A DNA stretch of 64,000 nucleotides from Savitreella phatthalungensis (lineage: Eukaryota): the NCBI GenBank assembly GCA_051599415.1, contig AP039691.1:124001-188000 (forward strand), read 5' to 3'. Shown piece after piece: positions 1-64,000 of this stretch (its first letter is position 1; every line of letters begins with the position of its first letter). The position numbers and the translations under genes were made by a program. The notes beneath the pieces were generated by a model that did not search any database, was not told the origin of the DNA, and worked only from the letters and a program-made list of their open reading frames with translations.

Positions 1-1277
1 TGCATCGGGTGTATCATGCAGGTCTCATTTTCACCGGTATACGACCTGAAGCACACTCTGATCCACCGCATTCTATCGCGCTTAAATACTCGGATGGACA
101 ACCGAGCCCGAACCGAGATGAAGTTGAACACGAGCGCAGCAGGAGCGAAGGCTACCTACCACCTTAGGCAGACTAAGGCAGATCGTAGTCGTCTGTAAAA
201 TTCAGTAACCAAGAAATCGTCTACTATCATTTGAGGCAATGAGCCCGTTCTCAATTTTCACTCCTGCCACTAAGTCAATCTGGGCAAATCACACTCGGCG
301 AACACTGGCCAACAGATTGCCCCCGTGAGATGCATGTCCAAACTGTCCACACTCGCGATCTCATTCTTCAGAACTCGGTCGGCACCGTGCCCCGTGTGCG
401 TTGAAGAAGACAGGCCAAAATTTGAAGATCATCACTCATTTTCAATCTCCTGCACTCATGAGGAAGCCTCAGGTAAATGATGCAGTGACGTAGATGCATT
501 CTCGTGATCGTCAGCTTCAAAATCGTCGTCAGTCATTTGATCGTCAGGCTGCTCTACCCTCAATTCCAATATTCTGAAGAAAACCATTTTCTCCCGTTCG
601 AGTTATGAAATTCGTGTGCAGGAGCATTTCCTATCTGGTTTCGATGAGTGTATCAGTTCACCTCTCGGAGAGTAATCTCGTCATTTTAACCCCCGAGTCT
701 CAGTCCTTATCCAGATCCGACTAAGGAGTTGGGAATTCATGGCTGCTCACTCGCACTCAACTCCGGTGAATTCGTGGCACTCGAATCTCTCGTGGCTATA
801 TTCAAACTCGACGAAGACACCTAATTTTGGCCCAATCATCCAATGATACGACATCAATCCCCGTGGACCGGGTTGCCTAATCTATTGCACAAAACAGGGC
901 ATTTTTGACTGAGTATCATTATCGTACTGATTCTATAGGCGGACACGGGAAAATTTCCAATTTACCGGCTGCTGGATGGATATTCCAGCAATTCATCACG
1001 GCAATAGCTCACTCAATGCATGTGGAGCATTGTCAGCATATCCATACCTGGCTACCCTGTTTCAGAATTGAGCCCAAGATAGTGCAGCTGACTGACGAGT
1101 ATCCGCGTGGTCAAACCACGACCAGGACATCTTTATCAGCCAGCTTACCAGACACCAACCCATCTTTTCTTTAACTGCTGACGACAACGACGTGCCTCCT
1201 ATTAAGGACGGCGACACAGAGACATCTTCCACAGTCGCTGCGGCGCACTTCGGCGTGCACCGACGGCTAGAACGAGG

Positions 1278-2195
1278 ATGCCTACGATAGAGTTGCAGGT
1301 GCGGAAAAAGCCGTTTGAACGGTTCGTCGTGGCTTACTATATCACACTCAAAGGTCGGAACAGACATTTGAGATGCAATTTCTTTTTCAACCGCATGAGC
1401 AACTGCAGAGCCACAGACTCTATCATCACCTACCTACCCGCATTTCTCCGAGCCAAATTCGGTGAGAGTGCCTATGGAGTCCGGGTCGACAATACGGTCT
1501 ACCGTAATGACGAGGACATGATGCGTGATGCAGGGCTCAAGACCGGCGGCAGCTATTTCGTAGTCTACGAAGACTACACACCTTCGTACGCAGAGGCAGT
1601 CGAGCAGCCACCTGTGTATCAGCCAGCAGAGACGGACAGGCAACGCGCCCCGCGGTATGATGATCCGCTCGTTCATGGCTACATGAAGCCAGCATATTTT
1701 GACCGATTCGTCTACTATCCAGAGATTGCCCTGCGTAAGAAACGGTTCTATATCAGGCTCTCTTTTGGCCGTAAGGCTTCCATCGAGCTCAGCAACGTCA
1801 ATCCTGAGCATGTCGACAGTCTGCGATATCAGCTTATCGAGAAGGCCGGATACAAGGCTCGTGCTCTGCTATTGGACGACGGACGACAGGTGTGCACAGA
1901 CGATGCACTGTGGATGGATGAGATCCAGGATGGAGAGTGCTACAAGGTGGCGTATGTCCAGCATGACCTGATGACAGGACTACCAAAAGTGCCGGAGGTC
2001 CATCCGCTTTACGTCCCTGGACCTCAGCCGAGTCCATCGCCCAGCAGAGAATCCCGCACTTCGCAAGACACAACTATCCCAAGTCGCAGACGTTTCAGCC
2101 ATAGCTCCCTTCGACCGTCACTCTACCGTCTGAGCTCACGCGCCAGCAGAATGTCAGACGATAGTCAGCGCACCCCTGCGGTAAGAGCCAAGTGA
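1278..2195 (+). CDS. Hypothetical protein (305 aa) with two internally similar ~90-aa segments and an S/R-rich tail
   Basis: Long ATG-initiated ORF. Two segments end in similar patterns (VRVDNTVYRNDEDMMRDAGLKTGGSYFVVY and LLLDDGRQVCTDDALWMDEIQDGECYKVAY). No family recognised. Confidence 0.6.
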   Translation: MPTIELQVRKKPFERFVVAYYITLKGRNRHLRCNFFFNRMSNCRATDSIITYLPAFLRAKFGESAYGVRVDNTVYRNDEDMMRDAGLKTGGSYFVVYEDYTPSYAEAVEQPPVYQPAETDRQRAPRYDDPLVHGYMKPAYFDRFVYYPEIALRKKRFYIRLSFGRKASIELSNVNPEHVDSLRYQLIEKAGYKARALLLDDGRQVCTDDALWMDEIQDGECYKVAYVQHDLMTGLPKVPEVHPLYVPGPQPSPSPSRESRTSQDTTIPSRRRFSHSSLRPSLYRLSSRASRMSDDSQRTPAVRAK

Positions 2196-3810
2196 AGCTC
2201 AAAAGTCATATTTTGACGGCTACCTAGGGTCTGCGACGTTCCATGAAAAACCACAAAACGGTCACATCCAACAATTTATGTCCTCCCTGCTGACAAATCC
2301 CACGAACGCCTTATTCTTACCTATTGACGACGCTGATGCCTTTACATGTACATAGCACTATAGATTCAGACTTTTTATCAACAATCGAGATTCTCAAATC
2401 TCATCCACCAAGAAAAGCGTCGTGTGCGAGTATCAGCAGTGGAGCTCGCAGCATTCAATTTGCAGGTTTGACATTTGCCTTTGGAACAAGAAAATATCAG
2501 TGCATGTCAGTAAAATCGACCTAGAAGTCGTGTGCTCAAAATCGTACAAATTGAACAAGAGCATGACTGAACGTCACCATATTCTACCGAGCTCGCTCGC
2601 TCGTTATACTGCTTCCGAACGCCGATGTAGACAAAGTCTGTATTGGCTTTGTCACCCTCGTCAAATTTCGAGAGGCCTGGGGTTGGAGAGGCGAATTTCA
2701 ACAGAAAAGTGAGTATCTCAGTCAGATCAAATTGATTTAGACAGACCACAGATTGTTCATCTTTCTCGGGAAGTTCGAAGCATCGAATCAATACCAAATT
2801 CGTTCTCACCTTTCCACCCAATTCAGAGCTGCCCCTAAGCTGCCAATCTGAACACAGTGACTTCAAATTCAGATCAACCGAGGATGACGTCGTTACCCCA
2901 ACCGTTCAAATTCAGTCTTGGAAATCTGACTGGATTCACATTCAAACCGTTTCATATACGCAAATGTCACGAACTTGACCACTATTAACTCCGACACTGC
3001 GTGACACCACTGCTGTAATGTATCGATGATTAGCTCAAGATATGACTGTCACGACGGAGCGTCCTTCTTTTGACAGGACAGAGACGCTGCCGATGTCACG
3101 TCAGCCTATCAAGATTCATTACAATTGAATTTAGTTGTCCTTTGCGTTCTTCACCTTCCATCTCTTTTGTGCGTGGCTGACTATAGCTTTACGGCAACCC
3201 TTTTGGCAAAAGCCACTATGCGGTAGATCTGCATCGTCCAGCACCTCTCGCTCTCTCTTGCCCAACGAGAGCATACATTAGCTACAATGAGCGACGTGGA
3301 GGACGAGGAAATAGGTCATTACAGGTTCAAGTGAACTCACAGTACCTTTCAGTCATTACGAGCTCTCTACTCAGAGAGGCGCAGCCTCCCAAATATCCTG
3401 GGTGTCCACGGACGCCTCGAAGTCCTTGTTTGCAAGCTCCACTTGATCTCTCATTGACCTAGCAGTAGATCCTCGCTCTATTTGATCGTTCCTGCGCCGT
3501 CAACCACACGAGCGCCTCTGCGGACGACCAGATCTGTAAACTCCACATTCACTTGCGCATCATGATCTCACGGGTGGCATAAACCTCGCATACCTCCACT
3601 GCTGGGACACACTATTGTACATTTGGCAGTGGAAAACATTCTCTCGACCTCTCAGCCTGCGATCAAGATCAACTGCAACAGGCGCAAAACGCTACGCGCG
3701 CACGCGATTCACCATTTCGTATCTTGCCTTTGGCATCATCGACACTCTCAGGTACGTACGCATTCCGCATAGCACCGACTTCGGTGAGGTAGTGAGGTCA
3801 CGCTTGGCTG

Positions 3811-6138
3811 TTGCCCGACATGGATCTCTCTGGTATGAATGCGCAGCTCGACACCTCGATGTGGCCGACACGATCGTACTCGAATCGAGCTGGCGCCGCG
3901 GACGAGCTGAAGAGGAGACTAGATCAGGACTGCGAGCCGACCCCGTGCGATCCAGGCAAACACGAGGGTGATGCAAGTCTAAACCACACTCCGGGCTCTA
4001 GCGAAGCGGACAGCGGGTACGATTCACGTCGCTCATCAGCGACATCTTCGATGGCATCCGAAGACGTTGATCCCGATCGGCCGCCGCCCTCCGCCAACCA
4101 CAAGCATCGCTTTGTGAACGAGCAGGACGACGTGTGCGGCAAGTCACGCGGACCTCAGGCAAAATCCGAAGAGGAGATTCGTCGGGGTGATGACTTTGTC
4201 AAAATTAACTACGACCCGATCGATCCTTACTTGCGTATGTGGGGACTCCCGTTTCCTTACTTCTTCATGCTCATGAGCAGCGTATGCCTGGTCCTTTGGG
4301 GCTGGGCAGCCGCTTACTTCAAATCAGGGGCGCCTTTTCTCTGCTTCGCGCTCTTGCTAGGTAAACCTGGCATGCTTCTAGGCTCCCCATTCGCCGTCTT
4401 CTCCAGTCTGTTTGGCGTCAACATCACATTCGCCCTTTTTCAAACGTCCTGGCTCTTCTATGGCTTCTTCTGCGTCGTTTGCTGGCCTGCGACATTTGTC
4501 ATTCTCCTGCTTCGCAACCGCTGGCTTCAGGTCCGCTTCCGCAACGTACTCCGCAGGATTCTGCGAGACTTTATTCTGCTCGACGATCGTGTTGCCTTCT
4601 TCGATATCCCGCTCATTGAGGTCGACGATGGCGACGTGCCAGTCGTCCTAAATATTCGTGGTGTCACCTGGACACTCAGCACGATGACCTTTCGCGTTCA
4701 TGCCGTGGAGATTGGTGTTCAGATCAACAAAGACATCGCTCTGAGCTTTTCCACGGACAAATTTATCCTCCGCTTGTTCCGGAGCATAGAGGTTGGAGAA
4801 GTATTCTGCAATGTCAGGCGATCCAATCATGATGGGAAGATCGAGCTGACCACGGACTATGAACAAGATCGCGACAAGGTCAACTGCGCTATGGTCGAGA
4901 GGCGATCAGAGGAGCTGCAACGGCAGCATTCGCTCACTGCTACACTCAAGACGAGCAGCAGTAGCGACGTGAAAGACGAGAACACCTATCGGCAACGACT
5001 ACGTGATATTTATGACACCTGCGAAGCACATCGCGCGCGGAGTCGCATCGACCACAAGAAGCGTGACCAGCATGAGATGCGAGCACTGATAGGAGATCGT
5101 CTCGATTCGAAGAAGATTGTGCCGAACCCACCGCGTCAGGCCATCAAATCGAGCACTCTGAAGAAGTCGGTACCACGAGTAGCACTCCGCATTCTTGAGC
5201 TTTGTCCATGGCTTTTCCGTCTCTTCCTTAACCCGATGTCATACAACCATCCGGTACGATTCGAGGCTGTGGTGGTGACCTGCGACGGATCCTTTGCCAA
5301 CGATCTGCTCGACCAGGAATACTTCGACAAGTACAAGGACACACCAAGCAACGAGTTCAGGAAGCTCAAGAAAGATGCTCAGCAGTTTTTAATCGACGGC
5401 AAGTTTCATATCCAGCTGGAAGACATGCTTGGTCTGGCGAGCGTACCGATGCTGACGCAGTATGCGATCATCACTTATCTCAAAAGCCCAAAGATCACCA
5501 TTCTCAAAACAGTTCACGACAAAGCGAAGCAGCAGCCTCAGCCCGGCAAGGTGCATGGCCACCAGCATGGAGACGACATGGTCGACGAGGAAGAAACTGG
5601 AGATGTTCAGGACGTGGCTCAGCTTGGCGGCATTGCATTGACGTGCGAGATCCCTGAACATTTGCTGCCACTGCACGAAGATTTGCTGCCACCGCCTCCT
5701 GAAGATGTGCATGAGCCGGACGTGTCGGAGCTCAACCTGAGCGTCCTCTTGAGTCTGCCGATCAAGCTCAACAAGCAGATGGCCGACTTTGCCATGGCCA
5801 TGCTGAAGATTTCTCAGGTCTTGACGGTCAATCGCCGGGCAAATTCATTGTCGAAAGAGTTTCATTCCGTTGCAGACCTTGCTTCCAACCTGACGAATGC
5901 CACAAAGGAGCAAATAACGAAGCAGCTTGTCGAAGCACACGTCGATGACCAGTGGCTCGCCAAGATCATCGACAAAGCAGTCGATGGTCTGGCAAAGAAA
6001 CACGGTGACTTTGGCTACAGTACCAAAGTACCAGTGGACAGGTCTTCCAAGCGGAGAACAGGGAAGCGCTACATTTCGCGAGTCCGACCACAAAACCAGA
6101 GAGCAACGCACGAAGAGACATCAGCATCTGCGGCTTAA
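3811..6138 (+). CDS. Hypothetical membrane protein (775 aa)
   Basis: Disordered N-terminus, 3-4 hydrophobic helices at about aa 145-235, then a beta-rich region (FFDIPLIEVDD...VLNIRGVTWTLSTMTFRVHAVEIGV). Function not recognised. Confidence 0.75.
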   Translation: MPDMDLSGMNAQLDTSMWPTRSYSNRAGAADELKRRLDQDCEPTPCDPGKHEGDASLNHTPGSSEADSGYDSRRSSATSSMASEDVDPDRPPPSANHKHRFVNEQDDVCGKSRGPQAKSEEEIRRGDDFVKINYDPIDPYLRMWGLPFPYFFMLMSSVCLVLWGWAAAYFKSGAPFLCFALLLGKPGMLLGSPFAVFSSLFGVNITFALFQTSWLFYGFFCVVCWPATFVILLLRNRWLQVRFRNVLRRILRDFILLDDRVAFFDIPLIEVDDGDVPVVLNIRGVTWTLSTMTFRVHAVEIGVQINKDIALSFSTDKFILRLFRSIEVGEVFCNVRRSNHDGKIELTTDYEQDRDKVNCAMVERRSEELQRQHSLTATLKTSSSSDVKDENTYRQRLRDIYDTCEAHRARSRIDHKKRDQHEMRALIGDRLDSKKIVPNPPRQAIKSSTLKKSVPRVALRILELCPWLFRLFLNPMSYNHPVRFEAVVVTCDGSFANDLLDQEYFDKYKDTPSNEFRKLKKDAQQFLIDGKFHIQLEDMLGLASVPMLTQYAIITYLKSPKITILKTVHDKAKQQPQPGKVHGHQHGDDMVDEEETGDVQDVAQLGGIALTCEIPEHLLPLHEDLLPPPPEDVHEPDVSELNLSVLLSLPIKLNKQMADFAMAMLKISQVLTVNRRANSLSKEFHSVADLASNLTNATKEQITKQLVEAHVDDQWLAKIIDKAVDGLAKKHGDFGYSTKVPVDRSSKRRTGKRYISRVRPQNQRATHEETSASAA

Positions 6139-6464
6139 GCGTTCTCCTTCCCATCTTATCGATCTTCAGTGGACATAAGCACTGTACGGTCCATAATCCA
6201 TACATGGAAACCGCATGCACATCACGAGTCGTGTACAGCTCCATAATCACTTTGATGCAGTAGATGAACGTACGTACCCATATGGATATATGCATTATGA
6301 CGATCCGGCTCCACAGCACAGCACCGTCTGTCACTATACAAGGCCTACAGAAAGGACTCGATGATAAAGCGATGCTGTGCTTCATGGCGCTTCAAAGTAA
6401 TCTGCTGTAGCTGCGATTGGGTTTCCTGACTCGCGCGTAGATCATCAGCTGGGAAGCGCCTTCC

Positions 6465-9400
6465 ATGGGAGAGGTTGAGCCGCAGCCATGCCCACCAAAC
6501 CATGGTGCACTCCCGTTCAACTACATGGTTGAACACCTCTTCAACCCGCTCGCCCTGGCATCACGAAGACGCACAACACTATCAAAAGGCGGGCCCTCAC
6601 CACATGAGCTCAAGCGCATATATCTCCAAAAGTTCATTGCGCACTGGCGAAAGCACGTCGGGCAAGACATCTTCCCAGCCTTCAGACTCCTGATGCCCGA
6701 TCGCGATCGCGAGCGCAGCATGTACAAGATCAAGGAAACCTCCTTAGCCAAGCTTTTCATCAAGATTCTTGGGCTCTCTCCACAGAGTGAGGATGCTCAA
6801 TCGATCGAGAAGTGGAAAGTGCCAGGAGTATCGTCCCGAGCATCGGCTGGTGATTTTCCGGGAAGACTCGAGGAGGTGGTCTTAAAGCGCGCCGCTCGCA
6901 CAGAGCCAGGCTCGCTCACCGTCCAAGACGTCAATGAACGCCTTGATCGCTTGAGCGAAAGCTCCAAAGATGCACAGCAAAAGCCTATCCTAATAGACTT
7001 CTACGAGCACATGAACACGGCCGAACTCAAGTGGCTCTGTTGCATTGTGCTCCGAGTCATGAAGATCGGAGTGACAGAGCGCACTGTCTTTGAGATCTGG
7101 CATGCAGATGCGTACAAGCTGTGGTCAAAGTCATCTTCACTCTTACGGGTGTGTCACGAACTTTGGGACCCTTCGTACCGGTTGCCAGACGCAGACAAGG
7201 ATGTGGCGATCTTCTCATGCTTCCAGCCACAGCTTGCCAACTTCAAGAAAAAGGACCTCCCCGACGTCCTCAAAGCCATACCGACGAGACCATTTTGGAT
7301 CGAGGAGAAGATCGATGGCGAGCGGATTCAGTTACACAAGGAAGGCGACGCGTTCAGATACTTCTCGCGTAGAGCGACAGACTACACTTACCTTTATGGC
7401 GCAGACTACGATGGCGGGGCATTGACAAAGCATCTCAAACATGCATTTATCGATGGTGTCCACTCTGTCATCCTAGATGGAGAGATGATCGCATGGTCTC
7501 CGGCAATGCAGGCGCCCATGCCCTTTGGCTCTGTCAAAAGTGCTGCCAACAATGAAAAAGCCGACGCCACAACATCCCTTTCATCGCACCCATACTTCAT
7601 TGTGTACGATATTCTACATCTCAACGGAAAGAACTTGACGACCTCTACCCTTCGAGCGAGAAGGCAGGTGCTAACGAAAATCATCCAGCCCATTGACCGA
7701 CGTCTCGAGGTTATCGCGCATGAAGAGGGCCATACGGCTGCCCAGATAGAGGCTCGGCTGCGGAGATGTGTTGATGAGGCCAGTGAAGGGCTCGTTGTCA
7801 AAGATCCGGCCTCCGCGTACGCGACGAACAAGCGCACAGACGGCTGGATCAAGGTCAAGCCAGAATATATGGGTGAATTCGGGGAGAATCTCGACTTACT
7901 TGTAATCGGTGGATTCTACGGCGAAGGTCGACGTGGCAATATGGTAGCGTCATTTCTTTGTGGTATTCGTCAAGATAGTCAACAGCCATCAAGGACATCG
8001 CAAGCTTCGCAAATGCAGCCTTCATCGCCTTCGAAGGCAGATGACGAGGAGACACCGCGGTACACGACTTTCTGCAGGGTAGGTGGTGGCTTCAACGCCG
8101 CAGACTACGCTGAGATCAAGCATCTGACCGCAGGCAAATGGGTAAAGTTCAACCCGCGTAGTCCTCCGCCACATATCTTTTGTGCTCGCTCGTCTTCCGG
8201 CACGATCATCGACCCGCCAGACGTCTGGATCCGACCGCAGGACTCTTTCGTCGTGCAGCTCAAGGCGGCCAGCATAACGCCGTCCGACACATTCGGCATG
8301 GGCTTGACCTTGCGTTTTCCTCGGTTCGAGAGGCTGCGTCCGGACAAGGACTACATGACGGCTGTCTCGAAAGCAGACCTTCACGACATCAAGCGTCAAG
8401 CCGAACGCGACCACGCCAACAAGCTGATGACGACACACAAGCGACGAGCTACGGGACCAGCGAGTGGCTCCCGAAAACGTCGTGCACTGATTGTGCAAGG
8501 AGGTGAGCTTCTTTCAGACGATGACAATAGCTCAGGTCCTCTTGCAGGACACGATTTCTACATCATGACCAGCTCAAAGGCTTTTAAGAAGAGCAAGCTT
8601 GATCTCGAGCATCTTGTCCGCGAGGCAGGCGGCCGAGTGGTTCAGCGCGATGATCCCGACGTGAATTGCGTGGCCGAGGGCAACACTGTCAAGGTGGCCG
8701 CACTCAAGAAGAGAGGAACGCACGACATCCATACCATCGCCTGGCTTGTCGCACTGTGTCAGCGAGACGGAGCGTTCGACAACTTACCTCAAAGTGCACT
8801 TCGCAGAATAGATAAAGCACGTGCCAAGGATATCACCCGGGAATTCTCAGGCGAGATCTTTCCGCTGCTCGAGTGTTATGAGCATCTCACAGACGACACT
8901 CGTCGGCGTATACTTCGTCACATATCACTCCGCTCCAAGCTATCTGCAAATGATCTGCACGACGATGATGAGATGCTATCGCATGCCCTCGCTATTTGCT
9001 CTTATCTTTCGCGGGAGTATCGTCCTCCAACATTGCTCGAGCGTGCTATGGCCGCCACAACCCATCTCGCCCCCACGGATTTCGGTCGACCGCTTCAAGA
9101 CGACGAAGCAAACGAGACTGCGATCGACGATCTCGACGCGTCCTTACAGCAACTCACTGCCACAGACACCGATCTCTCGCCGATGCACTTATTCAGTCAA
9201 TGCCGAGCTGTATTCTTCTACAGCGAGGGCGAGCTGCCGCAGGCACTCTTCACAGTCCGCGGTGGACAGCTAGTGGACGCCTCGATTGATCATCTCGGTG
9301 GTGCTAGCGTCACCCACATTGTCATTGGACAAGATAACAACAACGACGACAATTCCATTGACCCCCAACAACACCAGCGAGCGCTTGCCCAGCAGATCAG

Positions 9401-9530
9401 GACCAAGCTATCAGGCCGTCCGCGACGGCTATCAGTCACAAGGCTGCCGCACATCGTCACGACCGACTGGGTGAGCGAGTGCTCGATTGCTCGAACACTC
9501 CTCGCGGAATCGAGATTTCGAATCACCTAG
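6465..9530 (+). CDS. LIG4: DNA ligase IV (NHEJ)
   Basis: N-terminal DBD (FPAFRLLMPDRDRERSMY), adenylation motif EEKIDGER, EGLVVK, WIKVKPEY, LRFPRF, and two C-terminal BRCT-like domains (HIVTTDWVSECS). Confidence 0.95.
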   Translation: MGEVEPQPCPPNHGALPFNYMVEHLFNPLALASRRRTTLSKGGPSPHELKRIYLQKFIAHWRKHVGQDIFPAFRLLMPDRDRERSMYKIKETSLAKLFIKILGLSPQSEDAQSIEKWKVPGVSSRASAGDFPGRLEEVVLKRAARTEPGSLTVQDVNERLDRLSESSKDAQQKPILIDFYEHMNTAELKWLCCIVLRVMKIGVTERTVFEIWHADAYKLWSKSSSLLRVCHELWDPSYRLPDADKDVAIFSCFQPQLANFKKKDLPDVLKAIPTRPFWIEEKIDGERIQLHKEGDAFRYFSRRATDYTYLYGADYDGGALTKHLKHAFIDGVHSVILDGEMIAWSPAMQAPMPFGSVKSAANNEKADATTSLSSHPYFIVYDILHLNGKNLTTSTLRARRQVLTKIIQPIDRRLEVIAHEEGHTAAQIEARLRRCVDEASEGLVVKDPASAYATNKRTDGWIKVKPEYMGEFGENLDLLVIGGFYGEGRRGNMVASFLCGIRQDSQQPSRTSQASQMQPSSPSKADDEETPRYTTFCRVGGGFNAADYAEIKHLTAGKWVKFNPRSPPPHIFCARSSSGTIIDPPDVWIRPQDSFVVQLKAASITPSDTFGMGLTLRFPRFERLRPDKDYMTAVSKADLHDIKRQAERDHANKLMTTHKRRATGPASGSRKRRALIVQGGELLSDDDNSSGPLAGHDFYIMTSSKAFKKSKLDLEHLVREAGGRVVQRDDPDVNCVAEGNTVKVAALKKRGTHDIHTIAWLVALCQRDGAFDNLPQSALRRIDKARAKDITREFSGEIFPLLECYEHLTDDTRRRILRHISLRSKLSANDLHDDDEMLSHALAICSYLSREYRPPTLLERAMAATTHLAPTDFGRPLQDDEANETAIDDLDASLQQLTATDTDLSPMHLFSQCRAVFFYSEGELPQALFTVRGGQLVDASIDHLGGASVTHIVIGQDNNNDDNSIDPQQHQRALAQQIRTKLSGRPRRLSVTRLPHIVTTDWVSECSIARTLLAESRFRIT

Positions 9531-9820
9531 ACTACAGTCATCAAAAAGCAGCAGCTGCAGCACAATCGGAAGAAAGAGCGCGAATAAGATCGATTAGGCA
9601 AAAGCAGCTACGAGCACTAGATCAAGCCAGTGTAAGAGTGAACAATGCCCAAGTCGTCGTTGCGCTGTCAAGATGGTTTTTTTTTTTGGTGTCGGTCTTT
9701 GAAAGTGTCCGGATGTTGAAGTCCGGATCGACGAGAATCGAGTTTGTTTTTTGTTGAGAAGTGTTTCGTAAACGGCGTAAAAAAAGAGAGAACAGTCGAA
9801 TGAGCTGAAATCGAAAGTCA

Positions 9821-10369
9821 TCAAGGGTGCTTCGGCTCAGGCTTCGGCGCAGGAACAAACTTGCAAACGATGATCTTCTCCTCCTCGTAAGTCTTCTTGT
9901 CCTCCTCGTACTTCTTGTAGTAAGCCTCGTAAGCCTCCTTCTTCTTCTTCTCAGCCTCTTCCCACTTCTTCTTCTCGTCCTCTTCCCATTTCTTCTTGTC
10001 GTCTTCGGGCTTCTTGGGTGACTCCTCGGGCTTCTTTGGATAGTCCTCCTTCTTCTCTTCGGGCTTCTTTGGATAGTCCTCCTTCTTGTCCTCGGGCTTC
10101 TTCGGGTAGTCCTCCTTCTTCTCTTCGGGCTTCTTCGGATAGTCTTCCTTCTTCTCTTCGGGCTTCTTCGGGTAGTCTTCTTTCTTCGACTCGATGCCGG
10201 TGACGAGAGAAGCAATGAGCTCAGCGTCAAGCGAAGCGGCAGCAGTGCCATCGACCGTCAGCACAGCCGATTTCGTCTTGGTCGGCTCAGGCTTGGGCTC
10301 CTCGCCGCGACGGTTGAGGATGGCCGCAGAGGCGGTGAGAGCAAAGAGAGAGATGGCGAAGAAGTGCAT
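9821..10369 (-). CDS. Small secreted Lys/Glu/Pro/Tyr-rich repeat protein
   Basis: Signal peptide MHFFAISLFALTASAA, a Kex2-like NRR site, and five copies of KKEDYPKKPE(E/D). Confidence 0.85.
   Translation of the reverse strand: MHFFAISLFALTASAAILNRRGEEPKPEPTKTKSAVLTVDGTAAASLDAELIASLVTGIESKKEDYPKKPEEKKEDYPKKPEEKKEDYPKKPEDKKEDYPKKPEEKKEDYPKKPEESPKKPEDDKKKWEEDEKKKWEEAEKKKKEAYEAYYKKYEEDKKTYEEEKIIVCKFVPAPKPEPKHP
10022..10186 (-). repeat. Coding tandem repeat, 5 x 33 bp (KKEDYPKKPEE)
   Basis: Visible in both DNA and translation; copies differ mostly at synonymous sites. Confidence 0.9.
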
Positions 10370-10451
10370 GATTGCTTTTGTTGATGCTCAGCCAAAAAGA
10401 ATTGAGGATGAGAGTGAATTGGATGATGAGAGAACGAGCGAGCGAAGACCG

Positions 10452-10463
10452 CTCTTTATACCC
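10452..10463 (-). promoter_or_regulatory. TATA element (GGGTATAAAGAG) about 85 nt upstream of the repeat-protein gene
   Basis: Canonical TATAAA; near-identical context upstream of the neighbouring secreted genes. Confidence 0.55.
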
Positions 10464-11456
10464 TTCGTCCCTCTGATCATCCATCGTGCGGAAAGGACCA
10501 CTCTCCGACTTCAGGAAAGTTGACGAACTCGTCGATGACGACGATGTTCATCTTTCAACTCGTGGATATCCTGCAGGGGTTCAGGGTTTATTGTGCATAA
10601 CCCTGTTTGGTGGCAAATGGTTCAAGTCCCAACTGTGTCCAAACACTGCAGGCTGAACCATTCCCTGCACATGCATGCACGCGATAAATAATCGAGTTTG
10701 TTTCAAATTTGCATGCATCGAACGAGTTCGATTCTCTCAATTCCATCACGCGGATTCCTGCATGTTAAAGTCAGCTGCAATTTGTGGTGGCGACCGAGTC
10801 ATGGCTCCTGCAGGGAAGCATGGAAATTCACATGGGATCCAGGATTCCCAGGAGAGGATCAAGCATCTCAGGGATCAAAGAATCCGATAGACGGTGCAAA
10901 GAGTCTCTCTTCTCAACAGAGGTGCAGCTCGCAGGCAACAGTGATTGCCACTAGTCAGCGTCCTGGTTGAGTTGCTTTTTCCCAAAATAGCTCGCCCTTC
11001 CCACTTTCCTTCGTAGATCGCTCCCCAACCCCAAAAATATCGACATGATCGCCATCGTCATCGTCATTGTCATGGCACGCGGGTCGCTTACACCCAAGCG
11101 ACTGGCATCTCTCAATCACCTAAGGCTATCGTGAAAACTGCCAAACCAGGAAGTTTACTTATTGACTGAGTCTCTCACGCAGGTGCAGATGCAGATCTAA
11201 ATCGAATGAGATCAGACGGTGCATCGTGCATGATCCACATGTCATCTGTAGGAGACTTCACATTCACTTACTTATCCACTTGACACGCGTGCTCACAGCC
11301 ACGTAGACAGCAAACACATATGGGTCAAAACTCCTGAGACGGAAAACAGACTCAAACAAACCCAAGATGACGTGATTGAGAGATATTCATTCGCTTGTGA
11401 GAACGGAACTTGATAAATCTCTCTAAGCTGACTACGATCTGATGACGAAGGTAGCC

Positions 11457-13253
11457 TTATCCCGTGATGGTATGCGTGGCCGCCTTGCACTCCTTGAAGT
11501 TGTCAGCCAGCCAAGCAGGGCATTCGATTCGCTTGTAGAAGACGCTTGGGTTGTTCCAGCGAGTCTTGTTCGGTCCGACCCATCCCTCTTGACGGGACAT
11601 CATCAGGTCGAAGTGCATGTACGCACCGTGCTTGTTCTTGCCGCCGGCCTTGTTGCAGATGGTGACATCGGTCGCTGGCGGGCAGTAGTTGGTGATCATC
11701 ACCTGGATCTTGGTTCCTTCAGGTGCACCGTCTCCGCCGACGTGAGGAACGCTCAGAGGTGCGGCAGTCAACTCGTAGCACCGACCGCATCCTGGACCCA
11801 GCCATCCCTTCTCGCTTCCCCAGATCGATGGCGGTGCGGTTGCCGTGTAGAACGACTGGTCATCGTTGCCCTGCTGCCACTTGTTGTGGACGCATCCGCA
11901 AGCACCTGCACCGTTGGCGTCGTCAGCGTCCATACCGTAGTGAGTCGTTGTTGCCCAGCCGTAGTCGACCACGCTGTCATAGCTCACGATCGGTGCGCCC
12001 GTACTGTCGCAGTTCTTTTGCCACGAGTCGTCCGCTGGGATAGACGAGTTGCCTGTTGAGACACCCGCCAAGCTAGAGGACGAAGAGGCAGACGAGTAAG
12101 CAGGAACGACTGGCCCGCTACCGGTCGGTGTGACAGACGCAGGTGTCGTCGACAGAGCACCAATCGCCATGAATGACACGCTTGAAGATGGTGTCGGGAG
12201 ACTAGCTCCACCGCCACCGCCTGAGATGTTAACCTTTTTCGTTGACAAGGCGCTAGTTGTGAGCTTCTTGGGAGCGGCTTCGACTTCAGACCCAGAAGAT
12301 GGCGTCGGCACGCCAAGGAAAGCCGGAGCCCCTACACTTGATGGTGTAACGTCTGCCTGGCCGCTTGAGATTGATGGACGAGGGATACAGATGTAGTTGT
12401 GGTCGGACGACGGAAGGGGAGAGGTCAGGTATGAAGGCGACGAGAAGCCCGCGGGAACAGATGGGAAGTCAGACACCGGTTGTGTCGAGCCCGCTGGGGT
12501 CGAGTGGGAAGGTGTCGGGAAGGGGAACGAAGTGCCAGGAACCCCGGCGGAGGCAGATGCGCTCTCAGACGTAATGGGCTTCGGCAGCGTTGGAGCAGAC
12601 GATACAGGCAGCGATGCGGCAGCCGCATCAAGAACGCTCGAGCCTGAAAGCGTCGACTGGGAAGCTGATGTCGGTGTGGGAGTTGCCACACAGCCTGCCG
12701 GCATCGATCCACTGATGGTGACACTGCCACTGATGCTCACAGCGGCACTGCAGACGACGGACTCTCAGGGCGACGGCGAGGCACCAAAGTTGAATGCCGG
12801 CAGACCGGAGCCAGTCGGCGTGAACGAGAAACCAGGCGGCACACCAGCGCTCGGCACGAACGAGAAGGCAGGCGGTACACTGCCGCTCGGCACGAACGAG
12901 AAGGCAGGCGGGACACTGCCGCTCGGACCCAATGGGAAGACCGGCGGTCCAGCGTGATTGGGAGTGTGCGAGACGGCCGGTGGCCCTGCGTTGCTTGGAG
13001 CAAATGCGAAGCCAGAGAAAGCTGCAGCGCCAGTAGGCGCTTTGTCTCCTGTGCCCCACGGCGGAGAGCCGAAGTGAGGGTTGTAGTCGTTGCCTGAAGG
13101 CGCACCACTAGGCTTGTGCGCTGACGAGTCGTCAGAGTCGTGTCCGCCAGAATAAGCACCACCTCCAGACGGCTCAATCTTGTGCGGGTTGCGTTTCTCC
13201 ATGGCCGGGCCAGCGGCCGCAATGGAGACAACAGTCGCTAGAGTAAGAAGCAT
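11457..13253 (-). CDS. Secreted GH45 subfamily-B endoglucanase-like protein with a long S/P/T stalk, interrupted by one in-frame TGA at 12765-12767 (possible pseudogene)
   Basis: ORF 13253-12765 (signal peptide MLLTLATVVSIAAA...KR) is in frame with ORF 12740-11457. The C-terminal domain has GACGC, YTA, GPGCGRCYELT, VMITNYCP and HFDL. Confidence 0.75.
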
Positions 13254-13315
13254 GAGGGAAAGAGAGGGAGAGAGAGGGTCGAGGATGTCGATTCAGTCCA
13301 AGCGAATACCATGCC

Positions 13316-13326
13316 CTCTTATACTC
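13316..13326 (-). promoter_or_regulatory. TATA-like element (GAGTATAAGAG)
   Basis: About 65 nt upstream of ATG 13253; same motif as at 10452 and 15518. Confidence 0.5.
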
Positions 13327-13821
13327 ATCTCCTGGTCGATAGTGGGTGATTGGACTATGGCCTGGGAGATGAGATATGTCCACGAGCTCATCACTTAGAT
13401 TTTCGCGTGCGCGTGCCTATGTATCGCTTCTAGTATCGAGGAATGACCAGAGGGACAAGTTACCTGTCGCCAGTGTTGCACGATCCAAGGGATCCTGAAA
13501 CAGGCATCTGGAGCTTAGGTCATGATATGTATCCGCAGCACCTTGCGGAATCAGCAAGCTGCCGAGCTCGCTTACTCTGTACCCTTCTAACGACGTCTCA
13601 AGCAAACCTCAATCAACAAACAAATACATCCTCACGATGACAGCAAAGATCATGCTTGCAATTTCACGCAGATGACTAGAGATCAGTAACCAAACGAGAT
13701 AGGATTGTGTAACTAGCGCGTCGTTGAGGAAGTGCTTCTTTGGAGGGTACGAATGGAGAAGCGCTTGGTCCGTAGTTGAATGCGGACTCGAGCTCAGCGT
13801 GTCAAGAAATGATTTTGACGT

Positions 13822-15438
13822 CTAGTAGCCGCCGGTGTGGTGGTACGTGTCTGATGGGGTGGGTGTGGCAGCTGGGGTGAGGGTCTCACTGCCGGCTGGG
13901 AATGGCAATATGGTGTAGATCGGCTCACCTGAACCGGATGGGTCAGGACCGATCTCGCACTCGTCGTCGCCGCCGGAAGGAGAAGGCGTTGGTGTAGGCT
14001 TACCGTCCGTGCCGCCAGAGGGAGAAGGCGCTGCGCCTCCGTGACCCCACCAAGTGTGATCGTAGCCGTAGCCGTGACCCCAGCCGTAGCCATGGCCGCC
14101 GGAAGCCGATGGTGTGCTTGTAGCCGTGATCGATGCGGTAGGTGTCTCCGTCTTCTTGCCCTTCTTCTTCTTGCAGGTCTTAGACGGCGTCACTGATGGG
14201 ATACCATCACTAGGCGTGCCACTAGGCGTCGGGACTGAAGGAGTTGGCGTGAAGGAGGGCGCGCCAGTTGGATAGCCAGTTGGGTAGCTGACGGATGGAG
14301 CCTCGAGGGTGCCGGTAGGGTAGCTAGCGGATGGAGTTGAGCCAGGAGCGGTCGGATAGCTCGCTGAGGGAGTTTCTCCAGGGCCAGTAGGGTAACCTGT
14401 CGGGTAGCTCGGCGAAGGGAGGCTTGCCGATGGAGGACCACCTGAACCGGTAGGGTAGCTCGCTGAAGGAGTCTCACCAGGGCCAGTCGGGTAGCTTGCG
14501 GATGGGAAGCTTGCCGATGGCGGTCCGATGGGGCCCGTCGGATAGCCAGTTGGGTGACTCGGCCATGGATAGCTTGCAGTGGGAGGAATGCCTGGACCAG
14601 TTGGGTAGCTAGGCGATGGCAAGCTTGCAGTGGGAGGAATGCCTGGACCAGTTGGGTAGCTGGGCGATGGCAAGCTCACAGTAGGAGGAATGCCTGGACC
14701 AGTGGGGTAGCTCGGCGACGGGTAGCTTGCAGTGGGAGGAATGCCTGGACCAGTTGGGTAGCTCGGCGACGGGTAGCTTGCAGTCGGAGGAATGCCTGGA
14801 CCAGTGGGGTAGCTGGGCGATGGCAAGCTCACAGTAGGAGGAATGCCTGGACCAGTGGGGTAGCTCGGCGACGGGTAGCTTGCAGTGGGAGGAATGCCTG
14901 GACCAGTTGGGTAGCTCGGCGACGGGTAGCTTGCAGTCGGAGGAATGCCTGGACCAGTGGGGTAGCTGGGCGATGGCAAGCTCACAGTAGGAGGAATGCC
15001 TGGACCAGTTGGGTAACTCGGCGATGGCAAGCTCACAGTAGGAGGAATGCCTGGACCAGTTGGGTAGCTCGGCGATGGCAAGCTTGCAGTGGGAGGAATG
15101 CCCGGACCAGTGGGGTAGCTTGGAGATGGATAGCTGACTGATGGCGGACCGCCTGGGCCGGTAGGGTAACTCGGTGATGGATAGCTCACTGACGGTGGGC
15201 CCCCTGGACCGGTAGGGATGCTCTTTGACGGGCTACTCTCGATGGGTGGGTAGCCGTGTTCGGGACCGGACGGTGTGGCCGTAGGAGTGGGTGTTGGACT
15301 TGGTGTGGGTCTCGGGTACCCGTGATCGGTAGGTGCGCTTGGTGTGTAGATACCGCCGTCGTGTCCAGGCTTGTGAGGGGCAGCCAGTACCCCTGGAGCC
15401 CAGAACGCAGCGACGGCTGCGGCGAGTGTGAGCTGCAT
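13822..15438 (-). CDS. Secreted Pro/Ser/Thr/Tyr-rich extensin-like repeat protein
   Basis: Signal peptide MQLTLAAAVAAFWAPGVLA, about 13 copies of a 17-aa PTGPGIPPT(A/V)S(L/Y)PSPSY repeat, a CKKKKGKK patch and a GHGYGWGHGY segment. Confidence 0.9.
   Translation of the reverse strand: MQLTLAAAVAAFWAPGVLAAPHKPGHDGGIYTPSAPTDHGYPRPTPSPTPTPTATPSGPEHGYPPIESSPSKSIPTGPGGPPSVSYPSPSYPTGPGGPPSVSYPSPSYPTGPGIPPTASLPSPSYPTGPGIPPTVSLPSPSYPTGPGIPPTVSLPSPSYPTGPGIPPTASYPSPSYPTGPGIPPTASYPSPSYPTGPGIPPTVSLPSPSYPTGPGIPPTASYPSPSYPTGPGIPPTASYPSPSYPTGPGIPPTVSLPSPSYPTGPGIPPTASLPSPSYPTGPGIPPTASYPWPSHPTGYPTGPIGPPSASFPSASYPTGPGETPSASYPTGSGGPPSASLPSPSYPTGYPTGPGETPSASYPTAPGSTPSASYPTGTLEAPSVSYPTGYPTGAPSFTPTPSVPTPSGTPSDGIPSVTPSKTCKKKKGKKTETPTASITATSTPSASGGHGYGWGHGYGYDHTWWGHGGAAPSPSGGTDGKPTPTPSPSGGDDECEIGPDPSGSGEPIYTILPFPAGSETLTPAATPTPSDTYHHTGGY
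14554..15216 (-). repeat. Coding minisatellite, about 13 x 51 bp, with a 153-bp higher-order unit
   Basis: Repeated ggaggaatgcctggaccagt motif on the + strand; the VSL-ASY-ASY triplet of units occurs twice. Confidence 0.9.
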
Positions 15439-15517
15439 GCTGAGGAAGGGATCCTAAAGATGCGAGATAGACGAAGTCGTTGAGTTTGTGGATCGTCTTG
15501 ATAGCAGGATAGACCTC

Positions 15518-15528
15518 CTCTTATACCC
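15518..15528 (-). promoter_or_regulatory. TATA-like element (GGGTATAAGAG)
   Basis: About 80 nt upstream of ATG 15438. Confidence 0.5.
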
Positions 15529-16068
15529 TGCCGCATCCCGGCTCCAGGAGCAGCCATTTCACGTTGCCAGAGCCGCTTGACCCTGAAGCGAATGGCTACA
15601 TCCAGTCACAGGCGCTCGTAAATTTGGTCTCCTGAAGATTCGAGAAAGTCAGGTCACTCTTTTCGCTTTTGTTTGAGAAGTTGCGTCGTGGCTGCTCCTG
15701 AGGAAGCTCATGTCGAAGCGCTCGTTCCGCGAGCTGCAGATGTGGCAGATACGCTTGGCGAGCTGCTATTTAGAGATCGCTGTTGAGTTGCGCTCATACG
15801 GCTGAGACGATGACGCGACATCAGTTTGTGATCTGTGACGACGCGCGAACAGGGAAACTGTTCCTTGGAGTAGCGTGCACGACGAGGATGCGAGACGAAT
15901 ATCAGGTCAGCTGGTCAGCCAGGTCACGGAGTCATTTGGTGTGTCTAATTTGAAAACGCCATGCTTGGTCTATCGTGGTGGAGTTGTCGTGCTATGCTTG
16001 AGATGTGCTTTGCCAAGACACTTCCACGTTGAAGAGTGCGAGACTCCAGACTCCCTGAGTCATCTCGC

Positions 16069-16896
16069 TTAGTCGACATAGCACGTCGCGTTGTTCTGGG
16101 CCATGTAGTCAGGACACTGAATGAGTTTGTAGTCGACGATTGGGTTATCCCACGGAATCGAGCCGACCTGGGGATCCTGGAGCATAATGTCAAAGTGAGC
16201 AGACATGCCGTACTTGTTCTTGGCTGGCGGCGTAGGACACCACTGCTCGTTGCCGTTTGTCGGGCACAGGTTGGTGACCATGACGGTGATCTTTGTGCCT
16301 GTGGCAGCGCCTTTGCCCTGACTGCCGCCGTCGACAGCAGCCTTTGCCGTGAGCTCGTAACAGAAGCCGCAACCTGGTCCAAGCCACGTGCCCGGTCCGA
16401 AGAGGGCAGGAGAGCCAGCTGCCGTGTACACCATCTTTTCAGCATATCCCTTCTGCCACTCTGCCATGATTTCACCAGGACCACCGCATCCGCACGCTCC
16501 CTTCTGATGATCAAAGTACCGAGTCGTGGTCGCCGTGCCAGACGTTGACGCACCGGGCCAAGTACCAAAACCTTTGAGACCAGCTGGACTGGTGTCGCCG
16601 ACGGAAGGCTTGTCAGGCGTGCTCGAGGATGCAGGAATTGCAGGGGTGGCGATCGGGCTGGTGATTGAGCTGGTATTGAAGTCTACCTTGCCGGAGAACG
16701 CTGCGGTGATGTCGGCACGAGATGGAGCAGTTGAAGCGTCTGGTAATGCTATGCTCGGTGTGGGATTCCCGACTGAAGTAGTGACCTTGTTGCTGGTCGA
16801 AGCCGCTTTTGGCCGACATTGCTTGACAGTCTTACTGGAGGCAAACGGGAAAGACAGGAGAAGGAAAGGAAGTGAAGTGCGCAGGTGCAGGTGCAT
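16069..16896 (-). CDS. Secreted GH45 subfamily-B endoglucanase (Trichoderma Cel45A/EGV-like)
   Basis: Signal peptide and S/T/P linker, then TTTRYFDHQKGACGC, YTAAGSPALF, GPGCGFCYELT, VMVTNLCP, NEQWCP and HFDIM. Both catalytic-type Asp residues (YFD, HFD) are present. Confidence 0.92.
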   Translation of the reverse strand: MHLHLRTSLPFLLLSFPFASSKTVKQCRPKAASTSNKVTTSVGNPTPSIALPDASTAPSRADITAAFSGKVDFNTSSITSPIATPAIPASSSTPDKPSVGDTSPAGLKGFGTWPGASTSGTATTTRYFDHQKGACGCGGPGEIMAEWQKGYAEKMVYTAAGSPALFGPGTWLGPGCGFCYELTAKAAVDGGSQGKGAATGTKITVMVTNLCPTNGNEQWCPTPPAKNKYGMSAHFDIMLQDPQVGSIPWDNPIVDYKLIQCPDYMAQNNATCYVD

Positions 16897-16979
16897 GACG
16901 ATTTGGTCTGATAGGAGCGATGGACGATGAGTAGGTGGCTGCTATGGAAGTATATGAGCTCTGTACGTGTGAGGCTGAG

Positions 16980-17010
16980 GATGTGGATGTGGATGTGGAT
17001 GTGGATGTGG
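16980..17010. repeat. (GATGTG)n microsatellite upstream of the GH45 gene
   Basis: gatgtggatgtggatgtggatgtggatgtgg. Confidence 0.85.
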
Positions 17011-18447
17011 ACACGGACGTTGGAGGGGTGAGAGCGAAGTCTTGTGCTTATATCGTCTCTCACCTACGAACCCCGAGAGAGATGGACGGAGAAGCTATGA
17101 ACATTACAAACAGACAGACAGGGGTCCGAGCCAGAGGTATGTGAGCAATGTACTCTGGACGCGTATTTGGCGTTGGTATGGTTGCATCATCATGTTTGGT
17201 GGACATGTGCCTTCTGGAATTCATCAAAGTAAGATTAACTTGGCGCAAGACACATACGTGGGGGTTCAGCTGCATGTAGACGATAAGCATACAAGAACGT
17301 TTCAATGGTATGTAGACAAGAAGACTTGAAGTTTTCATGATATTGAGACGTTACGACTTGACAATTGGAAAGAGGGTGCTGGGGTCGATACGGGAGAGTA
17401 GAATCGAATAGAAGGTAAATCATTTCAGCCCTCCGCCCTTCCCATCACATCTCATCTCGTCTCTTTGAGTCTGATATCTGCTGCGGTATGATTGAATGGC
17501 ATACATACTGTTGAGAACTGATACGCATATCTATCCTGTGAACAATGCACGCTCACGAACTGTTTGTATTACATGGATTGTCTATTAGTCGTGTACAGGG
17601 AACATCGCTACGCTGATCATCGAGATTGACTGATGGAGCTGCACGCGTGTGGTTGTGGGAGGGTGGCGTCCAAGTTGTTCTGCCTGGCCTGCCTGCCGTG
17701 CTAGCCACTGCATATGCATTCTATTATTGGACATTATAGCTGTCACTAAGAGAATGAGTATACCGCCACGAGCTATTCTGCCGTGTATAGATTGACATGC
17801 AAGATGAGATCAATTGCCTAGGTTAACTTTGCAATGTAATTTAAATTTTAAACCAAGATTTGCATATCCTGCATGATAATTTCATTGATTTAAATTGCAG
17901 GATACAATTGCTGTAGATGCTGACCCAGAGTCAATTAATTCCATATCAACCGTAATTTGATTTAAATACAATTTTCATTTGCATATGTATCGAGATTGAC
18001 TTCCACCTGATGAGCACTTGACTAATTACTAGATGAATAAATTGCTTCATGGATCGTGATCAGTCTAGAGCAGTGACTTTGTTGAGTGAATTTTCTTACA
18101 TTGCATATGGAAATACTTGCACGTGAAGATTCATGTCCGCCATGATCAATTTACAGTCTGAAAAGTATCACTGCATGCATGCATGCATATGATCATAATC
18201 AATCAACCATCATCTCATACCTGATACCTGATACCTCATACCTCATACCTCATAGGTATCCATCCCATTTGCATGTGCTCGACAACAGCAGCTCATCTCT
18301 ACAACACGACTGATTTCCCTTCTGTACACAACTTGCAAATCCATTCACAGCCATTCAGTCACCTTTAATTGGTCCAATTCACTCGGATCTCCCATCATCC
18401 TCAATTTCACAGCGTCTTTGTGAGGTCTATTGATGAAACAGTGCTGA

Positions 18448-19602
18448 ATGACTGCACTCGCTCAGTTCTCGATTGAGAACGACATCAAGCAGCTCGCTCA
18501 AGACGATGAAATCTTCAGATTCGACGTAGAACACCAAAAGAATCTACGAAAAGATGAACCATGGGCTTCGAACCCGCGGTTCTTCACTAGTGCCCGAATC
18601 TCCGCACTTGCCCTCGTCAAGATGACCACCCATGCTCGATCAGGTGGAGACATTGAAGTCATGGGTCTCATGCAGGGTAAAGTCACTGCCGAAGGCGAAT
18701 TCATCGTCCTAGACTCCTTTGCGCTCCCAGTGGAAGGCACAGAGACACGTGTCAATGCAGGTGCAGAAGCCTACGAGTACATGTTCCAGTACAAAACGGC
18801 GGCAGAAGAGGTGGGTCGCATCGAAAATGTCATCGGATGGTACCATTCTCATCCAGGATACGGTTGCTGGCTATCAGGAATCGATGTCGGAACCCAAAAA
18901 GAAAATCAGCGCTATCAAGATCCCTTCCTTGCTGTCGTCATTGATCCGCATCGGACGATCGCTACTGGCAAAGTGGAAATTGGTGCATTCAGAGTCTACC
19001 CGGAGGGCTACCAGCCAGACGAAGAAGAAATCGATTCTACCGCTCCAGGGAAATCAATCACGACGAGCACAAGTCGCGGACCAGTACCATCAAACAAAAT
19101 CGATGACTTTGGCGTCCACGCAAACCAGTACTACCCTCTAGAAGTATCACACTTCAAGTCATCCCTCGACGGCAAGTTGCTTGATGCCCTCTGGTCAAAA
19201 TACTGGGTGGCCACACTTGCTGCTAATCCACTGGCCGCCGGGCGTGACTATACGCTTGAGCGCCTAGAGGATGTCGAACAGCGACTGCGGCAAGCAGGCA
19301 ACACCTCTAGCCAATTCACGTCGTCCCGCCACAGGCACGATCGCCGTCGTGGAGTGAAAGTCTTGCGTGGTGACGTGCCTATGGATATCGACCCTGCCGC
19401 CAACGCCACCTCTGCAGCCGCACCACCCACCAAAGCTGGCGCCGCTTCAGCTTCGGCCGTTGCAGCCTCCAACGGTACAAATCCCGCGCGGCCTGAAACA
19501 GAGCTTGACAAACTCGCTCGAGATCTAGCGGCCATCGCAAACGAGCAGCACAACGGTGTGTTGTCGCAACAGCTCAAAGTCAGGCTATTTCAGCAGGTCT
19601 GA
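18448..19602 (+). CDS. CSN5: COP9 signalosome subunit 5 (JAMM deneddylase)
   Basis: [43 protein letters not shown] motif [32 protein letters not shown]. Confidence 0.96.
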
Positions 19603-19775
19603 TCTGCACTCGCACTGGATGACCCACACGCCTTATACACAGATGACACTCTCAAGATGACCACAAGTTTACTGAATGACATGACTGCATATCGAAGAGG
19701 CAAGGTGAAATGTATAAGAAAGCGGTCGTTATAATCCTGTTCGTTTGTCGTGAGTCCACAGATTGTTGTCCGTGC

Positions 19776-21263
19776 TTACTGACCCGACTGCTGCTGACGT
19801 TGTCGAAGTCTTGCAGCCAGCTCACTCGCACCAACATAGTCCTCCCATGACATGTGTGATGACAATCTCGATTTTGCCAATTCGCGCGCCAATCTGAGTC
19901 TGAGTGCGAGCTCGTCCCCATCGAGTGTCGCTGCTTCCTCCACATCCGCCTCGCCCTGCTTTCCGCAGATGCCCTCACTCGCAGGCCGGCCTAGCGTACG
20001 CTGTCGCGTCCGCACAAAGTCGTCCTGGATGCGCACGCTCAAGTCCTCGGGAATCGCACCTTCCTTCAGCCTCGCCGCAGAGATATACGCTGAGGCGAGA
20101 GCCAGATCACCAGGTTCAGAACTCTCTTCAAGTGATACCTGGCCCAACTGCGTCTCGACAGATCCTGTCGAAAGAGTCACAGTGACTGCAGTCGGTGCTG
20201 GCAGAAGTGACTTGCCAGTGGAGACGGCGATGACGGCCACGTCGACTGGGATCTCGAGTCTGTTGAAAGGAAATGCGAACGGGAGCTTCTGTGAGTCCAT
20301 GACAGCACTCAGAGACTGTAAGTCTCGGATCCCGCGCTCTGTCAACTTGCCTTCGTCCATGCGTGTCTCGTCGATCAGGATCAGGCTGTCGGCTGGCGCC
20401 TGGAGTGCACCTGGCGTGAAGTCCTCGCCGTCGTGATGAGGTGTGAGAATGCCACTGTTCAAAGACGGCACGTCCAGCCGCACGCCCACAAACAGCGGAG
20501 CTACCTGCCGCAGCACAGATGCCAGCGCGTCGGCAACGGCAGGCGAAACCCCGCGCACGCACAGCGGTAGCGGTCCCACTAACACAGGCTCCCGCGTCGC
20601 CACGCCCGAGATCATCGACAGCAGAACGAGCTCGGCGGCGAGGTCGTCTCCCCCAAAGACCTGAGTGAGTTTGCCGATGAGGCTTGAACGGTGATCTGCT
20701 GAGACTGTCTTCGATGCTGCGCGATATGAAGCTAGTCGTTGCTGCTCGACGACAAGTCCATGTACCACGGTCCCATTATCACACACGATCCCCACAACAT
20801 CGATAAACCCATGCAGAAGTCCATCCTCTTTCTCGTTGTACAGCTTCACCGTGACGGAGTCTCCGCCATCGAGTGTCCTACACCGGAGCGAGAGCCGTTC
20901 CTCAAACACCACATCCCTCTGCTCGACCTCTTCCGCGTTTCCAGACTCCTCACCATCCAAACCGTACCTGCCCAGTGCCCAGCCATCAAATCCTCGACGC
21001 CACGCGCCAGCGTAGATTTCTGTGTCAGAGTGGACGACATAGCATGCACACCGGACGAGTCTAGCACCGGATGTCAGGCCATCCTTCAGCCAAGGCACCT
21101 TTGCAAGCTCGTCGGCGTCCGAGAAGGCCTGTTCGAACCGCGCTGGAATGCCGTAGTCATTATCAGCAGTCGGGATGTTACCGAGCGCGAGCGCATCTGC
21201 AAAAGCAGATTGGATGTGGTCCAAAGGCGCATCAATCAACGCCGCAGAGTCTTGATTGACCAT
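19776..21263 (-). CDS. Mini-chromosome maintenance complex-binding protein (MCM-BP/Mcb1-like)
   Basis: GGDDLAAELVLL, GALQAPADSLILIDETRMDEGKLTERGIRDL, QKLPFAFPF, STGKSLL, IQDDFVRTRQ, LRLARELAKS. Confidence 0.85.
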   Translation of the reverse strand: MVNQDSAALIDAPLDHIQSAFADALALGNIPTADNDYGIPARFEQAFSDADELAKVPWLKDGLTSGARLVRCACYVVHSDTEIYAGAWRRGFDGWALGRYGLDGEESGNAEEVEQRDVVFEERLSLRCRTLDGGDSVTVKLYNEKEDGLLHGFIDVVGIVCDNGTVVHGLVVEQQRLASYRAASKTVSADHRSSLIGKLTQVFGGDDLAAELVLLSMISGVATREPVLVGPLPLCVRGVSPAVADALASVLRQVAPLFVGVRLDVPSLNSGILTPHHDGEDFTPGALQAPADSLILIDETRMDEGKLTERGIRDLQSLSAVMDSQKLPFAFPFNRLEIPVDVAVIAVSTGKSLLPAPTAVTVTLSTGSVETQLGQVSLEESSEPGDLALASAYISAARLKEGAIPEDLSVRIQDDFVRTRQRTLGRPASEGICGKQGEADVEEAATLDGDELALRLRLARELAKSRLSSHMSWEDYVGASELAARLRQRQQQSGQ

Positions 21264-21363
21264 ACTTTGAAAGTGACGATCTGGTCAGTCAGATACGTGA
21301 TAAACAGGGTCTTCAGTCAAGGTAGACAACTACTGAGCTGCAGACAAATTTGAAATCTTCGTT

Positions 21364-21511
21364 ACGCGTACATGCTCACGTACGCGTCTGTAAATGCAAA
21401 AACTGATTGCAAGATTGATTGACTCTCCGTAAATTCGTGACTGAGAGCAGAAGAGCTCAAGTTTACAAGTCACAAAGACCTTCAGGTAGGCCATTCAGCA
21501 CGAAGACGCGT
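21364..21511. promoter_or_regulatory. Three MluI cell-cycle boxes (ACGCGT at 21364, 21382, 21506) in the divergent MCM-BP/RFC4 promoter
   Basis: Exact ACGCGT hexamers between two replication genes; this is the MBF element in ascomycetes. Confidence 0.65.
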
Positions 21512-21557
21512 CACTAGAGACACTACGTCCACGTCAGAGGGTTAAACAGTCTGACAG

Positions 21558-22617
21558 ATGGCGACGAGTAAAGCACCCGGTATTGAATTACCATGGTTAG
21601 TCACCCTATCCTCCTCCCATATCGCACAACAGCTCTCTGACTGACTTCCATCGCAGGGTAGAAAAGTACAGACCACATACACTTGACGACGTCGTTGGCA
21701 ATGAGGATACAATCGAGCGGCTCCAGGTAATCGCAAAAGAAGGCAACATGCCTCATATCATCATCAGCGGCATGCCCGGTATTGGCAAGACAACCAGTAT
21801 CCACTGTCTGGCAAACACCCTGCTGGGTGCAGCTTACAAGGACGCGGTCCTGGAGCTGAATGCATCGGACGAGCGCGGTATCGACGTCGTTCGAAACCGG
21901 ATCAAGACCTTCGCCCAGAAGAAAGTGACGTTGCCCGCAGGCAGACACAAAATTGTCATTCTCGACGAGGCAGACAGTATGACGCCCGGTGCGCAGCAAG
22001 CACTCCGACGGACAATGGAAATCTACTCCAACACCACACGCTTCGCCCTCGCGTGCAACCAGTCCAACAAAATAATCGAGCCAATCCAATCACGTTGCGC
22101 AATCCTCCGGTACGCCCGGCTTTCGGAGAAGCAGCTGATGCGGCGTCTGCGGCAGGTGATGCAGGCTGAAGGTGTCAAGTACGACGACGGTGGTCTCGGT
22201 GCTCTGATTTTCTGTGCTGAAGGCGACATGCGTCAGGCAATCAATAACCTCCAATCGACCTGGGCCGGCTTCGGGTTCGTGAACGAGGACAACGTATTCA
22301 AGGTGGCTGACCAGCCATCACCCGTGGCGATCGAGACCCTCCTGACGTGTTGCGCCAAGGGAGACATCGATGGCGCACTCGAGAAGCTTAGGGAAGTCTG
22401 GGCAAAGGGATACAGTGCGGTCGATGTTGTCACCACCCTGTTCCGTGTCACAAAAGGATTCGACGTCCTTGCTGAACCACTCAAGCTAGAGTATATACGT
22501 GAGATCGGCATGACCCATATGACCGTGCTAGAGGGCGTTCAGACACTACTTCAACTCGCAGGTCTCGTCGCAAGGCTGGCGAAACTCAGCATGAACAAGG
22601 CAGACTTTGTCATCTGA
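21558..22617 (+). CDS. RFC4: Replication factor C small subunit (yeast Rfc4/human RFC2); exons 21558-21595 and 21657-22617
   Basis: Removing the 61-nt intron GTTAGT...CTGAC...GCAG (21596-21656) restores ELPW-VEKYRP. Walker [26 protein letters not shown] and SRC motifs are present. Confidence 0.96.
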
Positions 22618-22723
22618 GTCGAAAATTCCCTTCCATCTGTACATCCTCGTAACGATTCATAACGACGTCTCGAAGCTACTAGTATACATACATGCCCTAT
22701 CCGTCTGTGTCTCTCGCCGCCTG

Positions 22724-23644
22724 TCATGCTGGCCTCAGAGGATCGAAAGAGCGCTTTCCAGCAACGTGCGGTGCAGCGAAAGCGAAAGCGAGTGCTCCGG
22801 CAAGAAGAAGCACGTAATAAATTGCCGAGTGGAAGTAGGAATTTCTGACGAGTCCGCTGACACGCGGTAATCCCATGGCGTTGCAGAATGCATGTACGGC
22901 TACAGCAGGCCAGATGCTGCCTGTCCTGAGCAGTAAGAAACTCGCTAGCCAGCCGAATATTGAGGTGTACCCGAGTTGCACGGCTGCGACGACGAGCGCT
23001 TGTGGCAGCGCACGGAGCCCGTACGTCCTCACGCGCTCGTACACCTTGTGGACGTGAGCGAGGCCAAAGTACAGTGGTGTGAGCATAATCACCCGCGGCC
23101 TCGTCACACCAGCAAGCAGATGGACAGCCCCAATGCACCCCCTGAACACAAACTCCTCAGTCACAGGGCCAAACACGTAGTTCCGCAAACCTGCAGGCGA
23201 CACAAGCTCCCCCATCACGCTCGTCGGCGCCAGCCACCCACTAACAAGCGCCTCGTACAGCGGCCCCGCGAAAAGCACAGCCGCGAGGGACAGACTGTTT
23301 GCGACGTCTCCGAGATCGAGTTGAAGCCCTGTCAGCCTAACGATGGCCGAGATGAAGCTCTCTGCCCTTCGACCTGCTAAATGGACGAGCAGTGCAGCTG
23401 AGATGGCGCAGGCGAGTAGACTAAGCCAGATCCGCCGCCAGATCACTCCAGGGTGATCCTTGCTCCTGCCAGGACGCGCCCTAGCGCCACGCACAGCGTA
23501 CAGCAGACCCACGTACACACCGGTAAACGCAACGCTATACCCAGCAGCCTGTCCCACACGCAGCTGAAGAACATCAACATCAGCAGCAGTACCTCCAGCT
23601 GCAGCTGCAGCAGCAGCGGCCACAGCATCGGCTGCCGTGTCCAT
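22724..23644 (-). CDS. RCE1: CAAX prenyl protease 2 (CPBP/Abi family)
   Basis: RNYVFGPVTEEFVFR, FGLAHVH, QLGYTSIFG, HAFCNAMGLP; multiple TM segments. Confidence 0.92.
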   Translation of the reverse strand: MDTAADAVAAAAAAAAGGTAADVDVLQLRVGQAAGYSVAFTGVYVGLLYAVRGARARPGRSKDHPGVIWRRIWLSLLACAISAALLVHLAGRRAESFISAIVRLTGLQLDLGDVANSLSLAAVLFAGPLYEALVSGWLAPTSVMGELVSPAGLRNYVFGPVTEEFVFRGCIGAVHLLAGVTRPRVIMLTPLYFGLAHVHKVYERVRTYGLRALPQALVVAAVQLGYTSIFGWLASFLLLRTGSIWPAVAVHAFCNAMGLPRVSGLVRNSYFHSAIYYVLLLAGALAFAFAAPHVAGKRSFDPLRPA

Positions 23645-23963
23645 ACTTCACGAGTCGGTTGTCTGGCGGATTGTCGCCTTGCAGATGAGGTTGCTTGAGG
23701 AGTGTGTCGGTGTGAGAGTATGAGTGTGCGAATAGAAGACGTCGACTTCGTCAGGTGAAGAATCGCGTCAATCGTCTTTCGCGCAGAAAATTTAAATGAA
23801 ATCAGATGAGATGAGATAACCTTTTACCGAAACTCCCCTAAGACATGGCTCGTCGTTGAAAATACGAGCGCCAAGCGACTCAAACACGACATATCACAAG
23901 GTTTAGTCAACCTTACAGACGACCTTACGCTGATAGCTCGAGGTTCACGGCTGGAAGATCGCC

Positions 23964-25172
23964 ATGGATCCCTCAACGCCGATCCAGGTGGCTGGGTCGT
24001 CGCGTCTGCTACGACCTTCATCTGTGGTGTTTGACAAGCAGTCCCGGGAGGCTGTTGAACCTCGTTCAGTGTCTCCTGTCCGTCCGCAACGCCGTCGTGG
24101 CCACCACCACAAACACTCCCTCTCCCATCAATTCTTCTTACCCCCAGTCGACCGCGCACCCCTGTCCCTCCCAGCATCACTACCCCTACCCACCTTGGGA
24201 GAGCTCGTAGCCGAGACATCGGTCGACCAAAAACTCCAACTCGGATGGGCATGTATCCACCTGGCACTCTCGTTTGCGCTCTGGCATGTGAACAGCTCTT
24301 CGCTTGCGGCGTTTGCGGTGTCGAAGTGTGTGGCTGTGGAGGCGCTGTCGCTGGTATCGAGTGGTGTGTTTGGGGTGTGGGACAACTTTGACGTGTGGCG
24401 TGGGAGTTCGGTGTCTCGGGCGTTTGGACTTCGTCGGACGGAGGTGGTGACGGCGTTCGTGCTCGCAGTCTACATCGTCTACGGCGCAATCGAGCTCGTC
24501 AGAGAGCTGCTCGAGCGACTCCTCGTGGGCGGCTCACACGCACACGGACACACCGACGCAGTCCACATCGACCCACACGCACTCTCAGGCGACCTCATGG
24601 GCGTGTCCATGGTCATCTGCCTCCTCGCCACCGCCTTTGCCACAGCAGCCTTCGGGAGGAGCACGTTGACGAAGCTGCTGGCGGTCGATGTGCCGTACGT
24701 GCCTATTCCGTTTGCGCTGCTGTCTGGCGTGCCTGCTGCGATTCTCGCAACCATCTCATTCGTCGGACCACACCTGCACGCCTTCGGAGACAGGCTCCTG
24801 GCAGGCGTGATCGCTGCAGCCATGGCATACACCGGCGGCAAGCTGGTCTTCAGGCTCGCCTGCATCCTCCTACTCACCTACCCGGTCGACGAGGTCCAAG
24901 AACTGTACGCACAAATCGAGCAGGACGATGCCGTCGCCAGAGCGCTTCCAGGCCAGACGCAACACGACCTCGCTCCTGTCCAGGGACAGGTCTGGCAGTG
25001 CTGGGTCGATCTCGTCGTCGTCGCACTCAGAGTCAGGGTCAAAGGTGGCGAGACTCAAGAACAGCAGTTCAGGGAAAGGTGCAGGCGATACGTGAAGGAG
25101 ATCCTGGGTGGTGGCTATGGCGGTGGAAGCGATGTCAAGTTCCACATTGCCATTGAGTGTGTGCGGGTGTAA
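23964..25172 (+). CDS. Cation diffusion facilitator, Zrg17-like zinc transporter
   Basis: HHHKHSLSHQFFLPP...SLPLPT N-terminal motif, W..SS..RAFGLRRTEV, ELLERLL followed by a His-rich loop, about 6 TM helices. Confidence 0.75.
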   Translation: MDPSTPIQVAGSSRLLRPSSVVFDKQSREAVEPRSVSPVRPQRRRGHHHKHSLSHQFFLPPVDRAPLSLPASLPLPTLGELVAETSVDQKLQLGWACIHLALSFALWHVNSSSLAAFAVSKCVAVEALSLVSSGVFGVWDNFDVWRGSSVSRAFGLRRTEVVTAFVLAVYIVYGAIELVRELLERLLVGGSHAHGHTDAVHIDPHALSGDLMGVSMVICLLATAFATAAFGRSTLTKLLAVDVPYVPIPFALLSGVPAAILATISFVGPHLHAFGDRLLAGVIAAAMAYTGGKLVFRLACILLLTYPVDEVQELYAQIEQDDAVARALPGQTQHDLAPVQGQVWQCWVDLVVVALRVRVKGGETQEQQFRERCRRYVKEILGGGYGGGSDVKFHIAIECVRV

Positions 25173-26150
25173 GAGTCAGTCAAGATCACGAGCACGACAT
25201 GGCCACAAAGACGCTTTGCCTTGACTCAGGCTTTCAGGCATTAGGACCTGGATTCTAGATGAGATGGACCTGGATTCTAGATGAGATGAATATGAATGAC
25301 TTTAAAAGAGCGATCTGAGGAATAGAATACACGTCATGGTGACTGTGGACTGCGTTGACTTTGAGTAGAGAAAGAGACAGACTCATGGAGTGAGTGAGGA
25401 TAGAAAGCCAGATGATGGCGATGACTATTCCTTTGCATGGTACAGATGAGATGAGATGAGATGAGATGAGAGGAGAGACGGGCATATCTGTGACTTTTTG
25501 AGTACACGTGATCTTATATTCCTTATCTCCACATATATGCTTCAACATTGAGCATTGAACGTGCTAATCAAATGATGATCAGACTTCAGAATCCGGGTCA
25601 TAGAATCTGAGCTGGAGTCTCGAGGCTGGAGTACAATGGAGCTCGCTTCTGGACGGCCCCACATCCACATCCACATGAGAGAATATCTAGCACGCAGCAG
25701 ATTACCAACCTGATTGATTGATTTGAGTTGTACTGATTGAAAGACTTAGGGCAAATCAGTCAAGCCACCCACCCACCCATCCATTCATTCATCCATTCAA
25801 TCATCCATTCATACATTTATTGATTCATTTATTCAATCAATCAATTCCACCCATATCTGTTGTTTTTTCACAGCTGGTGGATATTCCATCACATGCATCT
25901 GAGATATCTAATCACATATCATCTCGCACGACGCCGAACACGCCTACCTGACAGCCTATACATCACTAAAGTCAAGTACAGAGCAAGAGTCACACTCACG
26001 CGCACACGCACACGCACGCTCACACGCACACTCATCACGCACACTCACAACTACAGCTTCAACCACATCAACCTTCTTGCAATAGACTTTCAAGACTGCA
26101 ATCACAATCATTCTCGCCTCTAACTCACCGGATCCTCCACCAACAAAACA

Positions 26151-26819
26151 ATGTCAAAGTTGCCAAACGTCCATGCTTCAACACATCCGGTCATCGCCTC
26201 GAAGATCGCTGAACTCAGATCAGCAGGCAGCGATTCACGTGCTGTCAGAATCCTCACAGATGAAATCTCGACCTTGCTAGCGTACGAAGCAACAGCATTA
26301 GGATTCTCTGCAGAGCGTGATTCATCAGACAGGGGCACCACACCTAAAGGACACACCTATGATAAAGTCGAGCTCAACCCACAGAGACCATGTCTTGTCC
26401 CTGTACTTCGGAGTGGTCTAGGTATGCAGTCATCCTTCCTCGCCCTTCTACCAGTCGGTACGGAAGTCCACCACCTCGGTCTCTTCCGTGAGGAGGCGAC
26501 CCTGGCAGCGGTGGAGTACTACAATCGCCTGCCGTCGATGCGCGCAGACGGACCAGTCGATCTAGCCTTTATCCTCGACCCGATCGTCGCTACTGGCAAC
26601 ACGGCCACCGCAGCGATCCAGATCCTCCAAGAATGGGGAATCTCCAGGATCGTCTTTTGCTGTATCATCGCCTCCGAACAAGGCCTAGAACGGATCGCCA
26701 AAGTCTGGCCGGAAGGGACACAATTCGTTGTAGGTCAAATCGACCCGGGCCTCGACGACAAGGGATATATCCTCCCTGGCATGGGAGATATGGGTGACCG
26801 TCTGTACCATACAAAGTAG
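26151..26819 (+). CDS. Uracil phosphoribosyltransferase
   Basis: LVPVLRSGLGM, GLFREEATL..VEYY, PRPP-binding ILDPIVATGNT, GYILPGMGDMGDRLY. Confidence 0.93.
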   Translation: MSKLPNVHASTHPVIASKIAELRSAGSDSRAVRILTDEISTLLAYEATALGFSAERDSSDRGTTPKGHTYDKVELNPQRPCLVPVLRSGLGMQSSFLALLPVGTEVHHLGLFREEATLAAVEYYNRLPSMRADGPVDLAFILDPIVATGNTATAAIQILQEWGISRIVFCCIIASEQGLERIAKVWPEGTQFVVGQIDPGLDDKGYILPGMGDMGDRLYHTK

Positions 26820-27403
26820 TCAAGAAGTAGATAAGTGATGAATGAATATACACATATGACAGATGCGAGTTGAACTCTTGCGTATAGCCAGATAGCCTCA
26901 AAGGAACTGGTCAGCTCACCCACACACGTCACGTATATATGTACTGTACATTCGATCTGGTGACTCAGTCTTTTACACGTGAATGATTGTATAGTGATAG
27001 GGTCACTCCTGCATTGAAGTGCGTCTGTCGACTTTTGAGTGAATTTCCAAGTTTCTCTGTTTGAACGTACATACGAACGAACGGATGCACGAATGGACGC
27101 ACGGATACTGATTCTCCAGCTGCAGAGAGAAAAGTTTGTTTTGATTTCTCGTTTCGCGTCCAAACGATCGGTTCAGCGTCAATTGCAGCAGCACGGGGTC
27201 TTTGTCATCTGCAGAGCTACCGTACTCGCTCAGCTCAACACTCGCAATCAGCACCAGCAAGTCGCGATAGATTTGAGAATCAATCAACCGCATATTGGCT
27301 CATCGACGTCTGAGAGACAGACTCTGGAGACACATCATCGTCATCTTGGATATACATAGCATCTCCAACTTCAAATTCCCGCAAACTTCTTGACAACCCC
27401 TAA

Positions 27404-28723
27404 ATGGACTCTGACACGCTTCCAGCGCTAGCAGCGTACAGGCAAGCAGTGCGTGTGAGAGAGGCAGCATGTGCGCGTGTCGAGCTCATTCTTGAGAGGC
27501 GCGCACTCCGGCAAGCAGAAACCCGGGCCCATACTGCCGCAGAAGAGCACGAACTCACAATCACACAACTGAAAGCGTCCATCACGCAACTCACAGGCGA
27601 GCGCGATACTGCACGCAGACTAGACGAAGAGCGCCGGCGAGAGATCGAATCCCTGCGACAGCGACATGTCGAAGGTGCTGCAGGCGACAAGGTCCATTCC
27701 GAGGTCCTCCGTGCCCAGTGTGAGTCCTATCGTCGGGAAGCCCAGGAACTGCGGGACGACCTGAAGGCACGTGATGCAGAGTTGCGCGACGTCAGGGAAC
27801 TCTATCGAGAGCGCGAGCGCGACAACGACCAGGCCAGAGAGAGCGTCCGGTCGAAAGAGCGCGAGCTCAGGTCAGCCCGGGAAACTCTCAGGGACAGGGA
27901 TGCGAAGCTGCGCCGGCTCGAGTTGGAGTTGGAAGCGGCCAACGACAGATACGCGGACCTTGAGTCACGCAGCGCTCGACAACAGGTCAAAGCAGCTGTT
28001 GCTACCACTACCACCGCTAGACCGGCTGTGCCCAAGCCGGCCGCTCGTCCAGCTGCTGCCTCTCGTGTACGCTCACCATCGCCTGAGGTCGAATCTGACG
28101 CTGAAGCAGAAAGGGTGGATTCGCCCGCACCGCCTGCCAAGGCAGTCAAAGCACGGAAGGCCCATGCGAAGGAGCCAGCTCCGGCACCCCGTCGACCTGT
28201 CATCGACTCCGACACAGACACACCGCCGCGACCGAAGAAGAAGCCGTCGGCTTCCGCCACAGCACCAACGACAAAGACATCTCGTCCAGTCTCCACACCG
28301 GGGACCGACTACGACAAGCCTCCAGCAGGGCTATCGCGTCAGAAGGCGAAAGTGCCAGCGTCGCCAGCAACAAAGCGCGGCAAGGAAAACACAGTACCTC
28401 TCGACGTACTGAACAGTCGTAAACCGGCTGATTTCTCCATGACCCCATTCGTCAATCGGACCGCGAAGGACGGTAGCGAGGGTGGTGTACGAGCTGTTGA
28501 TCTAGCTGACATTCCATTATCACCACCGACGTCGACGTCAGAGACCGGTGGCGCGGGAGCAGCAGGTCAGAAAAAGAAGCGGAAGCTTTTCGGTGGCAAG
28601 ACACTCATGGACGATTCACCTGCAAAGAAAGTTCCACGCGTCAACGCCCTCGCCAAGCGGGATAACTTTGGCAGGGATCTGTCACCGTTGAAGAGACCGG
28701 TCAGTAAGGGTCTCATGCTGTGA
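27404..28723 (+). CDS. Coiled-coil protein with a disordered, CDK-site-rich C-terminus (possibly monopolin Mde4/Lrs4-like)
   Basis: About 190 aa of heptad-rich N-terminus, many SP/TP sites, and C-terminal KKKRKL and LSPLKR. The CDS is well supported; the identity is tentative. Confidence 0.6.
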   Translation: MDSDTLPALAAYRQAVRVREAACARVELILERRALRQAETRAHTAAEEHELTITQLKASITQLTGERDTARRLDEERRREIESLRQRHVEGAAGDKVHSEVLRAQCESYRREAQELRDDLKARDAELRDVRELYRERERDNDQARESVRSKERELRSARETLRDRDAKLRRLELELEAANDRYADLESRSARQQVKAAVATTTTARPAVPKPAARPAAASRVRSPSPEVESDAEAERVDSPAPPAKAVKARKAHAKEPAPAPRRPVIDSDTDTPPRPKKKPSASATAPTTKTSRPVSTPGTDYDKPPAGLSRQKAKVPASPATKRGKENTVPLDVLNSRKPADFSMTPFVNRTAKDGSEGGVRAVDLADIPLSPPTSTSETGGAGAAGQKKKRKLFGGKTLMDDSPAKKVPRVNALAKRDNFGRDLSPLKRPVSKGLML

Positions 28724-28801
28724 GCACTCTACAGAAATGGTAGGATAGTCATTGGGTCACATAGAGGGGGAGAGAGAAGGGCGAGGAAGAAGCTGTAAAG
28801 T

Positions 28802-29012
28802 ATACCCTGTAAACTATACCATACTATCCGTGAACACACCGAAAGGCTGACCCTGGATGTAGCAGCGTCTAGAGGCTGACCAGGAGTTTAGCAATGTCAT
28901 GGTCACCATACCCTGTAAACTATACCATACTATCCGTGAACACACCGAAAGGCTGACCCTGGATGTAGCAGCGTCTAGAGGCTGACCAGGAGTTTAGCAA
29001 TGTCATGGTCAC
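28802..29012. repeat. Perfect non-coding tandem duplication, period 106 bp (28802-28906 and 28908-29012)
   Basis: ataccctgtaaactatacc...gcaatgtcatggtcac occurs twice identically. Confidence 0.95.
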
Positions 29013-29056
29013 GTGATGCATCAGAAATATAGGGCAAAAAATGTAGAACAAGAATT

Positions 29057-29065
29057 AAAAAAAAA
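29057..29065 (-). terminator. Pol III oligo(T) terminator for the tRNA
   Basis: Run of 9 A on the + strand about 35 nt 3' of the tRNA. Confidence 0.6.
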
Positions 29066-29097
29066 TCCAATCCTGATCACTTCAGATGGGCATTGTA

Positions 29098-29200
29098 AGC
29101 CCCTGCCGGGGGTCGAACCCGGAATCTAACGATCGCACCAGCCCTTTCAATTCAGGGCGAAGTTAAGAGTCGTTCGCCTTAACCATTGGGCCACAGAGGC
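29098..29200 (-). tRNA. tRNA-Lys(CUU) with a 30-nt intron (29134-29163)
   Basis: Acceptor stem GCCTCTG/CAGGGGC, D-arm GCCCAATGGTTAAGGC, anticodon stem AACGA/TCGTT with CTCTTA loop, T-arm CCGGG-TTCGACC-CCCGG. The intron sits at the canonical 37/38 position. Confidence 0.93.
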
Positions 29201-29967
29201 AGAATTGGTGGTTGTTGATGTCAACGATTCGACACTTGAGTATATGGTCATACGTCAAGATACACACTCTTCAATGAAGATCGCTGCCCATCGAGTACAC
29301 GTGTACAGAAAAACACACTCTTGAAGGGTGGTTCATCCACAGTGTGCCACGATCTCCCATGTACAGCTGTGTCAGTGGGTCTTTGGATTTAAGCACAGTT
29401 CAGGATTCACGTTTGCTCTTATAGGATGCCTTGGTGGCTGATCTGTACTCACATATTAGCCTCTGTCGCAGTGTTCGTCCCTGATGCGGTTCGTTTCATC
29501 CGATGCTGCCATGGTGGTGTAAGGCATGTGCGCGTGTCACCTTCATCTCAGAAATTCTCACCATTCGTCATTATTCCTGACACTCGACGTGATTCCTGAC
29601 ACCCGAAGCTACAAGATTACCCAGATCTCATAGCTGGTTCTGAATCACTCAGCGTAGACGACCTTACGAGCAGCTTGATCTTCATCACTGCAAGACCGGC
29701 CACTCGCTTGATTTCCAATTTTAGAAACATCCATCTTTCCTTCGAATCTCTGTTTTCCATCTTCGGCAAAAGGTAGCAAGGCAAGCTAGCAGCACAATGC
29801 AACAAGCCATTCCCCTCGACAACAACCAGCTTCAGCACCAACAGCAATACCGCAACCATCAGCGACAACAGCAGCAACCTTTCACAGACCTTGATCACCC
29901 TACATCCGACCAGCTCGACGCACAAAGTCAAAGGTCAAGAGACGCTACCTGCTCGACCAGCATCGAT

Positions 29968-31485
29968 ATGAGTTACTTACCTACCTCCAGACGGCGGACG
30001 CCGGCGAGGAAAAATTCACAGACACACGATGACTTTGGTGTGATCCCGATGCGGCCAGCGCGTCGTCTGCGGCGAATCGTGCTCATGCTCGCTATTGCAG
30101 CAGCTGTCATTTTCCTGTTTGTCCGCGGGTCAGGCCAGGAACGCGTCCAGGAGCTCATCAACAAAGCGCATCCAGGTGCACTCCCAGACACAACAGCTTG
30201 CAAGAAGCCGCTCGACCCAACAAAGCCTCTTGTACAATACGTGCTAATGCTCGACGCAGGGTCGACGGGTTCCCGGATACACGTCTACAAGTTCAACAAC
30301 TGCGGCGCCGTCCCGAAACTCGAGAAGGAGGCAGCCTTTAAGATGATCAAGGGCGGTCTCTCGAGCTACCCTGATGATCCGGAAGGCGCCGCACACTCAC
30401 TCGACGAACTCATGGATCTTGCAGTCAGGACTGTACCAGCTCACCTTCGATCCTGCTCGCCTGTCGCGCTCAAAGCCACCGCAGGTCTACGTCTCCTCGG
30501 ACCAGAGAAGTCAGACGCGATCCTCCAAGCAGTTCGCACTCACCTTGAACTCGATTACCCGTTCCCTGTCGTCAAGCCAGACGGTGTTGTCGTCATGGAC
30601 GGCAAGGACGAAGGCGTCTACGCGTGGATTACCACGAACTATCTTCTGGGCAACATTGGAGGGCCTGAAGACCACCAGACAGCGGCAGTCTTCGATCTCG
30701 GTGGCGGCAGTACCCAGATCGTCTTCGAGCCCTCCCTGCCACTCGAGCAGCTGCGTGAGGGAGACCACCTGTACAAGCTCGACTTTGGCGGTCGAAAGTT
30801 CAACCTCTACCAGCAGTCCCACCTGGGCTACGGTCTTATGGAAGCTCGGAAAAGCATTCACCGCGAAGTCGTTGCTTCCGCAGAAGAATTGATCGACCAC
30901 GCTGTGGTGAATCCGTGCATTCCTCCAGGAATGACGCGTCAGGTCGAGCTGGATGTGAATCGAATGAAGCGGAAACTGACAATGGTCGGTCCCAAAGACC
31001 CTGCACCTGCGCAGTGCCGTGCACTCGCTGAGCGCGTTCTGAAGAAGGACGCCGTCTGTCACGCGACCCCTTGCTCCTTCAACGGCATCCACCAACCTTC
31101 CCTCGCAGAAACCTTCTCCGGCGATGCATTCATCTTCTCCTACTTCTACGACCGGCTGATTCCGCTCGGCCTCCCGTCATCCTTCACCGTCGACGACGTC
31201 CTCAAGCTCACTGACAAGGTCTGTGCTGGACCTGCCAAGTGGAACGACCACTTCATGAACAACAAGGATGCCCTCGCCGAGTTGAACGATCGTCCAGAAT
31301 ACTGCCTGGACCTCTCCTTCATCTCCGCACTCCTCCACCACGGCTACGACATGCCTCTCGATAGACGTCTCAAGACTGCCAAGAAGTTGTCAAATAACGA
31401 GCTAGGCTGGTGTCTCGGCGCATCCCTACCCCTCCTTGACACCGGCTCGGGGCTCTGGTCATGTAAAGTTGAGCAAGTAGCGTGA
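29968..31485 (+). CDS. GDA1: Golgi guanosine diphosphatase (GDA1/CD39 family); ORF is open from 29797, and 29968 is the likely start
   Basis: Type II TM anchor; apyrase conserved regions DAGSTGSRIH, ATAGLRLL, DGKDEGVYAWIT.N, DLGGGSTQ and GWCLG. Confidence 0.93.
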   Translation: MSYLPTSRRRTPARKNSQTHDDFGVIPMRPARRLRRIVLMLAIAAAVIFLFVRGSGQERVQELINKAHPGALPDTTACKKPLDPTKPLVQYVLMLDAGSTGSRIHVYKFNNCGAVPKLEKEAAFKMIKGGLSSYPDDPEGAAHSLDELMDLAVRTVPAHLRSCSPVALKATAGLRLLGPEKSDAILQAVRTHLELDYPFPVVKPDGVVVMDGKDEGVYAWITTNYLLGNIGGPEDHQTAAVFDLGGGSTQIVFEPSLPLEQLREGDHLYKLDFGGRKFNLYQQSHLGYGLMEARKSIHREVVASAEELIDHAVVNPCIPPGMTRQVELDVNRMKRKLTMVGPKDPAPAQCRALAERVLKKDAVCHATPCSFNGIHQPSLAETFSGDAFIFSYFYDRLIPLGLPSSFTVDDVLKLTDKVCAGPAKWNDHFMNNKDALAELNDRPEYCLDLSFISALLHHGYDMPLDRRLKTAKKLSNNELGWCLGASLPLLDTGSGLWSCKVEQVA

Positions 31486-31740
31486 TATGAACACTCTCTG
31501 GTCACAGACTCTCCTGTACTCCTGTAGTCATGCTCATGCTCTTTATCAGTCATCGATCGTGCATCCTCCTCTGGTATCACATGTCATTTCCCGTTCTGGC
31601 GCACCCTGATTTGACTCTGAAATCTAATCTATCCGAAACCCATATCTATACAAGATCTCGAATCTGGTGACCCTCAACTGATAAAACACCAAAACAGTCG
31701 GAGATTCAAGTCGGAAGGTCCACTCGAGGCCCCCTCGTCC

Positions 31741-32505
31741 GTGACAGATCTCCCGTACGCGCGGAGCGTCATACACTACTTGCTCGTGCATGACACCTCT
31801 TCTAATCTCAGATATTCCATCGTTCCCTCCCTCCGAGCCATGGCAGACTGCGCGCTAGCCTACCGCGCTGATCTCGCACACCACGATATCCCGGCTCTCC
31901 TTCACTCTCTCTCACGCCGGTCTCTCCTTCCACCGATCCTTCCTCGCCTCCCGACGGCGACGCACCCTCACACACCATTGTCAGCGCGGTCGGCATCGCT
32001 CGAACGGCTCCTGGCGACCTGTGGTGTCAAATACACGCCTGACCCGGCCGACTCGGGCTTTACAGACGCCGTGAGTGAGATTGGTGAGATCGGTGTGGTG
32101 GTTGATGCGTGGGCGCTGTTCTACGGTGTCGGAGTGGCGTGTGAGAGTCTCAGGGGGTTTTGTGATGGAGGTCGATTCGATTCGTTCTACGCCCTCACAT
32201 CCCCACTCCTAGATCGTCCTGCCGCCCACCCCCGCACACCAACGCGCGTACGCGGTTGGCTTGTCACCCTCGCCTCAGTCACAGTCCTCATGCACGGCTG
32301 GCAGCGTAAGGTCAAGTACGTCTTCGATGTCATGCCACAGTCGCTCCAGCCGATGGTTGCGAGCAATACTGGGGCAGTTGTGTCGGAGGCTTCTGGTAGT
32401 CGAGCTGGCGGTGTGTCTGCGGAGGTGCAGAAGGATGACCCTGATGGGTGGGTCATGGTGGATGTTGAAGATACTGACGAGGGTGTTCTGACTCTAGAAG
32501 GCTAG
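31741..32505 (+). CDS. Hypothetical protein (start uncertain; GTG in the ORF track)
   Basis: 254-codon ORF filling an intergenic gap; no motif recognised. Confidence 0.45.
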   Translation: MTDLPYARSVIHYLLVHDTSSNLRYSIVPSLRAMADCALAYRADLAHHDIPALLHSLSRRSLLPPILPRLPTATHPHTPLSARSASLERLLATCGVKYTPDPADSGFTDAVSEIGEIGVVVDAWALFYGVGVACESLRGFCDGGRFDSFYALTSPLLDRPAAHPRTPTRVRGWLVTLASVTVLMHGWQRKVKYVFDVMPQSLQPMVASNTGAVVSEASGSRAGGVSAEVQKDDPDGWVMVDVEDTDEGVLTLEG

Positions 32506-32613
32506 ATCAGAACACGACTAGAGTAGATCTCACGACTTCCTGTAACGAGCCCAGACGCATCTCATTCTATTCCAGTGCATTTCTCATCAATCAATTCAGC
32601 ATTAATTGTTAAT

Positions 32614-33768
32614 CTACAGTACGCCTGCCCTGCGCATGACCGCACAGAACTCATTGAAGGTGAGGTAGGTGCCTGCGCCCTGCATCACAACTGTATTGTC
32701 GTCGACCAGGTCTAGCAGATCGTCATCGATCTCGATCTCTCCTGCTCCTCCTTTCTTTTTATTGTTCACCTTCTTGCCATCTCCTGTCGTTCTGCTACCT
32801 CCACGCCCTTGCTGCTGCTCACCACGCAAGCCCTCAATCAGCGCTATCCGCCGACCCTCGCGCAGCATCTCCTCAATCTCACGGTCTCCGAGCTCGGCCT
32901 CGCCAATGTCCTTGGCGATCCGTCGTAGATCATCTGCCGTCACATAGTCTTTCCTCTTCGGTTGCTTCTGGTCCCTATCGGTGTCCACCTTAGCGCCGAG
33001 CGATGAAGGCACAGTGAACAGCTCCCATGCGTACTCCGCATCGTCATCGTCATCCTCGCCATCATCGTGCTTCTGAGTCTGCTGCTTCTTTCCCTTTTGC
33101 TTGGTTGTGCCTGTCGCTTTGGTCTTTGTCACTCGGCCAGCTCCATTTACGGTCTCCTTCTTGACCTCAGGTGCCGCCAAAAAGAACCCTCCACCTGAGT
33201 CAACCTGCTCTTCCTCTTCCTCTTCCTCCTTCACTTCCTGCTCTCCATCGTCGCTCTCACCCTCACCTTCTCCGTCGGATTCGGCATCCGAGTCGACCAT
33301 ACCCTTGGCCAATTCCCAGACGCTGCAGAATTCCTGGAACGAGAGACCACGTCCTTCTGGTTCCTTGTTTTGTGGCTTGCGACCTCGCGTTTTCGGCGTG
33401 AACGCTCTGAGGATTGTAGCCTTCGAGTCGTCAGACAATTTGACGCCGGCGGTGGCCAACGCGTCGCCGGCGCTCGATAGCGGCAGTCGCCCGTCACCTT
33501 CACCTTCAGCCAATCGTGTAAAAATCGTTCGCAGTCGACGTCGCTCACCAGGGGTCACTGTCGATTCAACCTCGTCTTCTGAACCGCTACTCGCAGATGA
33601 GGCCTCCACGACAGCGAGAGCGGTAGCGGCGCGACGTGGACGTCGAACCCGTTGGTTGCTCTGAAGATCGAGCACGTCGACGTCAGGACCGTTCTGGCGG
33701 CCACCATCGTCAAGATCAGGCGAGATTCCATCCTTGCTATCGACTCGGCGCTTCTTCGCCGGCGGCAT
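32614..33768 (-). CDS. Divergent centrin/calmodulin-like EF-hand protein with large acidic/basic insertions
   Basis: Starts MPPAKKRR (NLS-like). Degenerate EF-hand helices: LRTIFTRL, LSFQEFCSVW, AWELFT, VTADDLRRIAKDIGEAELGDREIEEML, LTFNEFCAVMRRAG. Confidence 0.75.
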   Translation of the reverse strand: MPPAKKRRVDSKDGISPDLDDGGRQNGPDVDVLDLQSNQRVRRPRRAATALAVVEASSASSGSEDEVESTVTPGERRRLRTIFTRLAEGEGDGRLPLSSAGDALATAGVKLSDDSKATILRAFTPKTRGRKPQNKEPEGRGLSFQEFCSVWELAKGMVDSDAESDGEGEGESDDGEQEVKEEEEEEEQVDSGGGFFLAAPEVKKETVNGAGRVTKTKATGTTKQKGKKQQTQKHDDGEDDDDDAEYAWELFTVPSSLGAKVDTDRDQKQPKRKDYVTADDLRRIAKDIGEAELGDREIEEMLREGRRIALIEGLRGEQQQGRGGSRTTGDGKKVNNKKKGGAGEIEIDDDLLDLVDDNTVVMQGAGTYLTFNEFCAVMRRAGVL

Positions 33769-33992
33769 CTCTCTGCTTAGGCGTCGTGTGGTGCGGTGGA
33801 TGTTGGTGGTGGTAGTGCTGCGTAGTGGTTTTATGACGTACATGTGTTAGTGTTCGTGAATCTCCTTTAATGTTGTACGGATGCACGATCGGAGACAATA
33901 AATACAGCTGGACAAGATTCAGGATTGTGGCACACAGAAAGAGATTGCATGTCCATGGTCTTCTAGTGGGACTAATTCCTCGTGGTGTAATC

Positions 33993-36900
33993 CTATCGAT
34001 GTCGAGCAGTCGTGATACCATGTGACTGCGGTGACATCTGTGTGATGGTGCGCGCTGTTGGGGACGAGGTGATCTGGACTGATTCAGTACTGACTGCTGC
34101 GGAGAGCATGCGTATTCGTGGAGTACCCGGATGTGACAGTTTCCCTTTCGTATGTCGCTTTCCTGGCGTTGTCGGTGCGTCAGTGCGGCCGACTGAAATA
34201 CTTGACGACTTGGCTTGACGCCGTATGCCTTCTGGAGTCGTCGTGCCAAACTTTACAGGCTGACCGTCCCGTAGGCGTTCTGGCGATGACGATGGCGTTC
34301 GTGCGGCAGATCGCCTGTGCAGGGATGGAGATCTTCGGGCGCCTGACAACTTAGCAGGAAGCGCGGACTCATCATCGAAGATCTCCTCAATCTTGGTGCC
34401 GGGGATGATTCCACTGGATGTACGTCGCCGCTTGGCGACCCCGCTCACTCGAGCCCGCGGCGTCCAATTCCGGCTCGATAATACAGTGCAGTCGTTCGTG
34501 CTCTGTGACAGAATGGATATCGAATCGTCATCGCCGTCAGAGGAAGCGATCGCGATGGGACAGTCGATCGAGCCAATCGAAGTGTCCTCTGCACGATTGA
34601 GTCTCGGCGGGGAACCTTGGTCATTGGATGCGACTCTCCGCACAGATTGCGGACTTCGCCTGCGATTAGTATCGGACCCAGGAGAAGGAAACCCTGTGCG
34701 ACTGCTGGACAGGGGCACAGCCTCGACTGGCACGGTAGAGGTGTCGTCTCGAGGCCGAGCTGATGCTTTTCCATGCACCGGACTGCGAGGAATCGTAGTC
34801 AAGGGCGACGCAACCTGTGGCTCCTTGCTGACAGTGACTGATGAGCTCCGTCGTTCCCGACCTGGTGAGCTCTGCACAGTCGAATCGCTATTTCGACCCG
34901 CTTGCGGGGATGCTCGCTTGGATCGCTGACTGATCTCGCGCGAACTGTGACGCTCTCGTCTCGGTGACAACGATGCCGATGCTCGTTTATGCTTCGGTGA
35001 CTGATCGTTCCTTGCTGTCGAAGCTTTAGACGAGATTGATCTCGCAGACATCGCTGTTGATTGCCTGACTATTTCCGGCCGCTCAGTGCGTGAGCCTGAC
35101 CTTGATGCGTTGCGCGATCGTTCTTTCACAGTCCTTGACATGGCCAGTTGCTCCTCCTCTTTCGAGTAGTCACCTGCAAGCATGAGTTGTAGCAAATAGT
35201 CGTCCATTGAATCATCCGAAGCACTCCATTCGAGCTCACCGAGGTCATTCTGCTCCTTCCTGTTGCCTGTAGCATCGAGACCATGACGCGAGCCTGTCTG
35301 GCTGTCGCGCCGAAAGAGCGGTTCTTTGTCATTACGCGATTTCAAGTCCTGCCACCAGTCAATATCGTCAGCGTCCAGGTGGTCCTCAAGGCCACCAGGT
35401 GTTGCCCTGGTCGCAGGCAGACATGCACCCAGGGCTTGTTCAGTTATGGAGGAGTCCTCAATGCTGCCGTTACCCAACACCTCATTAATCCCGACAGCTG
35501 TCTTCATGTCAAGCAGGACCGATAGATCTTGTGTATCATGAGGCCTTTCCGAGGTTGCTGTCGATGAGGTATTGCGATCAGACGGACTGAATCTCGAAGA
35601 CGTTTCTGAGCCGCATACCGAAGAGTCAATAACGATGATGGCATCCCTGTTGGCCGTAGTTGTGGACGCACGGATGGCTTGAGCCATCGCCTGCTCGAAG
35701 TCTTGGTCATATCGACCATTCTGTTCCTCCTGCTGCTGACGCTGGTGCTGATTGCGCCGAGCGACAGATTTGACCCGTTTTCTTGGTACCTTTGTGAGCG
35801 CCACTTCAGCCTCAACCTCATCGTCGATTAGACGCTGTTCGAAAGCAGCTTCATCCTCGCTATCGTCGATGATGGCATCTTCCTTAGCTCGCCACTGTCC
35901 AGCCTCGAATTCAACTTGCGAAAGCAGATCTGGTGAGTCCCACGCGATCGCTCTGCGACACCCATCTTCGACAACGTGGTAGAGTTTTGATAATTGCTTG
36001 TAAATGGTTGTCGTCCTCCAAAAGTTGTGTTCATTTACAGATTCCTGAGAATGACGCTCTTCCGGCGATCGCGAATCAGTCTGAGAGAGCCCACAGAGGA
36101 GCTCGAATGCTGCATGGGCAATCAAATGCCGCAAAAGCTTTCTCTGACCACCATAATCGCGCGCGAGGATGTAGTCGAGGTCCTGTAGGGAGACATCGAC
36201 AAGCTCTGTCTCCTCATACAGCGTGCAGTTCAGCACAGAAAGCATATGCCTGGCGGCCTGATTCCGATCGTGTCGATAGAGTGTGGCGCGTGAGAGACCC
36301 GGACGATAGAAAACTTGGGTGGTCGTCACGTTGTGCCACGATTCAAGTCCTGGAATGAGTTGTTCTTTGCGGGGACCCATGTCGTAAGTGCCGGCACATG
36401 ATTGGCAGTCGCGCTTGAGCACGACCGATCGATCGATGAGTGCTTTGAGATATCGCGGTGATGTGTCTACTGCAACGACCATTTGTTTGGGGCCATCCAG
36501 AAGCTCGGCCCATCTGCGACGGCCATAAAAGATTCGTGGCCTAGCGCGGCGTGATCGCCGCGGGAATGACAAGTCCGTCGAAAGCGTCATCTCGTGCGCA
36601 TTCCAAGCGATCTCTTCATCTGCAGTGTCGGCCGTATCAGGTCTGCGATTGGGCCTATATCTTTGGGAGTAGTCTGAGACGTTGCTGCAACCTGCCGTAG
36701 AAGGACGATAGCTGTCGCTTGAGCTGCCGCTCGCGACAGTTGTTGGACGAGCTGCCATGGCTGTTTGTGTAGCTTTCGCTTGTGCAATGCGTGCTGACGG
36801 CGGCCTGGAGGGCTTGTCCTTTGTTTCGTGATTGCCCTGATGCTTCAGCGGCAGGATGATGATCTTCGAATTGGCGTCTACCTTTCTTCGTTTGGATGTT

Positions 36901-38084
36901 GATCCAGAGGTTGCGCTAACGGATCGTGGCCGCTTGAATGAACCGGTGGAGTTACTTGGAGTGGTGCCTGCTGTGAGCGCAGAGAGTGCTGGCTCTGCAG
37001 ACGTGCCATGTCCGGTGGAGCTTGTCGTCGCGCTTAATGAGATAGGGCGAGCTCGACCCATCGAAGTACCTGTAGAAGGCCATTCGGAAGAAGAAGGTAG
37101 TGGAATATGAGAGTTTGCAGAAGAGGAAGGCCGTGGCAGGTGAGAATTTGCGGACGATGGCGGTGATGGATCCTCGGGCACGCCCCAAAACTTGGCGCTG
37201 GCGACCGCGCCCCAGTGTTTGGCGCGCGCCGAAATACCGCCGCGTGCCTGCGCGTCGTGAGCCTGATCGGCCCATATTTGGGAGAAGATTTGATTGTGTC
37301 GGTAGACGAGGGCTGAAAAGATGACTGTCTTTGACCAGCGGAGCACGGTATCTTCATACAGCATGTGCGTGAGGATATATCTCGCGAACGCATCGGCGAA
37401 GTCAGCGCCGTTATTGAGGACAGCCAAACCGTGCATGGCTGGTGCAAGCTTTTCCTTGATCGCAACCCAGTACGGCATGGTTTGAGCTTTGCAAGATGTC
37501 CGGCTGGCTTTGTATGTGGCGGCTTCGATGATTGAGATCCGACGGCTCTGCGGAATTTCTTCGTTTTCATCCGGATAGTATTCGGCAAGAGCAGCCTCGA
37601 TGAATTGCTCGCGTACGCTGCGCATGATCCAATAGACTCGAGCCTCAAGATGCATCTGTTGAAGCGTCTCTTCAAATCCTGCAGCAGCCGTCTCCAGCTT
37701 GTACCAACACCGTGATCCAAGAAGGTAGAGGCGACAGTTATAGTCAAGTGGATCTGCACCCTCGGCACATTCTGCATCCTCGACCGCCCAATTTCGAATA
37801 TCTTCGACAATGATGTAGTCGTCCGCTGTATCGTTAGCATGGCGACCCTTTCCTACAACACGACAGACCATCTCGACTGGTGCGTTGAGAGAGCAATCAG
37901 ACAGCGCGTCGACGGGCTTGTCATTATCCCGTTCAGCGCAGTACCGTGGATGTCTCTTATCTCTGCGGATGAAGACCTCATGGACATCGTGGATAGGCCA
38001 ATCTGCAAAGTGTCCTTTCGGAATGGAGAACCGATGTGCCTCTGATTTGTAGACCTGAGGCATGGGATTGGAGGGATGTGCCAT
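33993..38084 (-). CDS. RFTS (DNMT1-RFD)-domain protein, Raf2/Dos2-like, with UIM-like motifs and a long disordered tail; likely start 38084
   Basis: N-terminal DWP...IIVEDIRNWAVE...LYLLGSRCWYKLE pattern is RFTS-like. Two helical repeats end WSKTVIF and WRTTTIY, as recalled for S. pombe Raf2. DQDFEQAMAQAIRAS is UIM-like. Confidence 0.65.
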   Translation of the reverse strand: MAHPSNPMPQVYKSEAHRFSIPKGHFADWPIHDVHEVFIRRDKRHPRYCAERDNDKPVDALSDCSLNAPVEMVCRVVGKGRHANDTADDYIIVEDIRNWAVEDAECAEGADPLDYNCRLYLLGSRCWYKLETAAAGFEETLQQMHLEARVYWIMRSVREQFIEAALAEYYPDENEEIPQSRRISIIEAATYKASRTSCKAQTMPYWVAIKEKLAPAMHGLAVLNNGADFADAFARYILTHMLYEDTVLRWSKTVIFSALVYRHNQIFSQIWADQAHDAQARGGISARAKHWGAVASAKFWGVPEDPSPPSSANSHLPRPSSSANSHIPLPSSSEWPSTGTSMGRARPISLSATTSSTGHGTSAEPALSALTAGTTPSNSTGSFKRPRSVSATSGSTSKRRKVDANSKIIILPLKHQGNHETKDKPSRPPSARIAQAKATQTAMAARPTTVASGSSSDSYRPSTAGCSNVSDYSQRYRPNRRPDTADTADEEIAWNAHEMTLSTDLSFPRRSRRARPRIFYGRRRWAELLDGPKQMVVAVDTSPRYLKALIDRSVVLKRDCQSCAGTYDMGPRKEQLIPGLESWHNVTTTQVFYRPGLSRATLYRHDRNQAARHMLSVLNCTLYEETELVDVSLQDLDYILARDYGGQRKLLRHLIAHAAFELLCGLSQTDSRSPEERHSQESVNEHNFWRTTTIYKQLSKLYHVVEDGCRRAIAWDSPDLLSQVEFEAGQWRAKEDAIIDDSEDEAAFEQRLIDDEVEAEVALTKVPRKRVKSVARRNQHQRQQQEEQNGRYDQDFEQAMAQAIRASTTTANRDAIIVIDSSVCGSETSSRFSPSDRNTSSTATSERPHDTQDLSVLLDMKTAVGINEVLGNGSIEDSSITEQALGACLPATRATPGGLEDHLDADDIDWWQDLKSRNDKEPLFRRDSQTGSRHGLDATGNRKEQNDLGELEWSASDDSMDDYLLQLMLAGDYSKEEEQLAMSRTVKERSRNASRSGSRTERPEIVRQSTAMSARSISSKASTARNDQSPKHKRASASLSPRRERHSSREISQRSKRASPQAGRNSDSTVQSSPGRERRSSSVTVSKEPQVASPLTTIPRSPVHGKASARPRDDTSTVPVEAVPLSSSRTGFPSPGSDTNRRRSPQSVRRVASNDQGSPPRLNRAEDTSIGSIDCPIAIASSDGDDDSISILSQSTNDCTVLSSRNWTPRARVSGVAKRRRTSSGIIPGTKIEEIFDDESALPAKLSGARRSPSLHRRSAARTPSSSPERLRDGQPVKFGTTTPEGIRRQAKSSSISVGRTDAPTTPGKRHTKGKLSHPGTPRIRMLSAAVSTESVQITSSPTARTITQMSPQSHGITTARHR

Positions 38085-38705
38085 CAGCAGGTGAGAGTGG
38101 GAAGGGCAGTGACAAGTGCAGAAGTCAGTGCCACTCTCAATGTTTAGAGCTTTGTAAGCAAAACACGTCACAAGTTTCGGGAATTGAACCCGTCACGCGT
38201 CACGTCAACTTGTCTCGCGCCATACCTGTTGAGCTGCGCGTCAATGAAGCCAGAAGAGAGGACGCAAGTAGCCCAAGCGTCAGAACAGCGTCGTCCAAGT
38301 ATTAGCACCTCTCTTAGCAGTTGTCTGATAGAGTACCTCGAACAGCAGACTGATGAGCAGTTGCTGATGATGTATATGATCTTTGTCTGGGAGTACGTGC
38401 GTGTATGTGTGTGTATGTATGTGGTAATGGTGCATGTTTCATAAAAGGGAAATGTTGATCACAGTGTGTACAAGGCCGGTTATTATTGCACATGCACAAA
38501 GCTAGATGTTTATGCATCTTATGCAGTCATAAAGGCTATATGCAACGTGTACAGGTTACGGGCACCAGGACATGAAGACGACCGAGGTCATGGGTCCAGG
38601 GTGCAGCATATATAACATGAACCAATCATTATATGATAACGTTGCAGAAGCTTACAGATATCCGGCCAACCCTGAATAAAGAACAGTCATACAGGCTGCT
38701 CAGGT

Positions 38706-40019
38706 ATGGCTAAAACAGGCTATAGAGTTGTCCCTTGGCGTGACAAGGCTGAATGGCTGGAGCTCCGAAGCGCTTTCTACCACGCTTCTGCCCAATCTCA
38801 GACCACGACCGATGCCACAGTGATTGACTCACGCGTCACGGCAATCAATAAGGTCAATGCTTGGCGCCTCAGAGGTCGAGTCCCTCACGCTGTCGAGTCG
38901 ACATGCATGTTGACGTGTGCGGTGGTCGGTGCAACTAGCCGGCCGCAGCTGGACTCTTGCTTGATGATGTCTGCGGCGCTAGTCCGATTTGTGAATGGGC
39001 TTGTGGATCCTGCTCAGCAGGGTGTCTACGCGATGTCGATGATGCAGCTGGCGAGATCGATTGGGCTGCCTGAGTACTTTGTGGAGATCCGGCATTCCGC
39101 CACGCACGAAGAGCTGCCATCCTACAGATCCCTCCTCGCCGCTACAGAGTCCGCACTTGACTGGCTGTACGCAAACTACTGGGAGATCGAGTACGCCGAC
39201 GACCACACTCGCCCGCCGTCGGCAGACTCGGCTATCAACGAAACGGAAGAGAGATCCACAGGGCTGACTTACGAAGTCCGCGGACTTCTCCAAGCTTGGA
39301 GATCTCTACGAAAGGATTTGGTCAAGCTAGATCGGCCGCTAACGAGTGGTGATCAGGATCCGACCATCAGAGCCGCATGGTCTCTGGTACGAGACGCTGA
39401 TCGCCACTTGCGGTCTCCGGACGGCGCTCGCGTATTCGTCAACGAGCTTCTATCGGACGAATTCCTTCTGAAGCGTGTATCTGCCTCTCTAAGTGGACGT
39501 GATCCATGGAGTCCCTTAATGGACAGCTTGATTCGGAATCCCGGCTTCGCTCGCAACTTCGCCCTCAAGGCGCTAGCACTTCTCCTCGTTGATGACATTC
39601 CTGCCACTACCACCACACAAACTCGGCCAAAAGTTGCGGAGGCGACAACAGATCGGCTACAACAGTACTGGCTAGCATGTATATCGGCGCACAGCGGCAG
39701 TACTACTGGTACATCCGAGATCACGCGCGAGGTCCTGCGTGAGCTGGCTCTGGCGAAAGGTGTAAAGTCTGAAGCACTGATCCGGATGCTTGAGAGCCGG
39801 ACATCGATCGATGTGTCGATGGTCCTGAAGCTCCGCAAGCTGGAGCCATTGTCATCTCGAGTTGCAGCTGATTGTGGTGCTACAGGTGGAGAGACGCAGG
39901 AGAGAAAACGAGGACGTGACGATGATGACGATTTGACAGAGCTAAGAGCTAACAGACTGATACGGAAGGTGCAACCGGGCCGCCAGCGGCCGATTGGTTT
40001 TATCGATGTAGTTCTATGA
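38706..40019 (+). CDS. LAS1: Las1 HEPN endoribonuclease (ITS2 pre-rRNA processing)
   Basis: RVVPW, AW.LRGRVPHAVEST, RFVNGLVDPAQ, IGLPEYFVEIRHSATH (RHxxxH), WLYANYW. Confidence 0.92.
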   Translation: MAKTGYRVVPWRDKAEWLELRSAFYHASAQSQTTTDATVIDSRVTAINKVNAWRLRGRVPHAVESTCMLTCAVVGATSRPQLDSCLMMSAALVRFVNGLVDPAQQGVYAMSMMQLARSIGLPEYFVEIRHSATHEELPSYRSLLAATESALDWLYANYWEIEYADDHTRPPSADSAINETEERSTGLTYEVRGLLQAWRSLRKDLVKLDRPLTSGDQDPTIRAAWSLVRDADRHLRSPDGARVFVNELLSDEFLLKRVSASLSGRDPWSPLMDSLIRNPGFARNFALKALALLLVDDIPATTTTQTRPKVAEATTDRLQQYWLACISAHSGSTTGTSEITREVLRELALAKGVKSEALIRMLESRTSIDVSMVLKLRKLEPLSSRVAADCGATGGETQERKRGRDDDDDLTELRANRLIRKVQPGRQRPIGFIDVVL

Positions 40020-41102
40020 CCATCTTGGCGCATTTGCGCGGTAGGAGAAGGCGTGGGCATTTGCGAGTGCTGGCAAATCTCTTTGGAGGTACTGTCGGAT
40101 GCGGTCAATGCCCGTCTGATTGGATGCGTCACGTGTCCACACAGAGACGAAATCACCTGACGATTTGCTAACGAGGGAGCAACCGACAACAGCGTCGAGC
40201 AAGTCACTACCCATGAGAAGTCCGTCGAGCACGCCTGACGTGGCAGCGAGCAATACCTGCCTAAAGAAGGCGGTCGCTTCGGCAGCGCGCCTGCTTAGTC
40301 GGATAGTGAGTTGGCCTCCGTAGATGTTGCAGTCGTCCTCCCACAGTGGTCGCGCTCCAGCTTTGAAGACGTGGCGAGAGCACGTGACGTGATGTGGTTC
40401 AACCTCGTCCTCGAGCAGGTGCCACAGGTGCTGGAGTGAGCGAATCGACGCAACAGGGGTCAGATGACGTGCATACTCCTCTGCTGTGTGCCATGTCTCC
40501 CTGAAGCTCCTAGATTGCGCCGCATCCACCGTCCATAGCACCCACTGCTCCTTCAGTGGGATCTCCCGCAGCTTCCCGAGCAACTGAACAGCCATCCGCT
40601 CACGTGATGTCGACGCCAACACTGACGCTGATGACGGCGAGAAAGAGAATGCGCCGGAGGATCGACTGATCAGTTCGCTGACATGACGCTTGTGGCGGTT
40701 GGGTGGCGAGTTGATCGGCCAGGAGTCCGAGCCGCTGTCTGAGGCGGATGCACTCTCCGGCGCCCAGATCGTGGCTGACGGATCACGTTTGAAGAATGGA
40801 GAGCGTGGAGTGACACGCTGAGACATGGCTGCGGCTGCTCGCGGGCTCGGCTCAATCGAATTTCCGGTCGAGTGTTTATGACGGTGGTACTGGAATTGCA
40901 ATCGAGGCGTATTCGACACGGTCAGGTTGCTGCTGCTCGACAGGCTGCCAGACGCTGGGGAGGACGATAGGTAGGATGCATTGCTCCTGGAATGGACACT
41001 GTCGAGTCCAGAGGAGTCGTAACAGCCAGAATCTCCAATGCGGCGTGCTCGTAGCGGCACGGTCGTACCACACTGCGATTTGATTTCGATTGCACTTGTC
41101 AT
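40014..41102 (-). CDS. Divergent eIF4E-family cap-binding protein with a Ser-rich N-terminal extension
   Basis: PLKEQWVLW, HLWH, VFKAGARPLWEDDCNIYGG, VVGCSLV...VSVWTRDA. Confidence 0.85.
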   Translation of the reverse strand: MTSAIEIKSQCGTTVPLRARRIGDSGCYDSSGLDSVHSRSNASYLSSSPASGSLSSSSNLTVSNTPRLQFQYHRHKHSTGNSIEPSPRAAAAMSQRVTPRSPFFKRDPSATIWAPESASASDSGSDSWPINSPPNRHKRHVSELISRSSGAFSFSPSSASVLASTSRERMAVQLLGKLREIPLKEQWVLWTVDAAQSRSFRETWHTAEEYARHLTPVASIRSLQHLWHLLEDEVEPHHVTCSRHVFKAGARPLWEDDCNIYGGQLTIRLSRRAAEATAFFRQVLLAATSGVLDGLLMGSDLLDAVVGCSLVSKSSGDFVSVWTRDASNQTGIDRIRQYLQRDLPALANAHAFSYRANAPRWS

Positions 41103-42010
41103 AGCCCTGGCCGTTGGAGCGATTGAACAACTTTGTAAGAGGCCAGCCTCAGACTGGACAGCGCTCTAGCCAAACCCGAGGTTGACAATAAGGTCTGCCA
41201 GGAATTGTGACAAGGATCCTTGTATATGAAGTTATCGACCGAATGCAAAAGCGAGTTCGTTGAGCTGTCAGGTGACTTGCACTGGACCGTAGGCTGATCG
41301 TACGGAAAGGTTCGTCAATGATGAGTCGTGATGACCCAATATCGCCTCCACGCGAGCGCTCGCCTGTCTCCTGTCACAAGTTGGTTGATTGATAGGTCTG
41401 TCTCCTTGTACGAGGCCCTTGAGATGTCAGGGTGACCTGCGCTGCTGGTGGGACGGACGTTGAAAGACCGGTGGAGTGCACGGCTACCTGCGCGCAAATT
41501 GCGTATGTGTTAGCGTAAGTGATGGTAGAAGCTGAAGCTGTAGTCGAAGGGCAGCAGCTCCATCTTTATGTGGTCGGAATGAGCTCCAAACCGGGGTCAG
41601 GCTCGCCAAGAGCGTCTCATTGAAACGCTTCACATCCAGACATAGACATGTTCGACTAAAAAGCGGAAAGAAAGCTCGTTAATGGGTGCTGCCTGAGCCT
41701 CTACGCCTCTGAGCGTCAGCATTCAATGCAACGAATGTACACGAGACAAGCAGGAGTTGTACATCACCGTCTTTGGCGAATTCCTCGGCGGAAATACTCG
41801 GACCTCGTGTCTCATGACGACGTTCCCGTGTGAGATATCGGTCCTCGTGGAATGCGTTTCGTGACGAGATTTGTAAGCCATAGATGAGCTGTGGGCATCG
41901 CGCTGGCATGGGAATGTGTTGCTTGAAACGGAGCTGTGCTCACCAGCTCTGTGCCCTAAATGATTATATCGAGAGAATGGATGACTTGACATCATCACGC
42001 GGAGAGCGTT

Positions 42011-43546
42011 CTAGGCGCGGCCTTTGTCAGCCCGGATTCGAATCAAGGTCACGCCATCAAAGATTGGTAAGAGGACGCAATCAAGTTGGGGATCTCTTTG
42101 GACGGCCGCATTGAAAGAGCGGACCGCTTCCACCGTCGATACAAAGTCTTCATGTCTTTGCCTCTGCACCTCTGTCGGAGCAGGATGGCGGGGTGGCATT
42201 TGCTCGCTGGTCGCGGCTGCAAAGCCACGGCGCAGGGTGTTATCACAAACAATCACGCCGTTGCTGCTCAGTAGTTCGCGCGAGAGGACAGCCTCGAGAT
42301 AGTCCGCATAGCCTTGCTTTTCGGCATCAATGAAGATGAAGTCAAATTTTCCATCAACAACACCAGCGTCTCTGATCGTCTTATGAGCATCGCCTTGCAC
42401 CACGCGGATTGCACTAGAAGGTGGACAGATCTTGTGAACGGCAAGCTTCGCAAATGATGCGAGCCCAGGGTCCAATTCCAGTGTGACGACCTCTTCCGCT
42501 CCAGCGAAGGCTGCTACAAGAGCGCTGAAGCCTGTATAACAGCCAATTTCGAGCACACGCTTGACACCGTGCGCTCTGATCATGAACGACTGCCACTGAG
42601 CCTGATTGAGAGTGATCATCATCATCTCGCCGTATGCGTCAATCGATTCTTGCCGATGCTGCAAGAGCTCTGGAGCCAGCGGAGTGCTCGCATTTGTGCA
42701 GTACCTATCCAGAATCCCAGGTTCAAGAGTCGGTAATCCCAGGCCGCCATCCTTACCTCGAGCAGCCAGGTCTGCATGCTTGCCAAGACCGAGACCGAGT
42801 TCTGAACTCTTCACAGCTTTCGAAGTTGACGCTGCATGGGCATCCGCTTTGGCTTGCTGGTCGAGGAACGAGGTCGTCATCGACTCAGGCACGGGAGAAT
42901 TGTAGCCTGTATTGGCAGCGGTGGTAGTCGTCGTATCCGCAGGCGTATCTTGTGGCAGCAAGACAGAAATGAAGTATGACAGAGCGTCCGGATAGATATC
43001 GTCTTTGAGGAAAAGGGCAGCTTTCTCGAGATCTGTTGTCTCGTCTGACGTTTCAGTGAGGCCAAAGAGGTGGAAGAAGGAATAGCGTTTCTCGCGACGA
43101 GCGAGGTAGCATAGATTCTGGCGTTCTGAAACCCAACCGATCTCCGTCGGAGGACTCGTCAGCTCACCTTCTAAGCTGAAGCAGAAATCTCTCTGAAGCA
43201 ACGTTGAGCCTTCCGGTAAGTACGCGTTCGGCTCGAATGTCATGCTGAGACGCCAGTCATCACCAGACTTGCCGCCGAGATATTCTGTTCGAACATCTAT
43301 ACAGCTCTTCAGCAGATCGAGCTCTGGAGGGCCAATGAAAGGCTTCAGCTCTTCTGCGGCAGCGAAAACAGTGCACCAGAATCGAGGTACAAGACTTGTC
43401 ACCTTGGAACGCTTGGTATATAGAGGAGCGTACATGTCTGCTTCCTTGCGCTTGACCTCGATGGCCATATCTGCAAGCTGTTCATCGAGGTCTCCGAGCA
43501 GGTTGACGAGTGCGTCTGCTGCATTCCTTTGAGCATTGGCAGCCAT
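42011..43546 (-). CDS. Fusion ORF: NAP/SET-family histone chaperone domain plus class I O-methyltransferase (COMT/CCoAOMT-like)
   Basis: N-terminus: PLYTKRS..VPRFWCTVF, FEPNAY, TEIGW, SFFHLF, KDDIYPDALSYF. C-terminus: KRVLEIGCYTGFSAL, FDFIFIDAEKQGY, VCDNTL, LPIFDGVTLI. No stop between them. Confidence 0.85.
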   Translation of the reverse strand: MAANAQRNAADALVNLLGDLDEQLADMAIEVKRKEADMYAPLYTKRSKVTSLVPRFWCTVFAAAEELKPFIGPPELDLLKSCIDVRTEYLGGKSGDDWRLSMTFEPNAYLPEGSTLLQRDFCFSLEGELTSPPTEIGWVSERQNLCYLARREKRYSFFHLFGLTETSDETTDLEKAALFLKDDIYPDALSYFISVLLPQDTPADTTTTTAANTGYNSPVPESMTTSFLDQQAKADAHAASTSKAVKSSELGLGLGKHADLAARGKDGGLGLPTLEPGILDRYCTNASTPLAPELLQHRQESIDAYGEMMMITLNQAQWQSFMIRAHGVKRVLEIGCYTGFSALVAAFAGAEEVVTLELDPGLASFAKLAVHKICPPSSAIRVVQGDAHKTIRDAGVVDGKFDFIFIDAEKQGYADYLEAVLSRELLSSNGVIVCDNTLRRGFAAATSEQMPPRHPAPTEVQRQRHEDFVSTVEAVRSFNAAVQRDPQLDCVLLPIFDGVTLIRIRADKGRA

Positions 43547-44011
43547 ACAGTCTAGGTATAGTCACCTGATGAGGTGACAGAAGTTGAGATGTGGTCTACA
43601 AGCCTGTGGCCATCTCAACTGATGTCCATTAGGATGATTGAGGCAATCAAGAGGATGAGGACGAGGACAGAAGGTGGACGGAAATATACGTGGGATCAAG
43701 CACGTAGCTATGAATGCAATTTATGTGAAGCTGACATGCATACAGTAGACTAACTGGAAATTACCGAAGGTTAGCTGAAAACGGACTACTTTCGATTTGC
43801 AGGCAGTATCCTGAATATTGCAGCTGATGATATAGTTGATGGCCTGAAGACCCGTGAAGCCGCATCTGCGCGGCCGATCGCTCTATCATAGACAACGTGA
43901 GCCTTCTGATCGCGGTAGATGACATGCGCATTGCCAAAATTCAAATGCGCCTTCAGCGGGGCGGCTGCATGCAATGGCTCAGGGTACTGTACAGGTCGCC
44001 GCACTCGCCCC

Positions 44012-44587
44012 TCACCATCCTGCGCCTGGCCGGCTCAGATACTCCTGTTCTGCGTCGGTCGAGGCACGACCAAGTATCGCATTGCGACTTGGATAGCGAC
44101 CGTATTGTCGGATGACATCGCGGTGGCTGCGTGCAAAGTTGAGACTTTGTTCCCGCCCTAGGGCTTCGAACTTTGCCACGCACAGATCCTGCATCGAGCG
44201 TGACTCGGCATGCATCATTGGCATGTATAGGAATGCTAGACGTTCGGCCGGATACTGATCTTCCCACCCTAGATCGATTGCGCTGAGGCACAGATCGAGT
44301 GCTAGCGGATCAGCAGCAAAGGCCAGCGCCGACCCGCGGTACATATTACGCGAGAACTGGTCAAGTAGGAGGATCGCAGCTAGCACTGTATCAGGCTTCT
44401 CACGCCAGCCGACTGCGTCAGTTGCCAAGACCTGATCACGCAGCGGCCTATATCGCTTGATCAATTCCTGGTCGAGTGCGTCATACTTGGCAAAGTGCCG
44501 TTCCGGTGGCAATCCGAACCAGAAGTCGAGAATATCGCGCGCCTGCGTGCGAACCTGTGCCTCATCCATTCCTAGAGCGGCAGTCAT
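44012..44587 (-). CDS. DUF924-family protein (bacterial-type, about 191 aa from ATG 44587)
   Basis: ILDFWF, ILLLDQFSRNMYRG..AFAAD, FLYMPMMHAES, HRDVIRQYGRYPSRNAILGRAST. Confidence 0.9.
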   Translation of the reverse strand: MTAALGMDEAQVRTQARDILDFWFGLPPERHFAKYDALDQELIKRYRPLRDQVLATDAVGWREKPDTVLAAILLLDQFSRNMYRGSALAFAADPLALDLCLSAIDLGWEDQYPAERLAFLYMPMMHAESRSMQDLCVAKFEALGREQSLNFARSHRDVIRQYGRYPSRNAILGRASTDAEQEYLSRPGAGW

Positions 44588-45077
44588 GTTGTACTTCCCC
44601 GAGCCTGAGATTACTAGTCTATGTTGCCGGCTGAAAACTGACGAAAGTGAAAGAGTTCGTGCGATTGCCGCCTTTGATCCCATCAACAAGTAGTGCTTTT
44701 AACTGACAGAAACCGTGAAGCACAAGTCACAGAATAGTGAGATGCGGGGTGCAATGACCTCAATGTCCTGCTCGACCTGAAGAGCGGGATGTCGGAATCG
44801 TAAGAAAATCTCGGAGTCCAACAGCGGAAGTGATCTGTTTTATATAGCTCTTGAGTGACCTTGCAGCGACCACAGGAGTAATGAGGGGTTGCGTGGACGT
44901 AGTTCATCATACTGGTTCCGAACCTTTAGACTTTATAAGCGTTCGATACGTGCATGTGCATTCGTGCAGGTGCATTTGGACGCGGATGCACAATTGATCA
45001 AAGACGTGACTGAAATGAACTGAATTGATATCCTCCAAGAACGTATGCATCCACATATGCAGTCAATTGTCCGACAG

Positions 45078-45121
45078 ACGCGTTCCTACGTATTGTACGT
45101 CCATTCAAAAGATCAACGCGT
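45078..45121. promoter_or_regulatory. Two MCB boxes (ACGCGT at 45078 and 45116) upstream of POL3
   Basis: Exact hexamers 170-220 nt upstream of a canonical G1/S gene. Confidence 0.6.
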
Positions 45122-45294
45122 CTACACCAGGGCAATCTCCGAGGAGCGCGCAAAGTCGGTCAGTGACTTTAACAGTGAGTCGATCAGCTCTTGGCTCAGT
45201 GTGTCAGTCTGACAAGCACAGGATCGGACACCCTAAATCACATTAGCCCTTCCCTCTCATCACGTCAGATCTTCTGATCACACCAGAGGCCAGC

Positions 45295-48200
45295 ATGGCA
45301 GATGTCATGTCTGCGCCAGGCGAATCGAGTCTGGCGAAGCGTAAGGAAGTCTTGCATGAAGCAGACCTTAATCGTCAGCCAAAAAAGCGCGTTCTCAATG
45401 ATCCTGCGGCTAGCACTGCAGTCAAGCAGGAGAAGACCTCATTTGAAGAAGATCTAGAGCGACTCACCCAGGAAGTGAAAGAGGCAAAGCGCGTAGGAGG
45501 CGCAGAACATGACCAGAGATGGGCTAGACCAAAGCTTGAGCCTGTTGAACCGCGCACAAACAGCTTGATATTCCAATCGATCGAGATTGAAGAATCACAG
45601 GATATGGAAGGTCCGACATTACGACTCTTCGGTGTGTCTGAGGCTGGCAATAGTGTCCTCGCACACGTCACCGGCTTTTTGCCATATTTCTACGTCCCAG
45701 CTCCCAACGGATTCACGCCGAAACACATTCAGTCCTTCATCCGCACTGTGGAGACTTGTGTTGGCACAGCCGACTGCATATCTCAACAGACGACGCTCGT
45801 CATGCGAGAATCACTGTACGGTTTCCAAGGCAATCAGAAGTCTCCATTCATAAAGATCGTCGTCACAGATCCAAAGTTCCTTGCGAGGACGCGAACGGCT
45901 TTTGAGCGGGGCGACATCTCCTTCAATGGCATGTTCCCTGGTCAGATCATGACGTTCGAATCCAATCTGGCATACGAGCTTCGATTCATGATCGACACAG
46001 CACTCTTCGGCATGTCATGGATCGAGATCCCGGCAGGCAAGTGGACAGTCGTGTCTCAGAGCAGCCGCGTCTCGACCTGTCAGATCGAGCTCAAGGTCTT
46101 CTGGAAGGACTTCATCGCTCACGCTCCTGTCGATGAATGGGCAAAGACAGCTCCACTTCGAATCCTCTCTTTTGACATCGAGTGTGCAGGTCGAAAAGGC
46201 ATTTTTCCAGAAGCTGAGGTCGACCCGATTATCCAGGTTGCCAACACCGTCACTGTCATGGGGGAGACGAAGCCATTTGTTCGCAATGTGTTTGTAATCG
46301 ATACTTGCGCGCCCATTGTCGGTACACAGATCTTCGAATTCAGCGACGGCAAAGACCTCCTCGTTGCATGGTCCAAGTTCGTGCGTGAAGTGGATCCGGA
46401 CGTCGTCGTCGGCTACAACACAGCCAATTTCGACCTGCCGTACATGATTGATCGGGCCAAGTTCTTACGTGCTGGCGAATTCCCTTACCTCGGCCGTCTG
46501 GAGCGTACGCCTTCCCAGATCAGTACAGCCACCTTCTCAAGCAAGGCTTACGGAACACGCGAGTCCAAGACCACCAACATCAATGGTCGAATCCAGCTCG
46601 ACATGCTGCAGGTCATGCAGCGCGACTATAAGCTGCGTTCTTATACTCTTAACGCTGTCTCTGCACATTTCCTGGGCGAGCAGAAAGAGGACGTGCACCA
46701 CTCGATCATCACCGACCTGCAAAACGGCAATTCAGAATCGCGTCGCCGGCTTGCAGTGTACTGCCTCAAGGACGCTTTCCTCCCACAACGGCTGATGGAC
46801 AAATTGATGACTTTTGTCAACTATACAGAAATGGCTCGTGTCACGGGTGTCCCATTCAACTATCTCCTCGCACGTGGACAGCAGATCAAGGTCATCTCGC
46901 AGTTGTTCAGGAAGGCGAAGGAAGAGTCGCTCGTGATCCCCAATATCAAGAGCGAATCCGGCGAGGGAGAGATGTACGAAGGTGCTACAGTCATCGAGCC
47001 AGAGCGCGGCTACTACGACGTGCCGATCGCCACGCTCGATTTCTCATCGCTGTATCCATCGATCATGCAGGCTCACAATCTCTGCTACACGACCTTGCTA
47101 TCGCCAAAAATGATCGAGAAGAGTAGCTTCAAGGTGCACGACGACTATACACTAACTCCGAATGGTGATTGCTTTGTCAAGTCACACCATCGACGAGGCC
47201 TGCTGCCGCGAATTTTTGAGGACCTTCTAGGCGCACGTAAGCGCGCAAAAACGGATCTGAAGAAGGAGACAGATCCGTTCAAGCGCGCTGTGCTCGATGG
47301 TCGCCAGCTCGCTCTGAAAGTCTCTGCAAACTCCGTCTATGGATTCACGGGCGCGACAAACGGAAAGCTCCCCTGTCTGCCAATCTCATCCTCGACAACA
47401 GCCTACGGTAGAGAGATGATCGAGAAGACGAAAGAGGAGGTAGAGAAGCGTTACACGATCGCGAACGGATACACGCATGACGCCAAGGTCATTTATGGCG
47501 ACACAGACTCCGTGATGGTCAAGTTCGGTCCCGGAGGCGAGGACAAGGAGAAACTTGCTGCAGTGATGGCGCTTGGAGAAGAAGCCGCTGGATTTGTCTC
47601 TGGCAAGTTCATCAATCCCATCAAGCTCGAGTTCGAGAAGGTATACTACCCGTACTTGCTCATCAACAAGAAGCGGTACGCTGGTCTATACTGGACCCGA
47701 CCAGATAAGTGGGACAAGATGGATGCCAAAGGTATCGAGACTGTGCGACGTGACAACTGCCGGCTCGCGTCGAACCTGATTGAGACGGCGTTGCGGAAGA
47801 TGCTGATCGATCGTGATCCAGCGGCGGCTGAGATGTACGTCAAGCGGACGATTGCCGACTTGCTGCAGAACAAGGTCGACCTGTCGAACCTTGTGATCAC
47901 AAAGGCACTCGTCAAGGCCGACTATGCAAACAAGCAGCCCCACGTCGAGTTGGCAGAGCGAATGCGAAAGCGCGATGCCGGCAGTGCTCCGACGCTCGGC
48001 GACCGTGTGGCGTACGTGATCATCAAAGGTGGCAAATCGGACAAGCTGTTTGACAAGACGGAAGATCCACTCTACGTGCTTGAGAACAACCTGCCGATCG
48101 ACGCCAAGTACTATCTTGAAAACCAGCTGTCAAAACCGCTCATGCGAATCTTCGAGCCCATTCTCGGCGAGAAAGCATCGACCCTGCTGAGCGGTGAGCA

Positions 48201-48570
48201 CACGCGGACGATCTCTGTGGCAGCGCCGACGATCGGTGGTCTGATGAAGTTTGCCGTCAAGACGGTGACGTGTCTCGGCTGCAAGGCGCCTGTGCCTAAA
48301 GGCACGAACTCGCCGGTGTGCAAGTCGTGCAAGGAACGTGCACCGGAACTCTACCTGAAGCACATCGGTCTGATGGGCGAAGTCGAGACACGATTTGCAC
48401 GTCTCTGGACTCAGTGCCAGCGATGCCAAGGCTCACTCCACCAAGACGTCATCTGCTCATCAAAGGACTGTCCGATCTTCTACATGCGGAAGAAATGTCA
48501 AAAGGACTTGTCAGACGTCTCCAAAGAACTCGCCAGATTCGATGACTACACAGGCGACGAGCTGTTTTAA
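45295..48570 (+). CDS. POL3: DNA polymerase delta catalytic subunit
   Basis: Exo I SFDIEC, DFSSLYPSIM, KVSANSVYGFTG, YGDTDS, C-terminal CysA/CysB (CLGC..CKSC; CQRC..CSSKDCPIFY). Confidence 0.98.
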   Translation: MADVMSAPGESSLAKRKEVLHEADLNRQPKKRVLNDPAASTAVKQEKTSFEEDLERLTQEVKEAKRVGGAEHDQRWARPKLEPVEPRTNSLIFQSIEIEESQDMEGPTLRLFGVSEAGNSVLAHVTGFLPYFYVPAPNGFTPKHIQSFIRTVETCVGTADCISQQTTLVMRESLYGFQGNQKSPFIKIVVTDPKFLARTRTAFERGDISFNGMFPGQIMTFESNLAYELRFMIDTALFGMSWIEIPAGKWTVVSQSSRVSTCQIELKVFWKDFIAHAPVDEWAKTAPLRILSFDIECAGRKGIFPEAEVDPIIQVANTVTVMGETKPFVRNVFVIDTCAPIVGTQIFEFSDGKDLLVAWSKFVREVDPDVVVGYNTANFDLPYMIDRAKFLRAGEFPYLGRLERTPSQISTATFSSKAYGTRESKTTNINGRIQLDMLQVMQRDYKLRSYTLNAVSAHFLGEQKEDVHHSIITDLQNGNSESRRRLAVYCLKDAFLPQRLMDKLMTFVNYTEMARVTGVPFNYLLARGQQIKVISQLFRKAKEESLVIPNIKSESGEGEMYEGATVIEPERGYYDVPIATLDFSSLYPSIMQAHNLCYTTLLSPKMIEKSSFKVHDDYTLTPNGDCFVKSHHRRGLLPRIFEDLLGARKRAKTDLKKETDPFKRAVLDGRQLALKVSANSVYGFTGATNGKLPCLPISSSTTAYGREMIEKTKEEVEKRYTIANGYTHDAKVIYGDTDSVMVKFGPGGEDKEKLAAVMALGEEAAGFVSGKFINPIKLEFEKVYYPYLLINKKRYAGLYWTRPDKWDKMDAKGIETVRRDNCRLASNLIETALRKMLIDRDPAAAEMYVKRTIADLLQNKVDLSNLVITKALVKADYANKQPHVELAERMRKRDAGSAPTLGDRVAYVIIKGGKSDKLFDKTEDPLYVLENNLPIDAKYYLENQLSKPLMRIFEPILGEKASTLLSGEHTRTISVAAPTIGGLMKFAVKTVTCLGCKAPVPKGTNSPVCKSCKERAPELYLKHIGLMGEVETRFARLWTQCQRCQGSLHQDVICSSKDCPIFYMRKKCQKDLSDVSKELARFDDYTGDELF

Positions 48571-49720
48571 AGGCTCATTCAAATGAACAGAGTGGCAACT
48601 TCACTCGATCTGTATCAATAGCTTCTAGTTCTACTTCAAAAGAAGGACAAATTTCGTCCTCCAAATTACGTACGTACGCGTATCAGTCATGAATCAATCA
48701 TCGATGGTAGACAAGGGCTGAGATGCATCCGTATATGTGTATGTGTATTGATGACGTCGCGGCGAAGGGCGACGCTCCTGCTCAACCTGAAGTGAATGAT
48801 ACGCCGAATTGGAGAATAGCAGGATCAATCAATTGCACATGTTATCACTACATGCACTCCAAGAAATGATCATCCATGCAGTGATGAAACATGCTGAAAC
48901 GCGAAATTTCAAAGATGAAACGAGAAGAATGTTTCAAGTTGCAGATCATGGCTATATACACCATGCCCATGACTGATAAGTGAAAGTTTCAGCTTGTCGA
49001 CCTTGTTTACTGTCTGACTGTTGGTAGATTGAACTTTGGCTCATATTGAGAGTGAGACTGAAGATTGATCAAACAAAAAGATCATGCAAGATATCTGCAA
49101 GATATCCCTATCCTAGGAGTATAAATCTCCATGAACTTCCCCCACCTCTGAGACATTCATCAAGCTCTTCATCCAGCCCAAGACTATCAGACAAAATTTC
49201 ATCTCAAAACATTTGTCTGGCAAATTCCTGATCTAGCTGTGCATCCTAGCAACCCAGATTTCACAAAAACTTCCTCCTGAGTTTCTAACTTTAGATTTCT
49301 TCAAAATTGGAGAAAATTCAAATACAAAACAACAGCTGCAAATCCCCCCACTTCACAAGCAGTTGCAAGCAATTAAGTCACTTGCAATCAATCAATCAAT
49401 CTTCAGGACAACATCTTCCACAAAGCCAGCTCATCATCTACTTGGTAGATAACCTTATCAGAGGCTCAGCTCAGACCTCCTAGACCCCAAACTGCAACCA
49501 CATCAGCACCAGCAGCATCACGAGTGGGCAAAAGGCTTCAGACGCTCTCCTCGAGCCCTTTCTGAACTTCCGCAATCCCGTGAGACTCTCAGGAACTCCA
49601 ACGGCTCATTAACTGTCCAAGGTCCGAGGACGCGCCTTGGCGAACGCGTCCTGAAGATCATCATCTCTTTATCCCACATTCGTTCTCGTCCCCGCTTCCA
49701 CGACCTCCTGATCTCCCGCC

Positions 49721-51526
49721 ATGTCCGACAGCGACGATGACCGCGAATGGGCAGAGGCAGAGCCGCTCGACCCGGCGCTCATGACACTTCCAGAGCCGGA
49801 GCTCTTGCAATACAGCATGTCAGGACTCTACAGGCGATACCTCAACGGAGAGCTCGACTTGCAACCATACTACCAGCGTGACGTCGTCTGGCGTGAAGAC
49901 CGTCAGTCAAAACTCATCAACAGTTTATTCAATAATTTCGTCGTCCCACCGGTCATTGTCAAGCAGCGGTACGTCAACGTTCCCGGAAGAGACAAACCCG
50001 TGGAAGTAATGGCTGTCATTGACGGAAAGCAGCGTCTGTCGAGTGTTTTCGCATTTCTGAACGGCACCATCCCATACATCGACCCCACAAAGCAAAGGTG
50101 GTTCTTCCCAACGATGGACGCGGCAAACAAGCAAGGAAAGCTTCTCACAAAAGCAATGCTGAAGGAATTCCGTGCAAAGACATTCATGGTCGTGGTCTAT
50201 AAAGAACTGCAGCCCGCTCAGGAGGAGGAACTCTTTGCTCGCTTCCAACAGGGCATGCCACTTACCCACGCAGAGCGCGTCCAGGCGTGCTCAGGTCCAT
50301 GGAACAAACTCGTCGACTGCCTCCTGAAGGAGTATCCAACCTCGACCGTACTCACATTTACTCAGACGCGCGGAAATCGTTTCGGTCATCTCATCCAGGC
50401 GGTTATCGTCTGCTGGGAGTATGCAAAGGGTGGTATGCCCAAGGTGAAAACATGGACCGCCTCCAGCATCCGGCTCCGCAGACTTGTGGCGTGTCAAGAT
50501 GGTGCACCGACACAACGATTCTGTGCTCGGCTCACAAAGGTGTTCAGTGTCCTCGCAGACATCGTCAAAGCTCGGCCAGACATCTTCTCACATACATTTC
50601 CGTTTGCACCACATCGATTCTCCCCGATCGAATTCGCCGCAACGGTCTTGCTCGTGGATCGCTGGCTGGATCACCGTGACGATCTAGCACTGGCCGACGA
50701 CATCCTCGGCATGCGTCAGTGGATCCGGTCGGACAAGCGCGTTGTCGATCTCAAGACAAATTCGACAACCTGGCTACACTTCTGGGCGTGGATCGACCAG
50801 CTGACTTCGATGCGAGGTGAAGCCAGACGGCCACATGCCCGTCCTCAGCCGCCACCTTTGCGGGGTCTTGATGACATCCAGCCCCAGCCTGGTCTCGTTC
50901 CAGAATCGAAGATCAACCGACCATCAGGCATCATCGAGGGCTACGAAGACGTACTCGGCATGTCCACCAGTGCAGGAAAGAAGCGTGCCTCTGACGGCAA
51001 GGTGAAATCCAGCAGCGCTAGCAGCAAAAGCCGTAACAGGACAGCTGCAGCAACGTCAACGCCTACCCCAACACCACCACCACCTGCTGCACCAGCCAAG
51101 CCAAAGCCACGCGCACGCAGGACAGGTAAGCCGGTATCAGCATCACCATCGGTGGCAGGTGGCATGAGTAATGGTCATAGCTCACGACCAAGCACCAAAC
51201 GCGATCCAGATTCCTCGATTTCTTCAAATGATGGTGGAGACGCTGACGACGACGATAATGAATCTGGGGCAGGCTTTGCAGAAGGTGATGCAGATGGGCT
51301 TACCGACGCCATCTTCCAGGACAATCTCGCTAGCAATCCCTCATGGACACGCAACGGTGTGTCATCTGCATCACATCATTCGCCTGCTGCGCCCGCAGGA
51401 ATGCTATCGACTGAGTACGAAGAGTTCAAAGCCTTCCAAGAGTTCAAAGCGTACAAGGCGGCGATGCAGCAGCAGCAGCAGGCTAGTCCTGGAGGATCAG
51501 CGGGTAAGCGGTCACGGTTGGTCTAG
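49721..51526 (+). CDS. DUF262 (ParB/Srx-like, GmrSD N-terminal-type) domain protein with a disordered C-terminus
   Basis: PYYQRDVVW, LINSLF, PPVIV, VIDGKQRLSSV, ELFARFQQGMPLT..E. Confidence 0.85.
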   Translation: MSDSDDDREWAEAEPLDPALMTLPEPELLQYSMSGLYRRYLNGELDLQPYYQRDVVWREDRQSKLINSLFNNFVVPPVIVKQRYVNVPGRDKPVEVMAVIDGKQRLSSVFAFLNGTIPYIDPTKQRWFFPTMDAANKQGKLLTKAMLKEFRAKTFMVVVYKELQPAQEEELFARFQQGMPLTHAERVQACSGPWNKLVDCLLKEYPTSTVLTFTQTRGNRFGHLIQAVIVCWEYAKGGMPKVKTWTASSIRLRRLVACQDGAPTQRFCARLTKVFSVLADIVKARPDIFSHTFPFAPHRFSPIEFAATVLLVDRWLDHRDDLALADDILGMRQWIRSDKRVVDLKTNSTTWLHFWAWIDQLTSMRGEARRPHARPQPPPLRGLDDIQPQPGLVPESKINRPSGIIEGYEDVLGMSTSAGKKRASDGKVKSSSASSKSRNRTAAATSTPTPTPPPPAAPAKPKPRARRTGKPVSASPSVAGGMSNGHSSRPSTKRDPDSSISSNDGGDADDDDNESGAGFAEGDADGLTDAIFQDNLASNPSWTRNGVSSASHHSPAAPAGMLSTEYEEFKAFQEFKAYKAAMQQQQQASPGGSAGKRSRLV

Positions 51527-51638
51527 TTGCTCGCATCTTGTATCATTAAAAACCATCGTTCTATTCGTCCCGCTCAACCTCATCAATGTCCTTGTCTTGT
51601 GGTTGTTCCTCAAGCTCCGTTAAGTCGAACTGTCAGAC

Positions 51639-52502
51639 TCAAATGAGCCATGGAATGACAGCCTTCCAGCGAGGAGGAATCTCTTTCTTGTCGAACTTCT
51701 CTCGGTACCAACGCAGGCCACCGACCGCTCTCGGCAGCATGACGGCGATCTCCAGCGGCACAATCCACCAACCTTCAGGCTGGCCGAGCACAAGAGCATA
51801 TCCCGTCCACTCGATCCACTCAAGCAAGTAGTGCGGGAACGCCACTAAGGAGAACAGCCCACCTTTCGGAACCTCGTACTTCCGAGCTACCTCAACAGGC
51901 TTTTCTGACTTCGTCGGTTTGGCGACCTTCCGCCGGATCTGTGCCAAAGCATTATCGTGCCAGATATTGCCAATCATGCCGATCAAGAACACCAGCACTC
52001 CAATAGTGTACTGAAGCGAACCCGGCTGCGCGCTGGTGAGCACAGTCGCGCGCAGCAGGGCGATGGCCTGCAGATATCCATTCAGAAACTGCCAGCCGCT
52101 TGCCAACGCAAACACTGCGGGCCTCGACGGCGACATCGACGGCATCGTTAGCAGCGGGTAGATCGTCGCCCTGTGGATGTAATGACCGGCGAACATGGCA
52201 AAGGCCGTCAATCGTCCTGCATCCAGCTTCCCCAAGAGCTCGAAGACGGTCATCCCTCTAGCCTCCGCGGCCGCCGACAGCGTCCACAAGTACCGCACGA
52301 GCACCACATTCTCACTCACCAACCAAGATAACTTCCCTGGGATCTCCACACCATTCATGAATCGATATACCAAGCCTCGAACTCCACCTTCCTTGTTGCC
52401 AGCGTAGAAATCGTGGAACTTCCCAAACGGTGCAGGAACCAGCAGCATCAGCGGGCCTGTCAACCCAAGTAGCACAAACGCTTTTCCTTGCCAAGTATCC
52501 AT
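51639..52502 (-). CDS. 3-oxo-5-alpha-steroid 4-dehydrogenase (steroid 5-alpha-reductase family)
   Basis: APFGK, SWLVSE, HYIHRA, NGYLQ, NIWHDNALAQIR, YEVPKGGLF.LV.FPHYLLEWIEW.GYA, WYREKF, KAVIPW. Confidence 0.88.
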   Translation of the reverse strand: MDTWQGKAFVLLGLTGPLMLLVPAPFGKFHDFYAGNKEGGVRGLVYRFMNGVEIPGKLSWLVSENVVLVRYLWTLSAAAEARGMTVFELLGKLDAGRLTAFAMFAGHYIHRATIYPLLTMPSMSPSRPAVFALASGWQFLNGYLQAIALLRATVLTSAQPGSLQYTIGVLVFLIGMIGNIWHDNALAQIRRKVAKPTKSEKPVEVARKYEVPKGGLFSLVAFPHYLLEWIEWTGYALVLGQPEGWWIVPLEIAVMLPRAVGGLRWYREKFDKKEIPPRWKAVIPWLI

Positions 52503-52861
52503 CGTACAACAGCCAAAAATCCCGAGGATTGCTTGTCAGAGCCGAAGTTCCCGAGGATTGCTTCTCAGCGTCCCCTGGTCTGTGTTGACTCTTATGTCGT
52601 GACGTGCCTCCGAGATCCTGTGTGAGATCATGACACAAGGTCGGAATGCATTCGATCGAGATTGATTGATCTCGATCGATATCTGATATATTGATCGATT
52701 GAGCACGGGTGGGCGCGTGATTAAGGAACGAGCAAACAACAAATACACACACTCCAACCTACACTTCTGCAGAACGTACAGTCATCTCCGACTACGAAGG
52801 CATCCTCATAGACAGCTGTAGCTGTAACCTCAGAGTAAGAGACTAGATTGAGGCGCCGCGT

Positions 52862-54175
52862 ATGGCTGTAGATACAGCGCTGTATGATCTCCTGGGAGTC
52901 AGTCCAAGCGCAGGGCAAGATGACATCAAGCGCGCCTACCACAAGCTCGCTCGGAAAGCACATCCAGACAAAGTAGCTCCCGAAGAGCGCGAGGCCGCAT
53001 CTGCTACCTTTCGACAGATTCAGGAAGCATATGACGTTCTGCGTGAGCCAGAGTCACGCGCAGCATACGACGAGACAGGATACACAGGCAGCAATGGCAG
53101 CAACCCACATTCACAGTCAGGCGGCGTCGATCTAGACGATCTTTTCGCATCTATGTTCAGCGGTCCTCCAGGTGGCAGCGGTGGAGGCCATGCAGGCGCA
53201 TCGTTTGGTGGGCCAGGCAAGTATCCCGGCCGACGGGGAGGGAGACCGCAAAAGGTGGATGCGGAGCATGACTACCCAGTCACCCTGAACGACCTGTACA
53301 AGGGCAAATCCACAAAGCTTCGAGGCGTGCGCAACAAGCTGTGTCCCGTCTGCCACGGGTCCGGCTGCAGAACAGGACACAAACCGTCAGCGTGTGCATC
53401 GTGCGACGGTAAAGGTACAAAGGCGGCATCGATGATGTTAGCACCAGGCATGTACACGCAGCAGCAAGTCGAGTGCCCTTCGTGCTCCGGTACAGGCGAA
53501 GCCATCAGGGACCGCGACAGATGTAAGAAGTGCAAAGGAGCAAAGGTCGTGGATGAGCCGAAATTGATGGAAGTGTACATCGACCGGGGTGCACACGACG
53601 GTGACCGAATTGTTCTTAGAGAAATGGCAGACCAAGTCCCAGGAGGCGAGACAGGCGACGTCATCATCACACTCCGCCAGAAACCACACGACATCTTCGA
53701 CAGGCGAGGCTCAGACCTCCAAGCTACCATCCACATCACCCTCGCCGAAGCACTCACAGGCTTCTCCCGCGTCGTCCTCACACATCTCGACGGTCGCAAA
53801 CTACGGTATACCTCAAAACAGGGCACTGTCGTCAGGCCAGACGACGTCTTGGTGGCTCGCGGGGAAGGCATGCCTTTGGGAAAACGCAGGGATGGATTTG
53901 GTGACTTGTACCTGGTGGTAAAGGTCGATTTCCCATCGGATGACTTCCTTAGCGAGCGAGGTGAATACCAGCGTCTAGCCCAGCTACTTCCCCAGAAGAC
54001 TCTCCCAGCCCAATCGAATGGCACACCGGCAGACCCAGAAGCCATCGAGGACGAACTCGATCTCGCAAAGGCAAATCTAGATGAGTTTGGTGGCGACTAC
54101 GCCGAAGACGAAGACTGGGAAGACGAAGATGGTGCACACCCAGATCCCAACGTCACTCAGTGTGCGCAGCAGTAA
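52862..54175 (+). CDS. Type I DnaJ/Hsp40 (Ydj1/Xdj1-like) with a CaaX box
   Basis: J-domain with HPD, G/F region, four CxxCxGxG-type motifs, C-terminal CAQQ. Confidence 0.93.
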   Translation: MAVDTALYDLLGVSPSAGQDDIKRAYHKLARKAHPDKVAPEEREAASATFRQIQEAYDVLREPESRAAYDETGYTGSNGSNPHSQSGGVDLDDLFASMFSGPPGGSGGGHAGASFGGPGKYPGRRGGRPQKVDAEHDYPVTLNDLYKGKSTKLRGVRNKLCPVCHGSGCRTGHKPSACASCDGKGTKAASMMLAPGMYTQQQVECPSCSGTGEAIRDRDRCKKCKGAKVVDEPKLMEVYIDRGAHDGDRIVLREMADQVPGGETGDVIITLRQKPHDIFDRRGSDLQATIHITLAEALTGFSRVVLTHLDGRKLRYTSKQGTVVRPDDVLVARGEGMPLGKRRDGFGDLYLVVKVDFPSDDFLSERGEYQRLAQLLPQKTLPAQSNGTPADPEAIEDELDLAKANLDEFGGDYAEDEDWEDEDGAHPDPNVTQCAQQ

Positions 54176-54377
54176 GTCAATCGCAGCAATGTCTCCCGCA
54201 TCTTCTGCCTATAGCCCCTGGGACGTAGATAGACCCATACTCGCCGTCTCAATCTACCGTGCAACTCTATATCGAGCTCGTGTACTATAGGCTGTGCACT
54301 GTCAAATTAATTTCAATTTACAAAGATTCAAGTGTGCCTGTGACGACACATTCTGCTACTGGAAGCGCGTCTTCCCC

Positions 54378-55304
54378 ATGGATCCTAGAGCTGTAGCTGA
54401 GCTGCAGAGGCTGTATGCTGCTCGGCAGTCACCCGACGAAGATGCAGAAGTTTCTGCTCCGAGACGAGAGACAAAGCGCCGTCGTCTCTCTGCTGCTACA
54501 GAAGACGCACATGATACAGGCAATGTGACGGACGACGAGTTTGATGAAGCGCTTGCCGATGCTAGCTCACAGGCTGATTCTGATGCGTCTGACGACGACG
54601 CTGTCGAAGTCGTCTCGTTCAACGACGCTGCCTACTCACAGCCTGCACTCATGGGCTCCTCCAAAGCAGGCTATCGAGCGATGATATCCGGCAAGCTTCC
54701 AACCATCGGAATCGACAAAGCAGTGAGCACAAAATCAAAGGATGACGGTGGAGAGTCTGGCGACGACGAGATTGAGAACCTGAAAAACGATCGCGAGCTG
54801 CAGCGCTTGCTACGTGAGTCACACCTGCTTCAGGAGCAGCACGCGCTCGAAGGTGGGTCTGGCGGAGCGGGGACACCAACATCGCTCGAGCTGCGCGGGA
54901 AGCAGCGGCACAAGGCACAGCTCGCTCAACTGCTTGATCTACCTGGTGCGGCAAAGACGCTGTCGAAGCAGACGCGCGTCAACATGCCGCAGAAGATGAG
55001 GCTCAACATGGCTCGCGCTCAGCAGGAACGAAAAGATCGAGCTGACAAGCATGCTCGCGACAACGGTATCATCAATGCAAGAGACAAGACCAAGTCACGC
55101 GAAGCACAAGACCAAGCAAAGCGTGTCAAGACGAGAAATGTCAAGCGAGGAACCCTTGGAGAACTCTCGATCGGCAAGTACAAAGCAGGCAAGCTCACAC
55201 TCTCGCAAAGGGATATTGATCGCGTTTCCGGGAGCGGTACATCGGCCAAGGGAAAAGGCAAGCGTGGCACTCGTGGTTCTGCAGGCATCAAGATGCGCAT
55301 CTGA
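54378..55304 (+). CDS. Faf1-like pre-rRNA processing protein
   Basis: Acidic N-terminus, ENLKNDRELQRLLRESHLL, GKQRHK, MP.KMR, ARDNGII, SIGKYKAGKLTLS..DI. Confidence 0.7.
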   Translation: MDPRAVAELQRLYAARQSPDEDAEVSAPRRETKRRRLSAATEDAHDTGNVTDDEFDEALADASSQADSDASDDDAVEVVSFNDAAYSQPALMGSSKAGYRAMISGKLPTIGIDKAVSTKSKDDGGESGDDEIENLKNDRELQRLLRESHLLQEQHALEGGSGGAGTPTSLELRGKQRHKAQLAQLLDLPGAAKTLSKQTRVNMPQKMRLNMARAQQERKDRADKHARDNGIINARDKTKSREAQDQAKRVKTRNVKRGTLGELSIGKYKAGKLTLSQRDIDRVSGSGTSAKGKGKRGTRGSAGIKMRI

Positions 55305-55358
55305 TTCGATGTGATGTGATTCGGTCTCAATATGACGTCGGATTGTGATGCATCCTTC

Positions 55359-55679
55359 TCACTTCTGTTCTGCGACTTTGGACTTCTCGGCGCCTTGCTG
55401 CTCCATACCCTCGCAGCCGACAAGTGATCCGATCTTCTGCTCGAGCGCTCCCTCTCTCGCCAGACTGTCTGTTGGCTGACGGGTGTTTGAGACATCGGTG
55501 TCCACGCGATCGCTCCGCTCAGCAGCCTCGCGCATCTGACTCTTCGCCTCTTCCTGAATCTCCTTGCCGGAAGTCTGCCATGCAGCGCTTCCTGTCAGAT
55601 TCCCAATCGTCTCCTCAGCTGCACCCTTGGCGTAAGCGGCGTGCGAAGCGACCAATCCAGGCTTGTTCTCTGACGACAT
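55359..55679 (-). CDS. CsbD-like small stress protein
   Basis: YAKGAAEETIGNLTGS.AWQTSG and EGALEQKIGSLVGCEGM repeats. Confidence 0.75.
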   Translation of the reverse strand: MSSENKPGLVASHAAYAKGAAEETIGNLTGSAAWQTSGKEIQEEAKSQMREAAERSDRVDTDVSNTRQPTDSLAREGALEQKIGSLVGCEGMEQQGAEKSKVAEQK

Positions 55680-56196
55680 GACTAGACAGATGATCTTCTA
55701 CGCTCGTTTGTTCGGAGGTGTTGGATCTAAAGGTGAAAACTCGGAGGGATGCTCCGTTGCTGAGCTTGGGAAGACGTCGAGAGGTGCTTGCTTGGAAGTG
55801 AGTAGGCGCATGATGTCACTCGGATCGTACTCTCAGTACACGTGATTTGTACGAAAGGAAATCAGCTCTCACGTGGACACCAACCCAGAGAAAGTCTCAA
55901 AAAAGGTGGCAACACTCGAAGTCAAAGAAGATACCATCCAGTCAGAAGATTCCTGTTCCCATACGCTCGCTCTCTCGAATACACTCACCCGCTCACGGGT
56001 CAACTCAAGTCACATGCTCTTTTCCTCCGAAGTGTTTTGCGGGAACACGCAAGTCGGATCGCTCCCGGCAACGCGAAATGTCATAGGGTGGTCCCCAGCC
56101 AATATCTGGGCTTCAATGAGGACCAAGGACCTTCCGTCCTGTGCGTCCTTTCTCTTTCACGCAGGCCTGTCCTGAGCTGTTATATCCCGAACACTG

Positions 56197-57240
56197 ATGT
56201 GGGGACGTTTGCAAGCGTCACTCTCGCCCATGCTACTAGCGCTCTTTCAACTACCACTCCTTGCCGTTGGCGAAATTCGGACACAGCTGGAATCACCCTG
56301 GCATTTGGAGCGCATCTCACGGCCTTATTCGCTTGTTCCAGACGATGGCCGCAACATCTGGGAGCGTGATATCTCTAGGAACGAATACGAGTATCGCTAT
56401 GATAACGGCGCCCGCGGTACAGGCGTCCTCGCATTTGTCCTCGATCTCGGCGTTCAGAACAGTCAATTCACTTTGCAAGGACATACTGAAACTCCTCCTG
56501 AAGCAGACTTCTCCCGCTTCTATGACCGCTGGTTCCATAAGTACATGATACTGGAGGAACCACTTGAGCACGGCACCGCTGTTGCAGGCGTCCTCGGTGG
56601 CAGGGGAATCGGTGTTGCTCCAGAAGCACAGATGATTTCTGTCCGAGTAGGTCGACTTTATGGCATGATCAGCATCGTCTCTGCGATACAGTACATCTCA
56701 CACCGCATCATTCGAGATCGCAAACCTGCAGTCGTCAATTTCTCGCTCGGTACACGGCTCAATCATCCTTTCGTTCGCGCCATTCTACGTCTTCAAGCCT
56801 TAACGAATGCGCACATTGTCTCTGCTGCGAGCAATAGCAATGGCAACACCTGCAGATTCACTAGCATAAATTGGCTTCACGAAGTCATCACAGTTTCCGG
56901 CACCGATTCGGACGACAACTACATTGACCCGGGTCCGTCGGGCTCGTGTATCGACATTCTTGCTCCGGCGGTAGACATACCCACAGCTCGAGCCAGTCCG
57001 AGATCCGACGTGAGCATGTTACTAGTCACGGGCAACTCGGTGGCTGCGCCGCTCGTCTCAGGCGTCCTTGCGTGCTGGCTGTCGAATCAGCGCCTCGCGC
57101 CATCACTCAACCCGCCACGTGCAAAGGCCTTGCTGAGGTCGAACGCTTGGCACGATGAGATTCATGACTTGCCCCGCGATGTGCCTAACCTGTTACTGCG
57201 CTCAGTCCTGCAAGGTAATCTCCCAAATTCATCGCCCTGA
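56197..57240 (+). CDS. Secreted S8 subtilase (proteinase K-like) #1; triad intact, no I9 prodomain
   Basis: Signal peptide then PWHLERIS; FVLDLG (Asp codon at 56443), EHGTAVAG (His at 56569), AASN, GNSVAAPLVSG (Ser at 57037), VPNLLL. Confidence 0.88.
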   Translation: MWGRLQASLSPMLLALFQLPLLAVGEIRTQLESPWHLERISRPYSLVPDDGRNIWERDISRNEYEYRYDNGARGTGVLAFVLDLGVQNSQFTLQGHTETPPEADFSRFYDRWFHKYMILEEPLEHGTAVAGVLGGRGIGVAPEAQMISVRVGRLYGMISIVSAIQYISHRIIRDRKPAVVNFSLGTRLNHPFVRAILRLQALTNAHIVSAASNSNGNTCRFTSINWLHEVITVSGTDSDDNYIDPGPSGSCIDILAPAVDIPTARASPRSDVSMLLVTGNSVAAPLVSGVLACWLSNQRLAPSLNPPRAKALLRSNAWHDEIHDLPRDVPNLLLRSVLQGNLPNSSP

Positions 57241-57541
57241 AACTGAGCACACCGAGTCATCCATCGAGACCTGCACGCTGTGCACCACAAGACCGGTCGC
57301 ATGACCCCTGGTCAACATACCGAAAATCCTTCATGTGCTAGGGTCGTCCATTCCACGACCGTACATGCCGCAAGTAAACTTGTCACATGGCAATACTGCC
57401 TTTCAGACCTGACTTGTATGTCCCGGTCGATGTGCGATCCATGCTCTCGATGCTGCTTGTGTCCGGCTCAGCTAGTCTTGCATCGTTGAACTATCATTTC
57501 AATTGACTTAGGTGGACACAGGCCTGCACGCCGAGTCCGCA

Positions 57542-58624
57542 ATGACAAGCTCCGCTGCAGGACTGCTGGTTTTATTCTTCATTGATTGCGCCCATGCCGT
57601 CTTCCTAAGCGATGTCGGTACTTGGGGTTTGGAACGCATCTCGCTCGCACCATGGCACACCGGCGTGAGTCGATGGAGTACTCGGGATCGATCGCCCTCT
57701 TCTGCGGACTTCGTTTACAACTACGACTCGCGTATGGAAGGCGCACGAACAAGGACATATATCATCTCGGCCGGCGTAGACTGCCATCATCGCGCGATCG
57801 AACACAATGCTCAATGTCGACTTCTCGCAGATTTCCGACGCCATCGCGAAGAGCCGGATGAGCGGGCGACTTCGATGCGCATGGGTACGGCAATAGCAAG
57901 TATCGTCGCAGGGTCCATTGTTGGCGTTGCAAGAGAATCACGGGTGTTCTCCGCCAGAGTCGACCGCGGCGCGACAGTTTCGAGTATCATCGACGCGCTT
58001 GGGTGGGTAGAAAATCACGTCTACTTTGCCCACTGGCCAGCCTCACTCCTATTGGGCTATCAGATACCCAACAATCTAGCTCTTACTCGAGGTCTTGAAC
58101 GACTCTACCATCGTGATGTCTTCATTACGGGTTACGCAGTCATAGGCTCAATCAACACCTGTGACGAGGCTTTGATCCACAACATGGACGAAGTCATGAC
58201 GGTCAGTGGCACGGACGCCGATGACCGGTACATGCCATCGCCACTCAGCCCGCGTGGAGGCTGCATCGACATACTAGCTCCGTCAGTCGAGGTGCCTGTG
58301 GCTTACTACGATCCTGAGGCCGTCGACCTCCTTGTCTCTTCAACCCATCCAGCAATCGGTGCCGCCTTCGTCTCCGGCGTCACCAATACTTGGCGCTCTC
58401 TACCACGATTCAGACACTTCCCGCCGACTCAGATCAAGCGCATGCTTCATGGCTCAGCGTGGCATAACAGTATCTCTGGCGTACCCCAGGAGGTGCCCAA
58501 CCTCCTCCTCAGGTCATTCCTGCCGCCGTCGATGACACGAGACGTGCCAAATGACCCAGGTGATGTTGAAGACGGTCCTGAAATCGGACTCGGCCACGAT
58601 GGCGGTCTCGCTCAAGATCAGTAG
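57542..58624 (+). CDS. Secreted subtilase-like pseudoprotease #2
   Basis: TWGLERIS; YIISAGV (D>S), MRMGTA (H>M), THPAIGAA (Ser lost); CIDILAP, VPNLLL. Confidence 0.85.
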   Translation: MTSSAAGLLVLFFIDCAHAVFLSDVGTWGLERISLAPWHTGVSRWSTRDRSPSSADFVYNYDSRMEGARTRTYIISAGVDCHHRAIEHNAQCRLLADFRRHREEPDERATSMRMGTAIASIVAGSIVGVARESRVFSARVDRGATVSSIIDALGWVENHVYFAHWPASLLLGYQIPNNLALTRGLERLYHRDVFITGYAVIGSINTCDEALIHNMDEVMTVSGTDADDRYMPSPLSPRGGCIDILAPSVEVPVAYYDPEAVDLLVSSTHPAIGAAFVSGVTNTWRSLPRFRHFPPTQIKRMLHGSAWHNSISGVPQEVPNLLLRSFLPPSMTRDVPNDPGDVEDGPEIGLGHDGGLAQDQ

Positions 58625-58842
58625 CGTCATCGACATCCGGCTGGCCCGCCTGGTCACGGCCCACACGCACAGCTCGCACCCGATGCATAATCAATCTGCT
58701 TTCAAACACCCTAAAAGTAAGACTCGATGACCTCCTCATGCTAATGAGCCAAATGAGCAGATGACCTCTTTCAGTATCATCATCTGCAATCGATGAATGT
58801 ACATTTACATCTACATCGACGCCTGCTGGCCTCACTCGCTCG

Positions 58843-59877
58843 ATGCTTGCACCCTTGACGATTTGTGTCGTGTTACCCTTGGCTACTGCTGACAACAGAT
58901 ATGTGCGTCTGGCTGATTCATCCTGGCCACTCGAACGCATCTCTCAGGCACCTTGGTCCGGTGGGCCTCATGTCTGGGATCTTGGCGATCGATCTGTGGT
59001 TGACCTGAACTTTCACTATACAGTCGACTACGACCTCCGCGGACGAGGCGTCAACGTCTACGTTCTCTCCAACGGCGTCGATTGCCAGCATAGGATCATG
59101 CTCCACAGAGCCATCTGTCCGAATCGAGGCGACTTCAGTGGCACATCTGGCTCATCCTCGACCGAAGAGCATTCTTCTCGCTCCATGCGCATCGGCACCG
59201 CCGCTGCAAGTGTCGTCTGCGGCGACAGCGTCGGATCAGCCGCATCAATCCTCAGGCTCAGCTCTACGAGAGTCGCCACTACCACAGCCCTCAGTACCAT
59301 CATCCGTGCCCTCCAATACCTAAGCTACAGTCGGGGAATGCATCTCGGCCCAATGATCGTCTTGCTGACGATCCAGCTGCCCAGGCAAGACGCAGTCGCA
59401 GCTGCCATTCGACATTTGTACGAGCGAGCAGAAATCACGATCGTCGTCCATGCAGCCCATCAATCCATGGATGCCTGCGACAACAGTCTGATTCAAAGCA
59501 TGGATGAAGTCATCACAGTAAGTGGCACTGATGCGTACGATCGCTACATCTCAGAAACCACCGGTATTCACCCGACGGGCAACTGTATCGACATCCTCGC
59601 TCCGGCGGTCAACGTTCCGGCTGCATATTACGACGCGGTCGATAAGACACTGCTCGCAGCCATGAATCACACGATCTTAGCCGCTGGTCTTACGACCGGT
59701 GTCATCGCTACTTGGCTTGAGCACTTCCGCGAGTACAATCCAGTCCAAGTCAGGAGGCTTCTCCAAGGCACTGCTCGGCACAACCAAGTCAGAGGAGTTC
59801 CCGAAGGCGTTCCAAATCTGCTCATTCGATCGCTCCTACCGCCATGGGTAATTGATCCTCACGATAGAACGATCTGA
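58843..59877 (+). CDS. Secreted subtilase-like pseudoprotease #3
   Basis: SWPLERIS; YVLSNGV (D>S), MRIGTA (H>I), NHTILAA (S>I); CIDILAP, VPNLLI. Confidence 0.85.
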   Translation: MLAPLTICVVLPLATADNRYVRLADSSWPLERISQAPWSGGPHVWDLGDRSVVDLNFHYTVDYDLRGRGVNVYVLSNGVDCQHRIMLHRAICPNRGDFSGTSGSSSTEEHSSRSMRIGTAAASVVCGDSVGSAASILRLSSTRVATTTALSTIIRALQYLSYSRGMHLGPMIVLLTIQLPRQDAVAAAIRHLYERAEITIVVHAAHQSMDACDNSLIQSMDEVITVSGTDAYDRYISETTGIHPTGNCIDILAPAVNVPAAYYDAVDKTLLAAMNHTILAAGLTTGVIATWLEHFREYNPVQVRRLLQGTARHNQVRGVPEGVPNLLIRSLLPPWVIDPHDRTI

Positions 59878-60035
59878 ATTAGTCACAGCGGCGTGGCAGC
59901 CAGTCATGCGCATCTCAAGATAACTGTTCCTCCGGCTTCGGCATGTTCATATGATCACATGATTGTCCGACCGTCATCGCAATGCCGTCTTCCTGTGCCG
60001 TCAAAGACGAGCGTACTCCCGCCCAGCAAGGCAAT

Positions 60036-61067
60036 ATGCGGGCATTCTTGCCAGTGCTGTTACAGTTCGCGACTCTGGCCCTGTTCGCTGCCGGATGGAT
60101 CGATTCGGAACGGTCTATCTGGCCGCTTGAGAGAATCTCACGAGCGGGCTCGCTCCATCCAGGAGATGGTATGAACATCTGGATCAGGTCCGTGGACTCT
60201 CCTGACTACACATACAGATTCGACGTAACGATGACTGGCAGAAACACAATAGCGTACGTCATCTCAACCGGTGTCGACTGCGACCATATCACGCTAGAGG
60301 GTAAAGCACATTGCCTCTCCAGTGCAGACTTTCACAACCCCGCGGAAATCGGTGTAACTACCGCCGGATCACTCTTCTGGGGCACAGCCACCGCCAGTCT
60401 CATTGCTGGCGACATCTTTGGTGTTGCCAAAGACGCAGAAGTCGTTTCCGTCAGGCTAGGAGGCCCAGTGACGGCGATCAGCGAAATCATCAACGCTCTT
60501 CAGTGGATTTTGCATGACTACTCGCAGAGACACCAGCCAGCCTCCCTCCTCATGACCTACACTATACCTATGCGCCCTGATTTAGCCAGCATCATTGACC
60601 GGCTCGTCATGCAAGCCAACATCGCCGTTGTTGGTCACGCCATCAACGCCTCGATTGATACGTGTACCGGCATGATACACTCCCTATCGCAGTACATCAC
60701 GGTCAGCGGTTTAGATCACTGGGACCACTACATGGAGCCGGACACGCCGTTCGGCAGCTGTATTGACATCCTTGCCCCTGCCATGGAAGTACCGGCCGCT
60801 GTCCACACGCCAGACAGCAATGACGAGATGGCCATGCTCAGTCATACATCGCTTGGAGCCGCTCTTGTTCTTGGCGTTGTCAACTGCTGGAGGTCACATC
60901 CGCAGCTTTACCGTCTTCAAGTAAGGCACTTGAGATACTTGCTGCGTGAGTACGCATGGGCACATGAGATTGTTGACGTGCCGGAAGGCGTATCAGACCT
61001 ACTCTTACATTCTATTCTTCCTCTCGGCTGGCGGTCAATGCTCTCTCCGGACTCCTTTGCTTCGTAG
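60036..61067 (+). CDS. Secreted subtilase-like pseudoprotease #4
   Basis: MRAFLPVLL signal; IWPLERIS; YVISTGV (D>S), FWGTA (H>W), HTSLGAA (Ser kept); CIDILAP. Confidence 0.85.
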   Translation: MRAFLPVLLQFATLALFAAGWIDSERSIWPLERISRAGSLHPGDGMNIWIRSVDSPDYTYRFDVTMTGRNTIAYVISTGVDCDHITLEGKAHCLSSADFHNPAEIGVTTAGSLFWGTATASLIAGDIFGVAKDAEVVSVRLGGPVTAISEIINALQWILHDYSQRHQPASLLMTYTIPMRPDLASIIDRLVMQANIAVVGHAINASIDTCTGMIHSLSQYITVSGLDHWDHYMEPDTPFGSCIDILAPAMEVPAAVHTPDSNDEMAMLSHTSLGAALVLGVVNCWRSHPQLYRLQVRHLRYLLREYAWAHEIVDVPEGVSDLLLHSILPLGWRSMLSPDSFAS

Positions 61068-61472
61068 GCCCGCTCCGTCCGTCACATCCGGACTTGCCAA
61101 GCGCCTGACTTCCGCCTCGGTCGACTTCAGTGTCAATAAGTCCCTCTCAGTCTCATCATCTGACCCGTAGCCGCAACATCACCTGACAATGCTCGCTTGA
61201 CCTTATCCTTGACGTCCGTTTCAGCTTTCATACCTCGCTCAACCTCCAACACATCCGCATCCGACAACACAATACGTTGACTACGCGTAGTAACAGAGTA
61301 CTGACACGCTCACTTCAACCACAAACTCACCGATGTATGACCACCTGGCATTGCGAAGCTGCCAAATAACCGATCTAAGGGATACACGGTACATCAAGAC
61401 GCGATCCCTGATCTCTAGCTCAAAAGTCCTCAAGTCTTCTAGCCTTGTTCTCAAGGCCTAAGATCTCTTGCG

Positions 61473-62576
61473 ATGATGCTTCCTCCACTATATGTATTTG
61501 TGCAGTCGTTCGCCGTCTGGTATGGCATACATCAGCTTTCGTCGGCAGAGACCCTCACGATGCAGACTCCAAGCTGGGCGCTCGAACGCATCTCTTTCCG
61601 ACGGCAACCCATCGATCCACAAATCACCAACTCACGAGAGAGAATGTCAAGCCGGAGGTTCACCTACATATGGGATTCGCAGGCGCAAGGCAGAAACACA
61701 GATGTCTACGTCTTTGGTACAGGAATTGCTTGCCACGCTCCGTTCTTCACCAGAGGTCACGTTGTCTGTGACCCTGGTGCAGACTTTCATCGAGGCATCT
61801 TTACTCGCAGTGCACCAGCACTCCATATCATACGCTCTACTCTCGATGAGTCCGGAACCGCTCTATCGTCCCGTGTAGCTGCCGTCGTAGGCGCTACGGA
61901 AGTCAGTGTCGCTCGTCAAACTACGGTCAGAGCAGTCAAGATCAGCTCTCCAAGGCTACGCAGATTTCACACAACCAACTTGATCGATGCGCTCGACTAC
62001 GTCCACCACAGGCATACTGTCCTTCGCGCGCATGCGCACATCCCTATCATCATCTTGACCTTTTCAGCAGACCGTATGCAAGCGATAGACACGGCCTTCG
62101 CCCGTGTTCTTCAGGCCAGAATTAGCATCATCATTGGCCACGGTGAGCAAGAGAGGAACTCTTGTGAGGATACACCAAACTACATGGCAGGAGCCATTGT
62201 CGTTGGGGGATCCACAGTCATGGATGGCTGGATGGCCGAGCAAGGTAGCGAAGAGTCTTCGAACTGTGTCGCAATCATAGCGCCCGCTGAACGAGTCCTC
62301 TCAATGTTCTACGACTTCAGAGCTCGAGAGCAGTGGTACGTGCGGGACTCAAATACCGTCTTCAGCGCGGCCCTCGTCGCCGGCACACTTGCTACTTGGC
62401 TCTCATATCCAGTGATCTCCAGGCGTCCTGATCTCACGCCAGAACGACTCAAAGCTCTCTTACAGATCCAAGCGAACGACAATCAGATCTCGAATGTGCC
62501 ACCGACCGTACCGAACCTGCTTTTGTTTGCACGTGTACCAGAGTATCCATCGGGGATGGCCGCAGCCGCTGCTTAG
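61473..62576 (+). CDS. Secreted subtilase-like pseudoprotease #5
   Basis: SWALERIS; YVFGTGI (D>G), ESGTA (H>S), NTVFSAA (S>V); VPNLLLFARVPEYPSGMAAAAA. Confidence 0.82.
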   Translation: MMLPPLYVFVQSFAVWYGIHQLSSAETLTMQTPSWALERISFRRQPIDPQITNSRERMSSRRFTYIWDSQAQGRNTDVYVFGTGIACHAPFFTRGHVVCDPGADFHRGIFTRSAPALHIIRSTLDESGTALSSRVAAVVGATEVSVARQTTVRAVKISSPRLRRFHTTNLIDALDYVHHRHTVLRAHAHIPIIILTFSADRMQAIDTAFARVLQARISIIIGHGEQERNSCEDTPNYMAGAIVVGGSTVMDGWMAEQGSEESSNCVAIIAPAERVLSMFYDFRAREQWYVRDSNTVFSAALVAGTLATWLSYPVISRRPDLTPERLKALLQIQANDNQISNVPPTVPNLLLFARVPEYPSGMAAAAA

Positions 62577-62887
62577 CTTGAGCCCGAGACAGAGCCTGAC
62601 CTCAGCCCTCTATCAGCGTATCACGAGAGCCTCAAGAACAAACATCGCCTCGTCGCGTTTAGGCCTCGTGCGTCGCCGATTGAGATAAGGCACCCTAAAT
62701 GCGTTCCTGTTCTCACCCATCCGTCCCTTTCGGCCCGTAAGATTCGCGTCTCAGGCCGTGCACAATATTCCACTTCAAACGTCCGAGCCTCAGATCTCTC
62801 AGTCCCAGACTTCTTTGATAAAGCTCCAGATCTTCTCGATCTTCGCCATTTTCACTCAACTCAACTCACTTCATATACTAGCTCGCG

Positions 62888-63970
62888 ATGCGACTGAATC
62901 GTATCTCATTCATCCTTTGTCTGCTACTGCAAGCAGCTTGCCACGACATCATCCATCGGACGCGCAGCTGGGCACTCGAACGCATCTCCTTGCAGCGCGA
63001 ACGACCCAACATGCAGATCCAACGGGCTCGCGAGGAGTTGGGGTTGGATGCATTCCACTATCTGTATGAGTCTCTTGCCAAAGGCGTCGGCTCGCACGTT
63101 TACATTCTCGGGTCCGGTATTGCGTGCGATGCCGACTTCTTCGACGGCCATGCACACTGCTCACCGGCTGCGGACGTACGATCATTCAGCCACATTCGAT
63201 CGCTGACAGGCAAGTCGCCCTCATCACTCGACACTAAAGGCGATTCGACGGCGACCTGCGTAGCATCCGTTGTAGGCCACTCGAGCATTGGCGTCTCCCC
63301 GAACGCTACGATTCACTCCGTCAAGATACTCTCCGGCACGTCCCACTACGCACGCACCTCCTCGATCATCAAAGGAATCGAATACGTTATCACCCGTCAG
63401 CGACTCGGCCACCATTCCGTCTTGCCGATCCTCGTCAACACCTTGATGATGACCAGGAACGGCCAAGGCGCTATTCAGACCGCATTCGATCAAGCCATTT
63501 CAGCCAAAGTGGTAGTCGTCTCGTCAGCTGGCGTAGAGCAGAAAGACGCTTCATATCTGATTCCGCACGAAAACCCCGGAGTGATCGTCGTCGGTGGGAC
63601 AACGATCAAGGATGAGTGGTGGCAGCCAAGCAATCACGGTCCAACGGTCACTCTGCTTGCGCCTGCAGAGCGTGTGCCGGTCAATATGGTCGTCAGGACA
63701 GGTCCAAAAAGATCCATCACGATTGAAGTTAGCAGCTATTCATCGTCCACGCTGTTGGCAGCGTCTCTCGTCGCAGGAACCTTAGCCAATTGGCAGTCAT
63801 ACCGAACCATTCGTGAAGTGCCAAATCTCACCCCTGCGCGACTCAAAGCTCTTCTCCTCGCACAGACTAATCCTGACCGGATCGACAATGTCCCAAGCAA
63901 CACCGTTAATAAGCTCCTGTTTGCAAGACCGCCTGAGTATCCTGCTGGGACGGCGGCTGCAGCTGCGTAG
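62888..63970 (+). CDS. Secreted subtilase-like pseudoprotease #6
   Basis: SWALERIS; YILGSGI (D>G), DSTATCVAS (His lost), STLLAAS (S>L); SNHGPTVTLLAP, TVNKLLFARPPEYPAGTAAAAA. Confidence 0.85.
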   Translation: MRLNRISFILCLLLQAACHDIIHRTRSWALERISLQRERPNMQIQRAREELGLDAFHYLYESLAKGVGSHVYILGSGIACDADFFDGHAHCSPAADVRSFSHIRSLTGKSPSSLDTKGDSTATCVASVVGHSSIGVSPNATIHSVKILSGTSHYARTSSIIKGIEYVITRQRLGHHSVLPILVNTLMMTRNGQGAIQTAFDQAISAKVVVVSSAGVEQKDASYLIPHENPGVIVVGGTTIKDEWWQPSNHGPTVTLLAPAERVPVNMVVRTGPKRSITIEVSSYSSSTLLAASLVAGTLANWQSYRTIREVPNLTPARLKALLLAQTNPDRIDNVPSNTVNKLLFARPPEYPAGTAAAAA

Positions 63971-64000
63971 GGGCTGTTCGCTCGAAGGAGAACAGAGATA

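What the first reader, a model, noticed from the sequence alone, without database searches (positions are those of the whole stretch)
42011..43546. Single ORF fusing a NAP/SET histone chaperone to an O-methyltransferase
Seen: aa ~1-197 carry NAP-family motifs (PRFW, FEPNAY, SFF..F, DIYPDALSYF). A T/A-rich linker follows, with an internal Met at 42880, and then a complete Methyltransf_3-type domain (VLEIGCYTGFS, FIDAEK, DNTL). There is no stop or obvious intron. Known: these families are normally separate proteins. Inference: either a new chimeric chaperone-tethered methyltransferase, or two adjacent genes joined by stop-codon loss (the NAP part lacks its usual acidic tail) with possible internal initiation.
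Basis: partly seen in the sequence, partly recalled or inferred. Interest (0 to 1): 0.7.

Follow-up and report, generated by a model that had tools for sequence, protein, structure and literature searches.

The report
Conserved histone-chaperone–methyltransferase fusion in fungi
A group of leaf-dwelling fungi carries one gene that joins an extra copy of a histone chaperone to an intact small-molecule methylating enzyme through a conserved linker, a pairing that looks maintained by selection but whose job is untested.

Summary
The ORF is real: minus strand, 43546→42011, 511 aa, no stop, no consensus intron. Residues 1–195 are a Vps75/Ccp1-type NAP domain; residues 278–506 are a PaMTH1-type, metal-dependent O-methyltransferase with SAM and metal residues intact. 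It is not a private stop-codon loss. Twelve other sequence clusters carry the same architecture at 31–43% identity, including an annotated Taphrina deformans protein, and their methyltransferase halves form one clade. The NAP half is at least as conserved as the enzyme. The linker holds a motif, E[ST]M[ST][STH]SFLD, in 12 of 13 members, plus Ser/Thr-Pro sites. The genome also keeps Nap1 and a stand-alone Vps75/Ccp1 with acidic tail and basic end, so the fused copy is an extra paralogue. Best reading: one polypeptide in which the NAP dimer positions or regulates the genome's only MTH1-type catechol methyltransferase (fusion real about 0.9; this mechanism about 0.45). Expression, isoforms, localisation, histone binding and substrate are untested; no RNA run was listed. 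The deepest member has lost the metal residues but keeps the SAM motif, which leaves a non-catalytic, SAM-sensing role open. My four literature searches found no description of the fusion.

The parts
42011..43546 (-). Whole ORF, 511 aa (P0001), NAP-linker-O-methyltransferase
   Evidence: 0 consensus intron candidates
42962..43546 (-). Vps75/Ccp1-type NAP domain, aa 1-195 (long helix, then earmuff)
   Evidence: phmmer to Pneumocystis Vps75 5zb5 E 5.4e-18 and S. pombe Ccp1 5gpl E 7.9e-18; model helices and strands
43394..43543 (-). Long N-terminal helix, aa 2-51, the NAP dimerisation helix by homology
   Evidence: helix 2-51 in the model; 76% mean identity among 9 core members for aa 9-55
42998..43045 (-). 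Helix-7 acidic patch, aa 168-183; 4 of the 7 acidic positions of the Pneumocystis Vps75 histone-binding surface are acidic here
   Evidence: alignment to 5zb5 read against PMC6509256 passages
42716..42961 (-). Flexible Ser/Thr/Ala-rich linker, aa 196-277, in place of the acidic tail and basic end of stand-alone Vps75/Ccp1
   Evidence: pLDDT under 50 for aa 194-277
42893..42910 (-). [ST]Gxx[ST]P site (TGYNSP, aa 213-218), candidate phosphorylation site (the kinase reading is recalled, not tested)
   Evidence: present in 11 of 13 fusion proteins
42860..42886 (-). Conserved linker motif ESMTTSFLD, aa 221-229, containing Met223 (ATG at 42880)
   Evidence: 12 of 13 fusion proteins; one match in the genome to the back-translated pattern
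42029..42715 (-). PaMTH1/CCoAOMT-type O-methyltransferase domain, aa 278-506
   Evidence: phmmer to PaMTH1 4qvk/4ymg E 3.8e-33; Foldseek best hit 4ymg, E 1.7e-18, TM 0.84 by target
42524..42556 (-). SAM-binding motif VLEIGCYTGFS, aa 331-341
   Evidence: E333, G335, T338, G339, S341 in 13 of 13
42239..42328 (-). Metal and active-site residues D407, K410, D435, N436
   Evidence: D407 in 13 of 13; K410, D435, N436 in 12 of 13, all but P0017; family role from PMC6543040 passages

Best explanation
An old, single-origin gene fusion of Taphrinales-type fungi. A duplicate of the Vps75/Ccp1 histone-chaperone gene lost its acidic tail and basic C-terminus and was joined in frame to the lineage's MTH1-type O-methyltransferase. 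The product is one polypeptide with two independently folding domains on a flexible linker. Shown by sequence and models: continuous ORF, both folds, intact SAM and metal residues, conservation of both halves and of the linker motif, single origin of the enzyme half. Inferred from family knowledge: each half dimerises, and the enzyme moves a methyl group from SAM to one of two neighbouring hydroxyls of catechol-type phenolics. Inferred and untested: the NAP dimer is a targeting or regulatory module that binds histones or another basic client through its remaining acidic surface and so places the enzyme near chromatin or the histone pool, where capping redox-active plant phenolics would limit metal-driven oxidative damage; Ser/Thr-Pro phosphorylation of the linker tunes this. 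Odds: real conserved fusion protein about 0.9; this functional model about 0.45.
For: Continuous ORF. 11 other clusters at 40-43% identity over 96-99% of the query, all 11 with both Pfam families, one being Taphrina deformans CCG82052.1; a 13th, P0017, at 31%. Enzyme halves of the 10 fusion rows used plus the partial Protomyces protein form one side of a branch, SH-aLRT 93, among fungal MTH1-like enzymes. Among 9 core members the NAP half is 76% (helix) and 69% (earmuff) identical against 62% for the enzyme; the motif region is 86%. Catalytic set intact in 12 of 13. Both domains model confidently with an unfixed linker, pTM 0.48 and 0.52. The genome has 3 NAP-family loci and 2 Methyltransf_3 loci, and the other methyltransferase falls in another clade. 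PaMTH1 methylates vicinal hydroxyls of flavonoids, works as a dimer and protects against metal-induced oxidative stress.
Against: No RNA or peptide data were examined, so a full-length product is not shown. None of the 13 fusions has the acidic tail and basic end that all 5 stand-alone rows have; in Pneumocystis Vps75 loss of the tail partly impairs histone binding, and this protein keeps only 4 of 7 helix-7 acidic positions. No conserved nuclear-localisation-like cluster outside the structural helix was seen. PaMTH1 is reported in cytosol and mitochondria, and the paper I searched has no occurrence of 'nucleus'. Identity to PaMTH1 is only about 31%, too low to transfer substrates. P0017 keeps the fusion without K410, D435 and N436, so catechol methylation may not be what selection keeps.
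Confidence: 0.45

Rival explanations
1. Dual-output gene like fission yeast Aco2-bL21: a full-length protein plus a NAP-only form by internal polyadenylation, or an enzyme-only form starting at Met223 from an internal promoter.
For: Precedent in the same subphylum. Met223 is in 12 of 13 members. The Protomyces lactucae-debilis annotation has only the enzyme half, marked partial.
Against: No AATAAA-like hexamer or A-rich stretch in the linker. Residues upstream of the Met are conserved as protein, and P0007 has no linker Met. Eight ATGs lie between Met1 and Met223, so leaky scanning is unlikely. The Protomyces piece begins without a Met. Start context is uninformative: both Mets have T at -3, as do 7 of 35 naive ORF starts.
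Confidence: 0.2
2. The enzyme domain serves the chaperone: it methylates a client held by the NAP dimer (a Vps75-Rtt109-like pairing in one chain), or senses SAM/SAH and switches chaperone activity.
For: NAP half more conserved than the enzyme half in the core group. The deepest member P0017 keeps E333, G335, E357, D386 but not K410, D435, N436. Vps75 presents histones to an enzyme in Pneumocystis.
Against: 12 of 13 keep the catechol-binding metal site, and all best structural matches are small-molecule O-methyltransferases. P0017 is one unnamed sequence, short at its N-terminus and on a long branch. Models show no fixed domain contact.
Confidence: 0.15
3. The NAP half is only a structural scaffold (oligomerisation, solubility, co-expression) and has no client of its own.
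For: Tail and basic end lost; a stand-alone Vps75/Ccp1 and Nap1 remain to do chaperone work. This enzyme family fuses readily: rhodanese/TrhO-like, SpoU, SDR and tandem forms are among the 45 hits scanned.
Against: A passive scaffold need not keep the earmuff at 69% identity, the acidic helix-7 region, or the linker motif.
Confidence: 0.15
4. Assembly error or recent stop-codon loss in this genome only.
For: Raw reads of this locus were not examined.
Against: 12 other clusters from several sources share domain order and linker motifs.
Confidence: 0.02

Closest known systems
S. pombe Ccp1 and Pneumocystis Vps75 (SET-type NAP chaperones; 5gpl, 5zb5)
   Same: Fold and sequence of aa 9-205; long helix and part of the helix-7 acidic patch.
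   Different: No acidic tail or basic end, short hairpin loop, enzyme fused at the C-terminus; the genome has a separate, tailed copy.
Podospora PaMTH1 and the CCoAOMT-like cation-dependent O-methyltransferases (PF01596)
   Same: Best sequence and structure match; SAM motif and Asp/Asp/Asn metal site.
   Different: About 31% identity; carries a 277-residue N-terminal addition; substrate unknown. The nearest named stand-alone relatives are 237-250 aa proteins of Orbilia, Tuber, Ascodesmis, Kalaharituber, Talaromyces and Hyaloraphidium.
Vps75-Rtt109 chaperone/enzyme pair
   Same: A Vps75-type chaperone coupled to a group-transfer enzyme. The genome has an Rtt109-family gene.
   Different: There, two proteins and a histone acetyltransferase; here one chain and a small-molecule-type methyltransferase.
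Schizosaccharomyces Aco2-bL21 fusion
   Same: Lineage-restricted fusion of unrelated proteins in Taphrinomycotina.
   Different: Its linker is fast-evolving with a conserved AATAAA and internal cleavage site; here the linker has conserved peptide motifs and no AATAAA-like hexamer.

Membership tests
NAP/SET (Vps75/Ccp1 branch) | NAP fold: long helix plus earmuff | tested here: met
   Pfam above cut-off; phmmer E about 1e-17; models; Atlas model of P0006 matches SET-like, TM 0.63
NAP/SET (Vps75/Ccp1 branch) | C-terminal acidic tail with basic end | tested here: not met
   0 of 13 fusions, 5 of 5 stand-alone rows. So: a Vps75/Ccp1-derived domain, not a canonical member.
NAP/SET (Vps75/Ccp1 branch) | Helix-7 acidic histone-binding patch | tested here: inconclusive
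   4 of 7 positions in P0001; 7 of 7 in P0006, across a 5-residue insertion; positions
NAP/SET (Vps75/Ccp1 branch) | Homodimer, histone binding, nuclear or centromere localisation | not testable with these tools
   Needs biochemistry and imaging
Cation-dependent O-methyltransferases (PF01596) | Rossmann fold with SAM motif | tested here: met
Cation-dependent O-methyltransferases (PF01596) | Two Asp and one Asn for the metal, conserved Lys | tested here: met
   D407, D435, N436, K410 in P0001 and 11 of the 12 others; definition
Cation-dependent O-methyltransferases (PF01596) | Methylation of catechols or flavonoids | not testable with these tools
   Needs an enzyme assay
Dual-output fused genes (Aco2-bL21 type) | Internal polyadenylation or internal start | tested here: inconclusive
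   No signal by sequence; transcripts were not available to examine

The most novel reading that the evidence does not exclude
A histone chaperone wired to SAM metabolism in one chain: the NAP dimer presents a histone or other basic client to the metal-dependent methyltransferase, or SAM/SAH occupancy gates chaperone activity, switched by phosphorylation of the conserved linker. The deepest member, which keeps the SAM motif but not the metal site, would be the sensor-only form.
Probability: 0.15. Interest if true: 0.85.

Novelty: new variant of a known kind. Interest (0 to 1): 0.58.

Why it matters
NAP-family chaperones act with enzymes as separate partners; a selected, lineage-wide covalent fusion to a catechol-type methyltransferase points to an unrecognised link between chromatin chaperoning and either plant-phenolic detoxification or SAM status in plant-associated early-diverging ascomycetes. 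The small, intronless gene with intact catalytic residues and a short conserved motif can be tested directly in fission yeast or in vitro. It also corrects annotations: the Taphrina protein is labelled only as an O-methyltransferase, and the Protomyces one as a partial.

Tried and rejected
RNA runs: none was listed for the locus, so no reads were laid. Metagenome scan: 80 loci kept of 90 relatives, all matching only the enzyme half, no fusion locus, so no synteny or codon-level test on homologues. Complex prediction of the linker peptide with NAP and enzyme dimers: no verdict. Codon-usage test of the linker: uninformative, weak bias. Start-context test: uninformative. Search for split forms of 30-255 aa: among the best 120 of 581 hits only P0016 was close, and no NAP half was listed; lengths 256-280 were covered by neither word search. 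Search with the stand-alone NAP found only itself among 708 candidates, so whether other fusion-bearing species keep a stand-alone copy is not shown. NAP tree: fused and stand-alone rows separate once, but at 83/10 support, so the date of duplication is unresolved. Atlas feature searches: all listed hits under 0.9, single-domain clusters only. Earlier findings of the scan: nothing in 3 look-ups. Resemblance of the motif to PIP-box, export signal, 2A or P-loop consensus was considered from recall and dropped: spacing does not fit.

Full report
Observation. The finding lies on the minus strand: ATG at 43546, TAG at 42011-42013, 511 aa without a stop. Pfam places NAP at aa 48-192 (E 6.4e-11) and Methyltransf_3 at aa 292-503 (E 1.9e-31). 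Among solved structures the N-terminal part matches Pneumocystis Vps75 and S. pombe Ccp1 best (E about 1e-17, aa 9-205) and the C-terminal part Podospora PaMTH1 (E 3.8e-33, aa 280-506). My scan for donor, branch and acceptor found 0 intron candidates, and the linker has no AATAAA-like hexamer and is not A+T-rich as DNA. Neighbours are ordinary, unrelated genes: Las1, an eIF4E-family protein, DUF924 and DNA polymerase delta. A source labels a protein of this genome (P0015) as Savitreella phatthalungensis, a member of Taphrinales by passages of PMC13531029.

The fusion is conserved. The word-indexed search scored 7999 candidates of 281-895 aa and returned 12 proteins, the query included; the 11 others are 467-563 aa, 40-43% identical over 96-99% of the query, and all carry both Pfam families. 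One is Taphrina deformans CCG82052.1, labelled only 'putative O-methyltransferase'; nine have no informative name among the 10 looked up. A profile of these 12 run over 1.84 billion 50%-cluster representatives listed the best 150 of 14330 hits; four span both halves (P0008, P0001, P0007, P0017). I Pfam-scanned 45 of the 150, chosen as long, two-stretch or NAP-matching; only P0017 had both domains. The other unscanned rows matched only the enzyme part. P0017 is 31% identical to the query across both domains and the linker. P0016, from Protomyces lactucae-debilis, is annotated as a partial enzyme and starts without a Met; it is sister to fusion P0009 (99), so it is probably a cut model of a fusion, which I could not check. 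Limits: I saw the homologues as predicted proteins, not DNA; the metagenome scan gave no fusion locus. Named stand-alone Vps75/Ccp1 proteins came from Pneumocystis and Saitoella, with no fused form from them among the listed hits, so the range seems to be Taphrinales plus the unnamed lineage of P0017.

Origin. In a quick tree of 47 enzyme domains, the 10 fusion rows used (3 of the 13 left out to save time: P0004, P0005, P0011) plus P0016 form one side of a branch at SH-aLRT 93, with P0017 deepest, among fungal MTH1-like enzymes; the support is below the starred level and the root is not inferred. In a tree of 21 NAP rows the 13 fused and 5 stand-alone rows separate once, with weak support (83/10). 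The own genome has three NAP loci: Nap1, a 235-aa stand-alone Vps75/Ccp1 with acidic tail and basic end, and the fusion. It has two Methyltransf_3 loci, the other being an enzyme-SDR fusion of another clade. These counts are lower bounds. So the fused NAP is an extra paralogue, and the MTH1-type enzyme was found here only in fused form.

Anatomy under selection. Among 9 core members (P0001, P0007, P0009, P0017 set aside as divergent) mean identity is 76% in the long helix, 69% in the earmuff, 53% in the linker, 86% in aa 218-231 and 62% in the enzyme; over all 78 pairs it is 61, 54, 42, 72 and 54%. The query's own NAP half is more diverged (37-40% to the others, enzyme 50%). E[ST]M[ST][STH]SFLD is in 12 of 13 proteins, [ST]Gxx[ST]P in 11 of 13 and [ST]Pxx[ST]P in 9 of 13, the last not in the query. 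That these resemble proline-directed, GSK3-type and Cdc4-degron sites is recalled, not tested. The motif occurs once in the genome. SAM residues are in 13 of 13; K410, D435 and N436 in 12 of 13, P0017 having lost them; their role is taken from passages of PMC6543040, which also report that the Lys is not essential in that enzyme. No fusion has the acidic tail. Of seven acidic positions that bind histones in Pneumocystis Vps75 (passages of PMC6509256), the query keeps 4 and the Taphrina protein 7; most members have an expanded acidic loop just before that helix. Two AlphaFold models, of P0001 and P0012, give two confident domains and a linker under pLDDT 50, pTM 0.48 and 0.52: beads on a string, with no fixed contact predicted.

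How it most likely works. Shown: one reading frame, two intact folds, conservation. Inferred from family knowledge: both halves dimerise (Ccp1: passages of PMC8640933; PaMTH1: passages of PMC5945814), and the enzyme methylates catechol-type hydroxyls. Inferred and untested: the NAP dimer places or regulates the enzyme by binding histones or another basic client, and linker phosphorylation tunes this; Ccp1 binds a Ser/Thr-rich peptide of CENP-T in a phosphorylation-dependent way, which is an analogy only. Capping redox-active plant phenolics would suit leaf-dwelling fungi, as PaMTH1 protects against metal-induced oxidative stress (abstract of PMC2806012). Against this: no tail, no clear nuclear signal, PaMTH1 is cytosolic and mitochondrial, and P0017 has no metal site. 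I give the model 0.45, a dual-output gene 0.2 (precedent: whole text of bioRxiv 10.1101/2019.12.16.879015), a client-methylating or SAM-sensing chaperone 0.15, a passive scaffold 0.15, an artefact 0.02.

Novelty. Four searches of the held library returned 0 papers: nucleosome assembly protein + O-methyltransferase + Taphrina; NAP domain + methyltransferase + fusion + fungi + histone chaperone; PF00956 + PF01596; Vps75 + O-methyltransferase + fused. Most subscription papers are not in the library, and I read no supplements. The first part of a NAP review (PMC9128123, part 1 of 4) mentions no such fusion. Both domains are well known, this enzyme family fuses often, and one member already sits in public databases, so I rate it a new variant of a known kind. 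Verdict: a real, old, selected fusion of unknown function; interest 0.58.

Noticed in passing
window 56197-63970 (+): Six tandem ORFs of 344-367 aa that look like diverged secreted subtilases: one clear S8 hit (E 8e-21), four weak, one none. The catalytic motifs look decayed by eye; possibly an expanded pseudo-protease family.
   Followed up: partly
window 9821-16896 (-): Cluster of secreted-looking Pro/Ser-rich repeat proteins with two expansin-like (EXPB1_D1) genes at 11457-12704 and 16069-16896.
   Followed up: partly
L002 1225-2844 (G000:C4 near 522500): Second Methyltransf_3 in the genome is fused to a short-chain dehydrogenase. Its sister in the tree, P0158, has the same architecture and is labelled as a fish protein, which may be contamination or a wider family.
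   Followed up: partly
P0017: Deep fusion member that keeps SAM residues but has lost K410, D435 and N436; possible pseudo-enzyme.
   Followed up: partly
hits (P0047, P0063, P0080, P0037, P0092 and others): Many Methyltransf_3 domains fused behind a rhodanese/UPF0176 (TrhO-like) or SpoU domain, suggesting tRNA-modification enzymes in one chain.
   Followed up: no
window 49721-51526 (+): Fungal protein with a GmrSD N-terminal (restriction endonuclease-like) domain, E 1e-16.
   Followed up: no
window 44012-44683 (-): DUF924 gene, a family described as bacterial, directly upstream of the fusion.
   Followed up: no
window 33993-38084 (-) and 3820-6138 (+): Long ORFs (1363 and 772 aa) with no Pfam hit.
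   Followed up: no
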